Shown: positions 1-64,000 of the stretch, piece by piece
Numbering within the stretch: position 1 is the stretch's first letter
Layout of the letters: the number at the start of each line of letters is the position of its first letter
Sequence record: PV400809.1
Length of the DNA stretch: 64,000 nucleotides
Reading direction: 5' to 3' (one strand)
Position numbers and translations under genes: made by a program
The notes under the pieces: generated by a model
The model's input: only the letters and a program-made list of their open reading frames with translations
The model's database searches: none
What the model was told of the DNA's origin: nothing

Positions 1-14
1 ATCAACATGGCTGG

Positions 15-2357
15 GTGACGTTGGATACGGGCCACCTGTGGATCTATATTGCAGACCGTACGGATTGGGTTGATGTCGGTCAGTATAAAGGCAAGGACGG
101 CAAGGACGGTACTGACGGTAAGAGTATCGTGGTGAAAGGGGCGGTAGACCTGGCTAGTGAACTCCCGAGTAACGCGGTCGAACAGGATGTCTGGTCGGTT
201 CGCGCGGACAATACAGTCCGTATGTGGATTGAGAATAACTGGGTAATTCTGGGTAAATTCAAGGGAGAGGATGGTAAGAACGGTGTTGACGGTCGTAACC
301 TGATCGTTAAAGACACTGTAGCGACCATAGATGACCTCCCCAACCCCGGTGTAGAACAGGATGTTTATTCGGTTCAGGATGAGAATACCCTGTACATCTA
401 CCTGAACAGCGCATGGCGGAAGCTGGGGGGGTTTAAAGGGGATAAGGGTGATGCAGGACCGGGTGGTCTGAACAGTGTTCAGGTCTGGTTGAATAAACCC
501 GAGAACCAAGGTAAGACGGAAGATGATTACTGGGCGGCCATGAAAGGCGAACCCGGTGAGAACCTGAATGTCTTGGGGACTGTAGGGACCCGTGCTGATC
601 TGGACAACTTACCCAACCCTCCGACTAACCAAGATGGGTATGTGACACGAGACACCCTTCGGTTGTACGTATGGAGTGCAGCGAGTTCGACCTGGTTGGA
701 CCTGGGTCCCTTTAAAGGGGAAGACGGTATCAATGGCCAGTCCACGTACGAACTCTGGATTTCCAAAGGGAACACCGGCAGTGAAGAGGAGTTCCTAGCC
801 AGCCTCCATGGTCGTGACGGCACCAACATTGTTCTTCGGGGTGTGGTTGACACAGTAGCGGATCTTCCTGCGGATCCTGAAGATCAATGGGTCTATGCGG
901 TTCGTGATGAAAACGCGATCTATGGATTCATTTCGAATGCGTGGGCGAATCTGGGTGTCTTTAAAGGGAAGGATGGTGAGGACGGTAAGGATGGCCTGAA
1001 TGGCAAGTCCTTGGACATCATTAAAGTCCTGACACCTGCGGATGCAGATCCTCCTCCGATTAACGAGGAAACTCAAGGTAAAGCCTACGTTGACCTGAAT
1101 AAAGACCTCTGGGTGAATACTGGAACTCGTTGGGATAACGTGGGTCCGGTCTCCATGCCAGGAAGTGATGGCGCTCCCGGTGCTGGGTTGAACATGGTGG
1201 ATGTAGTACCCACCTTGGCAGAACTGCCTGCGCCAGGTGGTTATAAGCAAGGTGACGCTATCCTCGTTCTGGAGAATCATTTAACGTATTTCGTGAATGA
1301 TGAGGGCGAGTGGAGTCCTGGGTTTGATTTCCGGGGTGAACCGGGTAAGGACGGGGAACGGGGTGAACAAGGTCCCGAAGGTCCTACGGTGCCCATTAAA
1401 GGGGATTATGCGAACCTGGCAGCTTTACAAGCGGCTATTCCTGCGGGGGTTGCGGGGGATGCGTATTACCTGGCGGAGTCCAACACTCTAGCCATCTGGA
1501 GTACGTCGACTAACGCCTGGCGTGAAACCGGTGAATGGCGCGGTCAAACCGGTAAGACCGGGGGTGACGGTCCTCCCGGACCTCAAGGGAAACCCGGTAT
1601 TCAGGGTGAGCAAGGCAGCCGGTGGCTTACGTTGCCGCCGGGTGTAGACGCACCTTCGGATGCCTTCAGTGGTCGAGTCGGTGACTGGGCAGTCTCTGAG
1701 ACCTTCAATGTGTTCTACAAGACCGTTGATCGGGGTTGGGTCCTGTGGGGGCGTTTGGTGGCGGGTGATGTCAATTCCCCCATGGAGTCTGAAGGCCGGG
1801 TTGTCCGGTTGGGTAACCGTTGGGTCCCCCTCCCTATTGGTCCCGTACCGAATGCGGTTCCAGGGTCGTATTACGCCCAGGCTGTCAATGCAGAAGGTGA
1901 CGGTACCGAATGGAAAGCTATTGAGTTTCCGAAGGGTATTGAAGACCTCCAAGCCAAGGATGGTAAACAGTACGTTCGGGTCTTCCGTGCCGGTACGGAT
2001 ATTCCTGAATGGAAGGAGTTGGATCTCACCTTTGACCGCTATGATTTGCCGATTAAGGTCTTTACGACCAGTGGGGAAATCAATCCGTTGGTGGATCAGT
2101 ACATCCAGATCAATAACACCGCGGCGGGGGGTAAGCAAATGGTGATTGCTGATGGACCTAAAGCCCCAGTACGGGGAATGGTCTTGACGGTTAATGTCAC
2201 CGGTGGAGCGGGTGTTGTGACCTTCTCCGGTAAAGGTGCAACACCCTTGGTGTGGCATAACGGAACTCCCCCTTCTGTCAGTGGATCTGAACTGGTCTAC
2301 GTCTTTACCTGGAATGGAACCAAGTGGATTGGTGCGTTGGGGGCTGTTGTTCCTTAA
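15..2357 (+). CDS. Collagen-like long tail fibre protein (5'-truncated by window edge)
   Basis: Frame is open to the window start (QHGWVTLD...). About 10 repeated ~45-50 aa modules (…V.G.V.T..DLP…Q.D.Y.V…L.IW….W..LG.FKG) separated by Gly-X-Y stretches; YELWISKGNTGSEEEFLASL motif typical of phage collagen-like fibres. Confidence 0.8.
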   Translation: MTLDTGHLWIYIADRTDWVDVGQYKGKDGKDGTDGKSIVVKGAVDLASELPSNAVEQDVWSVRADNTVRMWIENNWVILGKFKGEDGKNGVDGRNLIVKDTVATIDDLPNPGVEQDVYSVQDENTLYIYLNSAWRKLGGFKGDKGDAGPGGLNSVQVWLNKPENQGKTEDDYWAAMKGEPGENLNVLGTVGTRADLDNLPNPPTNQDGYVTRDTLRLYVWSAASSTWLDLGPFKGEDGINGQSTYELWISKGNTGSEEEFLASLHGRDGTNIVLRGVVDTVADLPADPEDQWVYAVRDENAIYGFISNAWANLGVFKGKDGEDGKDGLNGKSLDIIKVLTPADADPPPINEETQGKAYVDLNKDLWVNTGTRWDNVGPVSMPGSDGAPGAGLNMVDVVPTLAELPAPGGYKQGDAILVLENHLTYFVNDEGEWSPGFDFRGEPGKDGERGEQGPEGPTVPIKGDYANLAALQAAIPAGVAGDAYYLAESNTLAIWSTSTNAWRETGEWRGQTGKTGGDGPPGPQGKPGIQGEQGSRWLTLPPGVDAPSDAFSGRVGDWAVSETFNVFYKTVDRGWVLWGRLVAGDVNSPMESEGRVVRLGNRWVPLPIGPVPNAVPGSYYAQAVNAEGDGTEWKAIEFPKGIEDLQAKDGKQYVRVFRAGTDIPEWKELDLTFDRYDLPIKVFTTSGEINPLVDQYIQINNTAAGGKQMVIADGPKAPVRGMVLTVNVTGGAGVVTFSGKGATPLVWHNGTPPSVSGSELVYVFTWNGTKWIGALGAVVP

Positions 2358-2367
2358 CAGTATGACT

Positions 2368-2405
2368 ACCAGGGGGGTCTACGGGGCCTCCCTGGTATTC
2401 TTTTT
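2368..2405 (+). terminator. Intrinsic terminator after tail fibre
   Basis: ACCAGGGGG…CCTCCCTGGT stem followed by ATTCTTTTT. Confidence 0.6.
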
Positions 2406-2420
2406 GGGGTATAAGTCATC

Positions 2421-3923
2421 ATGATAGAAGCGTTACTCTTTACATCGACCGCGAATGCCTTTCCGGACGATCCTTATCCGGGGCCTTCTAAATTGAAAGC
2501 GGGTAGTCTTGCCCAAGGATGGTACGGGATCACTCCTGCAACGGAATTGTTTGGTTACGAGGATTTAGCGAAACTCACTGGGATTGCCTTTGGTAAAGTG
2601 ATCAATGAAGGCAAACCGTGGTTGAAGTTTTCGAACCACAATGAAACCTGTTACATTCCTCAAATGCCGATCCGGAATAATGTTCGGCGTATTCTGTTGA
2701 CCCAAGCCGGTCTACGGACAGGGAGCTATGAGCTCCGGTACCGAGGGGTTATTTACACCGTGGGTCTCTTGACCATGGGGAGTGATGGCAATACAGCAAC
2801 GTCTGAATGGGACCGGTTGTTGTATAACGTCCATGTATCAGATCCCAATGGATTCAACTGGCCCACTCGGTTCACGGATGCAGAACTGGGGATGAATCAA
2901 GCGGCCAGCGGGGGTAATACTAACGGGAATACCAACTGGGGTAAAGACATTACGGGTAATGAACCCGGTACCACTCAAGCGTATCGGGGGTGGTACACCA
3001 TTAGGAATGTCACGTACTCTGCCAGTGATTCTGAAGTCCCTACCCAGGGATGGCGACCTATTCTGTATGCCAAGGGGACGTACCCGTTTATTGAAGGTCA
3101 GAGTGAAGCGATGGTTAACTGGCCGGGTTCATTGTTATTCAATACCGGACGGGGATGTGTCCATGGAAACCATATCTACTACTACGGTGGGGTAGAGACC
3201 GCTACCAAAGAGTTCCGTCGGGTTAACTTTGAAACCCGGGTACTTGAAACCCTGAGTCCAACAGGGCCTACCAATCCCCCCCGGAAGAACTCCATCCTGG
3301 TTTCTGATGGTAAGGATGTTCTTTACTTCCTAGGAGGCGCTGCGAATGATGCGTACGGGTATAATCCCACTACGAACATCGTCACCCGTTTACCCAATAT
3401 GCCCCTGACTCCGCTGACAGGTGGAGCGGTTTATCTCAATGGGAAGGTGTACATCTGCGGGGTACAGTCAGGAACCCCCACCACGAATAAAGGCTTCTTG
3501 ATTGCGTACGATCCTGTTGCCAATACCCACACCGTCCTTAAGGCCTTCGCTGAGAGTGGAGATTGTTCTGACTTTACGGTAATGGTTTATCAAGGGAAGG
3601 TGAGTGTTATTGGTGGGGTAGTGGCGGGGGCGAACAACCCTGGGATGTACCAGTATAACCCGGCTACGAACACCTGGACAACGGTGACTCTTCCTGGTAT
3701 CCCAGTTGGTGCAGCCTTTGTGCTGGGGAATAATGGGGAACTCTACGCGATTGCGGGGAGTGTTAATGATCAACCAATTCAGTATTTTGAACCTCGGTTG
3801 AACAAGTGGGTGCTATTGGGAAGTTTGGGCTCGGGTGTTGCTACGAGTGCGTGGGGGGTGAACTACAACCAAGCCCTCTACCTCTTTGGCGGTTCCCAAG
3901 GGTATCGGATTAAAATCACGTAA
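2421..3923 (+). CDS. Virion tail-associated protein: phiKZ-like paralogous N-terminal domain fused to a Kelch beta-propeller
   Basis: N-terminal PGPSKLKAG…GWYG…WLKF…PIR pattern recalled from phiKZ-family tail paralogs; C-terminal GG…Y.P.TN.W Kelch blades. Confidence 0.7.
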   Translation: MIEALLFTSTANAFPDDPYPGPSKLKAGSLAQGWYGITPATELFGYEDLAKLTGIAFGKVINEGKPWLKFSNHNETCYIPQMPIRNNVRRILLTQAGLRTGSYELRYRGVIYTVGLLTMGSDGNTATSEWDRLLYNVHVSDPNGFNWPTRFTDAELGMNQAASGGNTNGNTNWGKDITGNEPGTTQAYRGWYTIRNVTYSASDSEVPTQGWRPILYAKGTYPFIEGQSEAMVNWPGSLLFNTGRGCVHGNHIYYYGGVETATKEFRRVNFETRVLETLSPTGPTNPPRKNSILVSDGKDVLYFLGGAANDAYGYNPTTNIVTRLPNMPLTPLTGGAVYLNGKVYICGVQSGTPTTNKGFLIAYDPVANTHTVLKAFAESGDCSDFTVMVYQGKVSVIGGVVAGANNPGMYQYNPATNTWTTVTLPGIPVGAAFVLGNNGELYAIAGSVNDQPIQYFEPRLNKWVLLGSLGSGVATSAWGVNYNQALYLFGGSQGYRIKIT

Positions 3924-4606
3924 TGAGGAGAATGAGTATGGATAAGGTAACCGTGGTATATGAAAGCACCGCCTTGATTGATACGCGTACGGGGGAGTAT
4001 CCTCTTTACATTGAGGATGTTCGGAAGAAGTTCCCTGACTGGCCCATTCCCAGTAAACTGCAAGCCAGTGCCTTGGAAGGAGAACCCTTCCTGATGGCTG
4101 TCGTTCAACTGACCCAGCCACCCGCCGGGGATGTACCGGTTGAACTCCCCCCTAAACAGATTGATGGGTATTGGACCCAGCAGTGGACTACTCGGGACTT
4201 TACCCCTGAGGAAGTCGCAGAACGCCTCCGATCCGCTAAGGACATTCGTAAGAATGAAATCCAGAATGTGATTGCGGCGGCTTTCTACACAGGCATGGAA
4301 GTGCGATTCGGGGAGACGGTCCACACCCTCTTGATCGAATCCACCCACCGAATCCATTTGACGGCCTTGAGTATTCAGGCGAAAGAAGCATTGAGTGAAG
4401 AGAAACCCTTCTCCGCTTCTATTCGTACCAAGGAAGGTGTAACGCTTTCCCTGACCGCTCAAGAAACCATTGACTTGTCCAATGAAGTGACTTCTCGTAT
4501 CCAGGAAGGACTGGAAACGATATGGTCCCTTATGGATAGAGCTGAAGCAGCCACCACCGCAGAGGAACTCCCTCCCGTTCCGGGTCCTTTGTTTGTGTTG
4601 AACTGA
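3923..4606 (+). CDS. Tail fibre assembly/chaperone-like protein (DUF4376-like C-terminus)
   Basis: TGEYP…R; WTQQWTTRDFTPEE followed by a helical C-terminus ending AATTAEELPPVP; lies among tail fibre genes. Confidence 0.6.
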   Translation: MRRMSMDKVTVVYESTALIDTRTGEYPLYIEDVRKKFPDWPIPSKLQASALEGEPFLMAVVQLTQPPAGDVPVELPPKQIDGYWTQQWTTRDFTPEEVAERLRSAKDIRKNEIQNVIAAAFYTGMEVRFGETVHTLLIESTHRIHLTALSIQAKEALSEEKPFSASIRTKEGVTLSLTAQETIDLSNEVTSRIQEGLETIWSLMDRAEAATTAEELPPVPGPLFVLN

Positions 4607-4651
4607 AATCAGTAAGAGAGGGTGTTAATCCCTCTCTTTAGGAGCGGCTAC

Positions 4652-5578
4652 ATGTTAGAAAGTCAACTATTTACCCTTTCTGATGATAACCCCTACATTC
4701 TGGGACGAATGGAATGGGTGACTCAAGTTCCTTTCAACGGTATTGCTAACTTCAGTGCGGGTATCGGTGGAGGGAAGATTCATATCTTCGGAGGTCAGTT
4801 TGCCGGTGGGGGTCAACAACAGACGTATACCCGTTATGACTTTACCACCCGTACGTGGGCCACTAGCGGGAATATCTCCGTATGGGCCTGGAGTGGCGGG
4901 TGTTACTGCAACAGTTCCTTCTGGGGTATTACGGGTAATAATGGGAACTACGTGAGTCACGTGTGGAAATTGAATCCTTCAACAGGGTCTTCAACGAACT
5001 TGAATAATCTCCCGGATGGAGCCCGGGGACAAGGTCGGTGTATTACTCTGGATGATAAGACGATCTTCTGCATGGGGGGTTACATGGGGAGTACCAATAA
5101 ACCCACAGCCCTCAACCACCAGTATGACACCACCACCAACGTCTGGACCCGTAAAGCGGATATGCCGATGGCGCTCAATGGGCATTACATCGGACAGTTC
5201 AATGGAAAGATCTATGTATTCGGGGGATGGAACGACCCCGCGGGTACGTCAAGACTGGTCAGGGAATACGATCCCGTTACCAACACCTGGAGAACGGTAA
5301 CAGAAGCACCTATTGCCAGTAGTTGGACTGGGGGGACTTCGTGGAAACAGTTTCTGATTCTCTGTGGTGTTGAAAACGGTTACATCGTGTTCCATATTTA
5401 CGACATACTGAAAGACCGTTGGTACAAGCAAATGACCACGGTAACTAAACGGTATGCCTTTGAGATGCTCACGGATGACAGCGGGATTTACCTGGTAGGG
5501 GGTGTTAATTCTTCCACCATTGGATCAGGAGATTACTACCAAGCAGGACGCTACCGAGATATCTACCGTTTCTTTTGA
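4652..5578 (+). CDS. Kelch-repeat beta-propeller protein, probably tail-associated
   Basis: Six Kelch-like blades (IHIFGG, IFCMGG, IYVFGG, IYLVGG; YDxxTxxW); AGGAG RBS upstream of ATG 4652. Confidence 0.8.
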   Translation: MLESQLFTLSDDNPYILGRMEWVTQVPFNGIANFSAGIGGGKIHIFGGQFAGGGQQQTYTRYDFTTRTWATSGNISVWAWSGGCYCNSSFWGITGNNGNYVSHVWKLNPSTGSSTNLNNLPDGARGQGRCITLDDKTIFCMGGYMGSTNKPTALNHQYDTTTNVWTRKADMPMALNGHYIGQFNGKIYVFGGWNDPAGTSRLVREYDPVTNTWRTVTEAPIASSWTGGTSWKQFLILCGVENGYIVFHIYDILKDRWYKQMTTVTKRYAFEMLTDDSGIYLVGGVNSSTIGSGDYYQAGRYRDIYRFF

Positions 5579-5598
5579 AACAAAAATAAAATACACCC

Positions 5599-5628
5599 CT
5601 AGGAGTAGCCCTTATGGGCTACTCCTAG
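5599..5628. terminator. Bidirectional terminator between convergent genes
   Basis: CTAGGAGTAGCCC-TTAT-GGGCTACTCCTAG 13-bp stem with an A-tract on the left and TTT on the right. Confidence 0.75.
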
Positions 5629-5636
5629 TGCGGTGT

Positions 5637-6137
5637 TTATTCCATTAACAAAACCGTGTAGATCTCTCCTCTGTCAATTTCCTTAAACCCAACTTTCCGG
5701 TAGAAGTTGATACCAGCTGTATTCTGGGTAAAGCATTGAACGTAGAGGAACCGGTTCACAGGATGTCCACCCCGTTGTAACTTGGACACCATAATCCGCC
5801 CTAAGCCTAGCTTCCGGAAGTCTTCTTCAACAAAGAGTGAGGTGATCTTGTTCTTAACCACCGCCAGATATCCCACGGCTTCTCCCAAGTGAGTAACGAG
5901 TACTATCTTGTCGGTTATTTTGAAGAAGTCTTCGTACCGTTTCTCAATAACGGAGGGGTGGGGATTTTTACGGGCGGAGGGTTTAAACAGCTTACGGGTT
6001 GTTTTAGTACCAATGACGAGATGGAGTTCGTGGTGAAAGAGGTTTTCATACAGTGGTTTGAGTCTCTCCTTTAAATCGTCTGTAAAGGCACTTCTAGCGA
6101 TAATTCTGATCTGGTAATGGGGTAGGGTACCTTTCAT
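5637..6137 (-). CDS. GNAT family N-acetyltransferase
   Basis: Motif A LFVEEDFRKLGLG and motif B NTAGINFYRKVGF. Confidence 0.85.
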   Translation of the reverse strand: MKGTLPHYQIRIIARSAFTDDLKERLKPLYENLFHHELHLVIGTKTTRKLFKPSARKNPHPSVIEKRYEDFFKITDKIVLVTHLGEAVGYLAVVKNKITSLFVEEDFRKLGLGRIMVSKLQRGGHPVNRFLYVQCFTQNTAGINFYRKVGFKEIDRGEIYTVLLME

Positions 6138-6220
6138 GTTAAAAACTCTTTAAAGGGTGTTACAGCGCGTTACAGCATAGGTAGAGGTAGGGGTGTTACC
6201 CCCCACCTCGTACTCACAGA

Positions 6221-7084
6221 CTATTTCGAGAACTTTTCCAACAGACGCTGGGTGTTGACTGACAGGTCAGATGTCTTTTGTTTGTGAGCGACATGTCGGG
6301 TTTCTTTCTTCTGGAGGTTATACCCCCGGGAGATTTGTTTACCCGGGAACTGGGAAATGTCCAACGGGAAGACAAACCCATTGCAGGCAATGAGATTCTT
6401 GTTAGGTCCCCTAGGATCCCAGTACAGCGCAACGCGAACACTGTCTTCATGAATGTGAGTGATCGTGAATTCCAGACGAACCATTTCCGGGAAGACCGCT
6501 TTAAACAGCTTGTAGAAGAAGTCCGGAAGGTGTTTAGCGGTGTTCTCGAAGAGCCCTCGACCTTTGCTGAGGTTGCTGGCGTACAGGGCGACTACCGCAT
6601 CCTGAACCGACAACGACACCTTATCGATGATAAACGAGAAGGCAACGTCTTCACGGATCACCAAATAAGACGTATGGGTAGCGGTTCCCACGATGACGAT
6701 TTTGAAGGCCCCACCCTCCCGTTCGCTGATAACCGCATAGAGGATAATACCAGCGTCCAACTCAATGCTGCGACGAGGAGCGTCTTTCTCTTCCTTGGTG
6801 TGGGGAAGACCGGTGGCGATGTTGATCACCAACGTACGGGGATCGGGTGACGAACTGTAGGCCTTACACAACCCGTAGGTTTCCAGGGTGTGGTAGAACG
6901 CTTTCTGGCCTTCGGTCAGACGGTGATGAACTTGGAGGACCAGTTGGTCAGGGTTCTCGATCGTATCCGGTCCCATGAGGTTTACCGGGAGGAATTTCGA
7001 TTTACCGGGATGCGTCTTAGAAGACACTACCCGAACATCACCACCTTGGAAACTGTTGGTCTTCTTCTGGTTTTCTTCTTTCAT
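6221..7084 (-). CDS. Hypothetical protein
   Basis: 287-aa ORF in the minus-strand gene run; no recognised motif. Confidence 0.65.
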   Translation of the reverse strand: MKEENQKKTNSFQGGDVRVVSSKTHPGKSKFLPVNLMGPDTIENPDQLVLQVHHRLTEGQKAFYHTLETYGLCKAYSSSPDPRTLVINIATGLPHTKEEKDAPRRSIELDAGIILYAVISEREGGAFKIVIVGTATHTSYLVIREDVAFSFIIDKVSLSVQDAVVALYASNLSKGRGLFENTAKHLPDFFYKLFKAVFPEMVRLEFTITHIHEDSVRVALYWDPRGPNKNLIACNGFVFPLDISQFPGKQISRGYNLQKKETRHVAHKQKTSDLSVNTQRLLEKFSK

Positions 7085-7096
7085 GATGTAATCCTC

Positions 7097-7675
7097 TTAC
7101 TTTCGGATGAGACGAACCACTGCATCAATGGGATGCCATTGAATCGGAACACTGTGGTCTTTAGCATTATCCAAGGTCGTTGTTACGATCAACCGACCGG
7201 GTTTTTCAGGCTTCCATTCCAGAGACGCAATATACCCTTCCCCTTTCCATTCACCTTCAACAGAAATCACTCTGGGGACTAAGGATTCGTTCAAGAGCTC
7301 CATGAGATGGGGATACGCCACACTGTGCAGGTAGATAGCCTCCCGGGTACCGGTCATCCAGAGCCCTTTAAACAGGTTAAACCATATCTCCCGGTACGCT
7401 GTACTGGGTAAAGGAACCTGAATAGTCCTCCGTCTTCCCTGGGTGGGGAAGAAGTAATACCGGCTCGCCTCCCGGTCACTGATCCCCACCAACCACCCCT
7501 CAGGCAGTTTAACGGACGAATAATACCGGATCGCGTATTGGAGCTTGTGGCGTACTAAGTGACACCGTTTCTTGTGGGACTTTTCCAAATGACCAATGAA
7601 GAAAGAACCATCGTTGGGATCGATGTACAATCGACTGGACAAGAGACCCACAGGTTGGTCTGAGGTATTCAGCAT
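7097..7675 (-). CDS. Hypothetical protein
   Basis: 192-aa ORF with upstream GAGG. Confidence 0.6.
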   Translation of the reverse strand: MLNTSDQPVGLLSSRLYIDPNDGSFFIGHLEKSHKKRCHLVRHKLQYAIRYYSSVKLPEGWLVGISDREASRYYFFPTQGRRRTIQVPLPSTAYREIWFNLFKGLWMTGTREAIYLHSVAYPHLMELLNESLVPRVISVEGEWKGEGYIASLEWKPEKPGRLIVTTTLDNAKDHSVPIQWHPIDAVVRLIRK

Positions 7676-7704
7676 GGGATTGATTCCCTCGGTAAGGTTA
7701 CCGT

Positions 7705-8589
7705 TTAATGGCAGAACGAGTGATAAGGTACCAGGGTGGTACGATCTTTCTCACCGACGAACCAGTACTTATCTGTAGGTTTGAGTTTAACGGTACCGAA
7801 TTCTCCCCGGTCATAGTTCATCCGCCACCAGTTCCCTTTACTCGCATCGAATCCCAGGATAATGATTTTATCCCCAGGGAGTTTGACTTCGGTGACTTCT
7901 TCGACTGTACTCTCATCCACGAGGTGGTAACCCAGAATCGATTGATACGCGTAGCGGTAGTACCGCTTACCGGTAATTTCAAAATCCCCGTAAGGGACTT
8001 TGCACTCCGCAACTACGGTATAGCGACCGGTGAGCATTTGTTTCTGGACGAACATCCACCCCCCATAGAGACCACTTCCCACAACCGCCAAGAGCCCAAC
8101 AACAATGGACCACAGTCGAATACGTTTCTTACGGTTATATTCCCGTACTCGCTTCAGCGCTGCCAATGCGCGTTCTGCGGCGTCTACGGTGTCTTCTTGG
8201 GTGAGTTCAGCCTTCTTACGAACCACCATCTCCAACAGGCCTTCTACCTGCTTGGTCTTCGGTTTAGTACCCAGGGTATTTCCTTTCAGGACATTCTCTT
8301 CATGTTCCTGGGTTACCGAAGTCTTCAAGGATTCCACTAATCGGTCCTCTTCCTGTTTGAGAGCGGCTTTCCACTCGATGTATTCAGGGGTTCCCTTCTT
8401 CGGCTGAAGGGCGGGGTGAGAATAGCGGTTGAGGATGTCCGACGTACCTGGATGTTGTATGACGTCCTCTTTGGACACCGGAGTTACGTCTTCCCCTGCG
8501 TTGTCCAGTTCATTGAGTGCCTTATCCAAGTCTTCATCAGAGATAGACGTAAGACCTTGTTTATCAGGATTGTTCTCATTCTTCGGCAT
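7705..8589 (-). CDS. Single-pass membrane protein
   Basis: Acidic/coiled-coil N-terminus, basic RKKRIR stretch, TM helix LWSIVVGLLAVVGSGLYGGWMFV, beta-rich C-terminal domain. Confidence 0.7.
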   Translation of the reverse strand: MPKNENNPDKQGLTSISDEDLDKALNELDNAGEDVTPVSKEDVIQHPGTSDILNRYSHPALQPKKGTPEYIEWKAALKQEEDRLVESLKTSVTQEHEENVLKGNTLGTKPKTKQVEGLLEMVVRKKAELTQEDTVDAAERALAALKRVREYNRKKRIRLWSIVVGLLAVVGSGLYGGWMFVQKQMLTGRYTVVAECKVPYGDFEITGKRYYRYAYQSILGYHLVDESTVEEVTEVKLPGDKIIILGFDASKGNWWRMNYDRGEFGTVKLKPTDKYWFVGEKDRTTLVPYHSFCH

Positions 8590-8689
8590 GGTTATTACCT
8601 TTTTGGGTTGGTGTATTGAAAAATTTAAAGCGGTAATAACCCCTACCCCGCTCCACCGGAGCGTTAAGCCCAGTGGAGCAGGTAGAGGA

Positions 8690-9271
8690 TCAAAGTCCCA
8701 CCCGAGTGAGTAGGAAGGGGACTGAAGTGTTCATCCCAGTCCGGAGATCTTGGTAATTCACCAAACCGAACAAAGGATGAGGCGTTTTGAAGGTAATCCC
8801 TACGTTGTAAGGATGGCCGTCTACGGTCACGTCAATACCGGGGGTGCGCATGGGACGGAGAATACTCAGGATCGTTTTGGGATAATCGCGTTCCAGAAAC
8901 TCGTCCTGCAATTTGTATACCGTTTCCGACACAGTAATACCCAACCGTACGTAGTAGTACGGGATGTTGTTATTCCGGTTGAACGCGAAGACCGCTTCTT
9001 CGCCGTACGCTTCAATATCTCGGTTATTCAGAATTCTGCCCGATACAAAGTTGGGGGTCTTAACGATGTTGTCGAGCAGATCGAGCGCGTAAATAAACTC
9101 TTTGATCAACTGGGGGTCGAGGCCAAGTTTGTCAAACGTTTTCACAAACGCGGGATTAAAGGCATCCCGGATCTCGTGCAGAGGAAGATCATCGTCTTCC
9201 TTGCCGGGGGACGTAGAAAAGTTACCCCTTTTAGCAGTACTCATACTCATGGTGAATATTCCTAATGACAT
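8690..9271 (-). CDS. Hypothetical protein
   Basis: 193-aa ORF downstream of a promoter-like motif at 9338-9348. Confidence 0.65.
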   Translation of the reverse strand: MSLGIFTMSMSTAKRGNFSTSPGKEDDDLPLHEIRDAFNPAFVKTFDKLGLDPQLIKEFIYALDLLDNIVKTPNFVSGRILNNRDIEAYGEEAVFAFNRNNNIPYYYVRLGITVSETVYKLQDEFLERDYPKTILSILRPMRTPGIDVTVDGHPYNVGITFKTPHPLFGLVNYQDLRTGMNTSVPFLLTRVGL

Positions 9272-9388
9272 TTAAAGCACCAGTTGCAAGAGAATTCATT
9301 CATCCGTGAACTTTTATTGCCCCTGGCTCACACTGATGATGTAGATTTGAAATTCACTGGAATTGAAATGAGGTACGAAGGAGAGGTA

Positions 9389-9420
9389 AACTACCCAGTG
9401 GGCTAGCCCACTGGGTAGTT
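9389..9420 (-). terminator. Perfect 32-bp palindrome, probable terminator
   Basis: AACTACCCAGTGGGCTAGCCCACTGGGTAGTT directly after the stop of 9428..10063. Confidence 0.6.
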
Positions 9421-9427
9421 ATCTGGC

Positions 9428-10063
9428 TTACGGTTGGGGTTCGGGTTCAGGCTGAGTGATTTCTTTGAATTCCAGACGACCGTAGTCAGTTTCCGGAATC
9501 TCGATGATCGGAGCCTTACCAATTTCGTACACGAGCTCGCCGCGGGTGAACGGGTTGGTGGTTACCTTGAGCACCTTGGCGGTGGCGGTGTCGACATCGG
9601 CGTCGTCCAGGACGTATTCGAAGTTGGCCTTGAACAGCGCCAGGGCGTCGGCGGCTTGGGTTTCAGTGGTGGTGGTGGAAGCCAGCACCAGGCCCACGCG
9701 TTGAACCGCTTCTTCGCCTTCACCGACCAGGTAAACGTAGGCACCCGGGGTGGTCTGCTCGGCCAGTTGGTCTTCGCCGGTCAGAGGAGCACCTTTGTTC
9801 ACCACCACGAAGGCGAACGGAGTGTTGATGTTTGCCGGGAGCCATTTTTGTTCGACACCCTTGAAGTTGCGGCTCACAGAGGTGACCGTGGCGCTTTGCA
9901 GCTCGGGGTTGGTACCGTCGGCGGTGATATCGGAGATCGTGATGTCCGCGAGGGTCAGGCCGTCAAAGAGAGCGAGCATTTCTGCGTCGTCTTTGTAGCG
10001 GTCTTTGTTGAACTCGACGAATTTGTCGAGAAAGATCGTTTGGATTGGAAGGTTTGAAGCCAT
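9428..10063 (-). CDS. Probable highly expressed virion/structural protein
   Basis: 211 aa, acidic, Thr/Ala-rich; strong G/C third-position bias; GAGGA RBS; C-terminal PETDYGRLEFKE motif. Confidence 0.75.
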   Translation of the reverse strand: MASNLPIQTIFLDKFVEFNKDRYKDDAEMLALFDGLTLADITISDITADGTNPELQSATVTSVSRNFKGVEQKWLPANINTPFAFVVVNKGAPLTGEDQLAEQTTPGAYVYLVGEGEEAVQRVGLVLASTTTTETQAADALALFKANFEYVLDDADVDTATAKVLKVTTNPFTRGELVYEIGKAPIIEIPETDYGRLEFKEITQPEPEPQP

Positions 10064-10184
10064 TGCTTTATCCTCTTAAAGGTGGTCCAATGGGAGTAAG
10101 TCAAAAGAAGTTACAAGACTCACTGCATAGGATGTCTACCTCCTTCAAATGCTTCGTCATCCATCGATTTCCTTAAAAAAAAAA

Positions 10185-10217
10185 TAAAGGAGTAGGGGTC
10201 TTCCCCCTACTCCTTTA
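10185..10217 (-). terminator. Intrinsic terminator after groEL
   Basis: TAAAGGAGTAGGGG/CCCCTACTCCTTTA stem followed on the minus strand by a long T tract. Confidence 0.8.
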
Positions 10218-10225
10218 CAAACCCC

Positions 10226-11902
10226 TTACCGCACCTTAACCGCCGACAACTTCTCCCCTAGGATCAGTGTCTTCGTAGTGGCCAAGATCTTAGCGGTTTG
10301 GAGTCCGCCTTTCAGCGCAGTGATAGAGGCATACGCGGTGTCATAAATACCCAATCCCTCCGGGGTACCAATCTCACCAGTTGCCAGATTCATGACGGTC
10401 GGCGTATTGAGCCAATCATCATTAAAATGGAAACTCCCATTTTCCTTATACAGTGACGTGTCCTTGAACAACAGCTTATGCTGAATAGTGGACAGCCGCA
10501 TCAACTCATTGGCAACGCCTGAGTTGATATACCGCTTAGCAAACTCAGCGCTCTGGTCTTTATCTTCGAGGCCTTCCTTGATCGTACCGAAGACCGCCTT
10601 AACCAGGGATACACCACCGCCAGGAAGGATACCGTTCTCCAAGGCGGAGCGAATGGCTTTCACCACATCCTCGTACCGGTCTACCCGTTCCTTGACTTCA
10701 GAATAGGTTTCACCGCCTACGGAAATGGTGATCAACTTACCCCGTAGGGTCCGAATACGCCGTTCGTTGTACCGGGCGCGTACGGAGAACTTATCGCTGA
10801 GGCTAAACCCCTCCAACAGTTCCTCAATACCCCGAGCATGTTGTTCGATCCGGTCTTCATCCTTAGGTGTGGTACTCTTCAGGATAGACCGATTCCCCCC
10901 CAGTTCCAGTTGGCCGTGTTGGCCATTGATCGAATGGGCATCCAACTTGGTCAGGTCCGCTACGTCACTGAGCATAGGGGCGTTCAGCATGACCGCGATG
11001 TCTTGCAGTTCGGAAGTCCCAATTGCACCACCTACCGGCGTACTCAACGGAATCAACCAAGGGCGCCCATCTTCTACCAGGGTTGGGTGCGCCGCATTCA
11101 ATTGCATCAGGGTCGAGTTAGCGGCTTCTTCGAAACTTCGTGCAATCAGCAGGATGGGAAGGGTCAGGTGTTGTTTGTGAGTTTTCACAAGGTGATTCAC
11201 CCCATCAATCAACTTCTGGGTGTCTTCCTTGTCAATCCGACGATCGATAACGAACGCCGTAAACCCTGTTAATTCTGTCACACCCCCTTGATGGCCTTTC
11301 GCAAACCAGGGATTCGCGTAGAACATACGGATGGTACGCCCTGTGGTTTGTTCGATCTGGTCTTCGAAGTTGACCCCTTCCTTGAGTTCAATATCCGGAT
11401 AACTCCCTTTATTCTTCGCATAGAGGTCGCTGACCAGTCGGGCGAGCTTTTCATCCTGGTTAGACGAGGTCAGTGCCACTTGATACAACCGAGGGTCATC
11501 CACTTCCACTCGTATCGCCATGGATTCCAAACGTTGGATAACCCGCTCTACCAGGTCTTCAATGTTCCGGTGGTGTTGGAAGCCTGGGAAGTCCTTGAAC
11601 AGGTGATAGAGCGCATGGGTCAGCATGATGGTGGTGGTAGTGCCATCCCCGCATTCCTCATCGGTCTTCGTAGCCGGCTCGGTAATTACCCGGTTCACCA
11701 ATTCATGGGCTTCATCTGCAAAGCGAATGGAACGGGCTACCGTCACCCCATCCTTGGTGGTCTTGGTGGAGACCCCATTCTTGATCATCACCAACTGACC
11801 ATTCGGACCCATGGTCGAAGTGACGGCGTCATACACCTCACTCAAGACCTGTTTAATAATCCCTTGGGCTTCTTCACCATGTACCAGCAGCGTTTGAGAC
11901 AT
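10226..11902 (-). CDS. groEL: Phage chaperonin GroEL (EL gp146-like)
   Basis: TKDGVTVA, GDGTTT, GGGVSL chaperonin motifs; 558 aa from MSQTLL; near-identical to my recollection of phage EL gp146. Confidence 0.97.
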   Translation of the reverse strand: MSQTLLVHGEEAQGIIKQVLSEVYDAVTSTMGPNGQLVMIKNGVSTKTTKDGVTVARSIRFADEAHELVNRVITEPATKTDEECGDGTTTTIMLTHALYHLFKDFPGFQHHRNIEDLVERVIQRLESMAIRVEVDDPRLYQVALTSSNQDEKLARLVSDLYAKNKGSYPDIELKEGVNFEDQIEQTTGRTIRMFYANPWFAKGHQGGVTELTGFTAFVIDRRIDKEDTQKLIDGVNHLVKTHKQHLTLPILLIARSFEEAANSTLMQLNAAHPTLVEDGRPWLIPLSTPVGGAIGTSELQDIAVMLNAPMLSDVADLTKLDAHSINGQHGQLELGGNRSILKSTTPKDEDRIEQHARGIEELLEGFSLSDKFSVRARYNERRIRTLRGKLITISVGGETYSEVKERVDRYEDVVKAIRSALENGILPGGGVSLVKAVFGTIKEGLEDKDQSAEFAKRYINSGVANELMRLSTIQHKLLFKDTSLYKENGSFHFNDDWLNTPTVMNLATGEIGTPEGLGIYDTAYASITALKGGLQTAKILATTKTLILGEKLSAVKVR

Positions 11903-11945
11903 CTTCATACTCCTGTTAAACCATACCTAATTGCATTACACCTGG

Positions 11946-11958
11946 GTAATATAGGTTT
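11946..11958 (-). promoter_or_regulatory. phiKZ-type early promoter upstream of groEL
   Basis: Minus strand reads AAACCTATATTAC, containing the phiKZ early consensus TATATTAC. Confidence 0.65.
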
Positions 11959-11966
11959 ATTAATTT

Positions 11967-12671
11967 CTACTGGGGATCGGGAAGAACGTCCTCAGAGGGT
12001 GTGTCACTCTGGAGCTCCTGGGGTTTATCCCAACCTAAGACCTTGCATTGCTTACGAAGACTCTTGATCTTAACCTGAGCCTCCTTCAAATAGGTCACCA
12101 GGCATTGGAGAGCGCTGAGTTGAACTTCTAACAGCGCTTTGTTAAAGACCATCCCATCATTGTGGTGAATGTTCATCCACATCACAATGGTCCGGTGACA
12201 ATCCCCAACGCAGAACCTACCTGCCTTATCCTGGTCGATGAAATAGAAATAATGCCCCGTGAAGGGCGCTTCAATGTTCTCAGGGTTGAGCCACTGTCGC
12301 TTATAGACGGGTTCCTTTAGGGGTTTCTTCGGGTTATTGAGGACCTTTCTGAACGCCTTGCAATACTCCCGTACGCCCTGCTCCAGTAGATTGAGCTTAT
12401 TGAAGAACAACACCAATTCAGGATCATTATCGTGCGAATGTAACCGAACAGTGATGTTCTCCATGTGGATATTGAAACGACCCGTCCAAAAGGTGGTGGG
12501 GGGATAGGCTAAAGGACTGACACTCATGGAGTAGAACACCGCGTCACCCCCAGTCCATTCCTCTTTACCCTCACCACCCTGGTCGCATAACCACCCTCTT
12601 CCATATTCCAACAACGATTGTCTTGACATAACCACCTCATAACAAATAAAGGACATACACCCTCCTGCCAA
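11967..12671 (-). CDS. Hypothetical protein
   Basis: Up to 234 aa; true start probably a downstream Met (MSRQSLL). Confidence 0.65.
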   Translation of the reverse strand: MAGGCMSFICYEVVMSRQSLLEYGRGWLCDQGGEGKEEWTGGDAVFYSMSVSPLAYPPTTFWTGRFNIHMENITVRLHSHDNDPELVLFFNKLNLLEQGVREYCKAFRKVLNNPKKPLKEPVYKRQWLNPENIEAPFTGHYFYFIDQDKAGRFCVGDCHRTIVMWMNIHHNDGMVFNKALLEVQLSALQCLVTYLKEAQVKIKSLRKQCKVLGWDKPQELQSDTPSEDVLPDPQ

Positions 12672-12695
12672 TAAGGCAGGAGGGTGGGTCGTTAG

Positions 12696-12956
12696 CTACT
12701 TCCGGACCAGGTAGTACGCTCCCCCAATCCGTTCGAACCGGTAACTCACCCCTTTGTTGCTAGCGGGGACGTCCGCATTCACTTCAATCTTGTTGCCCAG
12801 GTTGAAGGCAGCCAGGACTTTACCAACCACATCGTCAGCGGTAACCACCTCGCCCTCTACCGGGTTAATCACGTGAATACCTTCTGCTTTCAGTTGGTCC
12901 GACAGGATAGCAAAAGCAGCCAGACCCAGTTTTTGTTGGATTTTGATGGTAGTCAT
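12696..12956 (-). CDS. Hypothetical protein
   Basis: 86 aa, AAGGA RBS. Confidence 0.7.
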   Translation of the reverse strand: MTTIKIQQKLGLAAFAILSDQLKAEGIHVINPVEGEVVTADDVVGKVLAAFNLGNKIEVNADVPASNKGVSYRFERIGGAYYLVRK

Positions 12957-13027
12957 TCAGGTTCCTTATAGGTCATTAACGATTGAGTTGTCATTCCGAG
13001 GTAAAGAATAGGAGCGGGTGTTCGGAA

Positions 13028-13576
13028 TTAGTGAGAGTGGGCTTTAGCCCGACAGCTTTCAGTATGGATGAGATAACGTTGCATCATGTCCTCATCCATG
13101 CTTTTCAAGTACGCGGATTCTTTATCCAATACAGTGAACCAATGTTCCAGGAGCTCAGGATAACGGTCTCGCTCTTTACACACCAGGATAAAGGGCACAC
13201 CACCACCCCATCCCCACACACGATCCATGTGGCGAAACAGCGACATGTCTATTTCAGCCAAGAGATCCTCGTGAACCAGCAGGTGCGCAATCCTCTCCCC
13301 CACTTTTTCTACCAGGTGGTCGTAATGCACTTTGGGGAACGAATGGGCAAAGGCAAAGGGATTGGTCTCAGTGGTGCGGTGTTTACGAATACGAACCTGT
13401 TTCAGTTCTTCCCACTCCCAGACATTAATCGGGGTTAACGAGACCTCGATAGCCTCATGGAACTTCCCACCCATCCGACACAAGCACCGGGAGAACGTCT
13501 TCCAATACCCACTGAAATGGAACCAGTCACCGTTCTCACTGATGATGTACTCAGGCGGTGAAGTGTTTGTCTTCAT
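13028..13576 (-). CDS. Hypothetical protein
   Basis: 182 aa, GGAG RBS, operon context. Confidence 0.65.
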   Translation of the reverse strand: MKTNTSPPEYIISENGDWFHFSGYWKTFSRCLCRMGGKFHEAIEVSLTPINVWEWEELKQVRIRKHRTTETNPFAFAHSFPKVHYDHLVEKVGERIAHLLVHEDLLAEIDMSLFRHMDRVWGWGGGVPFILVCKERDRYPELLEHWFTVLDKESAYLKSMDEDMMQRYLIHTESCRAKAHSH

Positions 13577-14030
13577 TCATTTTTCTCCGTACAGAACCCG
13601 ACACAGCGGGGTTAAAAGGTTTCCAACCGCCCAGTAACTTGATTTCGATTTTGTTATTCTCATTGAACCGTACAGCGGGCTTAATAAACGGTTGAAGTTC
13701 TTCATCCAGATTCCGGTAATTAGCCGACTCATTCCGGTGGAAGACATAGTCATCGATGACGTCGTCTTCTTCCTTACGCAGTTCGTTAATAACCCCGATC
13801 AGTGCTTCGACATCATAATCCGGGAACCCTGGAGCGACACCCATAATCCAGCGAGGGTTCGGTTTACCATCCAACGTGGTATGAGGGACGGTCTTCAACA
13901 CGACCGATACCACGGTTTTGAGGTAGTCCGTGGTTACATCCTTGATGAGGGCGTTGGTCTCCTCTTGACTCAAGAGAGGCTCATGTTGACGTTTGAAGAC
14001 CCGTTTAATCCACTGTGTGAACACATTCAC
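13551..14030 (-). CDS. Hypothetical protein
   Basis: 159 aa, GAGGTG RBS. Confidence 0.7.
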   Translation of the reverse strand: MNVFTQWIKRVFKRQHEPLLSQEETNALIKDVTTDYLKTVVSVVLKTVPHTTLDGKPNPRWIMGVAPGFPDYDVEALIGVINELRKEEDDVIDDYVFHRNESANYRNLDEELQPFIKPAVRFNENNKIEIKLLGGWKPFNPAVSGSVRRKMNEDKHFTA

Positions 14031-14033
14031 TAT

Positions 14034-14312
14034 TCACCTCTTCTTACCGCGTGTCTCTAGAACAAACCGCCCCTTCCGTATCGCAAACTTAAAACTGGCT
14101 AGCTGTTGTGGCGTCAGGGAAAGTGACGGATCCTGTAAACGAAGCTGGACCCCAATAGGGTTATTACCACTGAAAGTATACACGTACCCTATTAGGGTTT
14201 CGTCACCTCCCCTCGTCAGAGTTACCACACGGACCCCCACATCCAGCAATTGGGTTTTCAACACCGCTCGCTGGGAGTCTGAGAGTCCGTGTTTAACCTC
14301 AACCTTTACCAT
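14034..14312 (-). CDS. Hypothetical protein
   Basis: 92 aa, tightly coupled to neighbouring genes. Confidence 0.6.
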   Translation of the reverse strand: MVKVEVKHGLSDSQRAVLKTQLLDVGVRVVTLTRGGDETLIGYVYTFSGNNPIGVQLRLQDPSLSLTPQQLASFKFAIRKGRFVLETRGKKR

Positions 14313-14638
14313 AGCCCATTTTCGTCCTTGAAACTCTTGAGCGTGGAGGTGGTGTTTTCGACCCTCGCTTCGAATGCCTGGAGAAGGTCTTTATAGAGCA
14401 GCTCCAGGCCTGCCTGGTACTGTTCTTCTCGGACCGAGACCTCTCGGTAGTCTTTGGACCTGTACCCGTAGGTCCGCGAGGCATCGCTCACCCGCTGCAT
14501 ACTGAAAAGTATTAGCTCCAGTACGTCACTCGATTTCTCTTGGATCTCTAGAGTCGTACGTGCCTGTTGGTTGATTTCACTATACCCTGAGGTAATGTGT
14601 TGCATCATCAAAGGCGTGGGAATAAATTCGACTGTCAT
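14306..14638 (-). CDS. Hypothetical helical protein
   Basis: 110 aa, AAGGTG RBS. Confidence 0.65.
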   Translation of the reverse strand: MTVEFIPTPLMMQHITSGYSEINQQARTTLEIQEKSSDVLELILFSMQRVSDASRTYGYRSKDYREVSVREEQYQAGLELLYKDLLQAFEARVENTTSTLKSFKDENGLW

Positions 14639-14646
14639 ACGTCACC

Positions 14647-14874
14647 TTAAATGTAAAGAGGTTGTTCTTTCGGAATTAGCATGTCCTTGTACAAGAACAA
14701 AGTGTCCCCTGTCTTAATACCCGGAAGGATACCTTTAATGAAAAAGCAAAGGGCGCCGTGGGCGATAACAATACCCGTGTCTTTGACTGCCTTTACTTTA
14801 AAAATGTCGTACGGGGATAAGTCCGCTAATTCCTCCGGTTTTAACACGAGATGAATGTTGGGAAGCATCGTCAA
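14647..14874 (-). CDS. Hypothetical protein
   Basis: 75 aa, AAGGAGG RBS upstream. Confidence 0.6.
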   Translation of the reverse strand: MTMLPNIHLVLKPEELADLSPYDIFKVKAVKDTGIVIAHGALCFFIKGILPGIKTGDTLFLYKDMLIPKEQPLYI

Positions 14875-15268
14875 CGTCGCTTCCTCCTTTAGGGATGAAT
14901 GAACAGTGCGTAAACAGCGCTTTATCGCTGAAAAACGTATCCGAGTCTTCTACCAAGCGACTGATCCCTATTTCAGGTTGCTCGCCCACTAAGTAGAAGT
15001 ACAAAATCTCATTGCGTTCCGCATTCAGGTAGGTTACGACCGTGTCATCAAAGTCGTAGTCTCGGGGTTCCACCCCGATAAACAAACGCCCTTGGTAGAT
15101 TACTCGGTCGGCGGTGAGGTCGAACGTATTAACCTGGAGACTCATGGACAGGGAATGGAAACGCTCAGGGTCTTGGGTAAACCCGTATTGGTGACAGACA
15201 AAGCTGTCTTCGTTGGCCTTTACAACCAGAGAAACCAGGAGCGTGGTGATCAAAACAATCCATTTCAT
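14798..15268 (-). CDS. Exported protein with signal peptide
   Basis: MKWIVLITTLLVSLVVKA-N signal peptide; AAGGAG RBS; two Cys in the mature part. Confidence 0.7.
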   Translation of the reverse strand: MKWIVLITTLLVSLVVKANEDSFVCHQYGFTQDPERFHSLSMSLQVNTFDLTADRVIYQGRLFIGVEPRDYDFDDTVVTYLNAERNEILYFYLVGEQPEIGISRLVEDSDTFFSDKALFTHCSFIPKGGSDVDDASQHSSRVKTGGISGLIPVRHF

Positions 15269-15278
15269 ACCGTTCTCC

Positions 15279-15839
15279 TTAAAACAATTGTTCCAGTGTG
15301 ACATTTTTATCCACGTCAGAAAGGTGATTCCGGAAACCGTCAACGATGACCGCCAGCTTATCGAGGAAGATACGTTCGAGGTCAGGGTTATTCAGCGTGG
15401 TCGAGAAAACCATTTCATTGATGTCTCTACCAAATAACTCGACTTTCAACGCTGCGCCCTTAATCTTCCCGTGGATCAGGATGGGGTATTCTTGTTGGAG
15501 TACGAAGGAGCAGTATTCGGGTACGCTCTTATACCCACCCCTCTCGTACTCTCGAATCTTTTGTTTAACCCAGAACTGTAAGTTCTCGAACAGTTCAATG
15601 ACTTCCAAGACCTTGTCGTGGTAAGCTTTCAGTTCCCGTGGATCAGTTAGTTTCTGGGGATCGATGTACCCTACTCGAATGATTTCACCCATTTTCCCGA
15701 AACTGAAACCCGTTATCAACTTGAGTCGTCCGTCCTTGGTTTTAATCGCCGTGGATTCATAGACCCCGTGGACCGAACGGAAGACAGGAGGAAGGACGCG
15801 GTTACTGAACACAATCGTAGTCATCTTAGACTCCAACAT
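15279..15839 (-). CDS. Hypothetical protein
   Basis: 186-aa ORF in operon. Confidence 0.65.
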   Translation of the reverse strand: MLESKMTTIVFSNRVLPPVFRSVHGVYESTAIKTKDGRLKLITGFSFGKMGEIIRVGYIDPQKLTDPRELKAYHDKVLEVIELFENLQFWVKQKIREYERGGYKSVPEYCSFVLQQEYPILIHGKIKGAALKVELFGRDINEMVFSTTLNNPDLERIFLDKLAVIVDGFRNHLSDVDKNVTLEQLF

Positions 15840-15870
15840 TGTTGCTAGGAAGTGAGTAGGAAGTAAGGGT

Positions 15871-16353
15871 TTAATCCAGGAGAGATCGCACGCCCTTTAA
15901 GGCCTGTTCTTCATGTTGGCTATCTTCCTTAAAGATAAAGCCATTCCGTTCGTAGAAGCGACGCGCGGAGGGATTCCACGCCATTACGGTGACAAAGATC
16001 GGATGACCCAGCTTGATGCGGTGGAATTGTTCAACCAGAACCTTACCGACGTGCTTGTTCCGGTACTTCTCTTCTACAAACAAGACTTCGATGTCATTGG
16101 GGCGTTCGTAGGCGGACAGCAGCATCCCGATGGGCGTATCCTCATCCAAGGCCAGAATACAGAGATCCGTATCCGCGAAGAGCTCATCATAAGCGTTTGC
16201 CGAGTTTGGGGCTTCGTATTGGTCTTTGAGGTGGGCGGGTATTCCCGACAAGGCAAACTCGTAGTCGAACAGTCGGGTAGAGAAGTCGATGATGGTCTCC
16301 CGTATCCCCTCAATCTGATGAAACCGGTGGAGAATGTCTAAACGAATTGTCAT
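15871..16353 (-). CDS. GNAT family N-acetyltransferase
   Basis: LFVEEKYRNKHVG and NPSARRFYERNGF motifs. Confidence 0.85.
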   Translation of the reverse strand: MTIRLDILHRFHQIEGIRETIIDFSTRLFDYEFALSGIPAHLKDQYEAPNSANAYDELFADTDLCILALDEDTPIGMLLSAYERPNDIEVLFVEEKYRNKHVGKVLVEQFHRIKLGHPIFVTVMAWNPSARRFYERNGFIFKEDSQHEEQALKGVRSLLD

Positions 16354-16416
16354 AGGGCGTGTCCTATCTTAATACGGATGAACAGGAGGGATGCCCCTCC
16401 TGTTCTGCACCGGAAG

Positions 16417-16863
16417 TTAATTCACACGACAGGGCGCTATGGTGACGACCCGGACAATGGGGTTCTCATCTTCCTCTTCACTGCTGACGGTGGGATCATC
16501 AGTAACGAAGAGGAGGAAATAAGGAGTTCCTACACCGTTGAACTTCTTAAACAGCATGATGGTGTCATTATCGGCATAGTTCCCCGTCTTCGAAATCAAA
16601 GGTTCTATCGTCAGGATTTGATCTTCCTTGAAGAGTGAATTCGCTTTGATTACATATCCCCGAGTCGTTCGAAGCACTACGGTCCTTTCCCACTGGATGG
16701 GATTGTCCGTTATGACTTCATCACTCCCCTCAACGGTATCCACCTCGTTATCAGTGTACCCTTCACAGGTGTAGGTCTCAGGACCGTTGAGCGCGCTCTC
16801 ACGGTTAACCGCACCGAACGCTACCACGGGGAACAGCAGAATTGCAAAGATAAAGTGTTTCAT
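16417..16863 (-). CDS. Exported protein with signal peptide
   Basis: MKHFIFAILLFPVVAFG-A signal peptide; AAGGAG RBS; one Cys near each end of the mature domain. Confidence 0.75.
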   Translation of the reverse strand: MKHFIFAILLFPVVAFGAVNRESALNGPETYTCEGYTDNEVDTVEGSDEVITDNPIQWERTVVLRTTRGYVIKANSLFKEDQILTIEPLISKTGNYADNDTIMLFKKFNGVGTPYFLLFVTDDPTVSSEEEDENPIVRVVTIAPCRVN

Positions 16864-16899
16864 GAACGCAGAACTCCTTATTCTCTTTAGTTCAGAACA

Positions 16900-17073
16900 T
16901 TACTTCGTTTTCTTCAACAGTGCCCGTCTGAACAAGAACTGTGTAACTTGGGATTTCCCATACGAAGCGTTAACTTGAGGTAAGTCGTACATCTTCGTAT
17001 TGAAACACGGAACTTCTGTATGACGGAAGCTCGTTGGCAACGGGTATTTCTTGAATTGGCGTAACAGGGACAT
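16900..17073 (-). CDS. Small basic protein (57 aa), absent from ORF track
   Basis: MSLLRQFKKYPLPTSF…ALLKKTK; AGGAGAG RBS; fills the gap between genes. Confidence 0.6.
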   Translation of the reverse strand: MSLLRQFKKYPLPTSFRHTEVPCFNTKMYDLPQVNASYGKSQVTQFLFRRALLKKTK

Positions 17074-17143
17074 TTTGTTGACTCTCCTGGGTCTTTAAGG
17101 ATTGCTCACGTACCCATTCAGCTATTTCACGTAGAGTTGACAT

Positions 17144-17353
17144 TCAGTTCTTATTACCCGAGAGAAAACGAGTGGTGAGTTCAACGGCATCCTTACCAAA
17201 CCGACGCTCAGCAGCTAGGAACCCAGCCCCGGGAGATGTTCCTATCTCCATTGTCATCACGAAGCTGATACGAGCCAACCACAACGCTTCCCGATCAAAC
17301 TGGAGACCCAGTGGGCTTACGGGTGGACGGTTAATTGAACGTCGTATGCTCAT
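17144..17353 (-). CDS. Hypothetical protein
   Basis: 69 aa, GGGGA RBS. Confidence 0.55.
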   Translation of the reverse strand: MSIRRSINRPPVSPLGLQFDREALWLARISFVMTMEIGTSPGAGFLAAERRFGKDAVELTTRFLSGNKN

Positions 17354-17658
17354 GCTGTTTCCCCCTTAGTCTGTTTAGCTCGTAAGGCAAGAATCGCTTT
17401 CCCTGCATTGCGAGCGGTGGGTGTGGTGACCCTGTTGATAATCCGGTACCAAGTGATCCAAACAGGATTCAGTTTACCCGACTTCGTCACCAGATCTGGT
17501 TCAGGCATCTTCTTGACCCGTTCCACCTGATGATAACTGACCTCCTTAGGTTTCAGGCCGTATTGGTTACCGTACCACGTTCTCCATTTAGGATTGAACT
17601 CTCCGTTAGGAAGAATCATAGGAACTTCTTCCTCAGGACTCCCAGGGGATTTGGTCAT
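17350..17658 (-). CDS. Hypothetical basic protein with internal G-x-x-NP-x-W-x-T-W-Y repeat
   Basis: NGEFNPKWRTWY and SGKLNPVWITWY. Confidence 0.65.
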   Translation of the reverse strand: MTKSPGSPEEEVPMILPNGEFNPKWRTWYGNQYGLKPKEVSYHQVERVKKMPEPDLVTKSGKLNPVWITWYRIINRVTTPTARNAGKAILALRAKQTKGETA

Positions 17659-17672
17659 CGTAATACCCGTTC

Positions 17673-18077
17673 TTAGTTCTGACGATCAGCCTGATGTTCA
17701 ACCAGGAATTTGATGAACTCCTTCTCATTACCCGGTTGATTGGGGTCCGTGTTGAACACCATGGGTGTTTCCCCCTGTCTTTCCAGACGGAGACCGGACG
17801 TAAAGGGAACGTAAAACAATTCGAACCCTGTATCGAAATCGTAATAGACCCTGAACTTGAGATTCCCGACGTACCCTTCACCGAACGCTCTCCCGAAGAC
17901 GTACTGGAATTTAATCCACGCTTCCAGTCCCGATTCAGTCCCACGCTCACAACGACTCATCAAGTATTTCTCATGGTTCCGTATATGGTCTTTGTTCGTA
18001 ACGTAGTCGACAAACTGCGAGATCGGCCCCTCGGTGCATTCATCGTCTCGGTCAGTTTTCAACGAACGGTCTATCAT
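17673..18077 (-). CDS. Hypothetical protein (FGEGYxGN motif)
   Basis: 134 aa, GGAG RBS, early-promoter motif upstream. Confidence 0.7.
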   Translation of the reverse strand: MIDRSLKTDRDDECTEGPISQFVDYVTNKDHIRNHEKYLMSRCERGTESGLEAWIKFQYVFGRAFGEGYVGNLKFRVYYDFDTGFELFYVPFTSGLRLERQGETPMVFNTDPNQPGNEKEFIKFLVEHQADRQN

Positions 18078-18129
18078 GAGGTGTTACTCCTTTGGGTTAA
18101 ACAATGATCGTGTCGCTCATTCATATGAA

Positions 18130-18141
18130 TAATGTAGGTTT
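18130..18141 (-). promoter_or_regulatory. Early-promoter motif
   Basis: AAACCTACATTA on the minus strand in an AT-rich intergenic region. Confidence 0.6.
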
Positions 18142-18221
18142 GAGAATAAATACGTTTTAAACTAAAAGAAATAAACACCCACCACCCCAACTCCTTTTAC
18201 AGAGTGGGGTGGTTAGGCGGG

Positions 18222-18386
18222 TTACAGGACCAAGGTATTCAGTTCGTGAGTGGGATCATCCTTAATCCGTTCCAATTCCTTCTTAAACACCTTAACCTGT
18301 AGCTTCACATCGGTAGCGATAAGGTATTCAGGAAAGGTTAAGAAGGGGTTATAGGGAACCTTGGGGCGTTCGACTTTAGGTTTCAT
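18222..18386 (-). CDS. Small protein (54 aa), absent from ORF track
   Basis: MKPKVERPKVPYNPF…NTLVL; start lies within the 3' end of the upstream gene; followed by a terminator-like hairpin. Confidence 0.55.
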   Translation of the reverse strand: MKPKVERPKVPYNPFLTFPEYLIATDVKLQVKVFKKELERIKDDPTHELNTLVL

Positions 18387-18846
18387 GGCATCCCCATCGT
18401 TTATTCTTCAGATCCAGTAATGAATAACCAAGAATCATCGCTTCCCTGGGGGTCATGTTTTCTTCGATACACATATACATAACCCAGGCCTGACTTACAT
18501 ACCGACCATTTTCCGTTTTTAATTGGGGTGGGGCGGTCCAGAAACGTTGACGGTGGGTGATGGTTTTATCGATATTGATACGCACCACATTACTAACCGG
18601 AATAAGGTTCCTGTAATCCTGGATTCCTGACGAACGATTACGTTCTTTCCACCAACTGATCCACGCCGGTGAGGTCATAGGGGCGATGTAGAGTTTGTTA
18701 TTTCTTTTCTTCGCAATAACAAAGATGGTGGGTTCATTCGGGTCCGGGGTGTAGAAGGGGGTTTCGTCGCTGTATTGCGTCATCTCGTCCAGAGATTCAT
18801 TCAGAAACCGTTCAATAAAGCTTGCTTGCTTATCGGAGTTTGCCAT
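18376..18846 (-). CDS. Hypothetical protein
   Basis: 156 aa, operon context. Confidence 0.65.
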   Translation of the reverse strand: MANSDKQASFIERFLNESLDEMTQYSDETPFYTPDPNEPTIFVIAKKRNNKLYIAPMTSPAWISWWKERNRSSGIQDYRNLIPVSNVVRINIDKTITHRQRFWTAPPQLKTENGRYVSQAWVMYMCIEENMTPREAMILGYSLLDLKNKRWGCHET

Positions 18847-18848
18847 AA

Positions 18849-19454
18849 TTAACCTACCTTCTTCAACAGAGCTTTCAGTTCATTATCTGCACGCTGGCGA
18901 TCTTCTTCTTCCCACTGACGTTTACATTCTTCCCAATACTCATCCTTAAAGGCATGATCAACTAGGAAGGTGATACCTGAGAATCCAAAGTCTTGGAAGA
19001 GCACAATACGCCCCCGGAAGCTTCGACGACGTTCCTTAACCATCCACGCATTCAGCGCCTGATCGATAATCGCCTGCTCTTCCTCAGGGTCCCATTCCCC
19101 ATCTTGGTTACTCAACCACTTCGGGTTGGTCTTCAGGCTGAAACCATAGAGGGTTCCCTTATCAAAGATCATCCCATGGTTCCCTTCCTCAATGAACTGT
19201 TTCATTAAGACAGGATACTGGTCCATTTCAGCGAATGCGTGTTCCAGCCAGTGAATAGGATCTTTCCCCAGAATAATGTTGCTAATAAAGGTGTCCCGAA
19301 TGAACTCAGGGAGTTCAGGCAACATCCTCATGCAGACCTTCTTCATCTTCTTAGGATTACGGGTAAAATGGTCTTTAAGGTATTGGAGCGCTCGGATCTC
19401 TTGATCGAAGTTAGGGAGCGTTGGATCGTTGACATATGCGTCCATTAATATCAA
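18849..19454 (-). CDS. Hypothetical protein
   Basis: 201 aa, GAGG RBS. Confidence 0.7.
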   Translation of the reverse strand: MILMDAYVNDPTLPNFDQEIRALQYLKDHFTRNPKKMKKVCMRMLPELPEFIRDTFISNIILGKDPIHWLEHAFAEMDQYPVLMKQFIEEGNHGMIFDKGTLYGFSLKTNPKWLSNQDGEWDPEEEQAIIDQALNAWMVKERRRSFRGRIVLFQDFGFSGITFLVDHAFKDEYWEECKRQWEEEDRQRADNELKALLKKVG

Positions 19455-19460
19455 CCTCGC

Positions 19461-19814
19461 TTATTCAGATGGATTAAGGTGATAACGAATCTGGGGGATA
19501 TGCCCATAGTCCTTCTCAAACTGGGCTTGGGAATCCCCAATAAGGGTTCTTTTATACCGCACTTTAAGGTAGACATTCTTAAGGAAATTCCAAATCCCTT
19601 TCTTTCTCTTCTCAGAATACCCGTGGATATACCCCAAGTAGAGGCAATTGAATTGGCACGAAGACAAGGAGTAATCCTTGAATTCGAGTGGAGCTCCGTA
19701 GTACCCAGCCTTATACCCCATGGTGTAGAAGAACTGATGGCTGAACTGGAGGGGTTTATGTGGTGTGTTGGATGTGTTCACGACCTTACCTCTAACAAAA
19801 ATAAACACTCTCAT
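19461..19814 (-). CDS. Hypothetical protein
   Basis: Up to 117 aa; start may be the GTG after AGAGG. Confidence 0.55.
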   Translation of the reverse strand: MRVFIFVRGKVVNTSNTPHKPLQFSHQFFYTMGYKAGYYGAPLEFKDYSLSSCQFNCLYLGYIHGYSEKRKKGIWNFLKNVYLKVRYKRTLIGDSQAQFEKDYGHIPQIRYHLNPSE

Positions 19815-19860
19815 TACACAAGAATGATGTAGGTGTATTAAAAAATAGAGAACGAATACC

Positions 19861-19890
19861 CAACTACGAGGGAATAACCCCTCGTAGTTG
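19861..19890 (-). terminator. Intrinsic terminator
   Basis: CAACTACGAGGG/CCCTCGTAGTTG 12-bp stem. Confidence 0.7.
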
Positions 19891-19905
19891 GGCGCCGTCA
19901 GTCGA

Positions 19906-20568
19906 TTAACTGAGTTTAATCATGAAAGATCCGTTTTCTCCATCGACTTCGTAGCTGACATCAAAGACCTTGTTACCGTCTTTGTCATTTACAACCGACA
20001 GGGTCTTTTTCATCAGGGGGATGAACGCTTCAGGTTGTTCCGGGTATTGGAACACGTCCTTCCAAGCGGGTGGGTTCCTCTCCTGAACCGGGAAGAACGA
20101 AGAGAGAGGGAGAGGGTACACAGAACCACACACCGCATTCGAAGAGATATCCGAATGTTGCAAGGGTATCTCCTTGCCCAGACCATGTAGGATAAATTTA
20201 TCCCCATCGAGATCCGAGCGGACCATCGAACCGAGCAACACATGCGTGGGGATTTCGAACCGAGCACCAATCAACACCCGACCGTCGTCATACACGAAGC
20301 TTTTGAACACAAGTTTGATGAACCCGTAGATCGTAAAAACCCCGGGTTGTAGGGAAAGCTGCTTTAATCCGGGTTTACCGATGTTACTCCATATCACCTT
20401 GCACTGGTCGAATTCCAACTGCTTACCGACCCACTCGGCATCACCAAACTGAGTGACGTACTCAACCAGAGCCTTCTGTGTACGGGTCAGTATGGTGTTG
20501 GCCAGCGCACCTCTGGTACTCCAGAACTTTACAGCGGAAATGAGGCGTTCTTTCGAATTGTAGGACAC
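19906..20568 (-). CDS. Hypothetical protein
   Basis: About 220 aa from GTG (VSYNSKERL) after AAGGA; the ORF track extends it further upstream. Confidence 0.65.
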   Translation of the reverse strand: MSYNSKERLISAVKFWSTRGALANTILTRTQKALVEYVTQFGDAEWVGKQLEFDQCKVIWSNIGKPGLKQLSLQPGVFTIYGFIKLVFKSFVYDDGRVLIGARFEIPTHVLLGSMVRSDLDGDKFILHGLGKEIPLQHSDISSNAVCGSVYPLPLSSFFPVQERNPPAWKDVFQYPEQPEAFIPLMKKTLSVVNDKDGNKVFDVSYEVDGENGSFMIKLS

Positions 20569-20674
20569 GGCACTTTTCCTTTCAGGGGTTTGGAGTGAGA
20601 GCGAATAAAATCGCCCTCGGGTTACGGAATAACAGCGACAGAGACCTCCCTCCATCGCTGTTATTCCGTATCGA

Positions 20675-21889
20675 TTAGAACATGGCGGTTATCGTGGCCA
20701 GAATGCCCTGGGGTTGAGAAACCGGTTCCGGTTGTGCCGTGACCTGCTCCCGAACGGAAACCGTCGCTACGGGCTCGCCTTGGGGCTGCTGAGGACCGAA
20801 GCCCAGAAGGCCTTGAGTGGTACGTCCGAGGTTGGAACCCGCCCCACCCAGGATCAGACCGATCGAACCACTCACGATGTAACGACCCGGTTCGCTCTTC
20901 ATGAGGCCTTCTGCTTTCTCAGCCGCGAAGTAACCGGCCGCCGCACCCAGCCCCGTACCCACAACCGAACCGATGCTCACATTCCCACGTGATGCCATTT
21001 CGACACCGCCGCCGATGATCGCCGCAGCAGCCGCCACCGCGCCGGAACCGAAGCCTTCTTCACGACCGCCCCGGAGGGTGTAGACAACACGTTCCTTGAA
21101 GGTACCCGGCGCTTGCCGTTGGGCTTTAGCCGCATCACGGCGCGCCTTTTCAGCTTCCACACCGGTGGCGTTGATGTCTTTTACCGCCTTGCTGTATTGA
21201 TTGATGAACTCCTGGCTGAGTTCGGGGTGGTCGTCCAGGAAGGCACGGAGCGCACCCGCCGGGGACGAGTGGTCTTGACTCTTGACGAGCTCTTCCAGTT
21301 CGGTCTTCAGGTGAGTCGGGAGACCGCCGTTGATCAGCCAGGCGTCGATAGTGTAGGACAGGATGTTGTCGGCCTTGAAGGTCACCCCCAGTACCTCGAC
21401 GACCTCGTCGCTGTCATTGCTGTCGGACCAGCTGGAAGCCCCCGCCTGTTCTTCATAGGCGGCGCGGGCACCTTGGGATCGTTCCAGGAGTTGTTGGGCG
21501 AGCGGTTGGTTTTCTTCTTTCATGGTGTTCTCCAGGTGGGTCATTGCATCAGTTTCAGTGGGGGTTGCCGGAACAGCCTCTGCCTGCGAGGCCTGTTCAT
21601 TCACTTCACCCATCACACGGACGGGAATGTCAACTTGCCCGGACAGTTTATCCGTTACGATCAACTTCTCCGGTTTCTTACCGGCGTGACGAACGTCGTT
21701 CATCGTAAACCGGGAACGAGTCGCCTCGTTGATCTTCTTCAGCGCAGACGGACGCTTTGCTTTATTGAAACGCGTCTCGTCGAAGAGGTGGTGGTAGATG
21801 ATCGACAGGATCTCCTCACGGTCTGTCTTTTCACCGATGTCACTCAAGACATTCGCCAGGGCGGCATTGAAGTCAGTAGTCACGCTCAT
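20675..21889 (-). CDS. Glycine-zipper membrane-associated protein
   Basis: 404 aa; C-terminal GxxxG-rich hydrophobic helices; high GC3; early-promoter motif upstream. Confidence 0.75.
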   Translation of the reverse strand: MSVTTDFNAALANVLSDIGEKTDREEILSIIYHHLFDETRFNKAKRPSALKKINEATRSRFTMNDVRHAGKKPEKLIVTDKLSGQVDIPVRVMGEVNEQASQAEAVPATPTETDAMTHLENTMKEENQPLAQQLLERSQGARAAYEEQAGASSWSDSNDSDEVVEVLGVTFKADNILSYTIDAWLINGGLPTHLKTELEELVKSQDHSSPAGALRAFLDDHPELSQEFINQYSKAVKDINATGVEAEKARRDAAKAQRQAPGTFKERVVYTLRGGREEGFGSGAVAAAAAIIGGGVEMASRGNVSIGSVVGTGLGAAAGYFAAEKAEGLMKSEPGRYIVSGSIGLILGGAGSNLGRTTQGLLGFGPQQPQGEPVATVSVREQVTAQPEPVSQPQGILATITAMF

Positions 21890-21962
21890 CTTGATAACCC
21901 TTTTCTGTCTTTAGAAGGGAAAGTCACTTACCTGCAAACAATCCCGTTGTCTATTCACCTTG

Positions 21963-21975
21963 GTAATGTAGGTTT
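21963..21975 (-). promoter_or_regulatory. Early-promoter motif
   Basis: AAACCTACATTAC on the minus strand. Confidence 0.6.
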
Positions 21976-22051
21976 GTTTCATTCCTTAACTTAATTTTTT
22001 ACTCCCTTAAACCTACCCCTACCCTGTCAAGGGTAGGGGTAGTATAGGGTC

Positions 22052-22477
22052 TTATTTGGTTCCGAACGATTCTTTACTGAAGGTGAGTTGTCGACCACCC
22101 CAGGTTGCAAACGCTTGCTTCACTTTCAGCATGTCGTATTCATCGAAGTCATAGGTGACGGACATGTGCGGTAAGAAGCTATCAAAGGAATGGATATACC
22201 CACCGTCTTTCAACCTACGGTGTTCATCAGCGAGGTCTTTGCTGGTAAGGTTAAACACCAATCCATCTCCCAGTACATCAATCCCTGTCACGTAGGCAGT
22301 GAATTCCGCGTCAGGATTCAGTTTTACCAGCGGTTCTTCTGCCCGTTCATCGTACATCAGGGTACAATGCAGGTTATACTCCGCAGCTGGTGCAATACCA
22401 CACTCCAAGAGCAAGCCAAAGATTTCCTCTACTTCAGGTCCTACCAAGGACACATCCACATACCCGTAATTATTCAT
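22052..22477 (-). CDS. acb1: Anti-CBASS Acb1-like 2H phosphodiesterase
   Basis: LHCTLMY and PHMSVTY (HxT/HxS pair); GYVD N-terminus; LV..L.S..L..H and G..HSFD pattern as in T4 Acb1 (gp57B); 141 aa. Confidence 0.8.
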   Translation of the reverse strand: MNNYGYVDVSLVGPEVEEIFGLLLECGIAPAAEYNLHCTLMYDERAEEPLVKLNPDAEFTAYVTGIDVLGDGLVFNLTSKDLADEHRRLKDGGYIHSFDSFLPHMSVTYDFDEYDMLKVKQAFATWGGRQLTFSKESFGTK

Positions 22478-22557
22478 TCCACTTATCCCGAAAAAAAATA
22501 GAGAGAACAGGGTGGTTAGCTTGTATACTAACCACCCCCCATCAAATGGAATACCTG

Positions 22558-22725
22558 TTAGTTACGTAAACATTGAGTAACCGTAACTGTTTTAATCACC
22601 TTCCGATTCTCCAAATATCGGATAGACTTCATAAGTCGATGGTCGTCCACGCGAGTCACTAAGTCACCAATAAAAACGGATTTACCTATCAGGTCAATGA
22701 TTAAGAACAGTGCGTGAGTGCCCAT
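22558..22725 (-). CDS. Small protein (55 aa), absent from ORF track
   Basis: MGTHALFLIIDLIG…QCLRN; ATG abuts the stop of the DHH gene. Confidence 0.4.
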   Translation of the reverse strand: MGTHALFLIIDLIGKSVFIGDLVTRVDDHRLMKSIRYLENRKVIKTVTVTQCLRN

Positions 22726-23979
22726 TTAAGTACCGGAATACAGTGACAGGTGTGACTGGGAGAAACGGGGATCGTCGTAGGAGAGTGAAAACCCTGCTGC
22801 GTTAGGATGACCGCCTCCTCCAAAACGTTCAGCCACTTCCGCTAGATTCACTTTATCCTTACCCCGTAGAGAGAAGATACGGCTATCCTTACCATCCATG
22901 TAAGTGACTACAAAGTCAATACCGTCTCGACCCTTCAGTTTATCCCCTACATCACTGGCGTGGAAATAACTGGCATTAACAATCAAGCAGTTGTAACCCT
23001 CCAACGTGTAAGGCCGCGCACTCGGGAGTAGTTTTTCAACATCCAATTCCTGCTTACGAAGGACGGTACGACCTTCTTCTACCACGTCTTGGTAATCCCG
23101 ATGAATCAGTTTATCGAAACTCTCAACGGTGAGGGGATACCCAAAGGCGGCCGCGGTCCATTCCTTACTGCCTTCGTACTCCCATTTCCACAGATCCCGA
23201 TCTTGTACTGCCAGAATGCCCGGAGGCGTCGGTTGTTGAGGGTGGAAGTAGTCGTACGACAACTTAGCGCCTGAACGTGTCATATCGATGATAATCTCAA
23301 CCCGATCACCCCGCGTTGATTTCCCGGAATAACCAACGACGAGTTCACCCAGTTCCCGTTGAGCACTCTCGTGATGATCCAAGATCAGCAAGCCTGTATC
23401 CGGTAAATTAGCAATCGCTTCTACAACTGCTTTCTTAAAACTGAAATCAACACAATAGACCATTCTCCCTTGTAGATACTCCAATCCCGAACCAAAAAGT
23501 TCGTACGGATCATCATGATAGCTCATAGCCACCAATTCAACCAAGGGGAGTGCACTTCTTACCGCCCAAGCTGCCGCAGTACCATCCAGACAGTTCTTAT
23601 GATAGATGCACACCGGTGCATTCGATAGGAAGGACACCCCGTCAGCCGTATAACGGCGATCCTCCACCCAATAAAATTCTCCAGCTGACGGTCCATTTAC
23701 GCTGTAGCAAAGCGTGAGTTGCAGTTGTTTACCGGGATGTTCCTTGACCGCCTTAATAAAGGCCAACTGGAGTTTAATATCCGCTTCCTTTCTTTGTTCT
23801 TCCTGGATAAGCTGTTCAAACACACGGTCAGCACCCTCTCTGAAATAATCAGGATCGGTATATCCTACGACTTCGGGTCGTCCTGTCTTTTGATTCGCAG
23901 TAATACCGAAGAGGAACTGTTTACCCCCATCTTCTACTACTGATACATCAATAAAGCTTTTCATAGTGTTAATCTCCAC
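22726..23979 (-). CDS. DHH/DHHA1 phosphoesterase with N-terminal extension
   Basis: YHKNCLDG, VDFS, LDHH, DRDLW and GGGGHPNAAGF motifs. Confidence 0.9.
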   Translation of the reverse strand: MEINTMKSFIDVSVVEDGGKQFLFGITANQKTGRPEVVGYTDPDYFREGADRVFEQLIQEEQRKEADIKLQLAFIKAVKEHPGKQLQLTLCYSVNGPSAGEFYWVEDRRYTADGVSFLSNAPVCIYHKNCLDGTAAAWAVRSALPLVELVAMSYHDDPYELFGSGLEYLQGRMVYCVDFSFKKAVVEAIANLPDTGLLILDHHESAQRELGELVVGYSGKSTRGDRVEIIIDMTRSGAKLSYDYFHPQQPTPPGILAVQDRDLWKWEYEGSKEWTAAAFGYPLTVESFDKLIHRDYQDVVEEGRTVLRKQELDVEKLLPSARPYTLEGYNCLIVNASYFHASDVGDKLKGRDGIDFVVTYMDGKDSRIFSLRGKDKVNLAEVAERFGGGGHPNAAGFSLSYDDPRFSQSHLSLYSGT

Positions 23980-23989
23980 GGTTGATTGA

Positions 23990-24481
23990 TCAGAACCCTA
24001 AGACTTTCATGTATTCCATATCGTGGGCTTCCGGATTATTGGCAGCATCCTTGGCTAATTGGTCTGCCTTTTCATTACCTTCATCCCCTGAGTGACCTTT
24101 AACCCAATGGAACTTTACCTTATTCTTCTTCAAGAGTTCATTGAGGACTTCCAACAGATCCCGGTTCTTAACCGGTTGTCCGGAGTTATACCCCATCCAG
24201 TTGTTCCGTATCCATCCTCTCATCCATTTAGTAGCGCATTTAATGACGTATTGGGAGTCCGTGAAGATGTCCACTTTGATATTAGGACCAAACTCTTCCA
24301 GCGCTGCAATCACACTCATGAGTTCCTGGCGGTTGTTAGTGGTTTTGTAATACCCTTTACTCAGGGAGAATTCCTCCCCTTTGTATTTAGCGTAAACACC
24401 GTAACCGCCCGGACCTGGATTCCCTAACGCACTCCCATCGGTATAAATGACATATCGGTCATTCCTCTTTGTTTTGGACAT
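23990..24481 (-). CDS. rnhA: Ribonuclease HI
   Basis: YTDGSALGNPGPGG, TNNRQEL, TDSQY, WVKGHSGDEGNEKADQLA. Confidence 0.97.
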   Translation of the reverse strand: MSKTKRNDRYVIYTDGSALGNPGPGGYGVYAKYKGEEFSLSKGYYKTTNNRQELMSVIAALEEFGPNIKVDIFTDSQYVIKCATKWMRGWIRNNWMGYNSGQPVKNRDLLEVLNELLKKNKVKFHWVKGHSGDEGNEKADQLAKDAANNPEAHDMEYMKVLGF

Positions 24482-24520
24482 TCGTTAACCTCCCTTTTAC
24501 AAGTAAGTAGACAATTAAAC

Positions 24521-24552
24521 CCTTACTCTCCAGGTAATCCTGGAGAGTAAGG
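24521..24552 (-). terminator. Intrinsic terminator
   Basis: CCTTACTCTCCAGG-TAAT-CCTGGAGAGTAAGG 14-bp stem. Confidence 0.7.
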
Positions 24553-24561
24553 TACTGCGTA

Positions 24562-25869
24562 TTAACAATACGGGAGGGACTCTGGATCCTCGAAATCTGA
24601 TGTGATACTACGGTTAACAGCCATCACATCGTCCATCAACTTGATGATCTTCATCCGAGAAATCACCGACTTCAGGACATAATTCAAGATGCTCTTGAAG
24701 AGGAGTCCGTCTTCAGAGATCTCGTTATTGACCATCGGGGTTTTTATCAAGAGTTCACCCAGTTTTTCACTGAGTTCTTCCCAAGTTACGTCGCTCCCCA
24801 GTTCAAGGCCGGACGAACCACCCGAGCGGATGGAGATTACATACTGTGTTTTTGAGGTGCGGTGCAGAATAAGATTTTGAGGATGGAACGGAAGTTCGAT
24901 CTCCGTAAGACCCAGTTTATTAGGCGCGTAGAGTGACCTCATGTAAAGCGTCTTATTCCGGAGGGTGAAGTTGCGAAGGATCAGCGTTTCAGAAACGCTC
25001 AAGTAACAACCATGAAGGTAAGCTTTCGAGAGAGACAGCATGGATGCGGTGAGGGTGGTGGTGGTAAGATGCGATTTAACGATGGCAAACTTCCCAGCGG
25101 TAATGTGGGTACGATCCACATACGACTCTTTCACTAAGCCCTTGCCATTGATGGGAGAATCTTTAATCTCGGATTCGATGAAACGGCAGTCGTTGTACCG
25201 AGCACGTTGATCAACCCCTCGTTTAAATACATCCGCTCTTTTTGGGAAGTCGATCAGTTCGTCGATTGGTCGCAATTCGGTCGATCGTGTACGAGCGACA
25301 CTGCTCTTGTTAACCACACAGTCGTTAACCTCGACATTCAGAAGGTAATTCTCCCCTTCAAACTCACAACGATTAACCACCGAGTTGACTACCACAGCAC
25401 TCCCCTTACGCTTACTGACGTTAAGGAAAGGAACGTCAGTAGGGGTTTCCAGCGTAACTTCAGAATAGGAGTCGACCAAGAGATCAAGTTCAACACCGTA
25501 AAGAGTCGTCTTGAAATGAGAGAAGAGGTCGATTTCCGCGGTTACACCTACTGACCAGTATTTATTCCCAAGAATTTCACGTCCTTCTTTGGAACGGATC
25601 CATTCGCCGTACGGCTTGGTATCGAGAGCCACCAGTTCCTTACCGTCAACCACCACCTTGGGCTTAGAAGGCTCAGGAGCGGAACGGTGTTCTTTATTCT
25701 CGGTGGGTTGGGTAATGGATTTCTTATCCGACTGTTCCTTGTCGTGTTTCATCTTCTTACCCAGTTCCTTGGAGTGTTTCAAAGCCTTCTCGGCCTTCTT
25801 GAGTTTCATTGCTACTACCGGGTCAGTGGTAGTGTGTTGTTGGTCGTAGGTGTCGGTTTTAACGGTCAT
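24562..25869 (-). CDS. Hypothetical protein with beta-solenoid-like central region
   Basis: Lys/Glu-rich N-terminus; short S/V/N/C-rich repeats (VVNSVVNRCEF, VEVNDCVVNKSSV). Confidence 0.7.
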   Translation of the reverse strand: MTVKTDTYDQQHTTTDPVVAMKLKKAEKALKHSKELGKKMKHDKEQSDKKSITQPTENKEHRSAPEPSKPKVVVDGKELVALDTKPYGEWIRSKEGREILGNKYWSVGVTAEIDLFSHFKTTLYGVELDLLVDSYSEVTLETPTDVPFLNVSKRKGSAVVVNSVVNRCEFEGENYLLNVEVNDCVVNKSSVARTRSTELRPIDELIDFPKRADVFKRGVDQRARYNDCRFIESEIKDSPINGKGLVKESYVDRTHITAGKFAIVKSHLTTTTLTASMLSLSKAYLHGCYLSVSETLILRNFTLRNKTLYMRSLYAPNKLGLTEIELPFHPQNLILHRTSKTQYVISIRSGGSSGLELGSDVTWEELSEKLGELLIKTPMVNNEISEDGLLFKSILNYVLKSVISRMKIIKLMDDVMAVNRSITSDFEDPESLPYC

Positions 25870-27851
25870 TCTCGGTGTCCTTTAATGAACTGAATGAGGG
25901 AGTCGATGCTCGAGTAATCCTTTGCAATTAGCATAGGTATACCCGATTCGGTTGCAATTAACAGTTTCGATTTACCAGGACGATCACCCACAATGACGAA
26001 GGCACAGTCCTGAGTAAGCCGATCACTGAGTTCAATCCCTTCCTTAGCGAACAGGTTACAGAGTTCTCCTCGGGAAGGTCCAATGTTGCCGGTAATACAG
26101 ACTTTAATGCAGTCGTCCTGCGTTCCGGTGTACTGGAGAGTCAACATCCCTTTTAGGGCGTGGAAGTTGTCCTTAAAGACCGGGGAGTCGAACGCGTTCA
26201 CGACCCGATAAGCAATCCCCACTGAAACCCCTCGTACACTTTGTAGGAACTTAGGATTGGTAAGGGATTCTTCGATCTTCCCTTCAGGGATGGCGTTTGC
26301 CAGGCGTTTAGCCAAGGTGATCCCAATATCCGGGATACCCAACGCCTTTAAGAAGCGGTGTAAAGGAACGGGTTCCTGAAGAACACGCTCCAAACCTCTT
26401 CGAGTCGTCGGGGTAAGACATTGATCCTTAATGTCTTCAGGAAGGGCAAGTATATCAGCCGGTTGTTTAACCCATCCTTTCTCAACCAATTCACTGACCT
26501 TAACGGGCCCTAAACCGTCTACATCCAGTCCAAACTTATCGAACGTCGTTACGCACCGCATAACAATCTGCGCAGGGCACTCTGCGACGTTGTTACAGAC
26601 GAGTTCGGAACTGTCCCTACCTACCACTACCTCTAGGAGAGAATCGCATAGGAGAGAATCGCAGCTAGGGCAGTTCGTAGGCGCTTCTAGAAGGTCTCCT
26701 TCCCCACACTCCTCCACCCGGTTCAACCGAGGGATCACATCGTTGTTCCGGGTAATAACAATCCGGTCACCGATTGATAACCCTAAGTCCATAAACGAAC
26801 CGTAGTTATCCAACGACGCACACTGACAGATAACTCCTTGGATTGTTACGGGGGTAAACTGGACCACTGGAACTACCCGGCCAAACCGAGAGGTTTTCCA
26901 GATACAGCCTTCAACCTGGGTTAACGCTTCTTCCGCAGGGAACTTGTAAGCAATAGCCCAGTGAGGGAATTTACTCCCATTTCCACTGGCGTCTTGTTCC
27001 TTGAACTTGTCGACTTTAATCACAATCCCGTCCACCGGACGAATGTTCCCCCTCCGGTTCTCTGAGATTGCAATCCAATCCCTAGATTCAGGAACACCAA
27101 ACCCTAAACCTAAGAGAACCTGTCTCAATTCGGAGTAGGCTTTCGTCCCCAATCGATCACTGGCGTAATACGCCGCGAAGTACAGCGTTCCTCGGATATC
27201 CTCCCGTTGGTTCTGAGGGAGGGACCGCACCCACCCACTCACGGCATTACGGGGATTGGACCGTTTACCCCCTGTTTCATTAAGAGAATTAAAGCGTTCC
27301 AGACTGATATACCCTTCACCCCGAATAACCAATCGATCCCCCTGGGGTTTATGACGGTCAGGAAGCGTCCTTAAGGTACGAGGAAGGGTGACTTCATCAA
27401 AGAGGACTATGGAATGTGTCACATCTTCCCCGACTAATCCAGATCCCCGGGTACTCATACTGACCAGTTGTCCCTGTTCATACACCAGCTCCAGGGCCAA
27501 CCCATCCAGTTTCTCTTCGTAAAAGAAGTTTGTACCATCCGGGAACTTCAACAGGAACGCGTCCGCTTCCTCCACACTCAAGGCTTTCTTCAAGCTGAGC
27601 ATGGGTTCCTCGAACCGTACGGGTCGAATGGCTTCCCCAGAGGGTTCATGAATAGGAACGGGTCGATTATAGAAATCGAACTTAGCCGCTATTTCAGGGT
27701 ATCGGTCGTACAACTCATTGAGTTCTTGCTCCAACGCGTCATACGCTTCATCAGAGATCTCATTCCGGTTCTCGACGAAATAGAGATGGGCGTGATACGT
27801 CAGTTGTTCATGGAGGTATTTAATCCGTTCAACAGGTGAGTGTTTACCCAT
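25866..27851 (-). CDS. ligA: NAD-dependent DNA ligase
   Basis: EKLDGLA adenylation motif, STRGSG, VDGIVIK, WAIAYKF, Zn finger, HhH, C-terminal BRCT. Confidence 0.97.
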   Translation of the reverse strand: MGKHSPVERIKYLHEQLTYHAHLYFVENRNEISDEAYDALEQELNELYDRYPEIAAKFDFYNRPVPIHEPSGEAIRPVRFEEPMLSLKKALSVEEADAFLLKFPDGTNFFYEEKLDGLALELVYEQGQLVSMSTRGSGLVGEDVTHSIVLFDEVTLPRTLRTLPDRHKPQGDRLVIRGEGYISLERFNSLNETGGKRSNPRNAVSGWVRSLPQNQREDIRGTLYFAAYYASDRLGTKAYSELRQVLLGLGFGVPESRDWIAISENRRGNIRPVDGIVIKVDKFKEQDASGNGSKFPHWAIAYKFPAEEALTQVEGCIWKTSRFGRVVPVVQFTPVTIQGVICQCASLDNYGSFMDLGLSIGDRIVITRNNDVIPRLNRVEECGEGDLLEAPTNCPSCDSLLCDSLLEVVVGRDSSELVCNNVAECPAQIVMRCVTTFDKFGLDVDGLGPVKVSELVEKGWVKQPADILALPEDIKDQCLTPTTRRGLERVLQEPVPLHRFLKALGIPDIGITLAKRLANAIPEGKIEESLTNPKFLQSVRGVSVGIAYRVVNAFDSPVFKDNFHALKGMLTLQYTGTQDDCIKVCITGNIGPSRGELCNLFAKEGIELSDRLTQDCAFVIVGDRPGKSKLLIATESGIPMLIAKDYSSIDSLIQFIKGHRE

Positions 27852-27883
27852 TGTGATCTCCTAAACCGTATAAAGAGGAAGAC

Positions 27884-27909
27884 GTACCAGGGGAGTGATC
27901 CCCTGGTAC
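27884..27909 (-). terminator. Intrinsic terminator / hairpin
   Basis: GTACCAGGGGA-GTGA-TCCCCTGGTAC. Confidence 0.65.
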
Positions 27910-27919
27910 TGTCCTAAGG

Positions 27920-28414
27920 TTAAGCCCTGACTTTGTGTTCTTCCTTTAGCAACGCATTCAAGAAACAGATGTCGCTGTAATCCTGTTTACGACGGAGTCC
28001 TCGTTCAGGGCGACTGTAACTCCCGCGTTTCTGAATCAACAGTGACATCGCATCAAAGATGTAGACTTCAGGACATTGATCCAGCTTAACAGGAACGGTG
28101 GGGAAATAGAGGTTACGTTTACGCACCCAGTAATGGCGGCGTGTGGTGACGTGACCGGTTTGATCCATGGAATCAATAGTCGTTTCAATATGGAACACAT
28201 TGTCTCTCATAGGGCTGAGAATAGCGTTCTGGGTTTCAGCAATGCGTTCAAAGAACGGACTGTCCACCCAAATGTTCAAATCATAGGTGGTTTCACGACC
28301 CCCCATGAGCATGATAGCCCCACCCCCACCAATAGCGATCTTATCCAATGGGGTGTTATGAGTCTCAGAGAACTGTTGAACGGCTTTTACCACTTCCAAT
28401 TGACTATAAAACAT
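27920..28414 (-). CDS. Nucleotidyltransferase-fold protein (paralog A)
   Basis: IAIGGGGAIMLMGGRETTYDLN resembles the GGxA…G.R.T.DxD NTase signature; C-terminal RKQDYSDI. Confidence 0.6.
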   Translation of the reverse strand: MFYSQLEVVKAVQQFSETHNTPLDKIAIGGGGAIMLMGGRETTYDLNIWVDSPFFERIAETQNAILSPMRDNVFHIETTIDSMDQTGHVTTRRHYWVRKRNLYFPTVPVKLDQCPEVYIFDAMSLLIQKRGSYSRPERGLRRKQDYSDICFLNALLKEEHKVRA

Positions 28415-28428
28415 ACCGTAACCTGACC

Positions 28429-28869
28429 TTACAACAATGCGCGTGCGGTGAATGGTTGAGACTGAGTGAGAATTTCCAGTTGGCGGATATCACGGTGATC
28501 CTGTTGGGTCTTAACGTCCGTTCGATCAGCCAGCTTCGTGAGCCAGTGTTTCTGATTCAGTAACTCCGTAGGGCTGTACAACCACACCCCCTCAATACAA
28601 ACCACCCCTGTGTTCTCGTCGTATTCATGGAGATCGACCAGGGGGGTGTATTGAACCCGTTTATTCACGGTTTCGTTCTCGATAACCCCGAACTTATTAC
28701 TCGCCCAGTTGAACACACTGGTAGGGACATCCACATCGAGGTTATTTGTTTCCTCTCGGATCCCCATTACCACCAAGGCGGCACCCGCCGACAGGATCAC
28801 CTGATGCGGCGGGAGGGCGAGGTCTTCGACCAGTTCACGATACCGTTCTATCACTTCAGCTTTGTTCAT
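28429..28869 (-). CDS. Nucleotidyltransferase-fold protein (paralog B)
   Basis: VILSAGAALVVMGIREETNNLDVD; C-terminal KTQQDHRDI. Confidence 0.6.
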   Translation of the reverse strand: MNKAEVIERYRELVEDLALPPHQVILSAGAALVVMGIREETNNLDVDVPTSVFNWASNKFGVIENETVNKRVQYTPLVDLHEYDENTGVVCIEGVWLYSPTELLNQKHWLTKLADRTDVKTQQDHRDIRQLEILTQSQPFTARALL

Positions 28870-28881
28870 GACTCATGACTC

Positions 28882-29175
28882 CTAGTTCATCGGAGCGCTG
28901 ACTCCGAAATAGGACAAGATGTTAAGAACCGACTGCTCAACGGTGTAATCCCCCCCTGGATTCAACAGCGTATAACTCACAGGGGTCTGACCGGTTTCAT
29001 CAAAAGTCACAATCGCTTGCATCGCCCCTCCAAAGACAATGCACGCATTAATGGATTCTTGAGGATCCGAATGGTAATTAATGGTCACTTTAGCCTGACC
29101 CGGCCCCAGCATAAGTGTACCGTCCGGTTGAAGATAGGCATCCAGGGTAACCGATCGTGGGAGTTGAACGTTCAT
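28882..29175 (-). CDS. Hypothetical protein
   Basis: 97 aa from MNVQLP, AAGGA RBS, first gene behind an early-promoter motif. Confidence 0.7.
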   Translation of the reverse strand: MNVQLPRSVTLDAYLQPDGTLMLGPGQAKVTINYHSDPQESINACIVFGGAMQAIVTFDETGQTPVSYTLLNPGGDYTVEQSVLNILSYFGVSAPMN

Positions 29176-29198
29176 TAGAGGTATTCCTTGCAAATGAA

Positions 29199-29210
29199 TA
29201 ATGTAGGTTT
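29199..29210 (-). promoter_or_regulatory. Early-promoter motif
   Basis: AAACCTACATTA immediately downstream of the sbcC stop. Confidence 0.6.
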
Positions 29211-29214
29211 AAAA

Positions 29215-31683
29215 TTAATTGATAACACTGTGTTGATTGACTTCACCCGGTAAACTCAACCCTTCATAACACATCGCAATTACATTCGGGTTGGTGAACA
29301 TTCCGTATTGAGTAATGTAATGGCTAATCATGAAGAGTTGTTTAGCGTCCTTCTGGGTGGTTAACTCGTGAATGAAATTGAAGAAACGACCGCGTTTGAT
29401 TTCATCGAAGGTGGTACCCACCTCATCCAGCATCAGGGGGAAGTTGCCGTGGTAGCGAATGGCGACATACCGGAACGCGAAGTCAATGATACCTGCTTCA
29501 CCCAAACTGCAATCACTGACATCTGGCGTGGGTTCATCATCACCGGTAACCACCGGGAACTTCCAGTTCAAATCCCCGTTGTCCTTATGGCAGGGTTTAA
29601 CAAACAGGGTGGTGTTCCACACCGATTGAATCACCGCATTCATATTGGCGCAATAGGTCTTGATGAAATCCGTCATCAGCTTACCGATCAACCCCTTATT
29701 CGGACACAGACCGTTCATTAACCCATCCACAATCTTCAGACGGCGTTTTAAACGATCAATGTCTTCCGAAATAGACGCGACGACTGCACTCAACGAACGG
29801 CTTTTGATAATGGAGGCGAGGTATTCATCCTTCTCATCCGTTAGCAAATGAATCCGTTCATCAACCCGTTTACGCAGTTCCACTAACCCTTGTTGTTCCA
29901 GCCCATTGAAGATCTCGTCTTTAAGACAGCGGAGGGTCTCCAGGTCTCGGGTGTAGGTGTGGATGGTCTTTAGGTTCCTTGTAAGCTGTTCAATACGCCG
30001 ACGGTAGAAACCAATACGACTGTTCTCCACTTCCAGGTCGTGTTCCAGACTCTTTAAGTAGGTGGCGATGTCTAATACCGAATCCTTCTGTAACAGCCCT
30101 ATACGCGTGTTTAAGAGCTTTTCTTCTTCCAATAGGGCATCGATACGTTTCTTACAGTTAAAACGCCCCATGAAGGCCCTGAGGGCGTTTAAAAGGATGT
30201 TGGTATCCGACTTACCCATGTCGTATGCTTTAATCAGCTCAGGAAGGCATTTAACGTCACCATTCATCCGACAGAACTGATGTAAGGCTAACATGCTGTG
30301 GTACCACTCACTGTCCTGTTCGACTAATTTTTCCAGGGTTTCAACATCCTGCACCAGTTTAGTCACACTCAACTTAAGGGCTTCCGCTTTAACCCGTGCT
30401 GCACGCAGTTCATTCGCGGTAATCCCGACCTTGAATTCATGGGTACATTCCGGACAAGTCACCAGTTCCATGGCATCATAATGTTTCAACTGGTGGGTGA
30501 GAGTGTCCAGCTCATTCTTAGAGGCCCTCAGTTGATTACGGGTTTGCTCCAATTTGACGGTATACTCTTTATACCGCCCTCCGGTTAACTCAGGAGTACT
30601 GGCATTCACCACCCGACGCAATTGAGCCACCAAGGCCTCGTACACCAATTCCAAACCGGTAAAGTCATAGGCGTCATCGTTGAACAAAGGGTAATTACCC
30701 AATAGCACCCCATGTTGTTTGTATTCTTCCCGGAGAGCAGTGAGTTCCACCTTGAGTTGTTCCGCTTGATGATGGAAGACAAAGGGATCTTCTTTGATCT
30801 CTTCCATTCCTTCCAAAACCCCTACATGCTCACTGATGACCATTTGAATGGCAGTGGCTTGACCTTCGTGAACACTCAAGATAGCTTGAACTGTTTCGAT
30901 TCCCTGTCTGAGTTCAACCTCGGTCTCAAAGAACCCACTGACTCGGTTCAACGCCATCTGCTCAGCCAGGCGCTTGAAAGTATCAATCTTACTTTGGAGC
31001 TCAGGGTCTACTTTCACCTGCTCCAAACCCCCTCGTACCAACAAGGACTCCCTCAGTTCAGTCTCAATCGTCTTAACTCGACGTTCCAGCTCTTCCGGAC
31101 CACATTCGGTGATCTGCTTGAGTTTAGCACTCTCTTCCGTATACCGCGTGACTTGGTTCTTAATTGCAGCCGCCAGTTCACGACGTTCTGTCTTAAGCTT
31201 GTTAAAGACCCCTAAGGCGTAACTCGTGTCATTCGGGTAGATGAACATAAAGAAGTCTTTACGTTGAGCCACTGGCATCGCTGAAAACAGACTGTTGGGT
31301 TTAAGCCCGGACAGAATACGGCTGATAGTACTGTCTAACCGGAAATGGATCCATACCAAGTCCTTCTGTTCCGTAAAGGTTCCATTCTTGTTTAACTCTT
31401 TCCCGTTAAACTTGAAACTGTGACCATTGCCTAAGTCTGTTTTAGAATCCAAAACGAAATGGTCCAATCCCCGTTTAATCTCCACGTACTTGCGTCCAAC
31501 ACCGCGGTAGTTGGCATTTTCAGGAGCCAGGGGATTGGCTTCTCGGAGGATACTGGTTTTCCCGACACCGTTCTGAGCGATCAACAGGTTAACCAAATGA
31601 TTCAGATCCAATTCTACCCGTTTGATTCCGCTGCTTAACAGAGGAATGTAATTCTCTAGGATCAATTTAGTTAATATAAACAT
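29215..31683 (-). CDS. sbcC: SbcC/Rad50-like SMC ATPase
   Basis: Walker A AQNGVGKTS, long coiled coil with central CPEC hook, signature CSLGE, Walker B LMLDE. Confidence 0.92.
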   Translation of the reverse strand: MFILTKLILENYIPLLSSGIKRVELDLNHLVNLLIAQNGVGKTSILREANPLAPENANYRGVGRKYVEIKRGLDHFVLDSKTDLGNGHSFKFNGKELNKNGTFTEQKDLVWIHFRLDSTISRILSGLKPNSLFSAMPVAQRKDFFMFIYPNDTSYALGVFNKLKTERRELAAAIKNQVTRYTEESAKLKQITECGPEELERRVKTIETELRESLLVRGGLEQVKVDPELQSKIDTFKRLAEQMALNRVSGFFETEVELRQGIETVQAILSVHEGQATAIQMVISEHVGVLEGMEEIKEDPFVFHHQAEQLKVELTALREEYKQHGVLLGNYPLFNDDAYDFTGLELVYEALVAQLRRVVNASTPELTGGRYKEYTVKLEQTRNQLRASKNELDTLTHQLKHYDAMELVTCPECTHEFKVGITANELRAARVKAEALKLSVTKLVQDVETLEKLVEQDSEWYHSMLALHQFCRMNGDVKCLPELIKAYDMGKSDTNILLNALRAFMGRFNCKKRIDALLEEEKLLNTRIGLLQKDSVLDIATYLKSLEHDLEVENSRIGFYRRRIEQLTRNLKTIHTYTRDLETLRCLKDEIFNGLEQQGLVELRKRVDERIHLLTDEKDEYLASIIKSRSLSAVVASISEDIDRLKRRLKIVDGLMNGLCPNKGLIGKLMTDFIKTYCANMNAVIQSVWNTTLFVKPCHKDNGDLNWKFPVVTGDDEPTPDVSDCSLGEAGIIDFAFRYVAIRYHGNFPLMLDEVGTTFDEIKRGRFFNFIHELTTQKDAKQLFMISHYITQYGMFTNPNVIAMCYEGLSLPGEVNQHSVIN

Positions 31684-31733
31684 GGTATGAATTCTTTAAG
31701 TGAAGTGAGTCTCTAGATAATGAGGACGCGAGT

Positions 31734-32741
31734 ATGAGTTTAGTGAACGTGGTTAAATGGTTGGGTGTAGGGACGGTTGCCGCCACGAAGGACACCAATA
31801 CCCACGAAGCAATGATCCACCTTCCGTTGCATTCCCCTACCGCCGACGGGAGAACCCTGGCTAAGACAGAACAGAAGGAAGAAACCAGCCAGAATAAAGA
31901 AGGGGAGATGATTACCAGTAAAACCCTGGTCTCTAACACTGTACCAGCGGTCTGGCGATCTATTGGGAATGGGAACCGACTTACCTCACCGGATGTCCGG
32001 GAAGGGGCTAAGGTGTGGGTGTTTCAAATCACAGGTCAGAACCAGTATTACTGGGACATCTTTGGGGACAATACGGATCGTTTCCGCTTAGAGACGGTTT
32101 TGTGGGGCTGGGGGGCTAACCCTGGATTGGCTCAGGACGTCGCCTTTAACCCGGATAACTTCTATACAGCCAGGGTCAGTACCCACGACGGGTTAGTGGG
32201 ACTGCGGACCTCTCAGTCCAATGGGGAACGGTCGGGCTTTGATATCCAAGTCAATGCCAAAGAAGGCCGCATCGATATTCGAGGAACTGATGGGAGTATC
32301 TTCAGTTTCGATGATTACAAACATCAGTTCACCTATACCAACAAGGAAGGGTCCACCATTGCTGTCAATAAGGAGAAGATGGCCTTTTACACCAAAGACA
32401 GTATTAGCTTTCATGCGGAGAAGGAAATCAATGTCTTAACGAAGACCTTTAACCTTCAGTCCGACACCATTAACATGAAAGCCAATTTGGCGAACATCGC
32501 CATTGGTCAGACGAACTGGGAAGGGAACATTACCCATACGGGCAATACCGAACAAGAAGGGAACTATACTCAAGAGGGTAATTATACCCAAAACGGGAAT
32601 ACCACCCGTACCGGTAACAGTGTGAGTACAGGTCTTGTTATTGGACAAACCGATGTGAGAACCGTGAGAGTGTCCCTGAACCTCCATATTCACGGAGGTG
32701 TAGACCCGGGCAATGGAACCACCTCGCCACCCGTGGCTTAA
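31734..32741 (+). CDS. Baseplate central spike (phiKZ gp164/gpV-like)
   Basis: OB-fold-like N-terminus, GNxxQxG beta-helix repeats, C-terminal HIHGGV…TSPP metal-binding tip. Confidence 0.85.
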   Translation: MSLVNVVKWLGVGTVAATKDTNTHEAMIHLPLHSPTADGRTLAKTEQKEETSQNKEGEMITSKTLVSNTVPAVWRSIGNGNRLTSPDVREGAKVWVFQITGQNQYYWDIFGDNTDRFRLETVLWGWGANPGLAQDVAFNPDNFYTARVSTHDGLVGLRTSQSNGERSGFDIQVNAKEGRIDIRGTDGSIFSFDDYKHQFTYTNKEGSTIAVNKEKMAFYTKDSISFHAEKEINVLTKTFNLQSDTINMKANLANIAIGQTNWEGNITHTGNTEQEGNYTQEGNYTQNGNTTRTGNSVSTGLVIGQTDVRTVRVSLNLHIHGGVDPGNGTTSPPVA

Positions 32742-32753
32742 TCCACTGGACCT

Positions 32754-32783
32754 CCCCTACCTCCCTTAACGGGGAGGTAGGGG
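32754..32783. terminator. Terminator between convergent genes
   Basis: CCCCTACCTCCC/GGGAGGTAGGGG 12-bp stem. Confidence 0.7.
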
Positions 32784-32796
32784 GATTCATTAAGGG

Positions 32797-35667
32797 TTAA
32801 TCAATGATGTCACGTCGGGTAAAGAAGGTGTTAACCCCCAAGTTCCCGTCATCCACAAAGGTGGGAATAGCCGTACCCCGACGGGTAGAACTCACCACAT
32901 GACCACCCATCACGATGTACGAATGATCGATGGTAAGAATCCCGTTCGTTGCAATCCCAAAGAGGACTTCCGAGTTATTGACCTCTCGGCGTACGGGAGA
33001 CCCCAACCCTACCAACGCATCCCCTTGGCGTACCAAATAACAGTACGTCGTTCCGGTAGGGTTGACCTTAATGGGGTATTCCTTATCCAGGATATACGCA
33101 CGACCCCTTATAACCACCCTGGATCGAGCAGGGATGCTCACCCAGCCGCTTTCATTTACGTCGTACGGATCCACCACCCCCGCTCCGCCGACCTCCAACA
33201 GATTCGTGGAGTAGCCGGTGTTAGCAGGGTCGTACTGGTAGATTCCCTTCCGAGGGATCAAGACAGGTGGGTGAACTTCGTTCACCGTATCAAAGGGTGA
33301 TGACGCCGTATACAGTTTCGCTGGATTGACCCGTCCTACGGTGTAGGTGGGTGTAAACGGGTAATCCGTGATTTTGAAACTGATATCCCCGTAGAGGTCC
33401 CCAAAGGGTCGACTGACCACAACCGCCCATTCATACCGTTGGGTTTCAATCACTTGGACATCCACGTAGGTCATCCACGGGTTATCACCGGAATGGGAAT
33501 AGCGGTACGCGCCCGGTACGACCATACCTGCTGGGGTAACCGGTTTAGTAACGAAGCCCGTAGCGGAGGGGAAGTTCAGCCTAAAGACCCCACCACTCAC
33601 CGTATACGGAACCACAGCAGCCTCTGCGTAACACATCCCATCGGTAATCACGACCAACGCGAAGTTATCCGCGACAGCAAAGACGTTGATCACACTTTCC
33701 CTGAGGGCGTTGTTGACTTGAGGGTTCGCGATGGCTGCACGAGCCAGAATACCCCCACTGGCGGCTTGCAGGGTAATCAAGCTGGTTGGGGAGAGTTTGA
33801 CCTCAGCGCCCAACTGGACTCGTCCATTCGCCAGGGCGATTGAAGCATACCCGGTATACTGGTTATCCGGTGTGAAACACAGGGCGTTGATACTGACTCC
33901 ATCCACCAGCAGGCTAGCAAACGACGCCATAGCTCTAGGGATACGGGTCAACTCCCGATTAATAATCCCAACATCCGCTGGAACAATACCGAACTTATTC
34001 CCAGTGGTTACACCCACAATGGAGGTGTTCGACCAGGTCAACTCACTCCACTCATACAACCCGGTTTCACTGTCAACGGAATAAGCCAGATACCGCGTGG
34101 TACCAGCGGTGTGTTCAATGGGGAATAAGCGATCAGGAACCGGCCCAAACGGGCTATGGCGTGACGGAGGATAAAACTCTGTACGAACTTCATCCATCCC
34201 CACTTCAGCCCGTTCTCCCAACACCCATTCCCTCAAGCCTTTATGGGGGGTGGTAAATCGCTTAACCCGTAGACCGTTCTTCGTGGCGACCGCTTTAACC
34301 ACTTCCCCTGACTTCAGAACGACCCCGGGATACCAGGTCGGATTATTGAAATCCCAGGTGTTCGCGTACCGCAGCCATTTAGCATCGGCGGTGGGTAGCA
34401 TATTCGGTTGAATAATGTCCTTGGCCAAATTACCCAGTTGGGTAAAGGTTGCCGTCCCTCCATTCTCCAAGGTACCCGGGGCAATGGATTCCACGAAGGA
34501 GAGGTTATACGGTCGGCGAATACCCCCTTGGACCACATTCACCGGAATAACGACAAAGAGGTAGATTTCCCGGTCTTGAATGTTCCAGAAGAGGGCTGTG
34601 GTGGGTTGCAGTCCTCCATTCATCTCCAGGGTCTGACCTGCACTCAGGGTCACAAAGTCATTAATGTCGTACGAATGACTCCCGTTAGCCGGTCCGGTAT
34701 ACGGTGCCTTATTGATTTGAGTAAACCGGGCGGTGTACGACGCAGTCACCTGCTCCACCAAAGTGGGATCGGTTTCCAGGAAGTTCACGTTGAAGAAATA
34801 GTGCTTTAGGGTCAGAACCGTACCGACTCGGTCCCAGCTAATCCCCAGCCCTTTATACACCGCCGTGCTATACCCTTGATACAGCAGGAAGTTCGCATTA
34901 CTGGGGGTTAATGGGAGGGTGTTCTTGAACTCGTAGATCTTCTTCTCAGCCAGGGGTTTAAAGAAGGCTACTTTGCCCGAACTGGTAAACCCTCCTACCG
35001 CATTCCAATTCCGTCCAGTGTAATACGCGTTGAGGTTCTGAATCTCCGAGAACTGTGTTCCCCCTGCGTTCGCCAGAGAACCAGACAGGAAGGCTGTGTA
35101 CCGTTGGTAACGAGACGGATCGGTAACCGGAGACAACACCAGACGGTCATTGTTGATCATCATCCCGACATTCAGAGAGTACCCAAAATAACGAATGGGT
35201 TGAATCACTGTTGGAGCAACCACCGGGTATTCATCCGGGTTGTAGAACGACGAGAATTGGAACACGTCATTGGGTTGATAATCCGCACCGTTATAACCGA
35301 CGTTGTTGGTTACAACCGCAGCGCGAGCACCGTGAGGGGTCACATACGCCAACACAGGCGTTAGAGACTGTTGTTCCGCCAGGGTAGCCGTCCGGTAGTT
35401 GTCCTTAAGACCCAATCCAATCGTCAGTTTGGTTTCACCGTGGACCGCCCCCCGGGAATTGATGTGGGCGTCAATGGGGACAATGGCTTGGTTAATGAAA
35501 TCATTCAGGTTTGCGTTGAACAACCGGATCTTTTCTTTAGTCCCCTCATTGTAGCTGTGAACACACGCTTCCAGTTTGTAGGTCATCTCATTGAGCTTGG
35601 AGATCACTCCACCGAACCTGGGTTCAGGGTTTTCGATGAAAGGGGGTTCCCCGCCAAGGATAATCAT
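32797..35667 (-). CDS. Large virion tail/baseplate fibre protein (paralog 3)
   Basis: HGETKLTIGLGLKDNYRTAT trimeric-fibre motif; C-terminal RRGTAIP shared with the two neighbours. Confidence 0.7.
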   Translation of the reverse strand: MIILGGEPPFIENPEPRFGGVISKLNEMTYKLEACVHSYNEGTKEKIRLFNANLNDFINQAIVPIDAHINSRGAVHGETKLTIGLGLKDNYRTATLAEQQSLTPVLAYVTPHGARAAVVTNNVGYNGADYQPNDVFQFSSFYNPDEYPVVAPTVIQPIRYFGYSLNVGMMINNDRLVLSPVTDPSRYQRYTAFLSGSLANAGGTQFSEIQNLNAYYTGRNWNAVGGFTSSGKVAFFKPLAEKKIYEFKNTLPLTPSNANFLLYQGYSTAVYKGLGISWDRVGTVLTLKHYFFNVNFLETDPTLVEQVTASYTARFTQINKAPYTGPANGSHSYDINDFVTLSAGQTLEMNGGLQPTTALFWNIQDREIYLFVVIPVNVVQGGIRRPYNLSFVESIAPGTLENGGTATFTQLGNLAKDIIQPNMLPTADAKWLRYANTWDFNNPTWYPGVVLKSGEVVKAVATKNGLRVKRFTTPHKGLREWVLGERAEVGMDEVRTEFYPPSRHSPFGPVPDRLFPIEHTAGTTRYLAYSVDSETGLYEWSELTWSNTSIVGVTTGNKFGIVPADVGIINRELTRIPRAMASFASLLVDGVSINALCFTPDNQYTGYASIALANGRVQLGAEVKLSPTSLITLQAASGGILARAAIANPQVNNALRESVINVFAVADNFALVVITDGMCYAEAAVVPYTVSGGVFRLNFPSATGFVTKPVTPAGMVVPGAYRYSHSGDNPWMTYVDVQVIETQRYEWAVVVSRPFGDLYGDISFKITDYPFTPTYTVGRVNPAKLYTASSPFDTVNEVHPPVLIPRKGIYQYDPANTGYSTNLLEVGGAGVVDPYDVNESGWVSIPARSRVVIRGRAYILDKEYPIKVNPTGTTYCYLVRQGDALVGLGSPVRREVNNSEVLFGIATNGILTIDHSYIVMGGHVVSSTRRGTAIPTFVDDGNLGVNTFFTRRDIID

Positions 35668-35716
35668 AAAGCTACTCCATTTAAAAGATCAGGGGGAGGT
35701 TTACTCCCCCTTTACC

Positions 35717-38700
35717 TTAAGGTAAAAGTTCCGAGGCTTTCAAGAAGCTAAACGTACCTTCATCCTGCGGTAAACCAGAACTCACCGGAATAATCCCTCC
35801 CGTCCGTGTGTAACTTAATAGGAACTCACCGATGGTAAAGACTTTCTGCCGGGTAATACTGGCGATCTGGTTGGTGTTCGTCACGGCGGTTGCGACATGC
35901 AGCAACTCACTGGAACGCCGCAGTTTAACATCGGAGACAATATACCGCCCTTCCGACTCTTCAACCGTCGCATAGATGTAGAACGTTTTGTTACGAGGAT
36001 TCGAGGACACATTCCTCAAGTCGATAGACCCACCGGGCATTTTGTACACGGTACCGTTGATCATCATCTCGACTTCTTCTTGGAAGAAAATCGTCCAACC
36101 CACTTCCGGGTAACAGGAACCAATCAGATACGTGTTCGCTCCGATCTTCCCTACATACCCCGCACCGCCAGTGTCCTCAAAGACGTAGCCTTGCTGTTGG
36201 GTAATTAACCCGGCTTTAGGAATGGCGTGGTTCTGCACGCACCACGCCGCGGACATTCCTTCCCCGTTGTTAAAAGGTGTAACACTGGAGAATTTCTGAG
36301 TGGTCTTATTAAGGCTGAAAGTCAGGACTGCTTTGTTGAACCCCAAGGCGTCGCCTCGGACGTTGTACAACGACGAAATACGCCCGGAGAGGGTATTCGT
36401 TGCTTCATCCACATAAAGCGACACTTGAGGACACGCCACAACATCCGCTTCTGTGTCACTCCACTCATCCCCAGCCCCACTGTTGTTCACCGTGGTGATA
36501 AATGCGGTTTGATCAAGAATCGTAAGGTCATCAATCGGGTAGACCCCCGAGACTGGATTACCAATCACCGGTGCACAGGCCAACAGTTTACTCTTGACCA
36601 CATACCGACCCCCTTCGATGTCCCGGGTATGAACCAACACCAGCACGTAGTTCATCCGACTGAACCCTTTACCACTGACGGGATTGATCACCATCAACTC
36701 AACCGCCCATTTCTCCCTGAGGGTATCGGGGATCAACTGGATCAGTTTATCCATGACGTTACGCTTAACACCCCAATGGCTTTCACCCTTCAGAGTAAAG
36801 GTTTGATCCCCAGCGTCCATTACCCGACTGAAGGTCCTAGGGCAGGATAACACGATCCCATTTCCTTTAGGGGCTTTAAAGGTAAACTCCCGAGGGCATG
36901 TGGTATCGGATTCAACCCCTGAGGCCAGGTCGTCGAAATGGTTCATTCCCATTACAGAGAAACAACTGTTCCCCATTTCAATCCCTTCAGCGGTCAGGAA
37001 CGCTGCACTCCCGGTTACACTGATCAGGGAAGTATTACGATCTAACCGGTTCTCGTACACCTCCGCACTGATCGGTCGAGCCGATAAGGTGGGGTAGTTG
37101 CTGTTGGTAATCCCAGGACGGACGGCGTATTCACCGCTGACCTTCCGGTAAAAAAACGACCGATTATTGTCCACAGCGCTGTCTGCCCAGAAATACTCCC
37201 CGGCAAGTTCATACCCCACTGCACTGACTCGCCCCCCGTTCTTGATAGGGTAACTGGGTGTTTCCCATTTTCCCACCCCCGAGAAGTTCGCATTGTCTGC
37301 GTGCATGTAATCCCGCAGCATCCCACTGGCGGTTACATTAGGGTTTTTGTTGAACTGCAAGCGACTAAACAACCCCGGGAAGGAGACCCTCAAGCCTAGA
37401 CGTGACATCCCAACAATCACCTTATTCTCCAACAGGAGGTGACTGGAGTGATCAGAGATGTTGAAGAAGACGTCACTAATGCCTGCATAATGCACAGAGG
37501 CCGTTGAATTTTTGCTGATGATCTTGCTCAGATCAACGGTCTGTACGGGGGGTTGTTTAACCACTACGAAGGTCGCGGTTTCAGGGTTGAAATCGTAACT
37601 GCAATCGATGTACACCCCGGTTACACGGTCCACCCCGTTGATGTTCCCAGTAAAGAACATCATCCCGAAGTAATGCATGGAACAATATTGAGGTCCTATG
37701 TCACTGGTTTCAGAGAAGAACATCAGGGGACGTCGTTGGGATCCCTTAACCCCTTTCTTGGCCTTATAAGGCGCAAAGGTAATGGGGCCGTAGGTACTGA
37801 ATTCACCGTCTGGAGGAGCAGGGGTGAACTCAATGTAGTCAACATTGCTCTGTAAGGCCCCTGGGACGTTCGTCAGTGAGACTTTAACCCGACTGAAGGT
37901 AAGAGGCTGCCCATTCTTAATCGCGCTGAGAGGGGCCCTGTAGGCCCGTGTACGGCTATGCCCCCAACCACCCCATTGACCTTCAGTTATAGCTGTCACA
38001 AACAAGTAGACCCAATTACCCAACGTGTGTATTTGACTCCACTCCGTTAGGCGAACCGACGTCCCCAGATCTTGGATAGCCAAATCAATGTTACACTTCA
38101 CAAACACATGCGCGGAAGGATCCAGTGTGCCATTGGTCAGCGCCGCGTACACCTGGTTCGTCCCATCCCGGGTTACCATGATGATAGTCCGACCACTCCC
38201 TGTAAAGACCCGGTTAGGTACGAAGCCAATGGCCGTTAACGACGGGGGTTGGTATTTATACCCGGTGAAGGAAACGTCAGGATTCAGACTCAAATGATTC
38301 CGAACCACGGTGTAATACAACCCTTCCGTCCGTCCGTCGTAATGAGCCCGAATAAAGACCAGGTTATCATTCAGTTCCAATACCGCTGCGCAGTCAGGAG
38401 TAACACCCCCTAACCCTTCAAACGAACCACTAATACCCGGAGGGATATAATCCGTTCCTCCAAATCGACTAATGGCAATAATCCCTGAACGCATGGAAGC
38501 CGACGTATCCGGTGTATACCCCCTGACCAGTTCCTTAACACCCAGCGTGGTACTGAAGAGGTTATCAGCCGTACCCGCCTTATCCTGTTCGGGAGTAGCT
38601 GTAGCAAAGTTATCCAGATTGCCCAGGTTAAGGTTGGTCTTCGTTTGGAGGTGAGGGGCGTTGTAATTCTTGTCGTGTTCGACAAGACGACGCATCTGGG

Positions 38701-39298
38701 CGTCACGGAAGTTCCTGAGCTTCGTAAACGCCTCATTGATCACAACTTCCGATTGATCCTCTAGCTCTGGATCTCGGCTCCGGTAAATGTTCGCCATGGT
38801 GTCCAGGAAGAACGTCAGCTCATACCAATCCCCAATTTCGGTATCGGCTTTATGCAAATGGTATTCGGGAGGCAGAGTGGGTGGAACACCGAAGACCTTC
38901 TCCCACTCAATGGGAATCTTCCCTTCCCGCATTTTTTCCAGCCATTCATCCAGGTTATTACGCGGTACGAACCACGCCCCAATGGTTTGGTAGTCTCCGG
39001 TAACGAAAGCGTTGTTCTGACGAATACTCTCACTTAACCGAATGAAACAACAAACATTCCGACCGCTGATCTCACAGAACGGGATAAAGGCTTCCTCCAA
39101 CCAGTAATCCCGGTTGAGGGTCATCTCAGCACCCCGTTCGTCATACAGCGTGAACAGGCCAGGTTCAGCAAAGAACGGGGACCCATTCGGGATCAACCAA
39201 GGACAGGTCTTATCCTTGATCAGCATTTTCTCCCCGGTGATCTTATTCTCCGGGCGCGTTCCACGAATATCAAATTGAACGATTTTAAACGGATCCAT
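35717..39298 (-). CDS. Large virion tail protein (phiKZ gp145/146-like, paralog 2)
   Basis: NAPHLQTKTNLNLGNLDNF, PPGISGSFEGLGG, C-terminal GIIPVSSGLP. Confidence 0.75.
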   Translation of the reverse strand: MDPFKIVQFDIRGTRPENKITGEKMLIKDKTCPWLIPNGSPFFAEPGLFTLYDERGAEMTLNRDYWLEEAFIPFCEISGRNVCCFIRLSESIRQNNAFVTGDYQTIGAWFVPRNNLDEWLEKMREGKIPIEWEKVFGVPPTLPPEYHLHKADTEIGDWYELTFFLDTMANIYRSRDPELEDQSEVVINEAFTKLRNFRDAQMRRLVEHDKNYNAPHLQTKTNLNLGNLDNFATATPEQDKAGTADNLFSTTLGVKELVRGYTPDTSASMRSGIIAISRFGGTDYIPPGISGSFEGLGGVTPDCAAVLELNDNLVFIRAHYDGRTEGLYYTVVRNHLSLNPDVSFTGYKYQPPSLTAIGFVPNRVFTGSGRTIIMVTRDGTNQVYAALTNGTLDPSAHVFVKCNIDLAIQDLGTSVRLTEWSQIHTLGNWVYLFVTAITEGQWGGWGHSRTRAYRAPLSAIKNGQPLTFSRVKVSLTNVPGALQSNVDYIEFTPAPPDGEFSTYGPITFAPYKAKKGVKGSQRRPLMFFSETSDIGPQYCSMHYFGMMFFTGNINGVDRVTGVYIDCSYDFNPETATFVVVKQPPVQTVDLSKIISKNSTASVHYAGISDVFFNISDHSSHLLLENKVIVGMSRLGLRVSFPGLFSRLQFNKNPNVTASGMLRDYMHADNANFSGVGKWETPSYPIKNGGRVSAVGYELAGEYFWADSAVDNNRSFFYRKVSGEYAVRPGITNSNYPTLSARPISAEVYENRLDRNTSLISVTGSAAFLTAEGIEMGNSCFSVMGMNHFDDLASGVESDTTCPREFTFKAPKGNGIVLSCPRTFSRVMDAGDQTFTLKGESHWGVKRNVMDKLIQLIPDTLREKWAVELMVINPVSGKGFSRMNYVLVLVHTRDIEGGRYVVKSKLLACAPVIGNPVSGVYPIDDLTILDQTAFITTVNNSGAGDEWSDTEADVVACPQVSLYVDEATNTLSGRISSLYNVRGDALGFNKAVLTFSLNKTTQKFSSVTPFNNGEGMSAAWCVQNHAIPKAGLITQQQGYVFEDTGGAGYVGKIGANTYLIGSCYPEVGWTIFFQEEVEMMINGTVYKMPGGSIDLRNVSSNPRNKTFYIYATVEESEGRYIVSDVKLRRSSELLHVATAVTNTNQIASITRQKVFTIGEFLLSYTRTGGIIPVSSGLPQDEGTFSFLKASELLP

Positions 39299-39353
39299 GG
39301 ACTAAACCTTGAAAAGAAGGAGGGAGGGGGGTTAACCCTCTCCCTCCTTGGGT

Positions 39354-42300
39354 TTACGGAAGCATTTCAGAAGAACGTAACCACGGGAGTTGACCTTCAG
39401 CATTCACCAAGCCTGACGACGCCGGGATGCAGTTCCCCCGTTTCGTCTCGGAGATCCGGTTCCCGTTAATCGTAAAGACATTAAACCGTTCAATGGTGAG
39501 GATCTGACGGTCATTCGTAACGGCTCGTCCGACCCACACAATAAACGGTGTCTCAGCTCGTTTCTCCAAAGTCACTTCGTAGCTCGCATTCCCGTTCTTA
39601 AGAACTGCGTACAAATAGAACGTCTTATTAGCGGGATTAGGGACTATTGCCGACAAATCCACGGAGATGGTCTTCAACGTGTAGTTCTGTCCGTTGAAGA
39701 CCACCCTGAGTTCCGATTGGAAGAACAAGTACCAACCGGTAGCGGGGTAAACCGATCCCAACAAGGGGTTATTCACCGACCCTTCAAAGATCGTAGCGGC
39801 TCCCCCAGTGGAAACGTTGTACGCCATTTGGTTAGCTACCCCGTTATCCGGCGTAACGGTCTTGTGGTTAGCACCCCCACTTTGACCGGTAATACCAGGT
39901 ATACATTCAGTCCACCGTTTCGTACTACGGTTCGTATACCGGAACGTCCCAAACGAGGTGAGTGAGTCTCCTGGACCTGCTGCAATGACCCCACTGTCAA
40001 TAAAGCCTTCCAACTCGGTGGCACTCTTGAGGTAATACCCTACCCTCATCGCTCCCCCACCCGATGTGTTAGCTCCCCCGCCCAGGAAAGCATCCCAACT
40101 CGCAGGTGTCAACCCAGTAGCACCCTGCGGATGGACACCATGCACCACATCCAGCACAGTATAATCACTGACCACTCGGGCATTGACGGGTCCGGTATAA
40201 ACCGGGTCGATGACCAAGATTGTCCAGTGACGAGACGTGGTGCCAGGTTCTCCGTAGTTGATGATCATTATCACCGGTAACCAACCGAACTTATCGGTCA
40301 GGAAACCAGTGGGATCACACAGCCCGATAAACATCGCGGGGGAGTTTCTACAGGCAGTCGGATTGGCGACATGGTTTACAAACCGAGCTGTAATGGACGA
40401 TGGGTAGAGAATAGTCCCCGTAGGTACCATGGTCATCGAACCATCCGGATTGATCTGCTGGGTATGTCCTGACATAACCTTGATGTCTTGAGGAAGATTA
40501 CCAGCGGGCCATTCCCCTTCTGCTTTCGACAGGTCTAGGTTCACTTTCTGCGTTCCCATACAGAAGGTGAATTCCCCCAAGTCTGTGTTGTACTGATCCA
40601 ACAGGTTAGAAGGAACTGTCACATAAGCTCCACCCACCTGAGGAGGTCCTTCCACTCGGAAGACCGCGTTACTCAGAGGACGAGAAACAACCTTGTTGAA
40701 GAAGAGGTTAGAGACTTCAGGACGCTCCGCTAACTTCCCAGGGGACTGCCGGTACCACAGTTGGTTGGTAATAACACTCGGTAGGGTATTGGTCCCCGCG
40801 GTATACACGTCCCCTCCATTACCCAACAAGAAGGAACGCGGTTTGATCGAGGAAGCAATCGGGCTGGTAATTTTCTCCGCAATGAGTTGCTGGTTTTCAA
40901 TATCCCCTAAGTCGGTCATCCACGTCCGGTTCATGACGTCATACCGGGACTTGAACGACCTGGGTACTACGTAGAAGGCTGACCGGGGGAACGACTGATA
41001 GGCACCATAGGACGCCACAATCGTCCCATCATCCAGCACTTCCATGCCTTGTTCCGAATCGTTGAACACCAATTGGTTAAGGCGGCGGTTTTTTGGGTCG
41101 CCAGAGGACGGAATGTTCAGGAAATCGATTTCCCTTCGAGGTGTTTGATGGAGGAGGGTCATCACACCGGTTTCAGGGTCCATCTCATACACCATCTCTA
41201 GCGGGAGGTCCCAGGTACCTATTACTCCAGGAACCACGTACCGCCCCCACCAGGCCGCCATAAAGCGTACCAGGTATTTACCCGGCTTGTTCGGAATAGG
41301 GCACACCGCCGTTGGCTGAGAACGGTAAATCCCCGTAAAGGCGAGGTTACTGCTTTGTTTAAAGGTAAAGTAATACCGTTCCCAGGTATCATTGTTATTC
41401 ACCCGCCGATACCCCTGAGGGGTACACCACCGGAAGAACGGTGCGTTATTCCATTGAACACCGTCACCGTCTTTAAAGGTGGGGCGCACCAACGTAGCGG
41501 TTACCGGGATCTGGGCGTTGACATCACTGGTTCTAACCCGGTACAGGTACCGATACCGGTAATCCGTTACACCATCAGCTTGTTCTCCATTCTCCACGTT
41601 GTGGGCGTGGAAGATGTAGATCCAGTTCCCCAGATACGCCACGCTCAAACTTCTGAACCAAGTATTCCAGGAGAAGTTCGGATTGCCATTCCAGGGAGCC
41701 TTTAGCGCATCCAGGTTAATGGGGGTGAGAATGTGTTTAGTGGGATCCAAGGTACCATTGGTCAACCCAATGTAAAACAAGTTCTTGCGAATATCCCCCA
41801 GCATAATGACTTCACGTCCACTCCCTTGGACAATCCGATCACATTCCGCATTATCCGCTAAGAGCAGAGGGTGGGAATAGCGGTAACTGGTATAGACTAA
41901 CCGGGGGTTGGTATAGGGATCTTCCAGAACCGAGTAATACAGTCCGTCAATACGACCATCCATTCGGTTAGACAGAAAGACGATGCTGCCATCTGCTTCC
42001 ATGGTAATGGCTGCACATTCACTCTTACCCCCCAAGCCTTCAAAGGATCCATCAATAGACGGGGGAATGAAGTTCGTGTTACCGAATTGAGCAATGGGAA
42101 GTTTACCGTTCTCAATGAAGTCCTTGGGATTAAAGCCATAGTGGTCAATAATGGCTTGAAGTCCCGATACCGTGAGGTGACGGTCACGTCTACCTTCCAA
42201 GGCACCGGAAGCGGTAGCGGTGGGGAAGTTGTCTACTTTCTCCAATCCCACTTGCAAGGCCGTCAGTCCGTGGCTGTTATAACTCGCTTTATGACGAGCC

Positions 42301-42908
42301 AAGAAATCAGCCAGTGACTTCTTGTAAATCCCCAGGTAATGATTGAACAGTTCAAACGCATGGTCAATCTTAATCTGAAGGTACGGTTTCCCATGCGTTT
42401 CAACCGCGTCAGAGATCATCCCCAAGACTTCAACAAAGTCACCAAAGGCCATGATGTCGTAGAGTAGGCTGTGAGTATGCCACTCCGGTGGGAAGACCAC
42501 GGGTTTGTTCTTGATGTTCTCCCACCAGACCGGACGGTCATCTTCAGAGGCGGCAATCACCATGTGGAGCAGGGTGGTATCAAACAGGCTGAATTCCCCT
42601 ACCACATCGTAATCCAACTTCCCTTCGGTAATCGTAGGGTCCAGCAGTTCGATCATACACGCAACTTTCTGAGCGGTGAGTTCCGTCAACCGAGGCATCA
42701 AGCGATAAATACGGTACTGGGACTCGTCCATGGGTTGACCGTTCGGGAACGTCACTTTCAGGCTGTCTACAAAGAACGGACTGTGGATAGGCACAATAAT
42801 CCGGGACCAGATTCCTGGATCGACTTTAAACGGTTCACCTCGAATTTGGTTCTCCAGGTTATTGTGAACAATATCGGTTTTGTATTCCCGGACGATTGGA
42901 AAATGCAT
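39354..42908 (-). CDS. Large virion tail protein (phiKZ gp145/146-like, paralog 1)
   Basis: SHGLTALQVGLEKVDNF, PPSIDGSFEGLGG, C-terminal GNCIPASSGL. Confidence 0.75.
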   Translation of the reverse strand: MHFPIVREYKTDIVHNNLENQIRGEPFKVDPGIWSRIIVPIHSPFFVDSLKVTFPNGQPMDESQYRIYRLMPRLTELTAQKVACMIELLDPTITEGKLDYDVVGEFSLFDTTLLHMVIAASEDDRPVWWENIKNKPVVFPPEWHTHSLLYDIMAFGDFVEVLGMISDAVETHGKPYLQIKIDHAFELFNHYLGIYKKSLADFLARHKASYNSHGLTALQVGLEKVDNFPTATASGALEGRRDRHLTVSGLQAIIDHYGFNPKDFIENGKLPIAQFGNTNFIPPSIDGSFEGLGGKSECAAITMEADGSIVFLSNRMDGRIDGLYYSVLEDPYTNPRLVYTSYRYSHPLLLADNAECDRIVQGSGREVIMLGDIRKNLFYIGLTNGTLDPTKHILTPINLDALKAPWNGNPNFSWNTWFRSLSVAYLGNWIYIFHAHNVENGEQADGVTDYRYRYLYRVRTSDVNAQIPVTATLVRPTFKDGDGVQWNNAPFFRWCTPQGYRRVNNNDTWERYYFTFKQSSNLAFTGIYRSQPTAVCPIPNKPGKYLVRFMAAWWGRYVVPGVIGTWDLPLEMVYEMDPETGVMTLLHQTPRREIDFLNIPSSGDPKNRRLNQLVFNDSEQGMEVLDDGTIVASYGAYQSFPRSAFYVVPRSFKSRYDVMNRTWMTDLGDIENQQLIAEKITSPIASSIKPRSFLLGNGGDVYTAGTNTLPSVITNQLWYRQSPGKLAERPEVSNLFFNKVVSRPLSNAVFRVEGPPQVGGAYVTVPSNLLDQYNTDLGEFTFCMGTQKVNLDLSKAEGEWPAGNLPQDIKVMSGHTQQINPDGSMTMVPTGTILYPSSITARFVNHVANPTACRNSPAMFIGLCDPTGFLTDKFGWLPVIMIINYGEPGTTSRHWTILVIDPVYTGPVNARVVSDYTVLDVVHGVHPQGATGLTPASWDAFLGGGANTSGGGAMRVGYYLKSATELEGFIDSGVIAAGPGDSLTSFGTFRYTNRSTKRWTECIPGITGQSGGANHKTVTPDNGVANQMAYNVSTGGAATIFEGSVNNPLLGSVYPATGWYLFFQSELRVVFNGQNYTLKTISVDLSAIVPNPANKTFYLYAVLKNGNASYEVTLEKRAETPFIVWVGRAVTNDRQILTIERFNVFTINGNRISETKRGNCIPASSGLVNAEGQLPWLRSSEMLP

Positions 42909-42918
42909 AACCGGCTCC

Positions 42919-43662
42919 TTAATTAAGGTTCAGCGTACCCGCAGCCAGTCGACGGAGGGCTTCCTTCATAACGGCTACAGTGACGACGAGGTTGTCCGAA
43001 TTGCCCGTGATATCATTGACCGTGGCTTTGCCCAAGTTCTCTACATTGTCGAGACCCAGCATTCCCTTATCCGCCCTGTGGGCTTGCGCCAAGTCAGCCG
43101 CTAGGTGTTGTTCCAACAGGGTCTTCAAGGTCGTTGGGGAATCGGAGGTGGTTTGGGTAACCGCTAAGATCAGATCACGCAGGTAATCCATCATCTGAGC
43201 AAAATCATAGACCTGGGCAGCCGGCTGTTCATGAGGATCCGAAGGGAACTCGGTCGGGACATTGACCAGGTTCTCCCAGAGGGCTTCCCGGGGGCTGTTA
43301 ATGATGTTGGCTACCAAGGTAGCGTACGCCACATCATCCAACACGAACGGTCCACCAATGGTGTCATATTCCCCCATCAGGACCACTTCAACCGGTTTCA
43401 GCAGAATCACGGAACTGTACACGTTCTTCTGATAGGTCTTAATAAACCGTTGGAAAGGATGACCAAAGATGAAGTCTTGTCCCGGAAGGAGTGGTTGGTT
43501 ACTCCCTTGACGGTACAGTTTGAAGTTGTGGGCAAAGAAAGGAGCCGCACGGGGAACGAACTCGACGCGGTTGAGATTACCGGAGGTTTTAATGGTTTCG
43601 TTCGTTACTCTGCAATCTACACGTTCTTGGAAGGGGTTCCAACCATAGACGATGTTCGCCAT
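42919..43662 (-). CDS. Virion structural protein (baseplate/tail, phiKZ gp139-like)
   Basis: N-terminus related to the large tail proteins (PRAAPFF…); GMLGLDNVENL motif. Confidence 0.65.
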   Translation of the reverse strand: MANIVYGWNPFQERVDCRVTNETIKTSGNLNRVEFVPRAAPFFAHNFKLYRQGSNQPLLPGQDFIFGHPFQRFIKTYQKNVYSSVILLKPVEVVLMGEYDTIGGPFVLDDVAYATLVANIINSPREALWENLVNVPTEFPSDPHEQPAAQVYDFAQMMDYLRDLILAVTQTTSDSPTTLKTLLEQHLAADLAQAHRADKGMLGLDNVENLGKATVNDITGNSDNLVVTVAVMKEALRRLAAGTLNLN

Positions 43663-43777
43663 TAGAATTTCTCCAAAGTCAATAAATGAGACATTTTATG
43701 ATTAATCCCCTAGAGAGTATAGTACCCATAGGGCCTGTAGGGTAGATTTCATAGAATCGTTAAGGAGTTGAACCCCT

Positions 43778-45019
43778 ATGTACATCTATAAAAGGGCGGT
43801 TGGGATCAACCAAATCTTCCCCCGAGGAGAGGAATTGGTGGATATCGGTGAGATGACCACCAAGGAACTGGTGGCTACGTTTTGTGAATTAAAGATTGTG
43901 GTGAAAGATGGGTTGTATGGCCGGGATGTGGTCATTGACCTGGTAGACTATCATAACCAGTTCCTGTTGTTCGATGGGGTGATCCAACAGTGGTTAGACA
44001 CCCAGATCAATGTCCCCCTTAAGACCAGTAATACCCTCCCCGGCAGTGAGTACCGGTATGTAACAGCTCAAGACATCCAATACAAATGGTTTACCCTGTA
44101 TCCTGGTGACGCTAAGATTGCCAATGATCGCCAGGAACACCTGGACGTTGCGAGCGCACCGGATATTCGGGTTATCAAGACCGATCGAACGGCGGTGGAT
44201 TATAACGCCTTGGTTGAACGGGGGTTGTGGACAATCAATGGAGGGCATTTGGTACGAGCGGTGGCGGATGACCAGGCGGTGTACCTGTTGAACGGTGGGA
44301 AGCACTTCAATGTGAATGACAACATTCATGTGAACTACCTTAACTTCAATACCCTCTCTAAACTCAAGACCTACACCTTCCAAGAGACGGATATCGACTT
44401 TGAGGATCACGACAGTTACAACTTCCTGCACGTACGGTCTCCAGTCAGTCTAAGGAATAAGACAGTCTGGATGAGTATTGGAGGTCGGTTGTACCTGAAT
44501 GACGTGGTACAGGTAATGAGTGACCGTACCTTAACGCTGCGTACGGAGAAGGTGGATTGGTTTTCCGCCCTCTTTATTTCGAAATCGATGATCGACCTCA
44601 GTCGGATCATTGATCCAGAACGTGAAGTCGTGGATAAACGGTTCTTCAGTACAGAGAGCTTCTGGAAGACTCTGTTAACCGATCCCAGTACCTTCCTCAT
44701 CGTACTGGATAATCCCAACCTGTATGTGTCCGTGGAGCCCATCACCACGTACCAGTATCCCTTCACCTACCACACCCATGAAACCCGTTCTATTCCCTTA
44801 ATGGTCAGTAATGGCCTTATTCCCAAGTACTTCACTCGCAAAATCATCAACAGGAGACTTTTAGACATCGACCTAGGCATTCAACGTAAATTCCTCAACA
44901 AGACCACCGGTATTACCAACGGTGGAAACCTTTATCACGGGTATACCAATCGCTTCGAACCCAGTTCGTTGTACAACGGTTACCACCTTTACATTCGAAG
45001 TGTTATTCAAGAGGATTGA
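43778..45019 (+). CDS. Virion structural protein (phiKZ-family)
   Basis: 413 aa, AAGGAG RBS, located in the tail cluster. Confidence 0.65.
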   Translation: MYIYKRAVGINQIFPRGEELVDIGEMTTKELVATFCELKIVVKDGLYGRDVVIDLVDYHNQFLLFDGVIQQWLDTQINVPLKTSNTLPGSEYRYVTAQDIQYKWFTLYPGDAKIANDRQEHLDVASAPDIRVIKTDRTAVDYNALVERGLWTINGGHLVRAVADDQAVYLLNGGKHFNVNDNIHVNYLNFNTLSKLKTYTFQETDIDFEDHDSYNFLHVRSPVSLRNKTVWMSIGGRLYLNDVVQVMSDRTLTLRTEKVDWFSALFISKSMIDLSRIIDPEREVVDKRFFSTESFWKTLLTDPSTFLIVLDNPNLYVSVEPITTYQYPFTYHTHETRSIPLMVSNGLIPKYFTRKIINRRLLDIDLGIQRKFLNKTTGITNGGNLYHGYTNRFEPSSLYNGYHLYIRSVIQED

Positions 45020-45055
45020 CCTGTTATGAACCCAATACCGTTAGGAGGATCCATT

Positions 45056-45517
45056 ATGACATGGATTAGAGACGTGATTCTGATATTGATTCTGGCGGTT
45101 GTCGCGTGGCAGGCCATTGTGCCACGTAACCCCACTATCAGTGTAGAAGCGGTTAATGGGATTCAACGCGTTACCAACCAGTTGCAACGGGTGGCTGACA
45201 ACATGGAAAACAATTCCAATGCCACAGCCGCCTTAACCCAAACCCTCGCCCGTCAGTTGGAACAGCGAACTGAAGAGGACAACTCAGGCTATGCAAAACT
45301 ACTTGAAAAATATGGGGTGGATGTTAATCTGTCTAGTATCCCTGATCCTAGTGGGATGCAGCAACAACCCCAAACTGTCCGAGACCAACTCAATCCTCCA
45401 GGTTCAAGCGGAGCAAGTAAGGATCAACACGTACCGGAAGCAAGTCCTGGCAGCTCAGGAAAGGCTGACCCAAGTGCTCCCTCAACTCAAGAACCCACCC
45501 GCGGAGATGCCTCCTAG
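45056..45517 (+). CDS. Inner-membrane spanin (i-spanin, Rz-like)
   Basis: N-terminal TM VILILILAVVAWQAIV, coiled coil, Pro/Gln-rich tail; AGGAGG RBS; overlaps a lipoprotein gene. Confidence 0.7.
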   Translation: MTWIRDVILILILAVVAWQAIVPRNPTISVEAVNGIQRVTNQLQRVADNMENNSNATAALTQTLARQLEQRTEEDNSGYAKLLEKYGVDVNLSSIPDPSGMQQQPQTVRDQLNPPGSSGASKDQHVPEASPGSSGKADPSAPSTQEPTRGDAS

Positions 45518-45740
45518 TCAGTTAAGTAGTTTAACGACCTTTCTGCTGGAGTATGACTGCTTGGAGAAACCCTCTCGGGAGGCACGAGAGCTCTGTTATC
45601 GAGTTACCCGGGTACTGCTGATCAATACGACCCGGGCGTTGGATGACAGCAACATGAAGTTATACGCCAGCCAGCGTACCATTTCACAGTTGATTGATAA
45701 CATCAATGTGTTAATTGAGAGTTTAGCTCTACCTGAATGA
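45312..45740 (+). CDS. Outer-membrane spanin lipoprotein (o-spanin, Rz1-like)
   Basis: Lipobox LVG-C followed by SNN; starts inside the i-spanin gene in another frame. Confidence 0.7.
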   Translation: MGWMLICLVSLILVGCSNNPKLSETNSILQVQAEQVRINTYRKQVLAAQERLTQVLPQLKNPPAEMPPSQLSSLTTFLLEYDCLEKPSREARELCYRVTRVLLINTTRALDDSNMKLYASQRTISQLIDNINVLIESLALPE

Positions 45741-45754
45741 CAGACGCGTGATAA

Positions 45755-45790
45755 ATCCTACCTGTAGCCCGCAAAGGCTACAGGTAGGAT
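45755..45790. terminator. Bidirectional terminator
   Basis: ATCCTACCTGTAGCC/GGCTACAGGTAGGAT 15-bp stem between convergent genes. Confidence 0.75.
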
Positions 45791-45801
45791 TCCTATTGGG
45801 T

Positions 45802-46173
45802 TTATTCTGTCTTGGGCTTAGGCGCAATGATCTCAGCCACCTTGGTTCTCATTTTGTTACTAAACCCCGATTGAGACATAATAGTCTTTAAGGTACCGTT
45901 AACGTTCATCCACCCCCATGCACAGATCACCGGCCCCACCATCATGATGAACATACTCATCTCACTGGGCCATTTACCATTGGTGGTTACTGACAGGTAA
46001 ATAGTAAACGAGTTAATCAGTGCCGTTAAACACACCACCAACACGGAAAGGATACCACCGAGGTTAATCAACAATACTTTCCATTTACCAAAGATCTCCC
46101 GTTCCACTCCTCCTTCAACAGGAGGAGAATTGGCGGGTAGCTCTGGGTCATCGTCTTGAGTTGTTTCAGTCAT
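45802..46173 (-). CDS. Holin-like two-TM membrane protein
   Basis: Two hydrophobic segments, basic C-terminus, adjacent to spanins; start MTETTQ after GAGGTG. Confidence 0.5.
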   Translation of the reverse strand: MTETTQDDDPELPANSPPVEGGVEREIFGKWKVLLINLGGILSVLVVCLTALINSFTIYLSVTTNGKWPSEMSMFIMMVGPVICAWGWMNVNGTLKTIMSQSGFSNKMRTKVAEIIAPKPKTE

Positions 46174-46177
46174 ACGT

Positions 46178-46768
46178 TCACCTCTCTGAGACACCGTAAT
46201 GCCGGGCGATCTGCTCACACCGATAGAGGCCGATAGCGACACTGTCAGCGGAGTGCTCATCCAGAACCGTCAAATCAATCTCACCAGCGTCTAACCACGG
46301 ATAGTCCATCACCCCTTTATGAACATCCTCCTTCTTACTCCCACTGAAATCTGCACCCACCACGGCTTTAGCTAAACGAGGGAGGAGATACGACAAATGA
46401 ATACCGTGGGTAACGAAGGTTTCACGTAACAAGGAGACCACTTGAATCAACTGCTTAAATGTAAGCGGAGACATACCGAGGAAGTTATCCTCACAGATCC
46501 CACTGTCGGGTTCGAAGATAGCTAACAGTTGACTTAAACTGCGCGCCATACCGTAACTTCTTGCCGCAATACCAGTGTCCGCGCGATCATCAAATTGTGC
46601 TGGAATGTCAAACAACAACTTATTACCAAAGATCGTGTTCGCGTAAATCAACTTAAACGGTTCAGCTTTAGCAATATTGATGTCGAAGACACTCACCCCC
46701 ATACAGGTAGTGGACGGATCTATGGCTAAGACCCGTACACTATCAGAGGGCTTTAGGACGCAAAGCAC
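46178..46768 (-). CDS. ruvC: RuvC-like Holliday junction resolvase
   Basis: VLAIDPST, ICED, K..V.G, DEHSADSVAIG. Confidence 0.85.
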   Translation of the reverse strand: MLCVLKPSDSVRVLAIDPSTTCMGVSVFDINIAKAEPFKLIYANTIFGNKLLFDIPAQFDDRADTGIAARSYGMARSLSQLLAIFEPDSGICEDNFLGMSPLTFKQLIQVVSLLRETFVTHGIHLSYLLPRLAKAVVGADFSGSKKEDVHKGVMDYPWLDAGEIDLTVLDEHSADSVAIGLYRCEQIARHYGVSER

Positions 46769-47385
46769 ACGTAACAGGCGGGGTGGGCGTAGGGTAGGTA
46801 AATCACCACGATGAACTCAGACACAAGATCATTCAACATGAACTTGGACGGAGCCCATTGGGCGTCACCACGATATGCCACGTGGAATGCCGTCACAGAG
46901 CGTGGAAGGTCCGCACTCCAGTTATTGGTCCACCGACCACCCGCAATGTTGTACTGATTCAACAGAGTGGCCATCCGTTTGGCATAATCCATCGGATCAG
47001 GGGTCATGGGCGGCGGCGCGTCGGTAATATACCGCAGCCAATCCAGCTCTGTGACGCTCCCCACAAACTCCGGTGGACCCGCCCAGATGATGTTCTCATC
47101 GGCATTCACGACCGCCGCCATGGGATTGACCAGGGTGGTGTCGTCCAGCGGCTTACGTGCAACACCCGCTTTGTTGACGAAATGCACCACAACCTCACCC
47201 GTCACAGGGTCGAGCAGGTCCAGAATGACTTTATCACCATCAACGATGGCTTGGGCTTCCTTGAAGTCTTCCGGTTTCAGGGTGGTTTGATAGAAGGCGT
47301 TGGCTATCTCAATTGCCTGACCTGCCGTCATATTCTCAACCAGTGGAAGGTGAACTTCTCCTTTTAGTATGGCTGGGATTTCCAT
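46753..47385 (-). CDS. Hypothetical (probable virion) protein
   Basis: 210 aa in the late operon, AAGGA RBS. Confidence 0.65.
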   Translation of the reverse strand: MEIPAILKGEVHLPLVENMTAGQAIEIANAFYQTTLKPEDFKEAQAIVDGDKVILDLLDPVTGEVVVHFVNKAGVARKPLDDTTLVNPMAAVVNADENIIWAGPPEFVGSVTELDWLRYITDAPPPMTPDPMDYAKRMATLLNQYNIAGGRWTNNWSADLPRSVTAFHVAYRGDAQWAPSKFMLNDLVSEFIVVIYLPYAHPACYVCFAS

Positions 47386-47388
47386 GGG

Positions 47389-48336
47389 TCAGTTTCCTTG
47401 TCCAGTTGGGGGTTGAGTTGAATTGGTATGCAAGAGCATGGGTGCGCTTGCACCGTGGTCAAACGCAAGCTGGATCTTGATGTTAGAGAGCGCATTGCGG
47501 CCATCACGTTCAGTCATGTAGTGGGCAAAGACTGCACTCATGACCTCGGTATACTGGATAGTCGCGCCTCCAGCAATCTCCCCACGGAATTGAGTATCAA
47601 TCCCATAAGCAACACCCACTTCGTTAATGGATGCGTATCCCGCATCCCCGTAGTAGATTTTGCAGGCTTGTGAAATCTCACGCAAATCAGATTGAGTCAA
47701 CGAACAGTCCAAAATAGCCGAACTGTTAATGTACTCATTGCTGACAGGAATGTTACCCTCACTGGTAAAGTCAACCGGTTGTGGGTTATCCAGGTCGTCT
47801 TTACGGTGAATGTAAGGTTTAACATCCTCCAGACCGGTTACAGGATCACGAGTGATCTTGTTTTCGGTTGGATTATAGTTATCGAAATTAACCAACTTCA
47901 ACCAATAGAACTCGTAAGGAATACCGTTTCTAGCCTCCACGGTCCTCATACGAAACTTCTCGCGGTTAAGGTTGTCCAAAGGGGCGTCCAAAGGACGTGC
48001 AATAAAGGGAACGGGTGTAAACAGGTTCATGTCAATCGGTTGGTGTTGGTTCACCTTCAATCGACTGACCCCCCGACTGTCTTTACCATCACAGTTGGAT
48101 CCCCTTACACCAATCCCGAAATACTTCAAGTAGAAATCTCGGGAATTCTTACTTCCCAGGGATTCTTCAGCCAGAATACCATAATGCTCATTGAGCGTGG
48201 TGTACTTGGGAATGGTAATCGGTTGACCAGTGACGATACATTTCGCGATCAGATTACCCATGGAGGTATTCGTGGTCGTCTGAGCGGGAACCTCAGATCG
48301 ATTCTGATCCTGGAGTTCATTAGCAGAAAGTGCCAT
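47389..48336 (-). CDS. Virion structural protein (phiKZ-family baseplate-associated)
   Basis: 315 aa; LKYFGIG and PFIARPLD…L pattern recalled from phiKZ-like structural proteins. Confidence 0.6.
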   Translation of the reverse strand: MALSANELQDQNRSEVPAQTTTNTSMGNLIAKCIVTGQPITIPKYTTLNEHYGILAEESLGSKNSRDFYLKYFGIGVRGSNCDGKDSRGVSRLKVNQHQPIDMNLFTPVPFIARPLDAPLDNLNREKFRMRTVEARNGIPYEFYWLKLVNFDNYNPTENKITRDPVTGLEDVKPYIHRKDDLDNPQPVDFTSEGNIPVSNEYINSSAILDCSLTQSDLREISQACKIYYGDAGYASINEVGVAYGIDTQFRGEIAGGATIQYTEVMSAVFAHYMTERDGRNALSNIKIQLAFDHGASAPMLLHTNSTQPPTGQGN

Positions 48337-48344
48337 GGTAATTC

Positions 48345-48743
48345 CTATTTAAAAGCCATCGAAAAGGAGTGCTTAAAGCGCATAGAATCCGTGGAACAGA
48401 TCACTGTTACGCGGTCTCCAATAATGAGTTTACCCACGTCCTGGGGCAGCAGGGATTCGTTCGTATGGGTATTAAACCAAGCGCTGATCATCTCAGCGTT
48501 AATATCAGAACGGTGGAGTTTAAGACTGCTGTCAAGGTCCAGGGAACGATTCAGGGTGTGGGGTGTCAAACTGATGCGTTCGTGCTCATACCGTGTGCAA
48601 GGGATGCCGTCCCCGTGAAGGATGAACATCGCATTGAGGGTGGTGGGATTACGGCCTTGATATTCAATGTTCAAGGCCGTTGCTTTATCTAACCCGTGAA
48701 GACGACAAAAAGACTCCTTAATGAGTCTCAACTCTTTGGTCAT
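48345..48743 (-). CDS. Hypothetical (probable virion) protein
   Basis: 132 aa, GGAG RBS, late operon. Confidence 0.65.
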   Translation of the reverse strand: MTKELRLIKESFCRLHGLDKATALNIEYQGRNPTTLNAMFILHGDGIPCTRYEHERISLTPHTLNRSLDLDSSLKLHRSDINAEMISAWFNTHTNESLLPQDVGKLIIGDRVTVICSTDSMRFKHSFSMAFK

Positions 48744-48757
48744 TAGACTCTTCTCCT

Positions 48758-51079
48758 TTAGTCCTTATTAACGTCTTTAAATTGAAGTCTTCCACTAGGA
48801 GTGACCGCCGTAACCGGCCCTCTTAAGACCAGTCTGCCGTAGTTGGCGGGGTCAATCACCGTCGGGGGACTCAGCTCCTTAAACACAAGGCGGCCATAGT
48901 CCGCTGGACCTACGAGTGTTTCCTTATGCAGCTCTTTGAATACCAGACGCCCATAATTAGTTTCAGGGAGGCCCATACGATCTGCTGGTAACAGCCTGAA
49001 ATAGGAGTCATCGATTATCCGAACTGCATAGTCCAACAGGTTGGTGCTGAGATCCACCCGTTCAAAGATATCATCGCTACGCGCCACCCCATACCCTTCT
49101 GCAATCGCTGCCACCTCAGGGATCATAGGTTCAACCAGGGGATGAACCTCTTCAACGGTACGAACACCATCGAAATGGGTGGGAACATCCATCTGAACAT
49201 GGGTGTAATCCCCGAAGGCACCATTTCCCTTCCCAATCCACCGGGGATCCCCAACAAAGATCTCACTGGGGAGCTCCGTTAAGTCCGTACCGTCATCGAT
49301 TTCCTTAATGACCTGGATGGTGTAAGACGACAGCTGCATCATGATATCAATGAGGTTTGACTGTTTAATCCTCAAGGACGGGTTATTGTTGCTGTCCCAA
49401 CCCGTGATGCGTTTGAAGATCTCCCAGGCAAAGTTACGGGCTTCTTCCGGGGTGTATTCCGTAAAGTCGAACTCATACCGATTCAAGAGTTGTTGGTAGG
49501 TAGTCAGGTCCGTGATCGTGGCGTTTCCAGACTCGTACATGAACTTCGTGGTGTTCTCCATCCGCGTACGCATGTTCAAGTCGTAGAACTGACTCGACAT
49601 CTTCTTGTGTTTCCACATGAGCGCGTAAACTTCTTCAGAATACGCCATGAGGTATTCCGGTGCAATAAAGGTGTTCACCGGAATCCACACGTTACGGATG
49701 TCATACGCCATAATCGGCGTAATGAACGAAGGACCCCCAATATCAATCAAGGCTTCCAGGGTGGGAGGAACCGCTTTTAATACGTTGTGGTAATACGCCG
49801 GACAGATGTTGACCGGTTTTTGATCCCTGGCGAAGTCCACCAAGTACCGCCACACGTAGTAGGCATCCCCAACCGGGAGTCTGACCTGTTTACCGGATTT
49901 AGGATCGGTAACCAGAATACGCCCTTTAAAGTACCCCTTAGCGGTTAAGTAAATCCATTCATTAAAGACTACCGACATCTTGGTATCGATGTGACGGTTG
50001 GTGTAATCCATCATTTTGGATTCCAACGTCTTCGTGGGCAGTTCAGAATGGTTACTGTGTTTCCCTTTCTGCAACGCGTCGTGATAGTACATGGACGCTT
50101 GATTAGGGTTCTCTTTTGCCAAGGGTTGTTGTTTATCGATCATGTGTCGGGTATCGATAAACGTGGCTTCTCGACCGTAGTCTTCCTGCAAGTTAAGCTG
50201 GAGCCTACGGTACAGGGGATTGGGAACCAATTCTTCCAACTGATTCGCTGTATTCTCCACCATATCAAACTTGGCCAGGGGAATACGAGCGTGGGTCAGG
50301 AGGTTGTCCATCAACTTCCCAAAGGTATACTGCTGACCGGGGTTGTTATCAATCCATGCGATGTTGCGGTACAACCACATGGTTTGATACCGATCTAAAC
50401 TTTCCTTGTACTTGGAGAACGCCCCGTAGGAATCAATGTGACTCCAAATATAGAAATCATGAGCATACCGCGTCCCAATGGCTTCATGCCGAATGGTGCA
50501 AATGGCTTTGAACAGGTCAGCATACAGCAACATAATCCCGAAAGGGAGCATCAAGTCATCTGTTAACCGGTATTCGTGACGGAAGACTTGTTCCACTTCA
50601 CTGTAGATCCAAGCTTGGAGTTGAGGGATCAATTGGTCCTCATTCCATTGCACCAAAGCCTTATTGTATTTGAGGATCTTATAGTCCTCAGCCTCTATGG
50701 TCTCCTCGTAGGGGATTGGTGCAATAATGCCGCGAATCAATTCAGCTTGTCCCGGGTACCGTTCGACCAAGCGATTGAACCAATAGCCCCCGGTAGCATA
50801 CTCCCTGGCCGTCGCTAAATGGGTCACCAAGTTGTCTTTATTGAAGACAATTTCGTCACCGGTATCAATCGACGTAATAGTCATGATCTGATCATTGGGG
50901 TGGTAGTCCCCATTCAGGTTCATGTAGTACCGCCAGGTCCTTTTATCCAACCCGACAGGATAACCCGCTTCCTCCAGGACTTTGTTATCCCGTAAGGCAA
51001 TGGCTTCTATTTTGATGACCATGGTTCTGACTAGACGAAACACGTCAGTCAGATAAGCATTAAATTCAATATTGTCCAT
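48758..51079 (-). CDS. Virion structural protein (phiKZ gp128-like, probable baseplate wedge) with C-terminal peptide repeats
   Basis: WRYYMNLNGDYHP and SIDTGDEIVF pattern; start MDNIEF at 51079; 3-4 YGRL repeats at the C-terminus. Confidence 0.7.
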   Translation of the reverse strand: MDNIEFNAYLTDVFRLVRTMVIKIEAIALRDNKVLEEAGYPVGLDKRTWRYYMNLNGDYHPNDQIMTITSIDTGDEIVFNKDNLVTHLATAREYATGGYWFNRLVERYPGQAELIRGIIAPIPYEETIEAEDYKILKYNKALVQWNEDQLIPQLQAWIYSEVEQVFRHEYRLTDDLMLPFGIMLLYADLFKAICTIRHEAIGTRYAHDFYIWSHIDSYGAFSKYKESLDRYQTMWLYRNIAWIDNNPGQQYTFGKLMDNLLTHARIPLAKFDMVENTANQLEELVPNPLYRRLQLNLQEDYGREATFIDTRHMIDKQQPLAKENPNQASMYYHDALQKGKHSNHSELPTKTLESKMMDYTNRHIDTKMSVVFNEWIYLTAKGYFKGRILVTDPKSGKQVRLPVGDAYYVWRYLVDFARDQKPVNICPAYYHNVLKAVPPTLEALIDIGGPSFITPIMAYDIRNVWIPVNTFIAPEYLMAYSEEVYALMWKHKKMSSQFYDLNMRTRMENTTKFMYESGNATITDLTTYQQLLNRYEFDFTEYTPEEARNFAWEIFKRITGWDSNNNPSLRIKQSNLIDIMMQLSSYTIQVIKEIDDGTDLTELPSEIFVGDPRWIGKGNGAFGDYTHVQMDVPTHFDGVRTVEEVHPLVEPMIPEVAAIAEGYGVARSDDIFERVDLSTNLLDYAVRIIDDSYFRLLPADRMGLPETNYGRLVFKELHKETLVGPADYGRLVFKELSPPTVIDPANYGRLVLRGPVTAVTPSGRLQFKDVNKD
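48770..48970 (-). repeat. Tandem ~19-aa P-x-[DN]-YGRL-x-FKE coding repeat
   Basis: PETNYGRLVFKEL / PADYGRLVFKEL / PANYGRLVLRG / PSGRLQFKD. Confidence 0.9.
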
Positions 51080-51101
51080 AGTTCGCTCGAAGAGGTTAAG
51101 A

Positions 51102-54074
51102 ATGGTCGATACATCTCGTAGACAGTCCAAGGGTAACACGCAGGTGGATTTTGCTGCTTTGCGTAAATCGTTGACGACTCAAAACCCAGTGGTTGCAGCG
51201 ACCCTGCGTAATGCTACGCCTCGTAACGGTTCATCCCCTGAACGGGATGAGATCAACGGTCATCGGACGGTTAACCCTTACAAACTGGAAAAGCTGAGTA
51301 ATATCATCAGCAACAACATTAACGCGGCTACTGATTTGCGGTTAATCACGCCGTATATCGACAAAGCCACCTTGATCTGGCAGACGTGTCTACTCTACCC
51401 CAATGGGAAGCAAGACAAAATCCTCACCTACGACACCCAACCGTCCCCTATTAAAAATGCAAAATTGCATGATGAACTCCTCACCATCTGGGATGGCTAC
51501 TATACCAATGACTATAAGATCGAGAAAGATTTGAGGGAAATGATCGCGGATATTCTCTTCAATACCGGGAGTTATGTGCTGTTTAACTTGAGTCGCCCAG
51601 GTCTCGATTATTTGATCAACGGTGCGGAGCAATCCGGGGATGTTGCCGGTAACGAACAGTTCATGACCCAGGCTAAAGAGATGCTAAGTCATGAGTTCGT
51701 AGTCGTCAACGGTAAAGTCCGGGTGAAGAACAAAGGTGTCTTTGTCGGTAATAGAACCAGTCATAATACAAATAACACCGTCAGTGGTCTAGAATCCCTT
51801 TTCCTGAACCCTTCTTCTCAGGATGCTGGAGTGGAATTCAATATCTTTGAAGACGATAAAGACTCTGTCTCGAAGGAATTGGCTCAGCTGATTGATATTA
51901 CCCTGACCGATAACCCAGCGGTCTTGTACCTCCAGAAGTTCGAGGAAAGTAAACGTCGGTCGAATGTTGCCGCGGTAACGGGAGCGGAAGGGTTGGACCT
52001 TATTATCCAAACCGCTCTGGTGGCTCGTACGAACCCTGGAGATGATCAACAGCACTATACGGATGCAGATGGTAAGAAACGCAAACGTAAGAAGCCTGCT
52101 GATCCTCAAGCCACTACCGTTAACTTAACAGAAGGTGAATTGAATGAGTTGAGTAACCGTTTGTTCCCTCAACGGAATCCGGTGAGTCAGATCATTCAAT
52201 TCAGTAAACCCGTCGATGCCTTGAAGATTGCACCCTATGGACGGGGGATTACCTACAAGGTTCCCAGTGAAGCGGTGATTCCGATTCACATTAACGGGAG
52301 TAATGGAACTCAAACGGACTTTATCCTCCTCACGGATCCTCGGGATGGGAGTTTCCTGAAGAATACGAATGACTTCGAGTACTACCAGAGTAACCGAAGC
52401 AATGCCAGTATGATTGCTAACCGCCCTAAAAACGGTAGTACGAACAACCTGGTTAAACAGCTTCGTCAGATCCAAGAAGGGAAAGAATGTGATTTCGATA
52501 TGACCGAGTTCATTGAGATCTCGAAATCGAATATCATTCGACGGTACATGCAGTCAGTCCTCAGTGGTCGCGGGGAGAATATCAGCATTGAAATCGATGA
52601 GGAAGCCAACAAGATCTTCCTGCAACGCATTTTCCGTAGGCAGGGGATTCGGTGTTTGTATGTGCCTGGGGAAGCGATGACCTATATGGCCCTGAACTAT
52701 AACCGTTTAGGGATTGGTCAGTCGTTGACTCAAATGGCTAAAATGCACATTGCTCGTTTAGCGGCCTTAGACCTCGCTGACGCGTTGGCGAACCTAGAGG
52801 CGGCTACACCCCACACCCAAATGACGATTAACCTCCAGGAGAACGACGCAGAGCCTTTTGCGGGTATTGCGGCGACCAGGGCAGCGTTCTTTGAAGCTAA
52901 CCCACGGTTGCACAGTATTCTCTCAACATCTCAACTATCAGTCCCCATGATTGTGGATACCTTGAGGGAGAACTCCTTAACAGTTAAAGTCAACGCGGGT
53001 GAGAACCCTTACTTCCCTGCCTCGGATATTCAGCTCGATCAATTGGAAAAGAACATCTTCCGCCCGGTCGATCAGAATAGTCGTACGGAGCTGTTGAACA
53101 AGATCGCCAACTACTTCCACCTGTCTCGGAGTTGGTTGGATGTCAGTGACGATCAGAACAACTTCCAGATTGAGGCCCTGGCTGAACACCAGATGCTCCT
53201 GAACCAAATCGTTAACTGGCAAGAACGCCTGGCAGACTTCATTATTGACTTCGAACGTAAGCATGCTCACGTGAACGGGCCTTTAATGAAGAAGTTGGTG
53301 ACCAAGATCTCGGAGAATAAGAAACTCTGGTCACCGGACAGTAAGGAGAAACTGGAAGGGTCTGACGAAGAGATCATTAAAATGATTCTCGTCGACTTCT
53401 TGACTAACCTTAAAGCCCACTTCCCCATCCCCAGTTCTGTTGAAACGACCGCTAAACTCAAGGACAGTTTGGATACGGTGAGTCAGCTGGTGGAGTCGTG
53501 GGTTGCCATGGCGGGTCATTCGGGTAACCTGAAACAGATTGCTGAGCTCTTGGGTATTCCGGAATCTGATGACGGAGAAGGGAATAACAAGAACCTGACG
53601 GCGATTAACGAGCAAGTGAAGTCAGTGCTCACGGTTGAAGCCTTCAGGCGCTATAACCTCCCGATGCCATTTGACGACATCCTTAACGATGGTAAGGGTG
53701 GTGGTCTTGCTTCCTTGGTGAACGCCGTTGTGAGTCAGCGTCAGAATGTCGGGGAGTTCCTGGCAGCCCTGATTGCAGGGACTCGTGATGCGGATGCTAA
53801 GGTCATTAAGGCACACGCCAAGAAGATCGATAAGGCTGATAAAGACCTCCAAGAAGCCAGGGATAAGGCGAATCTCCCTGAAGGGGATCAGAACGCCTTA
53901 GAGAATACCCCTCCCGGGGAAGAGGAAGAACCGGAAGGTATAGAGGAAGAGGAAGGTTCTGAAGCAGGTACTGAAGGAGAGGAGGAAGAAGAAACCTCTC
54001 CTGAGGGTGAAGAAGGCAATGAGGATGGGACCAATCCTGAAGAGAACAGTCCCGATACCAATCCCTTTGCTTAA
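51102..54074 (+). CDS. Putative portal protein (phiKZ gp129-like) with acidic C-terminal tail
   Basis: About 990 aa, divergent from the gp128-like gene as I recall in phiKZ; AGAGG RBS; portal call rests on size and synteny. Confidence 0.5.
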   Translation: MVDTSRRQSKGNTQVDFAALRKSLTTQNPVVAATLRNATPRNGSSPERDEINGHRTVNPYKLEKLSNIISNNINAATDLRLITPYIDKATLIWQTCLLYPNGKQDKILTYDTQPSPIKNAKLHDELLTIWDGYYTNDYKIEKDLREMIADILFNTGSYVLFNLSRPGLDYLINGAEQSGDVAGNEQFMTQAKEMLSHEFVVVNGKVRVKNKGVFVGNRTSHNTNNTVSGLESLFLNPSSQDAGVEFNIFEDDKDSVSKELAQLIDITLTDNPAVLYLQKFEESKRRSNVAAVTGAEGLDLIIQTALVARTNPGDDQQHYTDADGKKRKRKKPADPQATTVNLTEGELNELSNRLFPQRNPVSQIIQFSKPVDALKIAPYGRGITYKVPSEAVIPIHINGSNGTQTDFILLTDPRDGSFLKNTNDFEYYQSNRSNASMIANRPKNGSTNNLVKQLRQIQEGKECDFDMTEFIEISKSNIIRRYMQSVLSGRGENISIEIDEEANKIFLQRIFRRQGIRCLYVPGEAMTYMALNYNRLGIGQSLTQMAKMHIARLAALDLADALANLEAATPHTQMTINLQENDAEPFAGIAATRAAFFEANPRLHSILSTSQLSVPMIVDTLRENSLTVKVNAGENPYFPASDIQLDQLEKNIFRPVDQNSRTELLNKIANYFHLSRSWLDVSDDQNNFQIEALAEHQMLLNQIVNWQERLADFIIDFERKHAHVNGPLMKKLVTKISENKKLWSPDSKEKLEGSDEEIIKMILVDFLTNLKAHFPIPSSVETTAKLKDSLDTVSQLVESWVAMAGHSGNLKQIAELLGIPESDDGEGNNKNLTAINEQVKSVLTVEAFRRYNLPMPFDDILNDGKGGGLASLVNAVVSQRQNVGEFLAALIAGTRDADAKVIKAHAKKIDKADKDLQEARDKANLPEGDQNALENTPPGEEEEPEGIEEEEGSEAGTEGEEEEETSPEGEEGNEDGTNPEENSPDTNPFA

Positions 54075-54092
54075 TCAAAAATAAACGTTATA

Positions 54093-54137
54093 CCCCCTAA
54101 CCCCTAGCCCCTTTAACAGGGCTAGGGGTTAGGGGTT
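54093..54137. terminator. Bidirectional terminator
   Basis: CCCCTAACCCCTAGCCC/GGGCTAGGGGTTAGGGG stem flanked by A- and T-tracts. Confidence 0.75.
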
Positions 54138-54146
54138 TATTCAGTG

Positions 54147-54704
54147 TTACTCTTTACTCTCAATGATGTACGGCATGAAGAAGGTCGGACCCAGGCCTTC
54201 CATTGCACGGTAGAAGTTCAGCGAGCGCAGTTCTACCGAGGTTTCAGGATTACCCACCAGGATCGACAGGTTTTTCAGGTCGATCTTCTTGCGTTTGGCG
54301 AATTCCACATAACGCTGTACGGCGACATCGATGTAGTATTCTTCGGGGATAAGACCCGGACGGGTAACCTTACGGACTTCTTCCACCATCTCAATAAGGA
54401 GTTCTTTATTGAATTCCCCATTGTCATAGAGCGACAGTACATTGATCAGAATGTTGTCGAAGTCCTGGTTATCCTCTTCACTCTCGTCTTTCGAGGCTTT
54501 GGGAGACGTTTGAGGGGTAGCGGGAGCTGGCTGAGCGGGAGGAGTCACCGGAGGGGTGGTTACCGCTTTAGCCTTCTCGTCCTCAGGAGTGGAGGGGTTC
54601 TTCTGATCGTTGTTTTTCGACATCGCTTTAACCTCTTGGTAAGTCGGGGGATAAGACATAATATTCGTACAGTCTGTATCCGTTAGAAACCGGTCGAGTA
54701 ACAC
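54147..54704 (-). CDS. Hypothetical protein with Pro-rich disordered N-terminus
   Basis: TPPVTPPAQPAPATPQ linker; start probably MSKNN. Confidence 0.65.
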   Translation of the reverse strand: MLLDRFLTDTDCTNIMSYPPTYQEVKAMSKNNDQKNPSTPEDEKAKAVTTPPVTPPAQPAPATPQTSPKASKDESEEDNQDFDNILINVLSLYDNGEFNKELLIEMVEEVRKVTRPGLIPEEYYIDVAVQRYVEFAKRKKIDLKNLSILVGNPETSVELRSLNFYRAMEGLGPTFFMPYIIESKE

Positions 54705-54720
54705 GGCATTAAGACAAAAA

Positions 54721-55070
54721 ATAAAAGGAGCGAGGGGAGGAGGAACCCACCTGCTTAGAGCCGATGGCTGTCCCTCCTCCCCTTAACTTGCTAGGTGTTC
54801 AACCAGCGCTAGTTTAGCACCTTCACAAGCCGCCTCACCGTCCGAGAACCTTCCCGCCGACAGCACCGAAAAGGAGACTGAAGTCCAGGTCAATAGCTCA
54901 ACAGTGTGACTTGACGATAGCGGCTATACCGTCCATAGGGTTCGGAGTATGAGTTTTGCCAAGCTCATACTCGACGAGTACCACGCCTTATCACCCTTAA
55001 GTTCAGGCGGGACCCGCAGACGCGGATTAATATGACACGTTGTCCGTATATAATACCGTCAACGTGTTAA
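54721..55070 (-). ncRNA. Candidate structured non-coding RNA
   Basis: About 350 nt with no long ORF in a gene-dense genome; several stems plus a terminal hairpin and T-tract. Confidence 0.35.
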
Positions 55071-55073
55071 AAC

Positions 55074-55319
55074 TTACTCTCCGTAATCGAGAGTGTCGTA
55101 AACCATCGACCGAGCCACTTCGGCGATAGTGTCGTCGTCGATCAGACGATGACCGTCCTCATTGCGATCTGCTTTATTCCACGCAGAACTTTCACCGAGT
55201 GCGTTCACACATATCTTCCCCCGGTAACCCCTGGCGTCGAGGATAAGTCGAGCACGACGAATCACCTCCGTATCGAATTCCCCGTGGGTCTTGAACACCT
55301 TAAGGTTCTTTTTAGCCAT
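55074..55319 (-). CDS. Hypothetical protein
   Basis: 81 aa, AAGGA RBS. Confidence 0.7.
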   Translation of the reverse strand: MAKKNLKVFKTHGEFDTEVIRRARLILDARGYRGKICVNALGESSAWNKADRNEDGHRLIDDDTIAEVARSMVYDTLDYGE

Positions 55320-55330
55320 GATTGACGTCC

Positions 55331-56356
55331 TTAAATTGCCACTAACTCAACATGAGTCAATTGATTGAGATCGGAGGTCAGTTGCTCAGTATAGGATACC
55401 TGATACGCACCGCCCAGGGTATCGATGTGGAACACAACAGCATCCAAGGCCAGCTTATTCACACGACGTACTTTAACCAGGATTTGCTGATCCTCAGGCA
55501 CCGTAAGTTTCACGGTCTCTTTATCGGGTGTCACAGGGGGGTAGAGGGACTCAATGAAGAGTACAGCTTTCTTAGCCTCAAAGACCTGATCAATCCATTC
55601 ACTCCCGTTATGAAGCAAACGGTAACCCTTGTCTTCAGATCCCTCAATATGGAAAAAGGGTTTGGGATGTCCTATACCCTTAGTGACCCTTACGACCTGG
55701 ACGTTGATAAGACCTACACCCAATCCTCGGAAGAGTATAGTCACGTGGCCCTCTGTAGAGAATTTTGTCATGGCAATGTCTCCCTTTACGAACTCGTGGT
55801 TTTCATCCAATTGGTAAGGAACGCCAGGTTCGAGACCGTCCTCACCGATATATCCAACTGCTGTGCGGTAACGATTGGCTTCACTGTCGAAGTACTGGAT
55901 GTGGATCTTTCCATTCTTTCCAGCGGACGCAACGCCATCGAGTCCAACGATAGCAGTCCCCCAATCTCCAGCGGTAGCTTTCCCTTTCTTTCCGGCGGTG
56001 GCAGTACCTAAGTATCCGACAGTAGCCGTACTGTAATTTCCGGCGGTGGCGATGCCATGGTCACCAGCGGTGGCGCTGGCGCAATCTCCGGCGATAGCCA
56101 TGCCTTTATTTCCGGCAGAGGCGATACCAAAGCGTTCAACGATGGCTGTCCCATAGTCTCCAGAAACAGCGTGTCCATTGTTCGCAGCGGTGGCGACGCT
56201 ATTTTTTCCAGCGATGGCGGTCCCGTGTTCCCCCACATGGCAAGACCCGTTGTCACCGACTTGAAGGACATGACCACAGCTGGCTCGTTGAAAGGGTGTT
56301 TCTTTATGTTTCATGACCTTCTCCAAAATACAGCGATTGGGTATCCAATCTGTCAC
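55331..56356 (-). CDS. Octapeptide-repeat (A-T-A-G-x-x-G-x) beta-solenoid protein fused to a second domain
   Basis: About 13 repeats such as ATAGDHGI, ATAGKKGK, ATAGDWGT, capped by GYIGEDGLEPGVPYQLD; internal RBS and ATG near 55771. Confidence 0.75.
   Translation of the reverse strand: MTDWIPNRCILEKVMKHKETPFQRASCGHVLQVGDNGSCHVGEHGTAIAGKNSVATAANNGHAVSGDYGTAIVERFGIASAGNKGMAIAGDCASATAGDHGIATAGNYSTATVGYLGTATAGKKGKATAGDWGTAIVGLDGVASAGKNGKIHIQYFDSEANRYRTAVGYIGEDGLEPGVPYQLDENHEFVKGDIAMTKFSTEGHVTILFRGLGVGLINVQVVRVTKGIGHPKPFFHIEGSEDKGYRLLHNGSEWIDQVFEAKKAVLFIESLYPPVTPDKETVKLTVPEDQQILVKVRRVNKLALDAVVFHIDTLGGAYQVSYTEQLTSDLNQLTHVELVAI
55930..56245 (-). repeat. 24-nt period coding repeat
   Basis: Recurring (A/T)GCGGTGGC/GGCGGTGGC units about every 24 nt. 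Confidence 0.75.
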
Positions 56357-56489
56357 TCTCGGTAGCTTAAAGGCTAAACGGCTTATTAAGCAAACCGCCC
56401 GGGTTCTACCGAAAACCCGTTTAAGAAGGGTTGGAGACTACACGTGTGATTTAACGGCGTTTACGTGAGTCCCCTCCTTCACGCAGGGG

Positions 56490-56993
56490 TTATTCCTTTA
56501 AAGACAGAGTGGAGTGGTCTTCAGGTTCAGGGGCATGCAGTACTTCAATGCAACGAAAGACAGCGAATGTAGCGTTATTCTCCGCCCTTAACCTTTTAGC
56601 TTCCGTAATAGCTTTTGCTCTGGAGGAATGTCGGTAAGGTCGAGGTGACATATACACGACACCATTTTCACCTACCCTCCCAATAACGTAACGTCCAATC
56701 GGGTTGGTATAGTGTTCTTGAGTGACGTTATTTTGGAACAGTACGTTATTGTGATAAAATTTGAACCCTCTGAACATCCAGAGGGTTCTCTTATCTTTGT
56801 ATTTCCCTTCCTGGTCCTTCTCCAGGTAGATCTCCGCTTTGTTTGTACCCATCACTGGCTGAAGATGTTTTTTCTTCATATGAAACTCAAACTCTTCACG
56901 CAGATTGAGTTTCATATCCTCAGTAACCTTACGGTGATCGTTAGGAGAAGGGGGAGGTGTTTCATTTTGAATTATTCGATCGGTCACTTTCAC
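56490..56993 (-). CDS. Hypothetical protein
   Basis: 167 aa, translationally coupled to the upstream gene. Confidence 0.65.
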   Translation of the reverse strand: MKVTDRIIQNETPPPSPNDHRKVTEDMKLNLREEFEFHMKKKHLQPVMGTNKAEIYLEKDQEGKYKDKRTLWMFRGFKFYHNNVLFQNNVTQEHYTNPIGRYVIGRVGENGVVYMSPRPYRHSSRAKAITEAKRLRAENNATFAVFRCIEVLHAPEPEDHSTLSLKE

Positions 56994-57748
56994 ACCTCCG
57001 GGTCGTCGTAATCGTCTTCATAACGGTCATCAAACGACCTGTTGTATTCGAATGCTTCGATCCTGGCCTGACGTTCAGCTTCCTTACGCCGGCTGGTGCG
57101 CGCACGCGGCAGACAACGGTTGAAGATCTTGCGGAACTTCTTCTTACTGATGAGATAATGGCAGTAAGCACCATCACCACAGGAGGTTGCCTGACGAATG
57201 ATATCACCGCACATCAGCGAAATCAACTTATCCATATCGATCAGATGAGTGGCGAAGTTATTTTTATTAACCTCTTCCAATTTTCCGTAGATGAAATGAT
57301 AGATCGAGTCGATGTAGTAGTAGTTGGGGTGTTTGTTGATGGGAAGGTGGGTGTCAGGATCCAGGGGGTGGGTGGCTCTGGTTTTCCACAGACTGTCCTC
57401 CACGTCATTCTCCTCAGCACGGAGAGGACCATCCCCCCGTTTAATGATCTTGCGCGCCCAGTGGACGTTAATCGCCGCACGGTCCTTTAGAACAGCCACC
57501 CAACTGTCCGGCCCATTGGGGACTACACCCTCCACTTCCGCTTCGAACGTTGCGTACCGCTGACCAGGAAACTCACGTTCGTCCTCTTTCAGAAAACGCT
57601 GGGTTGGGGACTCGAACACCGCGATCGTTCCTTTGGGGAAGTGGGCAGCGCCAAAGGGACATTCGCGTTTCTTTTCTTTACGATTCTGGATGACCCATTC
57701 CAGTCGGTCTTTACTGAGACGTCCAACAGGTACACGAAAAGGTTTCAT
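56990..57748 (-). CDS. Hypothetical protein
   Basis: 252 aa, AAGGA RBS. Confidence 0.7.
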   Translation of the reverse strand: MKPFRVPVGRLSKDRLEWVIQNRKEKKRECPFGAAHFPKGTIAVFESPTQRFLKEDEREFPGQRYATFEAEVEGVVPNGPDSWVAVLKDRAAINVHWARKIIKRGDGPLRAEENDVEDSLWKTRATHPLDPDTHLPINKHPNYYYIDSIYHFIYGKLEEVNKNNFATHLIDMDKLISLMCGDIIRQATSCGDGAYCHYLISKKKFRKIFNRCLPRARTSRRKEAERQARIEAFEYNRSFDDRYEDDYDDPEV

Positions 57749-57787
57749 AATACTATCCTTCTGTTTAACAGATTGTTTAACAACGGT

Positions 57788-57928
57788 TTAGTGGAGATTC
57801 TCAACGAAGTGAATATCCCACTGGGTGTATTGGGTTTCCCGCATGAAGAGTTCAACCGCTTCTATCAAGGTCATTTGGTGGGGGGCTTCCCAAGTGTCCT
57901 TGTTGTAACACGTGAATTTCCAAAACAT
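57788..57928 (-). CDS. Small protein (46 aa), absent from ORF track
   Basis: MFWKFTCYNKDTWEAPHQMTLIEAVELF…ENLH fills the intergenic gap; GGGGT RBS. Confidence 0.5.
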   Translation of the reverse strand: MFWKFTCYNKDTWEAPHQMTLIEAVELFMRETQYTQWDIHFVENLH

Positions 57929-57934
57929 GACCAA

Positions 57935-58489
57935 TTACCCCTGTGCTAGTTCATGAAGACGTCCAGCTGCTTTGAGTTTACGGATTTCACTGATCGACTT
58001 ACCGTATTTAGCGGCGAGTTCCCTGACCGTCCCTTCCGGAGCCGGTTTATTCGCAAAGCAGAACTTTTTGGGTGTTTCTTCTCGGCTGACACTCTGGGAG
58101 TGATCAGGGAAACGTCGACTGAGGTCTTCCAGGAATTCCTTAGCTTTGGTGATGTAAACCTTAAGGTAGGCGTGGCCTTCCGAGATATCACTTTCAGTCA
58201 ATCGTTGTAACACAACCCTTTCTACGATTCCCTTGGCGGCACTGCCTTCAGTATCGTAGATCATTTTATTTATCAGTCCAACCGCATAACCATTTATTGA
58301 CTCTCCATAACCCTCTATTGACTCTCCAGAGGGCACACTCTTGAAACTGTGCAGCATGTGCTTCAAGTAGATAACATCACCAGTGTGCCCTGTTTCCATC
58401 AGGAATAACGCCACTTCAAATCCGTTGTAACACCCCAGATCCTCTTGACGAGCAACGTCGAGTTCTTCCATTTGTTTTTCAGTAAACAT
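57935..58489 (-). CDS. Hypothetical protein with C-terminal HTH-like motif
   Basis: TVRELAAKYGKSISEIRKLK; GAGGA RBS; promoter motif upstream. Confidence 0.65.
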   Translation of the reverse strand: MFTEKQMEELDVARQEDLGCYNGFEVALFLMETGHTGDVIYLKHMLHSFKSVPSGESIEGYGESINGYAVGLINKMIYDTEGSAAKGIVERVVLQRLTESDISEGHAYLKVYITKAKEFLEDLSRRFPDHSQSVSREETPKKFCFANKPAPEGTVRELAAKYGKSISEIRKLKAAGRLHELAQG

Positions 58490-58519
58490 TGGTTTATTCC
58501 TCGTGGCTTAATACATCAA

Positions 58520-58531
58520 TAATCTAGGTTT
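58520..58531 (-). promoter_or_regulatory. Early-promoter motif variant
   Basis: AAACCTAGATTA on the minus strand, just downstream of the terminator at 58555-58589. Confidence 0.5.
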
Positions 58532-58554
58532 AAAATACGCTATACCGTAATAAA

Positions 58555-58589
58555 CCCTCCTACCTCCCTTCAAAGGGAGGTAGGAGGGT
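58555..58589 (-). terminator. Intrinsic terminator
   Basis: CCCTCCTACCTCCCT/AGGGAGGTAGGAGGG stem followed by TTTATT on the minus strand. Confidence 0.75.
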
Positions 58590-58609
58590 ATTTACACGGT
58601 GTTTACGGG

Positions 58610-58906
58610 TTAGAGCTTAGAAGAGAGTTTGTCTCGGGGGTTCGAGTGGGAAGTACCGGGGAGCAAGGGCTTATTCTTGAGGGTGCCGGAAATGGTCTTA
58701 CCGTCCGCATTCACCACGTAAAGATCCCCATCAATCACCCGGAGCAAGGTTCTCCCATCAGCAAACTCGACCGTGAGCTCCCGCCGTTCCTTATGTGGGT
58801 CCCAAGAGATAGCAAACCGATCTCCCTGGCCCACAATAATACCTTCATAGTCACGGGAGGTGCCATTCCCACAGTCCTCTCGCATGACCTTTATAATGAA
58901 CGACAT
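58610..58906 (-). CDS. Hypothetical protein
   Basis: 98 aa, AGAGGA RBS; LYVVNADGKT motif. Confidence 0.7.
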   Translation of the reverse strand: MSFIIKVMREDCGNGTSRDYEGIIVGQGDRFAISWDPHKERRELTVEFADGRTLLRVIDGDLYVVNADGKTISGTLKNKPLLPGTSHSNPRDKLSSKL

Positions 58907-58943
58907 GACGGTATCCTCTGCACATAGCGGATAAAGAAAAGGT

Positions 58944-58980
58944 CCTGTTCCCTACCCCTCTGAGAAAGGTAGGGAACAGG
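58944..58980 (-). terminator. Terminator of the tRNA transcript
   Basis: CCTGTTCCCTACC/GGTAGGGAACAGG 13-bp stem followed by TTTTCTTT on the minus strand. Confidence 0.75.
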
Positions 58981-59004
58981 TACACCGTCACCCCTGTCAA
59001 GAAG

Positions 59005-59105
59005 CCGCGGTCCATCCTGGAAGAGAGAAGAGAACAGGATGGCTGGCGGAGCGGGACAGTGCAGGGCATTTGGGGGAGGGTAGTGCCGAGCCTGTGTGTC
59101 CCAGT
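59005..59105 (-). ncRNA. Candidate sRNA with two pyrimidine-loop hairpins, downstream of tRNA-Thr
   Basis: Stems GGGACA…TGTCCC and CCATCCTG…CAGGATGG; minus-strand loops CUACCCUCCCCCA and UUCUCUUCUCUCUUC. Confidence 0.4.
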
Positions 59106-59123
59106 CTTTGGGGTAACGATGTT

Positions 59124-59199
59124 TGGTTCCGTGACCAGGGTTCGAACCCGGGACCTACTGTTTACGAAACAGTTGCTCTACCTACTGAGCTATCACGGA
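59124..59199 (-). tRNA. tRNA-Thr (anticodon CGT)
   Basis: TCCGTGA/TCACGGA acceptor stem, GCTC-AGTAGGTA-GAGC D arm, ACTGT-TTCGTAA-ACAGT anticodon arm, TTCGAAC T loop, encoded CCA; 76 nt. Confidence 0.96.
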
Positions 59200-59219
59200 G
59201 TAAACTTAACCTAAATGGA

Positions 59220-59408
59220 TCACCACGATTTCAGTTCCAAAGGTGTCAGCCACCCATTGGTTGAAGTCTTTACGCTTGAGTCCACAGTAGGAGAAAATAA
59301 CAGACGAAATTCTACCGGGCGAACCAGTCCAACAAACCGTATTCGTTCATTGTGTTTTTCTTCCAGTGTTACACTTGAATCGAAAGGGGGTCCGTTCGCC
59401 ATTGTCAT
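59220..59408 (-). CDS. Hypothetical small protein
   Basis: 62-aa ORF with AGGT upstream. Confidence 0.35.
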   Translation of the reverse strand: MTMANGPPFDSSVTLEEKHNERIRFVGLVRPVEFRLLFSPTVDSSVKTSTNGWLTPLELKSW

Positions 59409-59540
59409 ACCTATTCACCCCATCACAAGGAATAGATAGACCTGTACTGTTTTATGCTCTCGGCCACGGACGACTGCGAGTAACCGCTAAGGGTTACTGT
59501 TACGAGAGCACCCCTTACAAGGGAAAGATTACGGAAACGA

Positions 59541-59732
59541 CTAACTGGACTTGGAAGGGGTCTTTTTCGAAGATTCCGCTTTATCGGAACTGGGGTCGAA
59601 CCACCCCGCCTTCTTGTCTTCCTCGTACCAATGCTTAGCCACCTCGTGATCGATACCCACTTTCTTAGCGAACTCAGCGCTGTGGGCGGCGTCTCGCATA
59701 AGGTTGGCTTGTTTACGTGATACACTTGGCAT
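59541..59732 (-). CDS. Conserved small phage protein (MPS.S.KQA..M..AAH..EFAKKVGI family)
   Basis: N-terminal pattern recalled from many phage hypothetical proteins; GAGG RBS. Confidence 0.75.
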   Translation of the reverse strand: MPSVSRKQANLMRDAAHSAEFAKKVGIDHEVAKHWYEEDKKAGWFDPSSDKAESSKKTPSKSS

Positions 59733-59789
59733 AGGGTTACCTCTTCTAGAAAAAGAGCGCCCGACATAGATTGGAACGGATGTGGAAGA

Positions 59790-60137
59790 TTAATGCTGAC
59801 CCTTTACCTCCGCCCAGAAGGAAGCCTTCAGGTTACAACCCCACGCATAGAACTTGACGTAGTAACGAAGGGTCTCCTCCACCGTTTCAACCAGTTCTTG
59901 GGCGTGTTCAGCGCTCATAACCGATTCCTTAGCCGGTGGGCCCAGGTCTACCCGTTCCTTAAAGGCGGCTGTAAGCACCGGGTAGTTGGCCTCGAGGGGA
60001 AGATCGTTGGTCAGGAAGTACTTGTGGTACAACAAACTCAACCCCGAGCAGACCCCCAGGTAGCGGTCATCGCTGACGGTTTGAAGTTGGAGACACTCTT
60101 TAACCAATCGAGCCCAATGGACCATTCTCATGTTCAT
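59790..60137 (-). CDS. Hypothetical protein
   Basis: 115 aa, GAGGGAG RBS. Confidence 0.7.
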   Translation of the reverse strand: MNMRMVHWARLVKECLQLQTVSDDRYLGVCSGLSLLYHKYFLTNDLPLEANYPVLTAAFKERVDLGPPAKESVMSAEHAQELVETVEETLRYYVKFYAWGCNLKASFWAEVKGQH

Positions 60138-60170
60138 TCTCCCTCGGTGGAATAAGGATTAACGGAATGC

Positions 60171-60977
60171 TCAGTGATGAGCAGACGGTTTGGTGTTACG
60201 CCGGGTGATTTCTTGGTAATGGACCTCCTCCAACGACAGGGAAGGATTGTCATTACGCTTACTCAACACATACCCCAACAGCAGGGGTTGGTGGATAACG
60301 ATTTCCCGGGAAGTGAGAGGGAATTTCTCACTGTAGTACGGCACCCAGCTCTGTTGTTTCAGCAGTTGTTCGATTACCCGGGTTTTCTCATCCTTAGCGA
60401 ATTCGATGTTCTCGTGGGTGAATTCGAGCTCATGGGTAATGATGTACCAATGGATCCAAGGATGCGCACCGCCCAAGCGGTCGCAGTAGAAGACACTGGG
60501 TTCGTTGTCCCCTGGGACGTAGAAGCGTCCGGGGTCGCTCTCTTCAAAATTATCCCCTGTGTGGTATACGATAGAACTGAACTGACCGTTGGGTAGGGTT
60601 TTATTCCGATAGAACTCCACATCCCAACGATCCACCACTTCCATTCGAGGGTCCGAAGGATCCTCCGAATTGCAACGGATAATGTAGATCACGAAGGTGT
60701 AGGACCCATCCGGGTCTACAGGCCGATCCAACCCCGCAGAGCGGAGGTCGTACAATGCCCGATAAGGATCCTTGGAGTACAACCCCTCTTCCTCATCAAC
60801 TATCCGTTTAACCACTTTAACGGCTTCAGGGAGCGTTGTGAAGGCTTTTGCGTCGTACCAGTGGGTCATGTAGCGGGGATGGTCAAACGCCTCACCATAA
60901 GCGTTATAGAAGCGTGTAACGGCATCTCCTTGGTTATTGAGACGGGAATCAATCCGGATGATGTAGGAAATGGACAT
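60171..60977 (-). CDS. Hypothetical protein, paralog of 62008..62793
   Basis: Shares PG.NEPS.FY…GAHPW..WYI..HELEFT. Confidence 0.75.
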   Translation of the reverse strand: MSISYIIRIDSRLNNQGDAVTRFYNAYGEAFDHPRYMTHWYDAKAFTTLPEAVKVVKRIVDEEEGLYSKDPYRALYDLRSAGLDRPVDPDGSYTFVIYIIRCNSEDPSDPRMEVVDRWDVEFYRNKTLPNGQFSSIVYHTGDNFEESDPGRFYVPGDNEPSVFYCDRLGGAHPWIHWYIITHELEFTHENIEFAKDEKTRVIEQLLKQQSWVPYYSEKFPLTSREIVIHQPLLLGYVLSKRNDNPSLSLEEVHYQEITRRNTKPSAHH

Positions 60978-61032
60978 GATGATTTCCTTTTAAGGGGGGG
61001 TAGGGTTGTAGGACGTGGGGAAGAGTATTCCA

Positions 61033-61398
61033 TCAATGGAGGGTGTGTGGGATTTCTTCGACTTCACTCATGTATTCTTCGGCGACACGAAGCACGCCTT
61101 CCAACGTTTCGCCGCCGTACTTAGCATCTTTGTAGATTCCCATCGACAATTCGCCATCATTGTACATCATGATGACTCCCTGGGGATGGATACCTTCAAC
61201 ATTTTGAATACGGATTGAGATGATAATCGCAGTTAAGAGGGTGGGTTGATATTTATATCCCTGATGCAGGATGAAATCGACTATTTCGCCGTCAATCTCT
61301 AAGGTAATACACACCCTCGCGTTAGGACCCTTCAGGCGCTGGATATCTTGAAGATTCTTCGCCATCGATTCAAATACTTCTTTAATCGTTCTTTCCAT
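61033..61398 (-). CDS. Hypothetical protein
   Basis: 121-aa ORF. Confidence 0.65.
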   Translation of the reverse strand: MERTIKEVFESMAKNLQDIQRLKGPNARVCITLEIDGEIVDFILHQGYKYQPTLLTAIIISIRIQNVEGIHPQGVIMMYNDGELSMGIYKDAKYGGETLEGVLRVAEEYMSEVEEIPHTLH

Positions 61399-61473
61399 AA
61401 ATCACCCAAATACGAAATGGAGGGTTGTAGGTTAATCGCCGAACTGATCGTTTTGGGTACCTATAAACTCCTC

Positions 61474-61971
61474 CTAGTTACGGGGTTTTACAGCGATAAC
61501 TTCGAATGCTTCACCGATAGGCTTGTCAGCGTAGAGGGCTCCCAACGGAACGTTAACGTCGAAGTATTTACCAAAAAGGTGAACGAATTCATCCGCTCCA
61601 AAGGTAAACCCCTTATTCTCTCCATTACACACGTTGATTTCCTCCCCACGGAAATCATAGACCCGCCTGGGAGTAACGAGGATAGCGCGTTGTTCCGCAT
61701 CCGCAATCAGGCTTTGCCATCCTTCAAGGGTCAAATGGCAGGGGAGGGTCGTCAGTGAATACGCCGCTTTCATGCGTTCGGGGTTGGGTTTCTTGTAGAA
61801 CACCGCACAGAGAATCGGTTGGCCTTCAATGGTCGATTCAAACGGGCAGGTGTAAAAGAAGTCGCCCTTTTGGATGTCATTGGTTACCAGCGCGTACTGG
61901 CGATGACGAATCAACATACATAGAGTTTTTCTAGCCATTACAAATTCCTTGACTACTGAAATAACTACCAA
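61474..61971 (-). CDS. Hypothetical protein
   Basis: Start probably MARKT after AAGGA. Confidence 0.65.
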   Translation of the reverse strand: MVVISVVKEFVMARKTLCMLIRHRQYALVTNDIQKGDFFYTCPFESTIEGQPILCAVFYKKPNPERMKAAYSLTTLPCHLTLEGWQSLIADAEQRAILVTPRRVYDFRGEEINVCNGENKGFTFGADEFVHLFGKYFDVNVPLGALYADKPIGEAFEVIAVKPRN

Positions 61972-61995
61972 CAGAGGCCCTGTGAGGCCTCTGTT
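61970..61995 (-). terminator. Hairpin/terminator
   Basis: AACAGAGGCC/GGCCTCTGTT 10-bp stem. Confidence 0.55.
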
Positions 61996-62007
61996 GAATG
62001 ATTGTCT

Positions 62008-62793
62008 TTATTGTTTATCCGAAACACGACGAGACAATTTTTGTTGGTGGATTTCTTCTAGGGTGAGATCGGGGTTCTTATTACGAAGAGCCAGAACATC
62101 CCCCAGGAGTACTAGATCCCCCACTGCAACCTGATCCCCTGCCTTAGGAAACATCTCGTCATAAAGCTCCACATTGGAACTTTGGTTACTGATCTTACCG
62201 ATGACCTTGTCTTTCTCTTCCAAAGCAGTTTTAACTGAAGCGGAAGTGAACTCAAGTTCATGACTGCGGATATACCAGTACACCCACGGGTGAGCGCCCT
62301 CCAATGCCTTGGGGTAGAAGAGACTCGGTTCATTCTTACCCGGCAAGTAGGGCATGTTGGGTTGATCGGGATTCGTTTCGACGCGGTAGAAAGTCCTGGC
62401 GAGTTTATCTCCTCCACCCCATATGAAGTCGACTCCCCAGCGATCAACTGTTTTGACTTTCAAGTCGGAGGGATCGGTGTAGGAGAACTCGACAATGGAG
62501 AGATCGAACTCGTATTTCGTACCGGGAACAGGTGCGTTGTAATCACGACGCAGTATCCGGAATGTGAGGGGAAGATCGACCGAACCATCACCGAAGCGGG
62601 TGTTCTTATCAGTGAGCATCCGGTTAATGACTTCAGTAGCACTTTCGAGGCTGTGGAAGGTACTACAGTCCATCCAGGACTTGCTGAAATCGGGATAACC
62701 ACGAGAAGAGGGATCCTCGGCATAATACTGAGTGATGGTTCCCGGGTGGGAAGTGGAACGTTGGTCGACTTGAATGATGTAAAACGTGTTCAT
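62008..62793 (-). CDS. Hypothetical protein, paralog of 60171..60977
   Basis: Same conserved blocks; GAGGGG RBS. Confidence 0.75.
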   Translation of the reverse strand: MNTFYIIQVDQRSTSHPGTITQYYAEDPSSRGYPDFSKSWMDCSTFHSLESATEVINRMLTDKNTRFGDGSVDLPLTFRILRRDYNAPVPGTKYEFDLSIVEFSYTDPSDLKVKTVDRWGVDFIWGGGDKLARTFYRVETNPDQPNMPYLPGKNEPSLFYPKALEGAHPWVYWYIRSHELEFTSASVKTALEEKDKVIGKISNQSSNVELYDEMFPKAGDQVAVGDLVLLGDVLALRNKNPDLTLEEIHQQKLSRRVSDKQ

Positions 62794-62810
62794 ACCACCC
62801 CCTCGTCTTG

Positions 62811-63134
62811 TTAAGTCAAAAGGTCACTGAAATTGTCATGTAGGATTTGGGTGAACGGCTCTCCCAAGTCTTCACAACATGGGTCACCTATTCTCTCGGC
62901 CAGATGATCCATGTGTAGATTATCGAGGAATTCCGTGTGTTCTTCCTCGCTGTACCAAGATTCAACGAGATGGTCTAACACACAATAATTGATTTCCCCG
63001 TCGTACTCGATAACTCGATACGTCCCATTCTCCAGGTATTCTTTGTTGTTATGGAAATCAACGGAATCCCGTTCGCCTACGATGGGACTCGACAGAGGGG
63101 TCCGTTCTTTCCCTTCCTTACGAACTGTTGCCAT
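62811..63134 (-). CDS. Hypothetical acidic protein
   Basis: 107 aa, AAGGAG RBS. Confidence 0.7.
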   Translation of the reverse strand: MATVRKEGKERTPLSSPIVGERDSVDFHNNKEYLENGTYRVIEYDGEINYCVLDHLVESWYSEEEHTEFLDNLHMDHLAERIGDPCCEDLGEPFTQILHDNFSDLLT

Positions 63135-63158
63135 GGGGGTTACTCCTTCTGAAAGATG

Positions 63159-63641
63159 TTAAAAGTCTTCGACGTAGAAGAGTTTGACCAATTCAATATG
63201 ACGAACCACTTTACCCAGGAGTTCGTCTTTGTAATCCACACCCCCATGCAACAGGTGTTTGTTCTTGAAATCCCGTTCCAGATCTTTCATTCCCCAGCCC
63301 AGGGTCCCTACGGTCAACCCTGCAATGACCCCTTTAGTGTTCCGTACGATCTTAATCCGGAAACGAATGTTCCCTGAATACCCTTCTCCGAAACCGTGGA
63401 TAGCACCTTTGTTCCGCTCCTGGTAGATGGTGTGGAGAAAGAAGAAGTCTTCCGTCTTGGCTTCACCCCGGGGTAGGTGATTGAGAATATCCTTATCGAT
63501 AGGGAGTTGGGTGATTACCCGATCGAAGTTGGAGAAGAACACCCCAACTTCCTCGTACCCTTTGTAAATGTCATCCACAACGCCGGGGAGGGGTTGAGCA
63601 TTAATGATCATTTCTTGTAGCCGTGATTTAATCGGTAGCAT
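63159..63641 (-). CDS. Hypothetical protein (FGEGYxGN motif)
   Basis: 160 aa, GAGG RBS. Confidence 0.7.
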   Translation of the reverse strand: MLPIKSRLQEMIINAQPLPGVVDDIYKGYEEVGVFFSNFDRVITQLPIDKDILNHLPRGEAKTEDFFFLHTIYQERNKGAIHGFGEGYSGNIRFRIKIVRNTKGVIAGLTVGTLGWGMKDLERDFKNKHLLHGGVDYKDELLGKVVRHIELVKLFYVEDF

Positions 63642-63765
63642 TTTGGATTACCTCAGGTGTTTGTGAAATTCTAAATGATTCTGGTCAATGTACGTATTAG
63701 ATACACTCAACAGAATAATTTAACCACCGGTAGGTTATCCCTACCGGGGTATTGATGGTGAGGGG

Positions 63766-64000
63766 TTAGTCTTTACCACCTTCAATGACCTTGAACGGAG
63801 AGGTGTGTCCATTCTGAGGTTTAGGGGCGGAGGATTCTTTCTTATCGTCCTGACCTGGAGGAGTGATTTCACCAGGGGCGAGCATCAGGTGACCATCTTC
63901 ATCCTGACCTACGATTCGACACACCCCACCCAGGTAAATCAAGTCTCTGTTATACCGTACACCCAAGATATCTTCATACTTGATGAAGAGCTCGTATACC
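63766..64000 (-). CDS. C-terminal part of a possible SspB-like ClpXP adaptor (5'-truncated)
   Basis: Frame open to the window end (VYELFIKYEDILGVRY…); Pro/acidic linker ending SPFKVIEGGKD, resembling the SspB XB tail. Confidence 0.45.
   Translation of the reverse strand, partial: VYELFIKYEDILGVRYNRDLIYLGGVCRIVGQDEDGHLMLAPGEITPPGQDDKKESSAPKPQNGHTSPFKVIEGGKD

Follow-up and report, generated by a model that had tools for sequence, protein, structure and literature searches.

A peptide shared by the baseplate wedge protein and a small protein family of EL-like jumbo phages: a candidate docking element

Main finding

A short peptide recurs near the C-terminus of a small protein (gp147) and as a four-unit array in the C-terminal tail of the baseplate wedge protein (gp104) of Pseudomonas phage vB_PaeM_GXNNE2, and it is conserved in both protein families across the EL/RisingSun clade. 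Judging from sequence comparisons and structure models, we give about an even chance to the explanation that the peptide acts as a short linear element for docking in the peripheral baseplate, carried in several copies by the wedge. The outer baseplate and the fibre attachment of nucleus-forming jumbo phages are largely unmodelled, even in the new phiKZ (PMC13250141) and Goslar (PMC13742148) maps. A peptide common to the wedge and to a small adaptor family offers a handle on the attachment of this outer region to the wedge in the EL/RisingSun branch.

The window analysed here, 64,000 nucleotides long, was identified by Megablast as positions 1–64000 of the 209.7-kb genome of this phage (PV400809.1), an Elvirus of the Chimalliviridae with 97–98% identity to phage EL.

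The shared peptide in gp147 and gp104

The EL gp147 gene (9428..10063, minus strand) encodes a protein of 211 aa, in which residues 189–202 (9458..9499, minus strand) are IPETDYGRLEFKEI. A preceding interpretation of this DNA from its letters (hereafter the sequence-only reading) had set the peptide at 9458–9500 and at the very end of the protein. The start was right and the end lies one base too far; the peptide is present, and nine further residues with a Pro/Glu-rich end follow it, so that it stands near the C-terminus, not at it. The 773-aa product of the EL gp104 gene (48758..51079, minus strand) ends in an array of four units (48770..48970, minus strand) that begin at residues 704, 723, 742 and 758, i.e. 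with a period of 19, 19 and 16 residues. On the minus strand the units occupy 48929..48970, 48872..48913, 48815..48856 and 48770..48808, and the fourth is degenerate. The terminal gp104 sequences quoted in the sequence-only reading occur there exactly, and alignment confirms its count of ten identical residues among 14 between the first gp104 unit and the gp147 peptide.

The peptide core spans nine residues, a hydrophobic residue and then P-x-T-x-Y-G-x-L, usually with an aromatic residue two residues on and often a Pro. BLASTP between gp147 and gp104 aligned the peptide stretch alone (E 5e-4), and among 1000 shuffled gp147 controls ten of 14 was reached once. Over all six frames of the window, the tetrapeptide YGRL is encoded four times, always within the gp147 and gp104 ORFs, and a whole-genome scan with three loose patterns found the full motif nowhere else in the 209.7 kb. 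At the DNA level, the peptide-coding stretches of the two genes are identical at 31 of 42 nucleotides, and their synonymous sites differ. This rules out recent gene conversion or copying as the origin of the likeness and indicates that selection keeps the peptide. The papers searched contained no description of the motif, in agreement with the sequence-only reading, and none of the gp147 family.

The wedge protein and its C-terminal tail

By homology over residues 1–596 to solved wedge chains (9xqs_C, PHIKZ128, E 9e-78; 36za_sR, E 4e-88; 11lx_Bh, E 1.5e-88), gp104 is a baseplate wedge protein related to phiKZ gp128, Goslar gp35 and T4 gp7. The large protein had been called baseplate-like from its sequence, which is borne out by the solved phiKZ and Goslar homologs. 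In phiKZ, gp128 is the single-copy member of a wedge heterotrimer with two gp87, and it is touched by the first gp139 dimer of a five-dimer band that bears the outer baseplate (PMC13250141). In Goslar, gp35 is equivalent to T4 gp7, and gp32, the gp139 homolog, is T4 gp8-like (PMC13742148). As for phiKZ gp128, the gp104 gene is flanked by a portal gene and a gp139-like gene: its divergent neighbour is a portal homolog (51072..54074, plus strand; E 5e-20 to phiKZ gp129), and two genes away lies the gene for a 315-aa homolog of phiKZ gp139 and Goslar gp32, i.e. the T4 gp8-like spoke protein (47389..48336, minus strand; phrog_3315, E 5e-101). The wedge ORF can be extended by 20 codons upstream to a GTG (48758..51139), an extension that overlaps the divergently oriented portal gene at its start (51072); the start codon in public records is the ATG at 51079.

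The tail sets gp104 apart from these homologs. The closest solved wedge chain (36za_sR) has only 595 residues against 773 in gp104, the C-terminal part of phiKZ gp128 is unlike that of gp104 and its tail bears no unit, and the wedge tail found no match among PDB sequences. Comparison of the phiKZ gp128 tail with phiKZ gp26, gp27, gp127, gp130 and gp139 gave no convincing shared peptide. The AF2 model of gp104 has a helix at residues 3–37, is mostly helical and is of low pLDDT in its N-terminal half; residues 565–773 are all below 50, with values of 26–41 in the array region. The model is poor overall (mean pLDDT 52.6, 25 sequences) and its low-confidence tail is weak evidence of disorder, so that the tail is described here as predicted to be unstructured.

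The gp147 family and its gene context

Over residues 3–207, gp147 matches the phrog_18233 profile (E 5.7e-92), a family without assigned function, for which a profile search of 1.84 billion proteins gave 88 representatives. Most family members are 185–225 aa long, while some, of 500–660 aa, begin with the same domain (phrog_21620, 'virion structural protein'); the globular domain of gp147 is also an N-terminal module in larger virion and fibre-cluster proteins. The EL record does not annotate gp147 as a virion protein, and no virion proteome data for EL gp147 were found in the literature searched. Several candidate identities were rejected: (i) a homolog of phiKZ gp139 (BLASTP E 0.12; the real homolog is the spoke-protein ORF described above); (ii) a homolog of phiKZ gp26 (no sequence similarity); and (iii) a gp131-like N-terminal fibre-base domain as in gp131 and gp133–135 (hhalign probability 0.2%). 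In a 354-aa protein (P0112), the gp147 domain is represented by its N-terminal part, to which a C-terminal domain of the RisingSun gp202–204 type, with the same closing residues, is fused. At the sequence level, this fusion suggests that the gp147 domain is a portable adaptor for fibre-cluster proteins.

The gp147 gene lies directly downstream of the GroEL-like chaperonin gene gp146 and has a good ribosome-binding site. Between the two genes, a terminator scan located a strong terminator-like hairpin of 15 pairs followed by T10 (10184..10218, minus strand). Just past the gp147 stop codon, direct reading of the sequence reveals a perfect 12-bp hairpin with a 4-nt loop (9391..9418, minus strand), which the scan missed because its T run is short. 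Flanked by these hairpins, gp147 resembles a single-gene unit. Its GC3 of 0.711 (genome mean 0.568, sd 0.053) ranks second among 179 genes, and its neighbours in GC3 are a gene annotated 'capsid and scaffold' and a 670-aa ORF that is a putative sheath gene by size alone. The gene thus looks like a highly expressed single-gene unit, in keeping with the earlier impression of an abundant small protein, although codon bias reflects expression only indirectly. The gene order chaperonin, gp147, gp148, gp149, gp150 and gp151 (6221..11908 in the window) is kept in the EL-clade contigs examined, at 28–50% protein identity.

Conservation and pairing across the clade

We compared 50 distinct wedge tails of the EL/RisingSun clade from metagenomes and IMG/VR, of which 40 carry one to five units each. 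The 102 units are spaced 15–21 residues apart, most often 17 or 19. I, L or V precedes the Pro at a frequency of 0.99, and the T (0.98), Y (0.98) and G (0.90) columns are likewise conserved, with an aromatic residue at 0.64 two residues past the Leu; the P and L columns were fixed by the search pattern, and T, Y and G were left free. The spacers are Pro-rich, and no residue exceeds 0.25 in any spacer column.

In the gp147 family, the unit lies 8–28 residues from the C-terminus in 28 of the 88 representatives, and nine further ones have L, M or I in place of Y. Another 19 end in a quite different conserved tail, and the remainder have acidic or other tails. In the C-terminal third of gp147 orthologs at ~50% identity, no block is better kept than the peptide, which is also kept in the tails of wedge orthologs at ~50% identity. 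The sequence-only reading had named a lack of conservation in orthologs of either gene as a finding that would refute its proposal; the motif is retained in both the gp147 and the wedge families, so that the proposal is not refuted on this point. Pattern scans of the kind that it proposed find the motif confined to gp147 and gp104 in GXNNE2 and kept in relatives.

Loci were found by a 5-sequence alignment, by synteny with the chaperonin gene and by a DNA pattern scan. In all 19 EL-clade contigs with the chaperonin locus, a peptide-bearing gp147 ortholog adjoins the chaperonin gene, and both proteins carry the peptide in 18 of 19 paired genomes. The lone uncoupled genome (IMGVR_UViG_3300009011_000002) combines the gp147 motif with a 703-aa wedge protein without array. 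The coupling of the two carriers is accordingly not strict, which counts against docking. Following the Leu, both EL proteins have F-K-E and both proteins of the relatives have Y/W-P; this lineage-matched flank points to a shared constraint within a lineage.

The nearest cultured relative outside the genus, Erwinia phage RisingSun, has the unit in its wedge protein gp89, in gp205 and gp206, and in a 583-aa putative virion structural protein. Its gp147-family genes sit inside the fibre gene cluster gp201–208; gp206 and gp207 were each detected by one peptide in crude lysate, as opposed to purified virions (PMC6034870). The tail of RisingSun gp201 contains two variant units 19 residues apart, with L or M for Y (D-[LM]-G-D-I). 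That of gp89 (locus L003, 1501..3795) contains one standard unit and two L/M variants at 23 and 19 residues, so that this wedge tail mirrors the tails of several family members. The wedge proteins of phage OBP and phiKZ (gp128) have no array, and tblastn found no gp147 relatives outside Elvirus and RisingSun/Joad, hence none in OBP. On these comparisons, the array is a clade-specific addition of EL/RisingSun.

These distributions bear on three alternatives. First, the likeness between gp147 and gp104 could be due to chance. In an exact DNA-pattern census of IMG/VR, the 71 matches comprised 22 gp147-family C-termini, four wedge tails and 45 unrelated ORFs; 22 of these 45 are shorter than 100 codons, and their number is about the chance expectation by a rough estimate. 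Such stray matches, and the single shuffle in 1000 that equalled the observed identity, are what a chance origin would lead one to expect. However, four copies stand in one protein and none in the rest of the genome outside gp147, and the peptide is conserved in both families across genera, which excludes chance to the point that its probability is negligible.

Second, the peptide could be a tag read by the GroEL-like phage chaperonin, which would sort its carriers, as the sequence-only reading had considered, or fold them. The constant adjacency of the chaperonin gene and peptide-bearing gp147 orthologs in the EL-clade contigs would fit, and RisingSun also has both the motif and a chaperonin homolog. 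In RisingSun, however, the genes of the carriers belong to the fibre cluster, at a distance of ~18 kb from the chaperonin gene. The OBP wedge protein has no array, Klebsiella phage N1M2 has a chaperonin homolog but no gp147 relative (tblastn), and in GXNNE2 the strong terminator parts the chaperonin gene from gp147. GroEL-type chaperonins recognise exposed hydrophobic surface rather than tags in the sequence, and no family of such tags is known. Sorting by the chaperonin gained no support beyond the conserved gene adjacency within the EL clade, and we consider it extremely unlikely.

Third, the peptide could bind a non-virion target, e.g. a host surface component, with the wedge array as a multivalent adhesin, or could be a modification site. 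This explanation is compatible with the tails that carry the units, which are flexible and probably exposed, at the periphery of the baseplate and near fibre genes, and with the conserved Thr, Tyr and Asp residues. Yet the motif is kept in phages of Pseudomonas, of Erwinia and of many uncultivated hosts, which is unlike host-range elements, and AF2 packs the peptide on the phage protein's own domain. As for modification, no co-occurring enzyme gene was found in the material examined. Host binding or modification, with no specific observation in its favour, is very improbable in our judgement.

Structure model of gp147 and the structural-repeat alternative

The AF2 model of gp147, built from a 72-sequence alignment, has a pLDDT of 95.6 and a pTM of 0.84. 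Residues 191–200, which lie within the peptide, are packed on the protein's own domain without regular secondary structure (pLDDT 94). Foldseek found no fold match in the PDB (best E 0.019, TM 0.15; library to 2026-04-08, from which the newest phage maps may be missing), and the gp147 profile found nothing among PDB sequences. Among predicted viral structures, the model matched only jumbo-phage proteins, chiefly RisingSun/Joad paralogs.

The cis-packed tail in this model may simply be part of the gp147 fold. A related alternative is that the peptide is a repeating structural unit inherited from a common ancestor, with no partner in common, i.e. a strand-plus-turn of ~20 residues that would form the last two strands of gp147 and a small independent sheet or solenoid in the wedge protein. 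On this view, the two proteins would resemble each other through local homology and not through a tag. Several observations are in line with a repeat of this kind. By BLASTP, the last strand of gp147 (residues 175–182), which lies exactly 20 residues before the motif, is aligned with the unit's second half and may be a second, degenerate unit. An aromatic-x-G-x-hydrophobic pattern is kept in this strand across the family, the tail is set in cis by AF2, and the array period is regular at 15–21 residues. The statement in the sequence-only reading that the two proteins look otherwise unrelated needs a caveat for this strand, while it stands insofar as BLASTP aligned only the peptide.

Other results argue against a structural repeat. 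Close orthologs have zero to five copies, and the Pro-rich spacers are unconserved. The pLDDT of the array is low (26–41), and the comparison of the gp147-family profile with the wedge tail was not significant (probability 3.5%). Moreover, the same domain bears quite different tails in place of the peptide tail in other family members. We regard common descent as a structural repeat as possible but doubtful.

Candidate function of the peptide

Docking by a multivalent tag, as first proposed in the sequence-only reading, is the best-fitting explanation and gives the peptide a candidate function. The features that argue for it are the anatomy of a docking element: a conserved core of 8–10 residues, its position on tails and in an array with variable spacers, a region predicted to be unstructured, a variable copy number and a carrier that reaches outward. 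There is also a link to fibres: some larger proteins join the gp147 domain to fibre-cluster domains, and in RisingSun the domain is encoded within the fibre cluster. The codon bias of gp147 counts against docking, because it would suit a protein made in far more copies than typical baseplate parts; so do the lack of a virion annotation for gp147 in EL and the detection of RisingSun gp206 and gp207 in crude lysate only.

The wedge protein at the inner baseplate reaches outward, and in the EL/RisingSun clade it has gained a C-terminal extension of ~170 residues, predicted to be unstructured, with one to five copies of the peptide. If the peptide is a docking element, the gp147-family proteins would be small globular adaptors with a single copy on a short C-terminal tail. 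Each copy would fit the same kind of socket through extended-strand packing or strand addition. In this way, one wedge could hold several copies of a partner, and gp147-type proteins could be held likewise.

Two proteins are candidates for the socket. The first is the gp147-type domain itself, which would receive the peptide in cis as long as the subunit is free and perhaps in trans once it is assembled. We consider it the most likely socket because AF2 packs the gp147 tail on its own domain with high confidence; it would permit tail exchange between subunits. The second candidate is the gp8-like spoke protein (47389..48336), since in phiKZ and Goslar it is with homologs of this protein that the wedge protein makes its known outward contact.

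A more specific possibility is that the peptide and the gp147-type domain make up a self-contained tail-exchange system, in which each wedge peptide would capture one domain and the displaced tail would capture the next. We think this unlikely. If true, the amount of peripheral baseplate or fibre-adaptor mass added outward from each wedge would be determined by the number of units, and phage tails would have a donor-strand-like assembly rule with an undescribed fold as the socket.

Comparison with known systems

The repeated-docking proposal has partial counterparts in other assemblies. In type VI secretion baseplates, the foot loops of TssG bind TssK trimers. TssG is a gp7-like wedge subunit with repeated short elements that each hold one peripheral partner, as proposed here for the wedge tail. 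However, its elements are two loops within a folded domain and not a tandem array on a free tail, and its partner does not carry the same element. In chaperone-usher pili, each subunit has a short extension by which the fold of the following subunit is completed or extended (donor-strand exchange), which is the model for the tail-exchange possibility; pili employ a chaperone and an usher, neither of which is present here, and that the gp147 fold is incomplete without its tail is an assumption.

Within the jumbo phages, the wedge protein of phiKZ and Goslar reaches outward to the first gp8-like spoke dimer. The C-terminus of phiKZ gp26, which cross-links the outer baseplate, inserts into the gp157 ring and the gp130/gp139 interface, and the peripheral baseplate of phiKZ uses flexible linkers (PMC13250141). 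A flexible C-terminal insertion into neighbours is the same kind of tie as proposed here. However, gp26 has 552 aa and no sequence likeness to gp147, and no shared repeated peptide is reported for phiKZ. By analogy, the comparisons with TssG, gp26 and pili are functional likenesses, not memberships.

With the peptide, the gp147 family and the variable C-terminal extension of the wedge proteins have a first functional lead, and metagenome annotation gains a simple sequence marker for both proteins. It leaves general knowledge of contractile tails unchanged.

A second gp147-family paralog and further observations

Outside the two families, a ~135-aa protein in unrelated 14-kb contigs (L100, 1422..1447; L116, 13597..13622) ends in I-P-N-T-D-Y-G-R-L plus five residues. 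The gp147 profile does not match this protein, whose N-terminus presumably resembles tail-fibre proteins of other phage groups, and its peptide could reflect convergence or chance.

The GXNNE2 genome encodes a second gp147-family paralog of 193 aa (EL ORF158; genome positions 206858..207439, outside the window, 44858..45439 in locus L009), which the EL record annotates at just 330 nt. Its tail is of the other conserved type, with a double aromatic-[DN]-G pattern ending in T-L-T-Y, which also closes RisingSun gp201 and the 19 family representatives with the quite different tail mentioned above. No other copy of this tail type was found in the same genome, where it is unique to its own gene. The paralog heads a fibre module with a GDSL-lipase-like protein, a collagen-like fibre and Kelch-like proteins, which crosses the end of the record into the window (15..5578). 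There, the collagen-like Gly-rich fibre gene of the EL ORF156 type (15..2357, continuing from 46915..47697 of locus L009) is split by the start of the linear record, and its first part is marked only as 'similar to tail fiber'.

Follow-up and report, generated by a model that had tools for sequence, protein, structure and literature searches.

Bacterial tRNA trailers are ordinarily short. In E. coli, the 3′ external transcribed spacer known as 3′ETS-leuZ, of about 50 nt, is an Hfq-bound sponge of small RNAs whose partners are RyhB and RybB; a further parallel is offered by the tRNA cluster of phage T4, with its stable 'species 1 and 2' RNAs, and in Staphylococcus RNAIII and RsaE are small RNAs with C-rich loops. 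Theta ribozymes, small HDV-like double pseudoknots, are found beside phage tRNAs; the phages concerned are predicted to infect Bacteroidota or Bacillota, and CCA is encoded in just 4.5% of the associated tRNAs (PMC10879173). In phage PAK_P3, sRNA2 (ncRNA2) is encoded between two tRNAs of the phage and reaches high levels late in infection (PMC4933390); it has no start site of its own and arises by processing of a longer transcript (PMC4933390, PMC10914365). A small RNA also adjoins a tRNA in phage 201phi2-1 (PMC11512511), and phiKZ produces many short structured RNAs that end at terminators within 5′UTRs, with two modes of read-through (PMC10914365).

Here, we describe a 143-nt segment of phage DNA for which the best explanation is a non-coding, structured 3′ external transcribed spacer of a single tRNA gene. 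The stretch of DNA that was analysed (64,000 nt; hereafter, the window) matches Pseudomonas phage vB_PaeM_GXNNE2 (PV400809) at 100% identity with no shift in coordinates, and is about 97% identical to phage EL and to seven other Elvirus records (Chimalliviridae). Its large ORFs match hallmarks of EL, namely a GroEL-type chaperonin, an NAD-dependent ligase, an SbcC-like protein and tail proteins, and the source phage is, as judged by sequence, an EL-type (Elvirus) jumbo phage. The features of the locus, in the direction of transcription, are the following (SD, Shine-Dalgarno):

59220-59408, minus strand: remnant of ORF095, 62 aa (153 aa in EL), the upstream context; the deletion is common to the window and phiRU
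59124-59199, minus strand: tRNA-Thr (anticodon CGU), with an encoded CCA at 59124-59126, found by ARAGORN and Rfam (69.1 bits)
58981-59123, minus strand: trailer element, 143 nt, between the tRNA CCA end and the terminator
59110-59122, minus strand: 5′ strand of P1, a 13-bp closing helix that begins 2 nt after the CCA; paired >0.99, invariant
59052-59103, minus strand: hairpin A, of 7 + 2 + 4 bp with internal loops
59069-59083, minus strand: loop A, 15 nt, all-pyrimidine, CUACCCUCCCCCAAA, containing the anti-SD core CCUCC
59005-59049, minus strand: hairpin B, of 4 + 8 bp
59020-59034, minus strand: loop B, 15 nt, all-pyrimidine, UUCUCUUCUCUCUUC
58982-58994, minus strand: 3′ strand of P1; paired >0.99
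58933-58980, minus strand: intrinsic terminator, with a 17-bp stem and a 3-nt loop (58944-58980) and a U-rich tail (58933-58941)
58610-58906, minus strand: downstream gene, ORF097 of EL, 98 aa, no family
58518-58534, 29197-29213 and 18128-18144, minus strand: copies of the 'putative phage promoter' motif of EL

The tRNA-Thr(CGU) is the only tRNA that ARAGORN finds in the 64 kb of the window. Directly upstream of it, ORF095 of EL (phrog_2586, of unknown function) is shortened in the window and in phiRU, as listed above, and is removed by a larger deletion in PaBa1; the tRNA and the trailer are intact in every case. Local duplications are also seen in vB_PQ1 at the ORF095 region (window 59200-59540). 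Comparison of the sequences indicates that this region, 59200-59540, is an indel hotspot, from which the tRNA and the trailer have always been spared. The motif annotated in EL as a 'putative phage promoter' (core AAACCTAsATTATT) occurs in three copies in the window, against 0.16 expected, and none was found on the minus strand of 59200-63600. As no motif of the EL class lies between the tRNA and 63.6 kb, the promoter of the tRNA would belong to another class. Beyond the next terminator, the protein encoded by ORF098 of EL (phrog_24977; window 57935-58489) is only about 76-78% identical to its counterparts in other Elvirus phages, whereas the DNA just upstream is about 97% identical, which suggests that the promoter/terminator at 58500-58600 marks a boundary, either mosaic or fast-evolving; phiKZ-like phages have distant homologues of ORF098 (about 33%).

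The MFE fold of the trailer element is a three-way junction formed by the closing helix P1, hairpin A and hairpin B. By itself the element has an MFE of -56.4 kcal/mol (z = -4.40), and none of 200 dinucleotide shuffles was as stable; with the terminator, which contributes about -30 kcal/mol, the MFE is -86.2 kcal/mol (z = -6.37), and the same fold is retained in a 326-nt context that includes the tRNA and the start of the next gene. By the partition function, loop A is unpaired with a probability of 0.98 and loop B with one of 1.00. In a composition-corrected MFE scan (regression) of 143-nt windows over both strands of the 64 kb, only 17 of 1774 windows were more stable than the element (z -3.07), which thus ranks in the top 1%; several of the 17 contain terminator hairpins (e.g. 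58458-58607 and 53994-54215). For the opposite strand of the element the z-score was -1.03 as compared to -3.07, an asymmetry that fits the four G-U pairs of the fold, which are A-C mismatches on the plus strand. When growth of the transcript is modelled in snapshots, hairpins A and B are the first to form, followed by P1 and then by the terminator, and the tRNA, the element and the terminator are predicted to fold as separate modules. At the level of structure prediction, these results confirm the trailer as a strand-specific RNA structure beyond chance. The original prediction had placed two stable hairpins between the tRNA CCA end and a strong terminator; both were recovered, the loop sequences that it quoted are exactly those of the predicted fold, and the C/U-rich loops are exposed, as it had proposed, but it missed the closing helix P1.

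No other terminator-like site in the region is as strong as the hairpin at 58944-58980, and termination at this site is predicted to be unconditional. HHBS47_1 and HHBS8_1 both carry a hairpin-tip inversion, in which the tip (window 58953-58967) has been exchanged for its own reverse complement, and two U-G pairs thereby become C-A mismatches in the transcribed strand; in HHBS8_1 the U tract is also shorter by one T. Elsewhere in the window, the most stable fold of all, at 53994-54215, is an 18-bp perfect hairpin between the convergent genes 51102-54074 (plus strand) and 54147-54659 (minus strand), and probably terminates transcription in both directions.

The element is present in 10 of the 10 Elvirus records found, as a single copy in EL, and is unique in the window. 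BLAST searches of 50,697 phage records detected it in Elvirus only. A covariance model gave no match in FishSpeaker, VB_ZK_P1, OBP, PS1 and Vibrio phage 2 TSL-2019, the five nearest non-Elvirus jumbo phages as judged by a virion protein; it also gave none in phiKZ, around the tRNAs of OBP and PS1, or in the remainder of the window. A scan with a tRNA 3′-half pattern returned EL only from IMG/VR and nothing from JGI metagenomes or GTDB genomes. A pattern made of the two loops gave 52 and at least 119 chance matches, none of them credible by the covariance model; one weak match to the model (E = 0.3, 14 bits) was thousands of bases away from its pattern match. Searches of Rfam 15 at permissive thresholds identified the tRNA only, all other matches being far below the gathering scores. 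A theta or HDV-like ribozyme was considered and rejected: the fold is a nested three-way junction in which the helix partner is 130 nt away (in theta ribozymes the 3′ strand of P1 is within a few tens of nt of the cleavage site), the CCA is encoded, and no HDV-family match was obtained. We regard the predicted structure of the trailer as solid, and the element, limited to one shallow genus, as an ordinary candidate.

Our preferred interpretation, which we hold tentatively and with somewhat less than even confidence, is that the trailer is the source of a small RNA, about 190 nt in length, whose action is mediated by the two open pyrimidine loops. The trailer would be co-transcribed with tRNA-Thr, and maturation of the tRNA 3′-end would cut it free as an RNA of about 190 nt, formed by the junction domain, the terminator hairpin and the U tail, a layout that would conform to the usual build of a bacterial small RNA. 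Once released, the RNA would act in trans via the exposed loops, and its targets may be a few purine-rich RNA sites or a pyrimidine-tract-binding protein, rather than ribosome-binding sites in general. In favour of this interpretation are the stability, modularity and strand asymmetry of the predicted fold, the open loops, the evidence against a coding function, the retention of the element in all Elvirus records, the location of most substitutions outside base pairs, and the precedents from PAK_P3 and 201phi2-1; a substitution density at the level of neutral proxies, the lack of homologues in the searches beyond the genus and the lack of an outstanding target speak against it. The combination of exposed pyrimidine loops with a strong terminator, both as modelled, makes a discrete tRNA-linked RNA plausible. 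One small transcriptomic run contains six short contigs of an EL-like phage, at a depth of 2-4 and scattered over genes. One of these covers 58968-59178, spanning the tRNA/trailer junction and ending in the 5′ arm of the terminator, and could represent either precursor RNA or DNA; other public runs with EL-like phage look like DNA. If made and stable, the trailer RNA would be a defined non-coding RNA for phage EL, for which we found no transcriptome map in the literature.

It is also possible, although we consider it rather unlikely, that the junction domain and the terminator form a module that serves the tRNA transcript in cis alone, the released piece having no job of its own. The module could insulate the folding of the tRNA from downstream sequence, hold off 3′ exonucleases until processing has taken place, or provide a cleavage site at a double strand or at the junction. 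The position of P1, which starts 2 nt past the CCA, fits such a role, as does its pattern of variation: P1 and the junctions are invariant among the Elvirus genomes compared while hairpin A drifts, with five of the eight variable sites of the element. The predicted independence of the tRNA, the element and the terminator as folding modules also agrees with it, and so does the outcome of the searches for a trans target in the EL genome and in the window. Complements to 10-mers of the loops are not enriched in the window; in the EL genome, the best ungapped matches to the loops are no better than those to shuffled loops (p = 0.59 for loop A and p = 0.115 for loop B), and a search by duplex energy gave no single outstanding target. 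However, two open pyrimidine loops of 15 nt are unnecessary for insulation, and tRNA trailers are ordinarily short. Moreover, OBP and Aeromonas phage PS1 carry other tRNAs without a comparable trailer (the long gap between tRNAs in OBP contains ORFs).

In our view it is unlikely that the segment has no function and is a structured spacer or a remnant (such as an earlier element that has decayed), kept only through its position between a needed tRNA and a needed terminator; this reading and the cis-only module are nonetheless serious rivals of the preferred interpretation. The pattern of substitutions is what such a spacer would show. Segregating sites amount to 5.6% of the element (8 of 143 positions), 6.1% of nearby intergenic DNA and 6.2% of the third codon positions of ORF094, with none at the 76 positions of the tRNA-Thr among 8 Elvirus genomes; since the density in the element equals that of the local neutral proxies, no purifying selection is visible at the level of sequence. 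Six of the eight sites are unpaired and two are paired, a bias with p = 0.11. One of the paired changes keeps its pair (U-A to U-G, in the stem of hairpin B), and the other disrupts the last pair of hairpin A, an A-U pair, in three genomes, which again favours a spacer. In all, 36 of the 38 pairs are constant and there is no pair in which both sides change, but covariation has no power here because the relatives are at least 96% identical. The confinement of the element to one shallow genus and its indel-prone neighbourhood point in the same direction. Against a functionless spacer, a z-score of -4.4, a 130-nt long-range helix and strand-specific G-U pairs are hard to obtain without selection on the RNA. 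Furthermore, ORF095 has been deleted repeatedly and the trailer never, and neither ARAGORN nor Rfam detects any remnant of a tRNA or a ribozyme.

A general anti-SD function, in which loop A, through a CCUCC sequence that resembles the 3′ tail of 16S rRNA, would occlude phage or host ribosome-binding sites as a repressor or decoy, appears improbable. The CCUCC core is flanked by C residues within a fully exposed loop, and a few start regions pair well with loop A, the best being those of genes 11967-12656 (-18.1 kcal/mol) and 62008-62793 (-16.2 kcal/mol). However, when the 69 annotated start regions of the window (phage only) were compared with internal coding segments, with shuffled loops as controls, the pairing of loop A was -6.48 kcal/mol for start regions and -6.44 kcal/mol for internal coding segments, a difference of -0.04 kcal/mol, the same as for shuffled loops; the preference of loop B for start regions was -1.19, on a par with that of its shuffles (-1.0). 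The GGAGG sequence is found in only 3 of the 69 start regions. Moreover, three of the eight variable sites are in the loops: loop A varies at two positions among these near-identical genomes, and loop B shows one C-to-U change, in phiRU. Thus, a sequence of the anti-SD kind that the original prediction attributed to loop A is present, whereas no preference for the start regions of the window was found. With no start-region preference and no outstanding target in EL, the proposed phage translational repressor or decoy is a conjecture. As to the expected conservation of the loops, the C-rich core of loop A is unchanged, but the loops as a whole do vary.

The best co-localised complement to both loops is found in the intergenic region between the divergent genes ORF014 and ORF015 of EL (EL 17.2 kb), which contains a 10-nt complement to loop A and a complement to 14 of the 15 nt of loop B (15 of 15 for the phiRU variant). 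Relative to shuffled loop pairs, the site has a p of about 0.01 (ungapped), but by duplex energy it ranks only 47th of 5630 windows, and we take it as a lead that lends no support to trans action. The intergenic region is 650 bp long, is located outside the window (at about 140.9-141.4 kb of PV400809), and is bordered by ORF015, which codes for an HslV-like peptidase. It includes a block of about 226 nt (EL 17130-17355) that is identical in six Elvirus genomes, with varying flanks. Within this block, G-rich mirror arms, GGAGGAGGGGG and GGGGGAGGAGG, are placed around an 11-bp hairpin, along with a purine tract and a GC hairpin. The z-score of the fold is -3.97 for the purine-rich strand, as compared to -1.68 for the other strand, and there is no match in Rfam; from its sequence, the block is likely to be a conserved non-coding element. 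It is very unlikely, though conceivable, that the trailer is a trans-acting RNA in which loop A mimics the 3′ tail of 16S rRNA and whose loops dock on the SD-like purine block of this 226-nt element; were this so, the trailer and the ORF014/ORF015 element would be partners in an SD/anti-SD RNA pair through which translation is tuned in a jumbo phage that forms a nucleus. phiKZ has a stretch (UAAGGGGGUGAUCC; NC_004629 212888-212901, plus strand) that complements the 3′ tail of 16S rRNA apart from one G-U wobble; none of this type was found in EL when up to one mismatch was allowed.

A role as the leader or attenuator of ORF097, in which the junction domain would sense a signal and set the balance between termination and read-through, strikes us as most improbable, in spite of a suggestive layout. 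The structured domain is followed by the terminator and, 37 nt past the terminator stem, by the start codon of ORF097, which has an SD; no promoter-like site was found between the terminator stem and this start codon. There is also the precedent of the phiKZ 5′UTR terminators with their two read-through modes (PMC10914365). Against this, an antiterminator or riboswitch was rejected, as no competing antiterminator was found: structures without the terminator are worse by 22-30 kcal/mol, the 5′ arm of the terminator is predicted to be unpaired in all snapshots of the growing transcript until the 3′ arm appears, and no riboswitch family is matched. As for ORF097 itself, a single-sequence structure prediction has a pLDDT of 59.5, too low for use in a structure search, and a search for the locus based on this gene returned EL alone.

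A CDS (ORF096) is annotated across the element in EL, MIZ-Pa99, HHBS47_1 and vB_PQ1, but not in GXNNE2 or PaBa1. An open frame does exist, as a 72-aa ORF at 58851-59069; it passes through the terminator and overlaps ORF097. Its shared ATG is located in loop A and, because of this location, has no SD, while EL alone starts ORF096 at an upstream ATG created by a substitution found only in EL. A protein-coding reading, whether as ORF096 of EL or as the 72-aa ORF, was rejected and has next to no chance of being correct, given that four of the four varying codons inside the element alter the amino acid, that a 1-nt deletion shifts the frame in HHBS8_1, that the frame runs across the terminator from a start without an SD, and that no match was found in PHROG or Pfam. 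The sequence comparison makes it almost certain that ORF096 of EL, like its copies in several records, is not a gene, and the annotation is corrected here.

With respect to the systems outlined above, theta ribozymes resemble the trailer in being structured RNAs within a few nt of a phage tRNA, and they take part in tRNA end formation. RNAIII and RsaE share with it exposed C/U-rich hairpin loops able to pair with G-rich ribosome-binding sites; however, they belong to another phylum and show no homology, and the trailer loops are not enriched for complementarity to start regions. The small RNAs of PAK_P3 and 201phi2-1 are closer: like the trailer, they are non-coding, lie beside a tRNA gene of a Pseudomonas phage and are restricted to a genus. 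They are documented by RNA-seq and Northern blotting, whereas the trailer RNA is a prediction made from sequence. The phage families also differ, and no relation in sequence or structure was found (no match to the covariance model). The phiKZ 5′UTR RNAs come from a jumbo phage of the same family and are likewise short and structured, ending at a terminator upstream of a gene. In contrast to the trailer, the 5′ end of which would come from tRNA processing, they start at a promoter of their own; they are products of premature termination, whereas for the trailer no alternative to termination is predicted.

The comparison with 3′ETS-leuZ is the most direct with regard to position. The E. coli spacer is host-encoded and short, while the trailer is phage-encoded and folds as a 143-nt three-way junction, and the two have no sequence similarity. 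Yet 3′ETS-leuZ lies between the last tRNA of its transcript and an intrinsic terminator, is released when the 3′ end of the tRNA is processed and retains the terminator at its own 3′ end, and the trailer, too, is located between the 3′ end of a tRNA and the intrinsic terminator that closes the transcript of this tRNA. Should the trailer RNA be made and be stable, it would be an addition, from a jumbo phage, to the short list of small RNAs derived from tRNA trailers.
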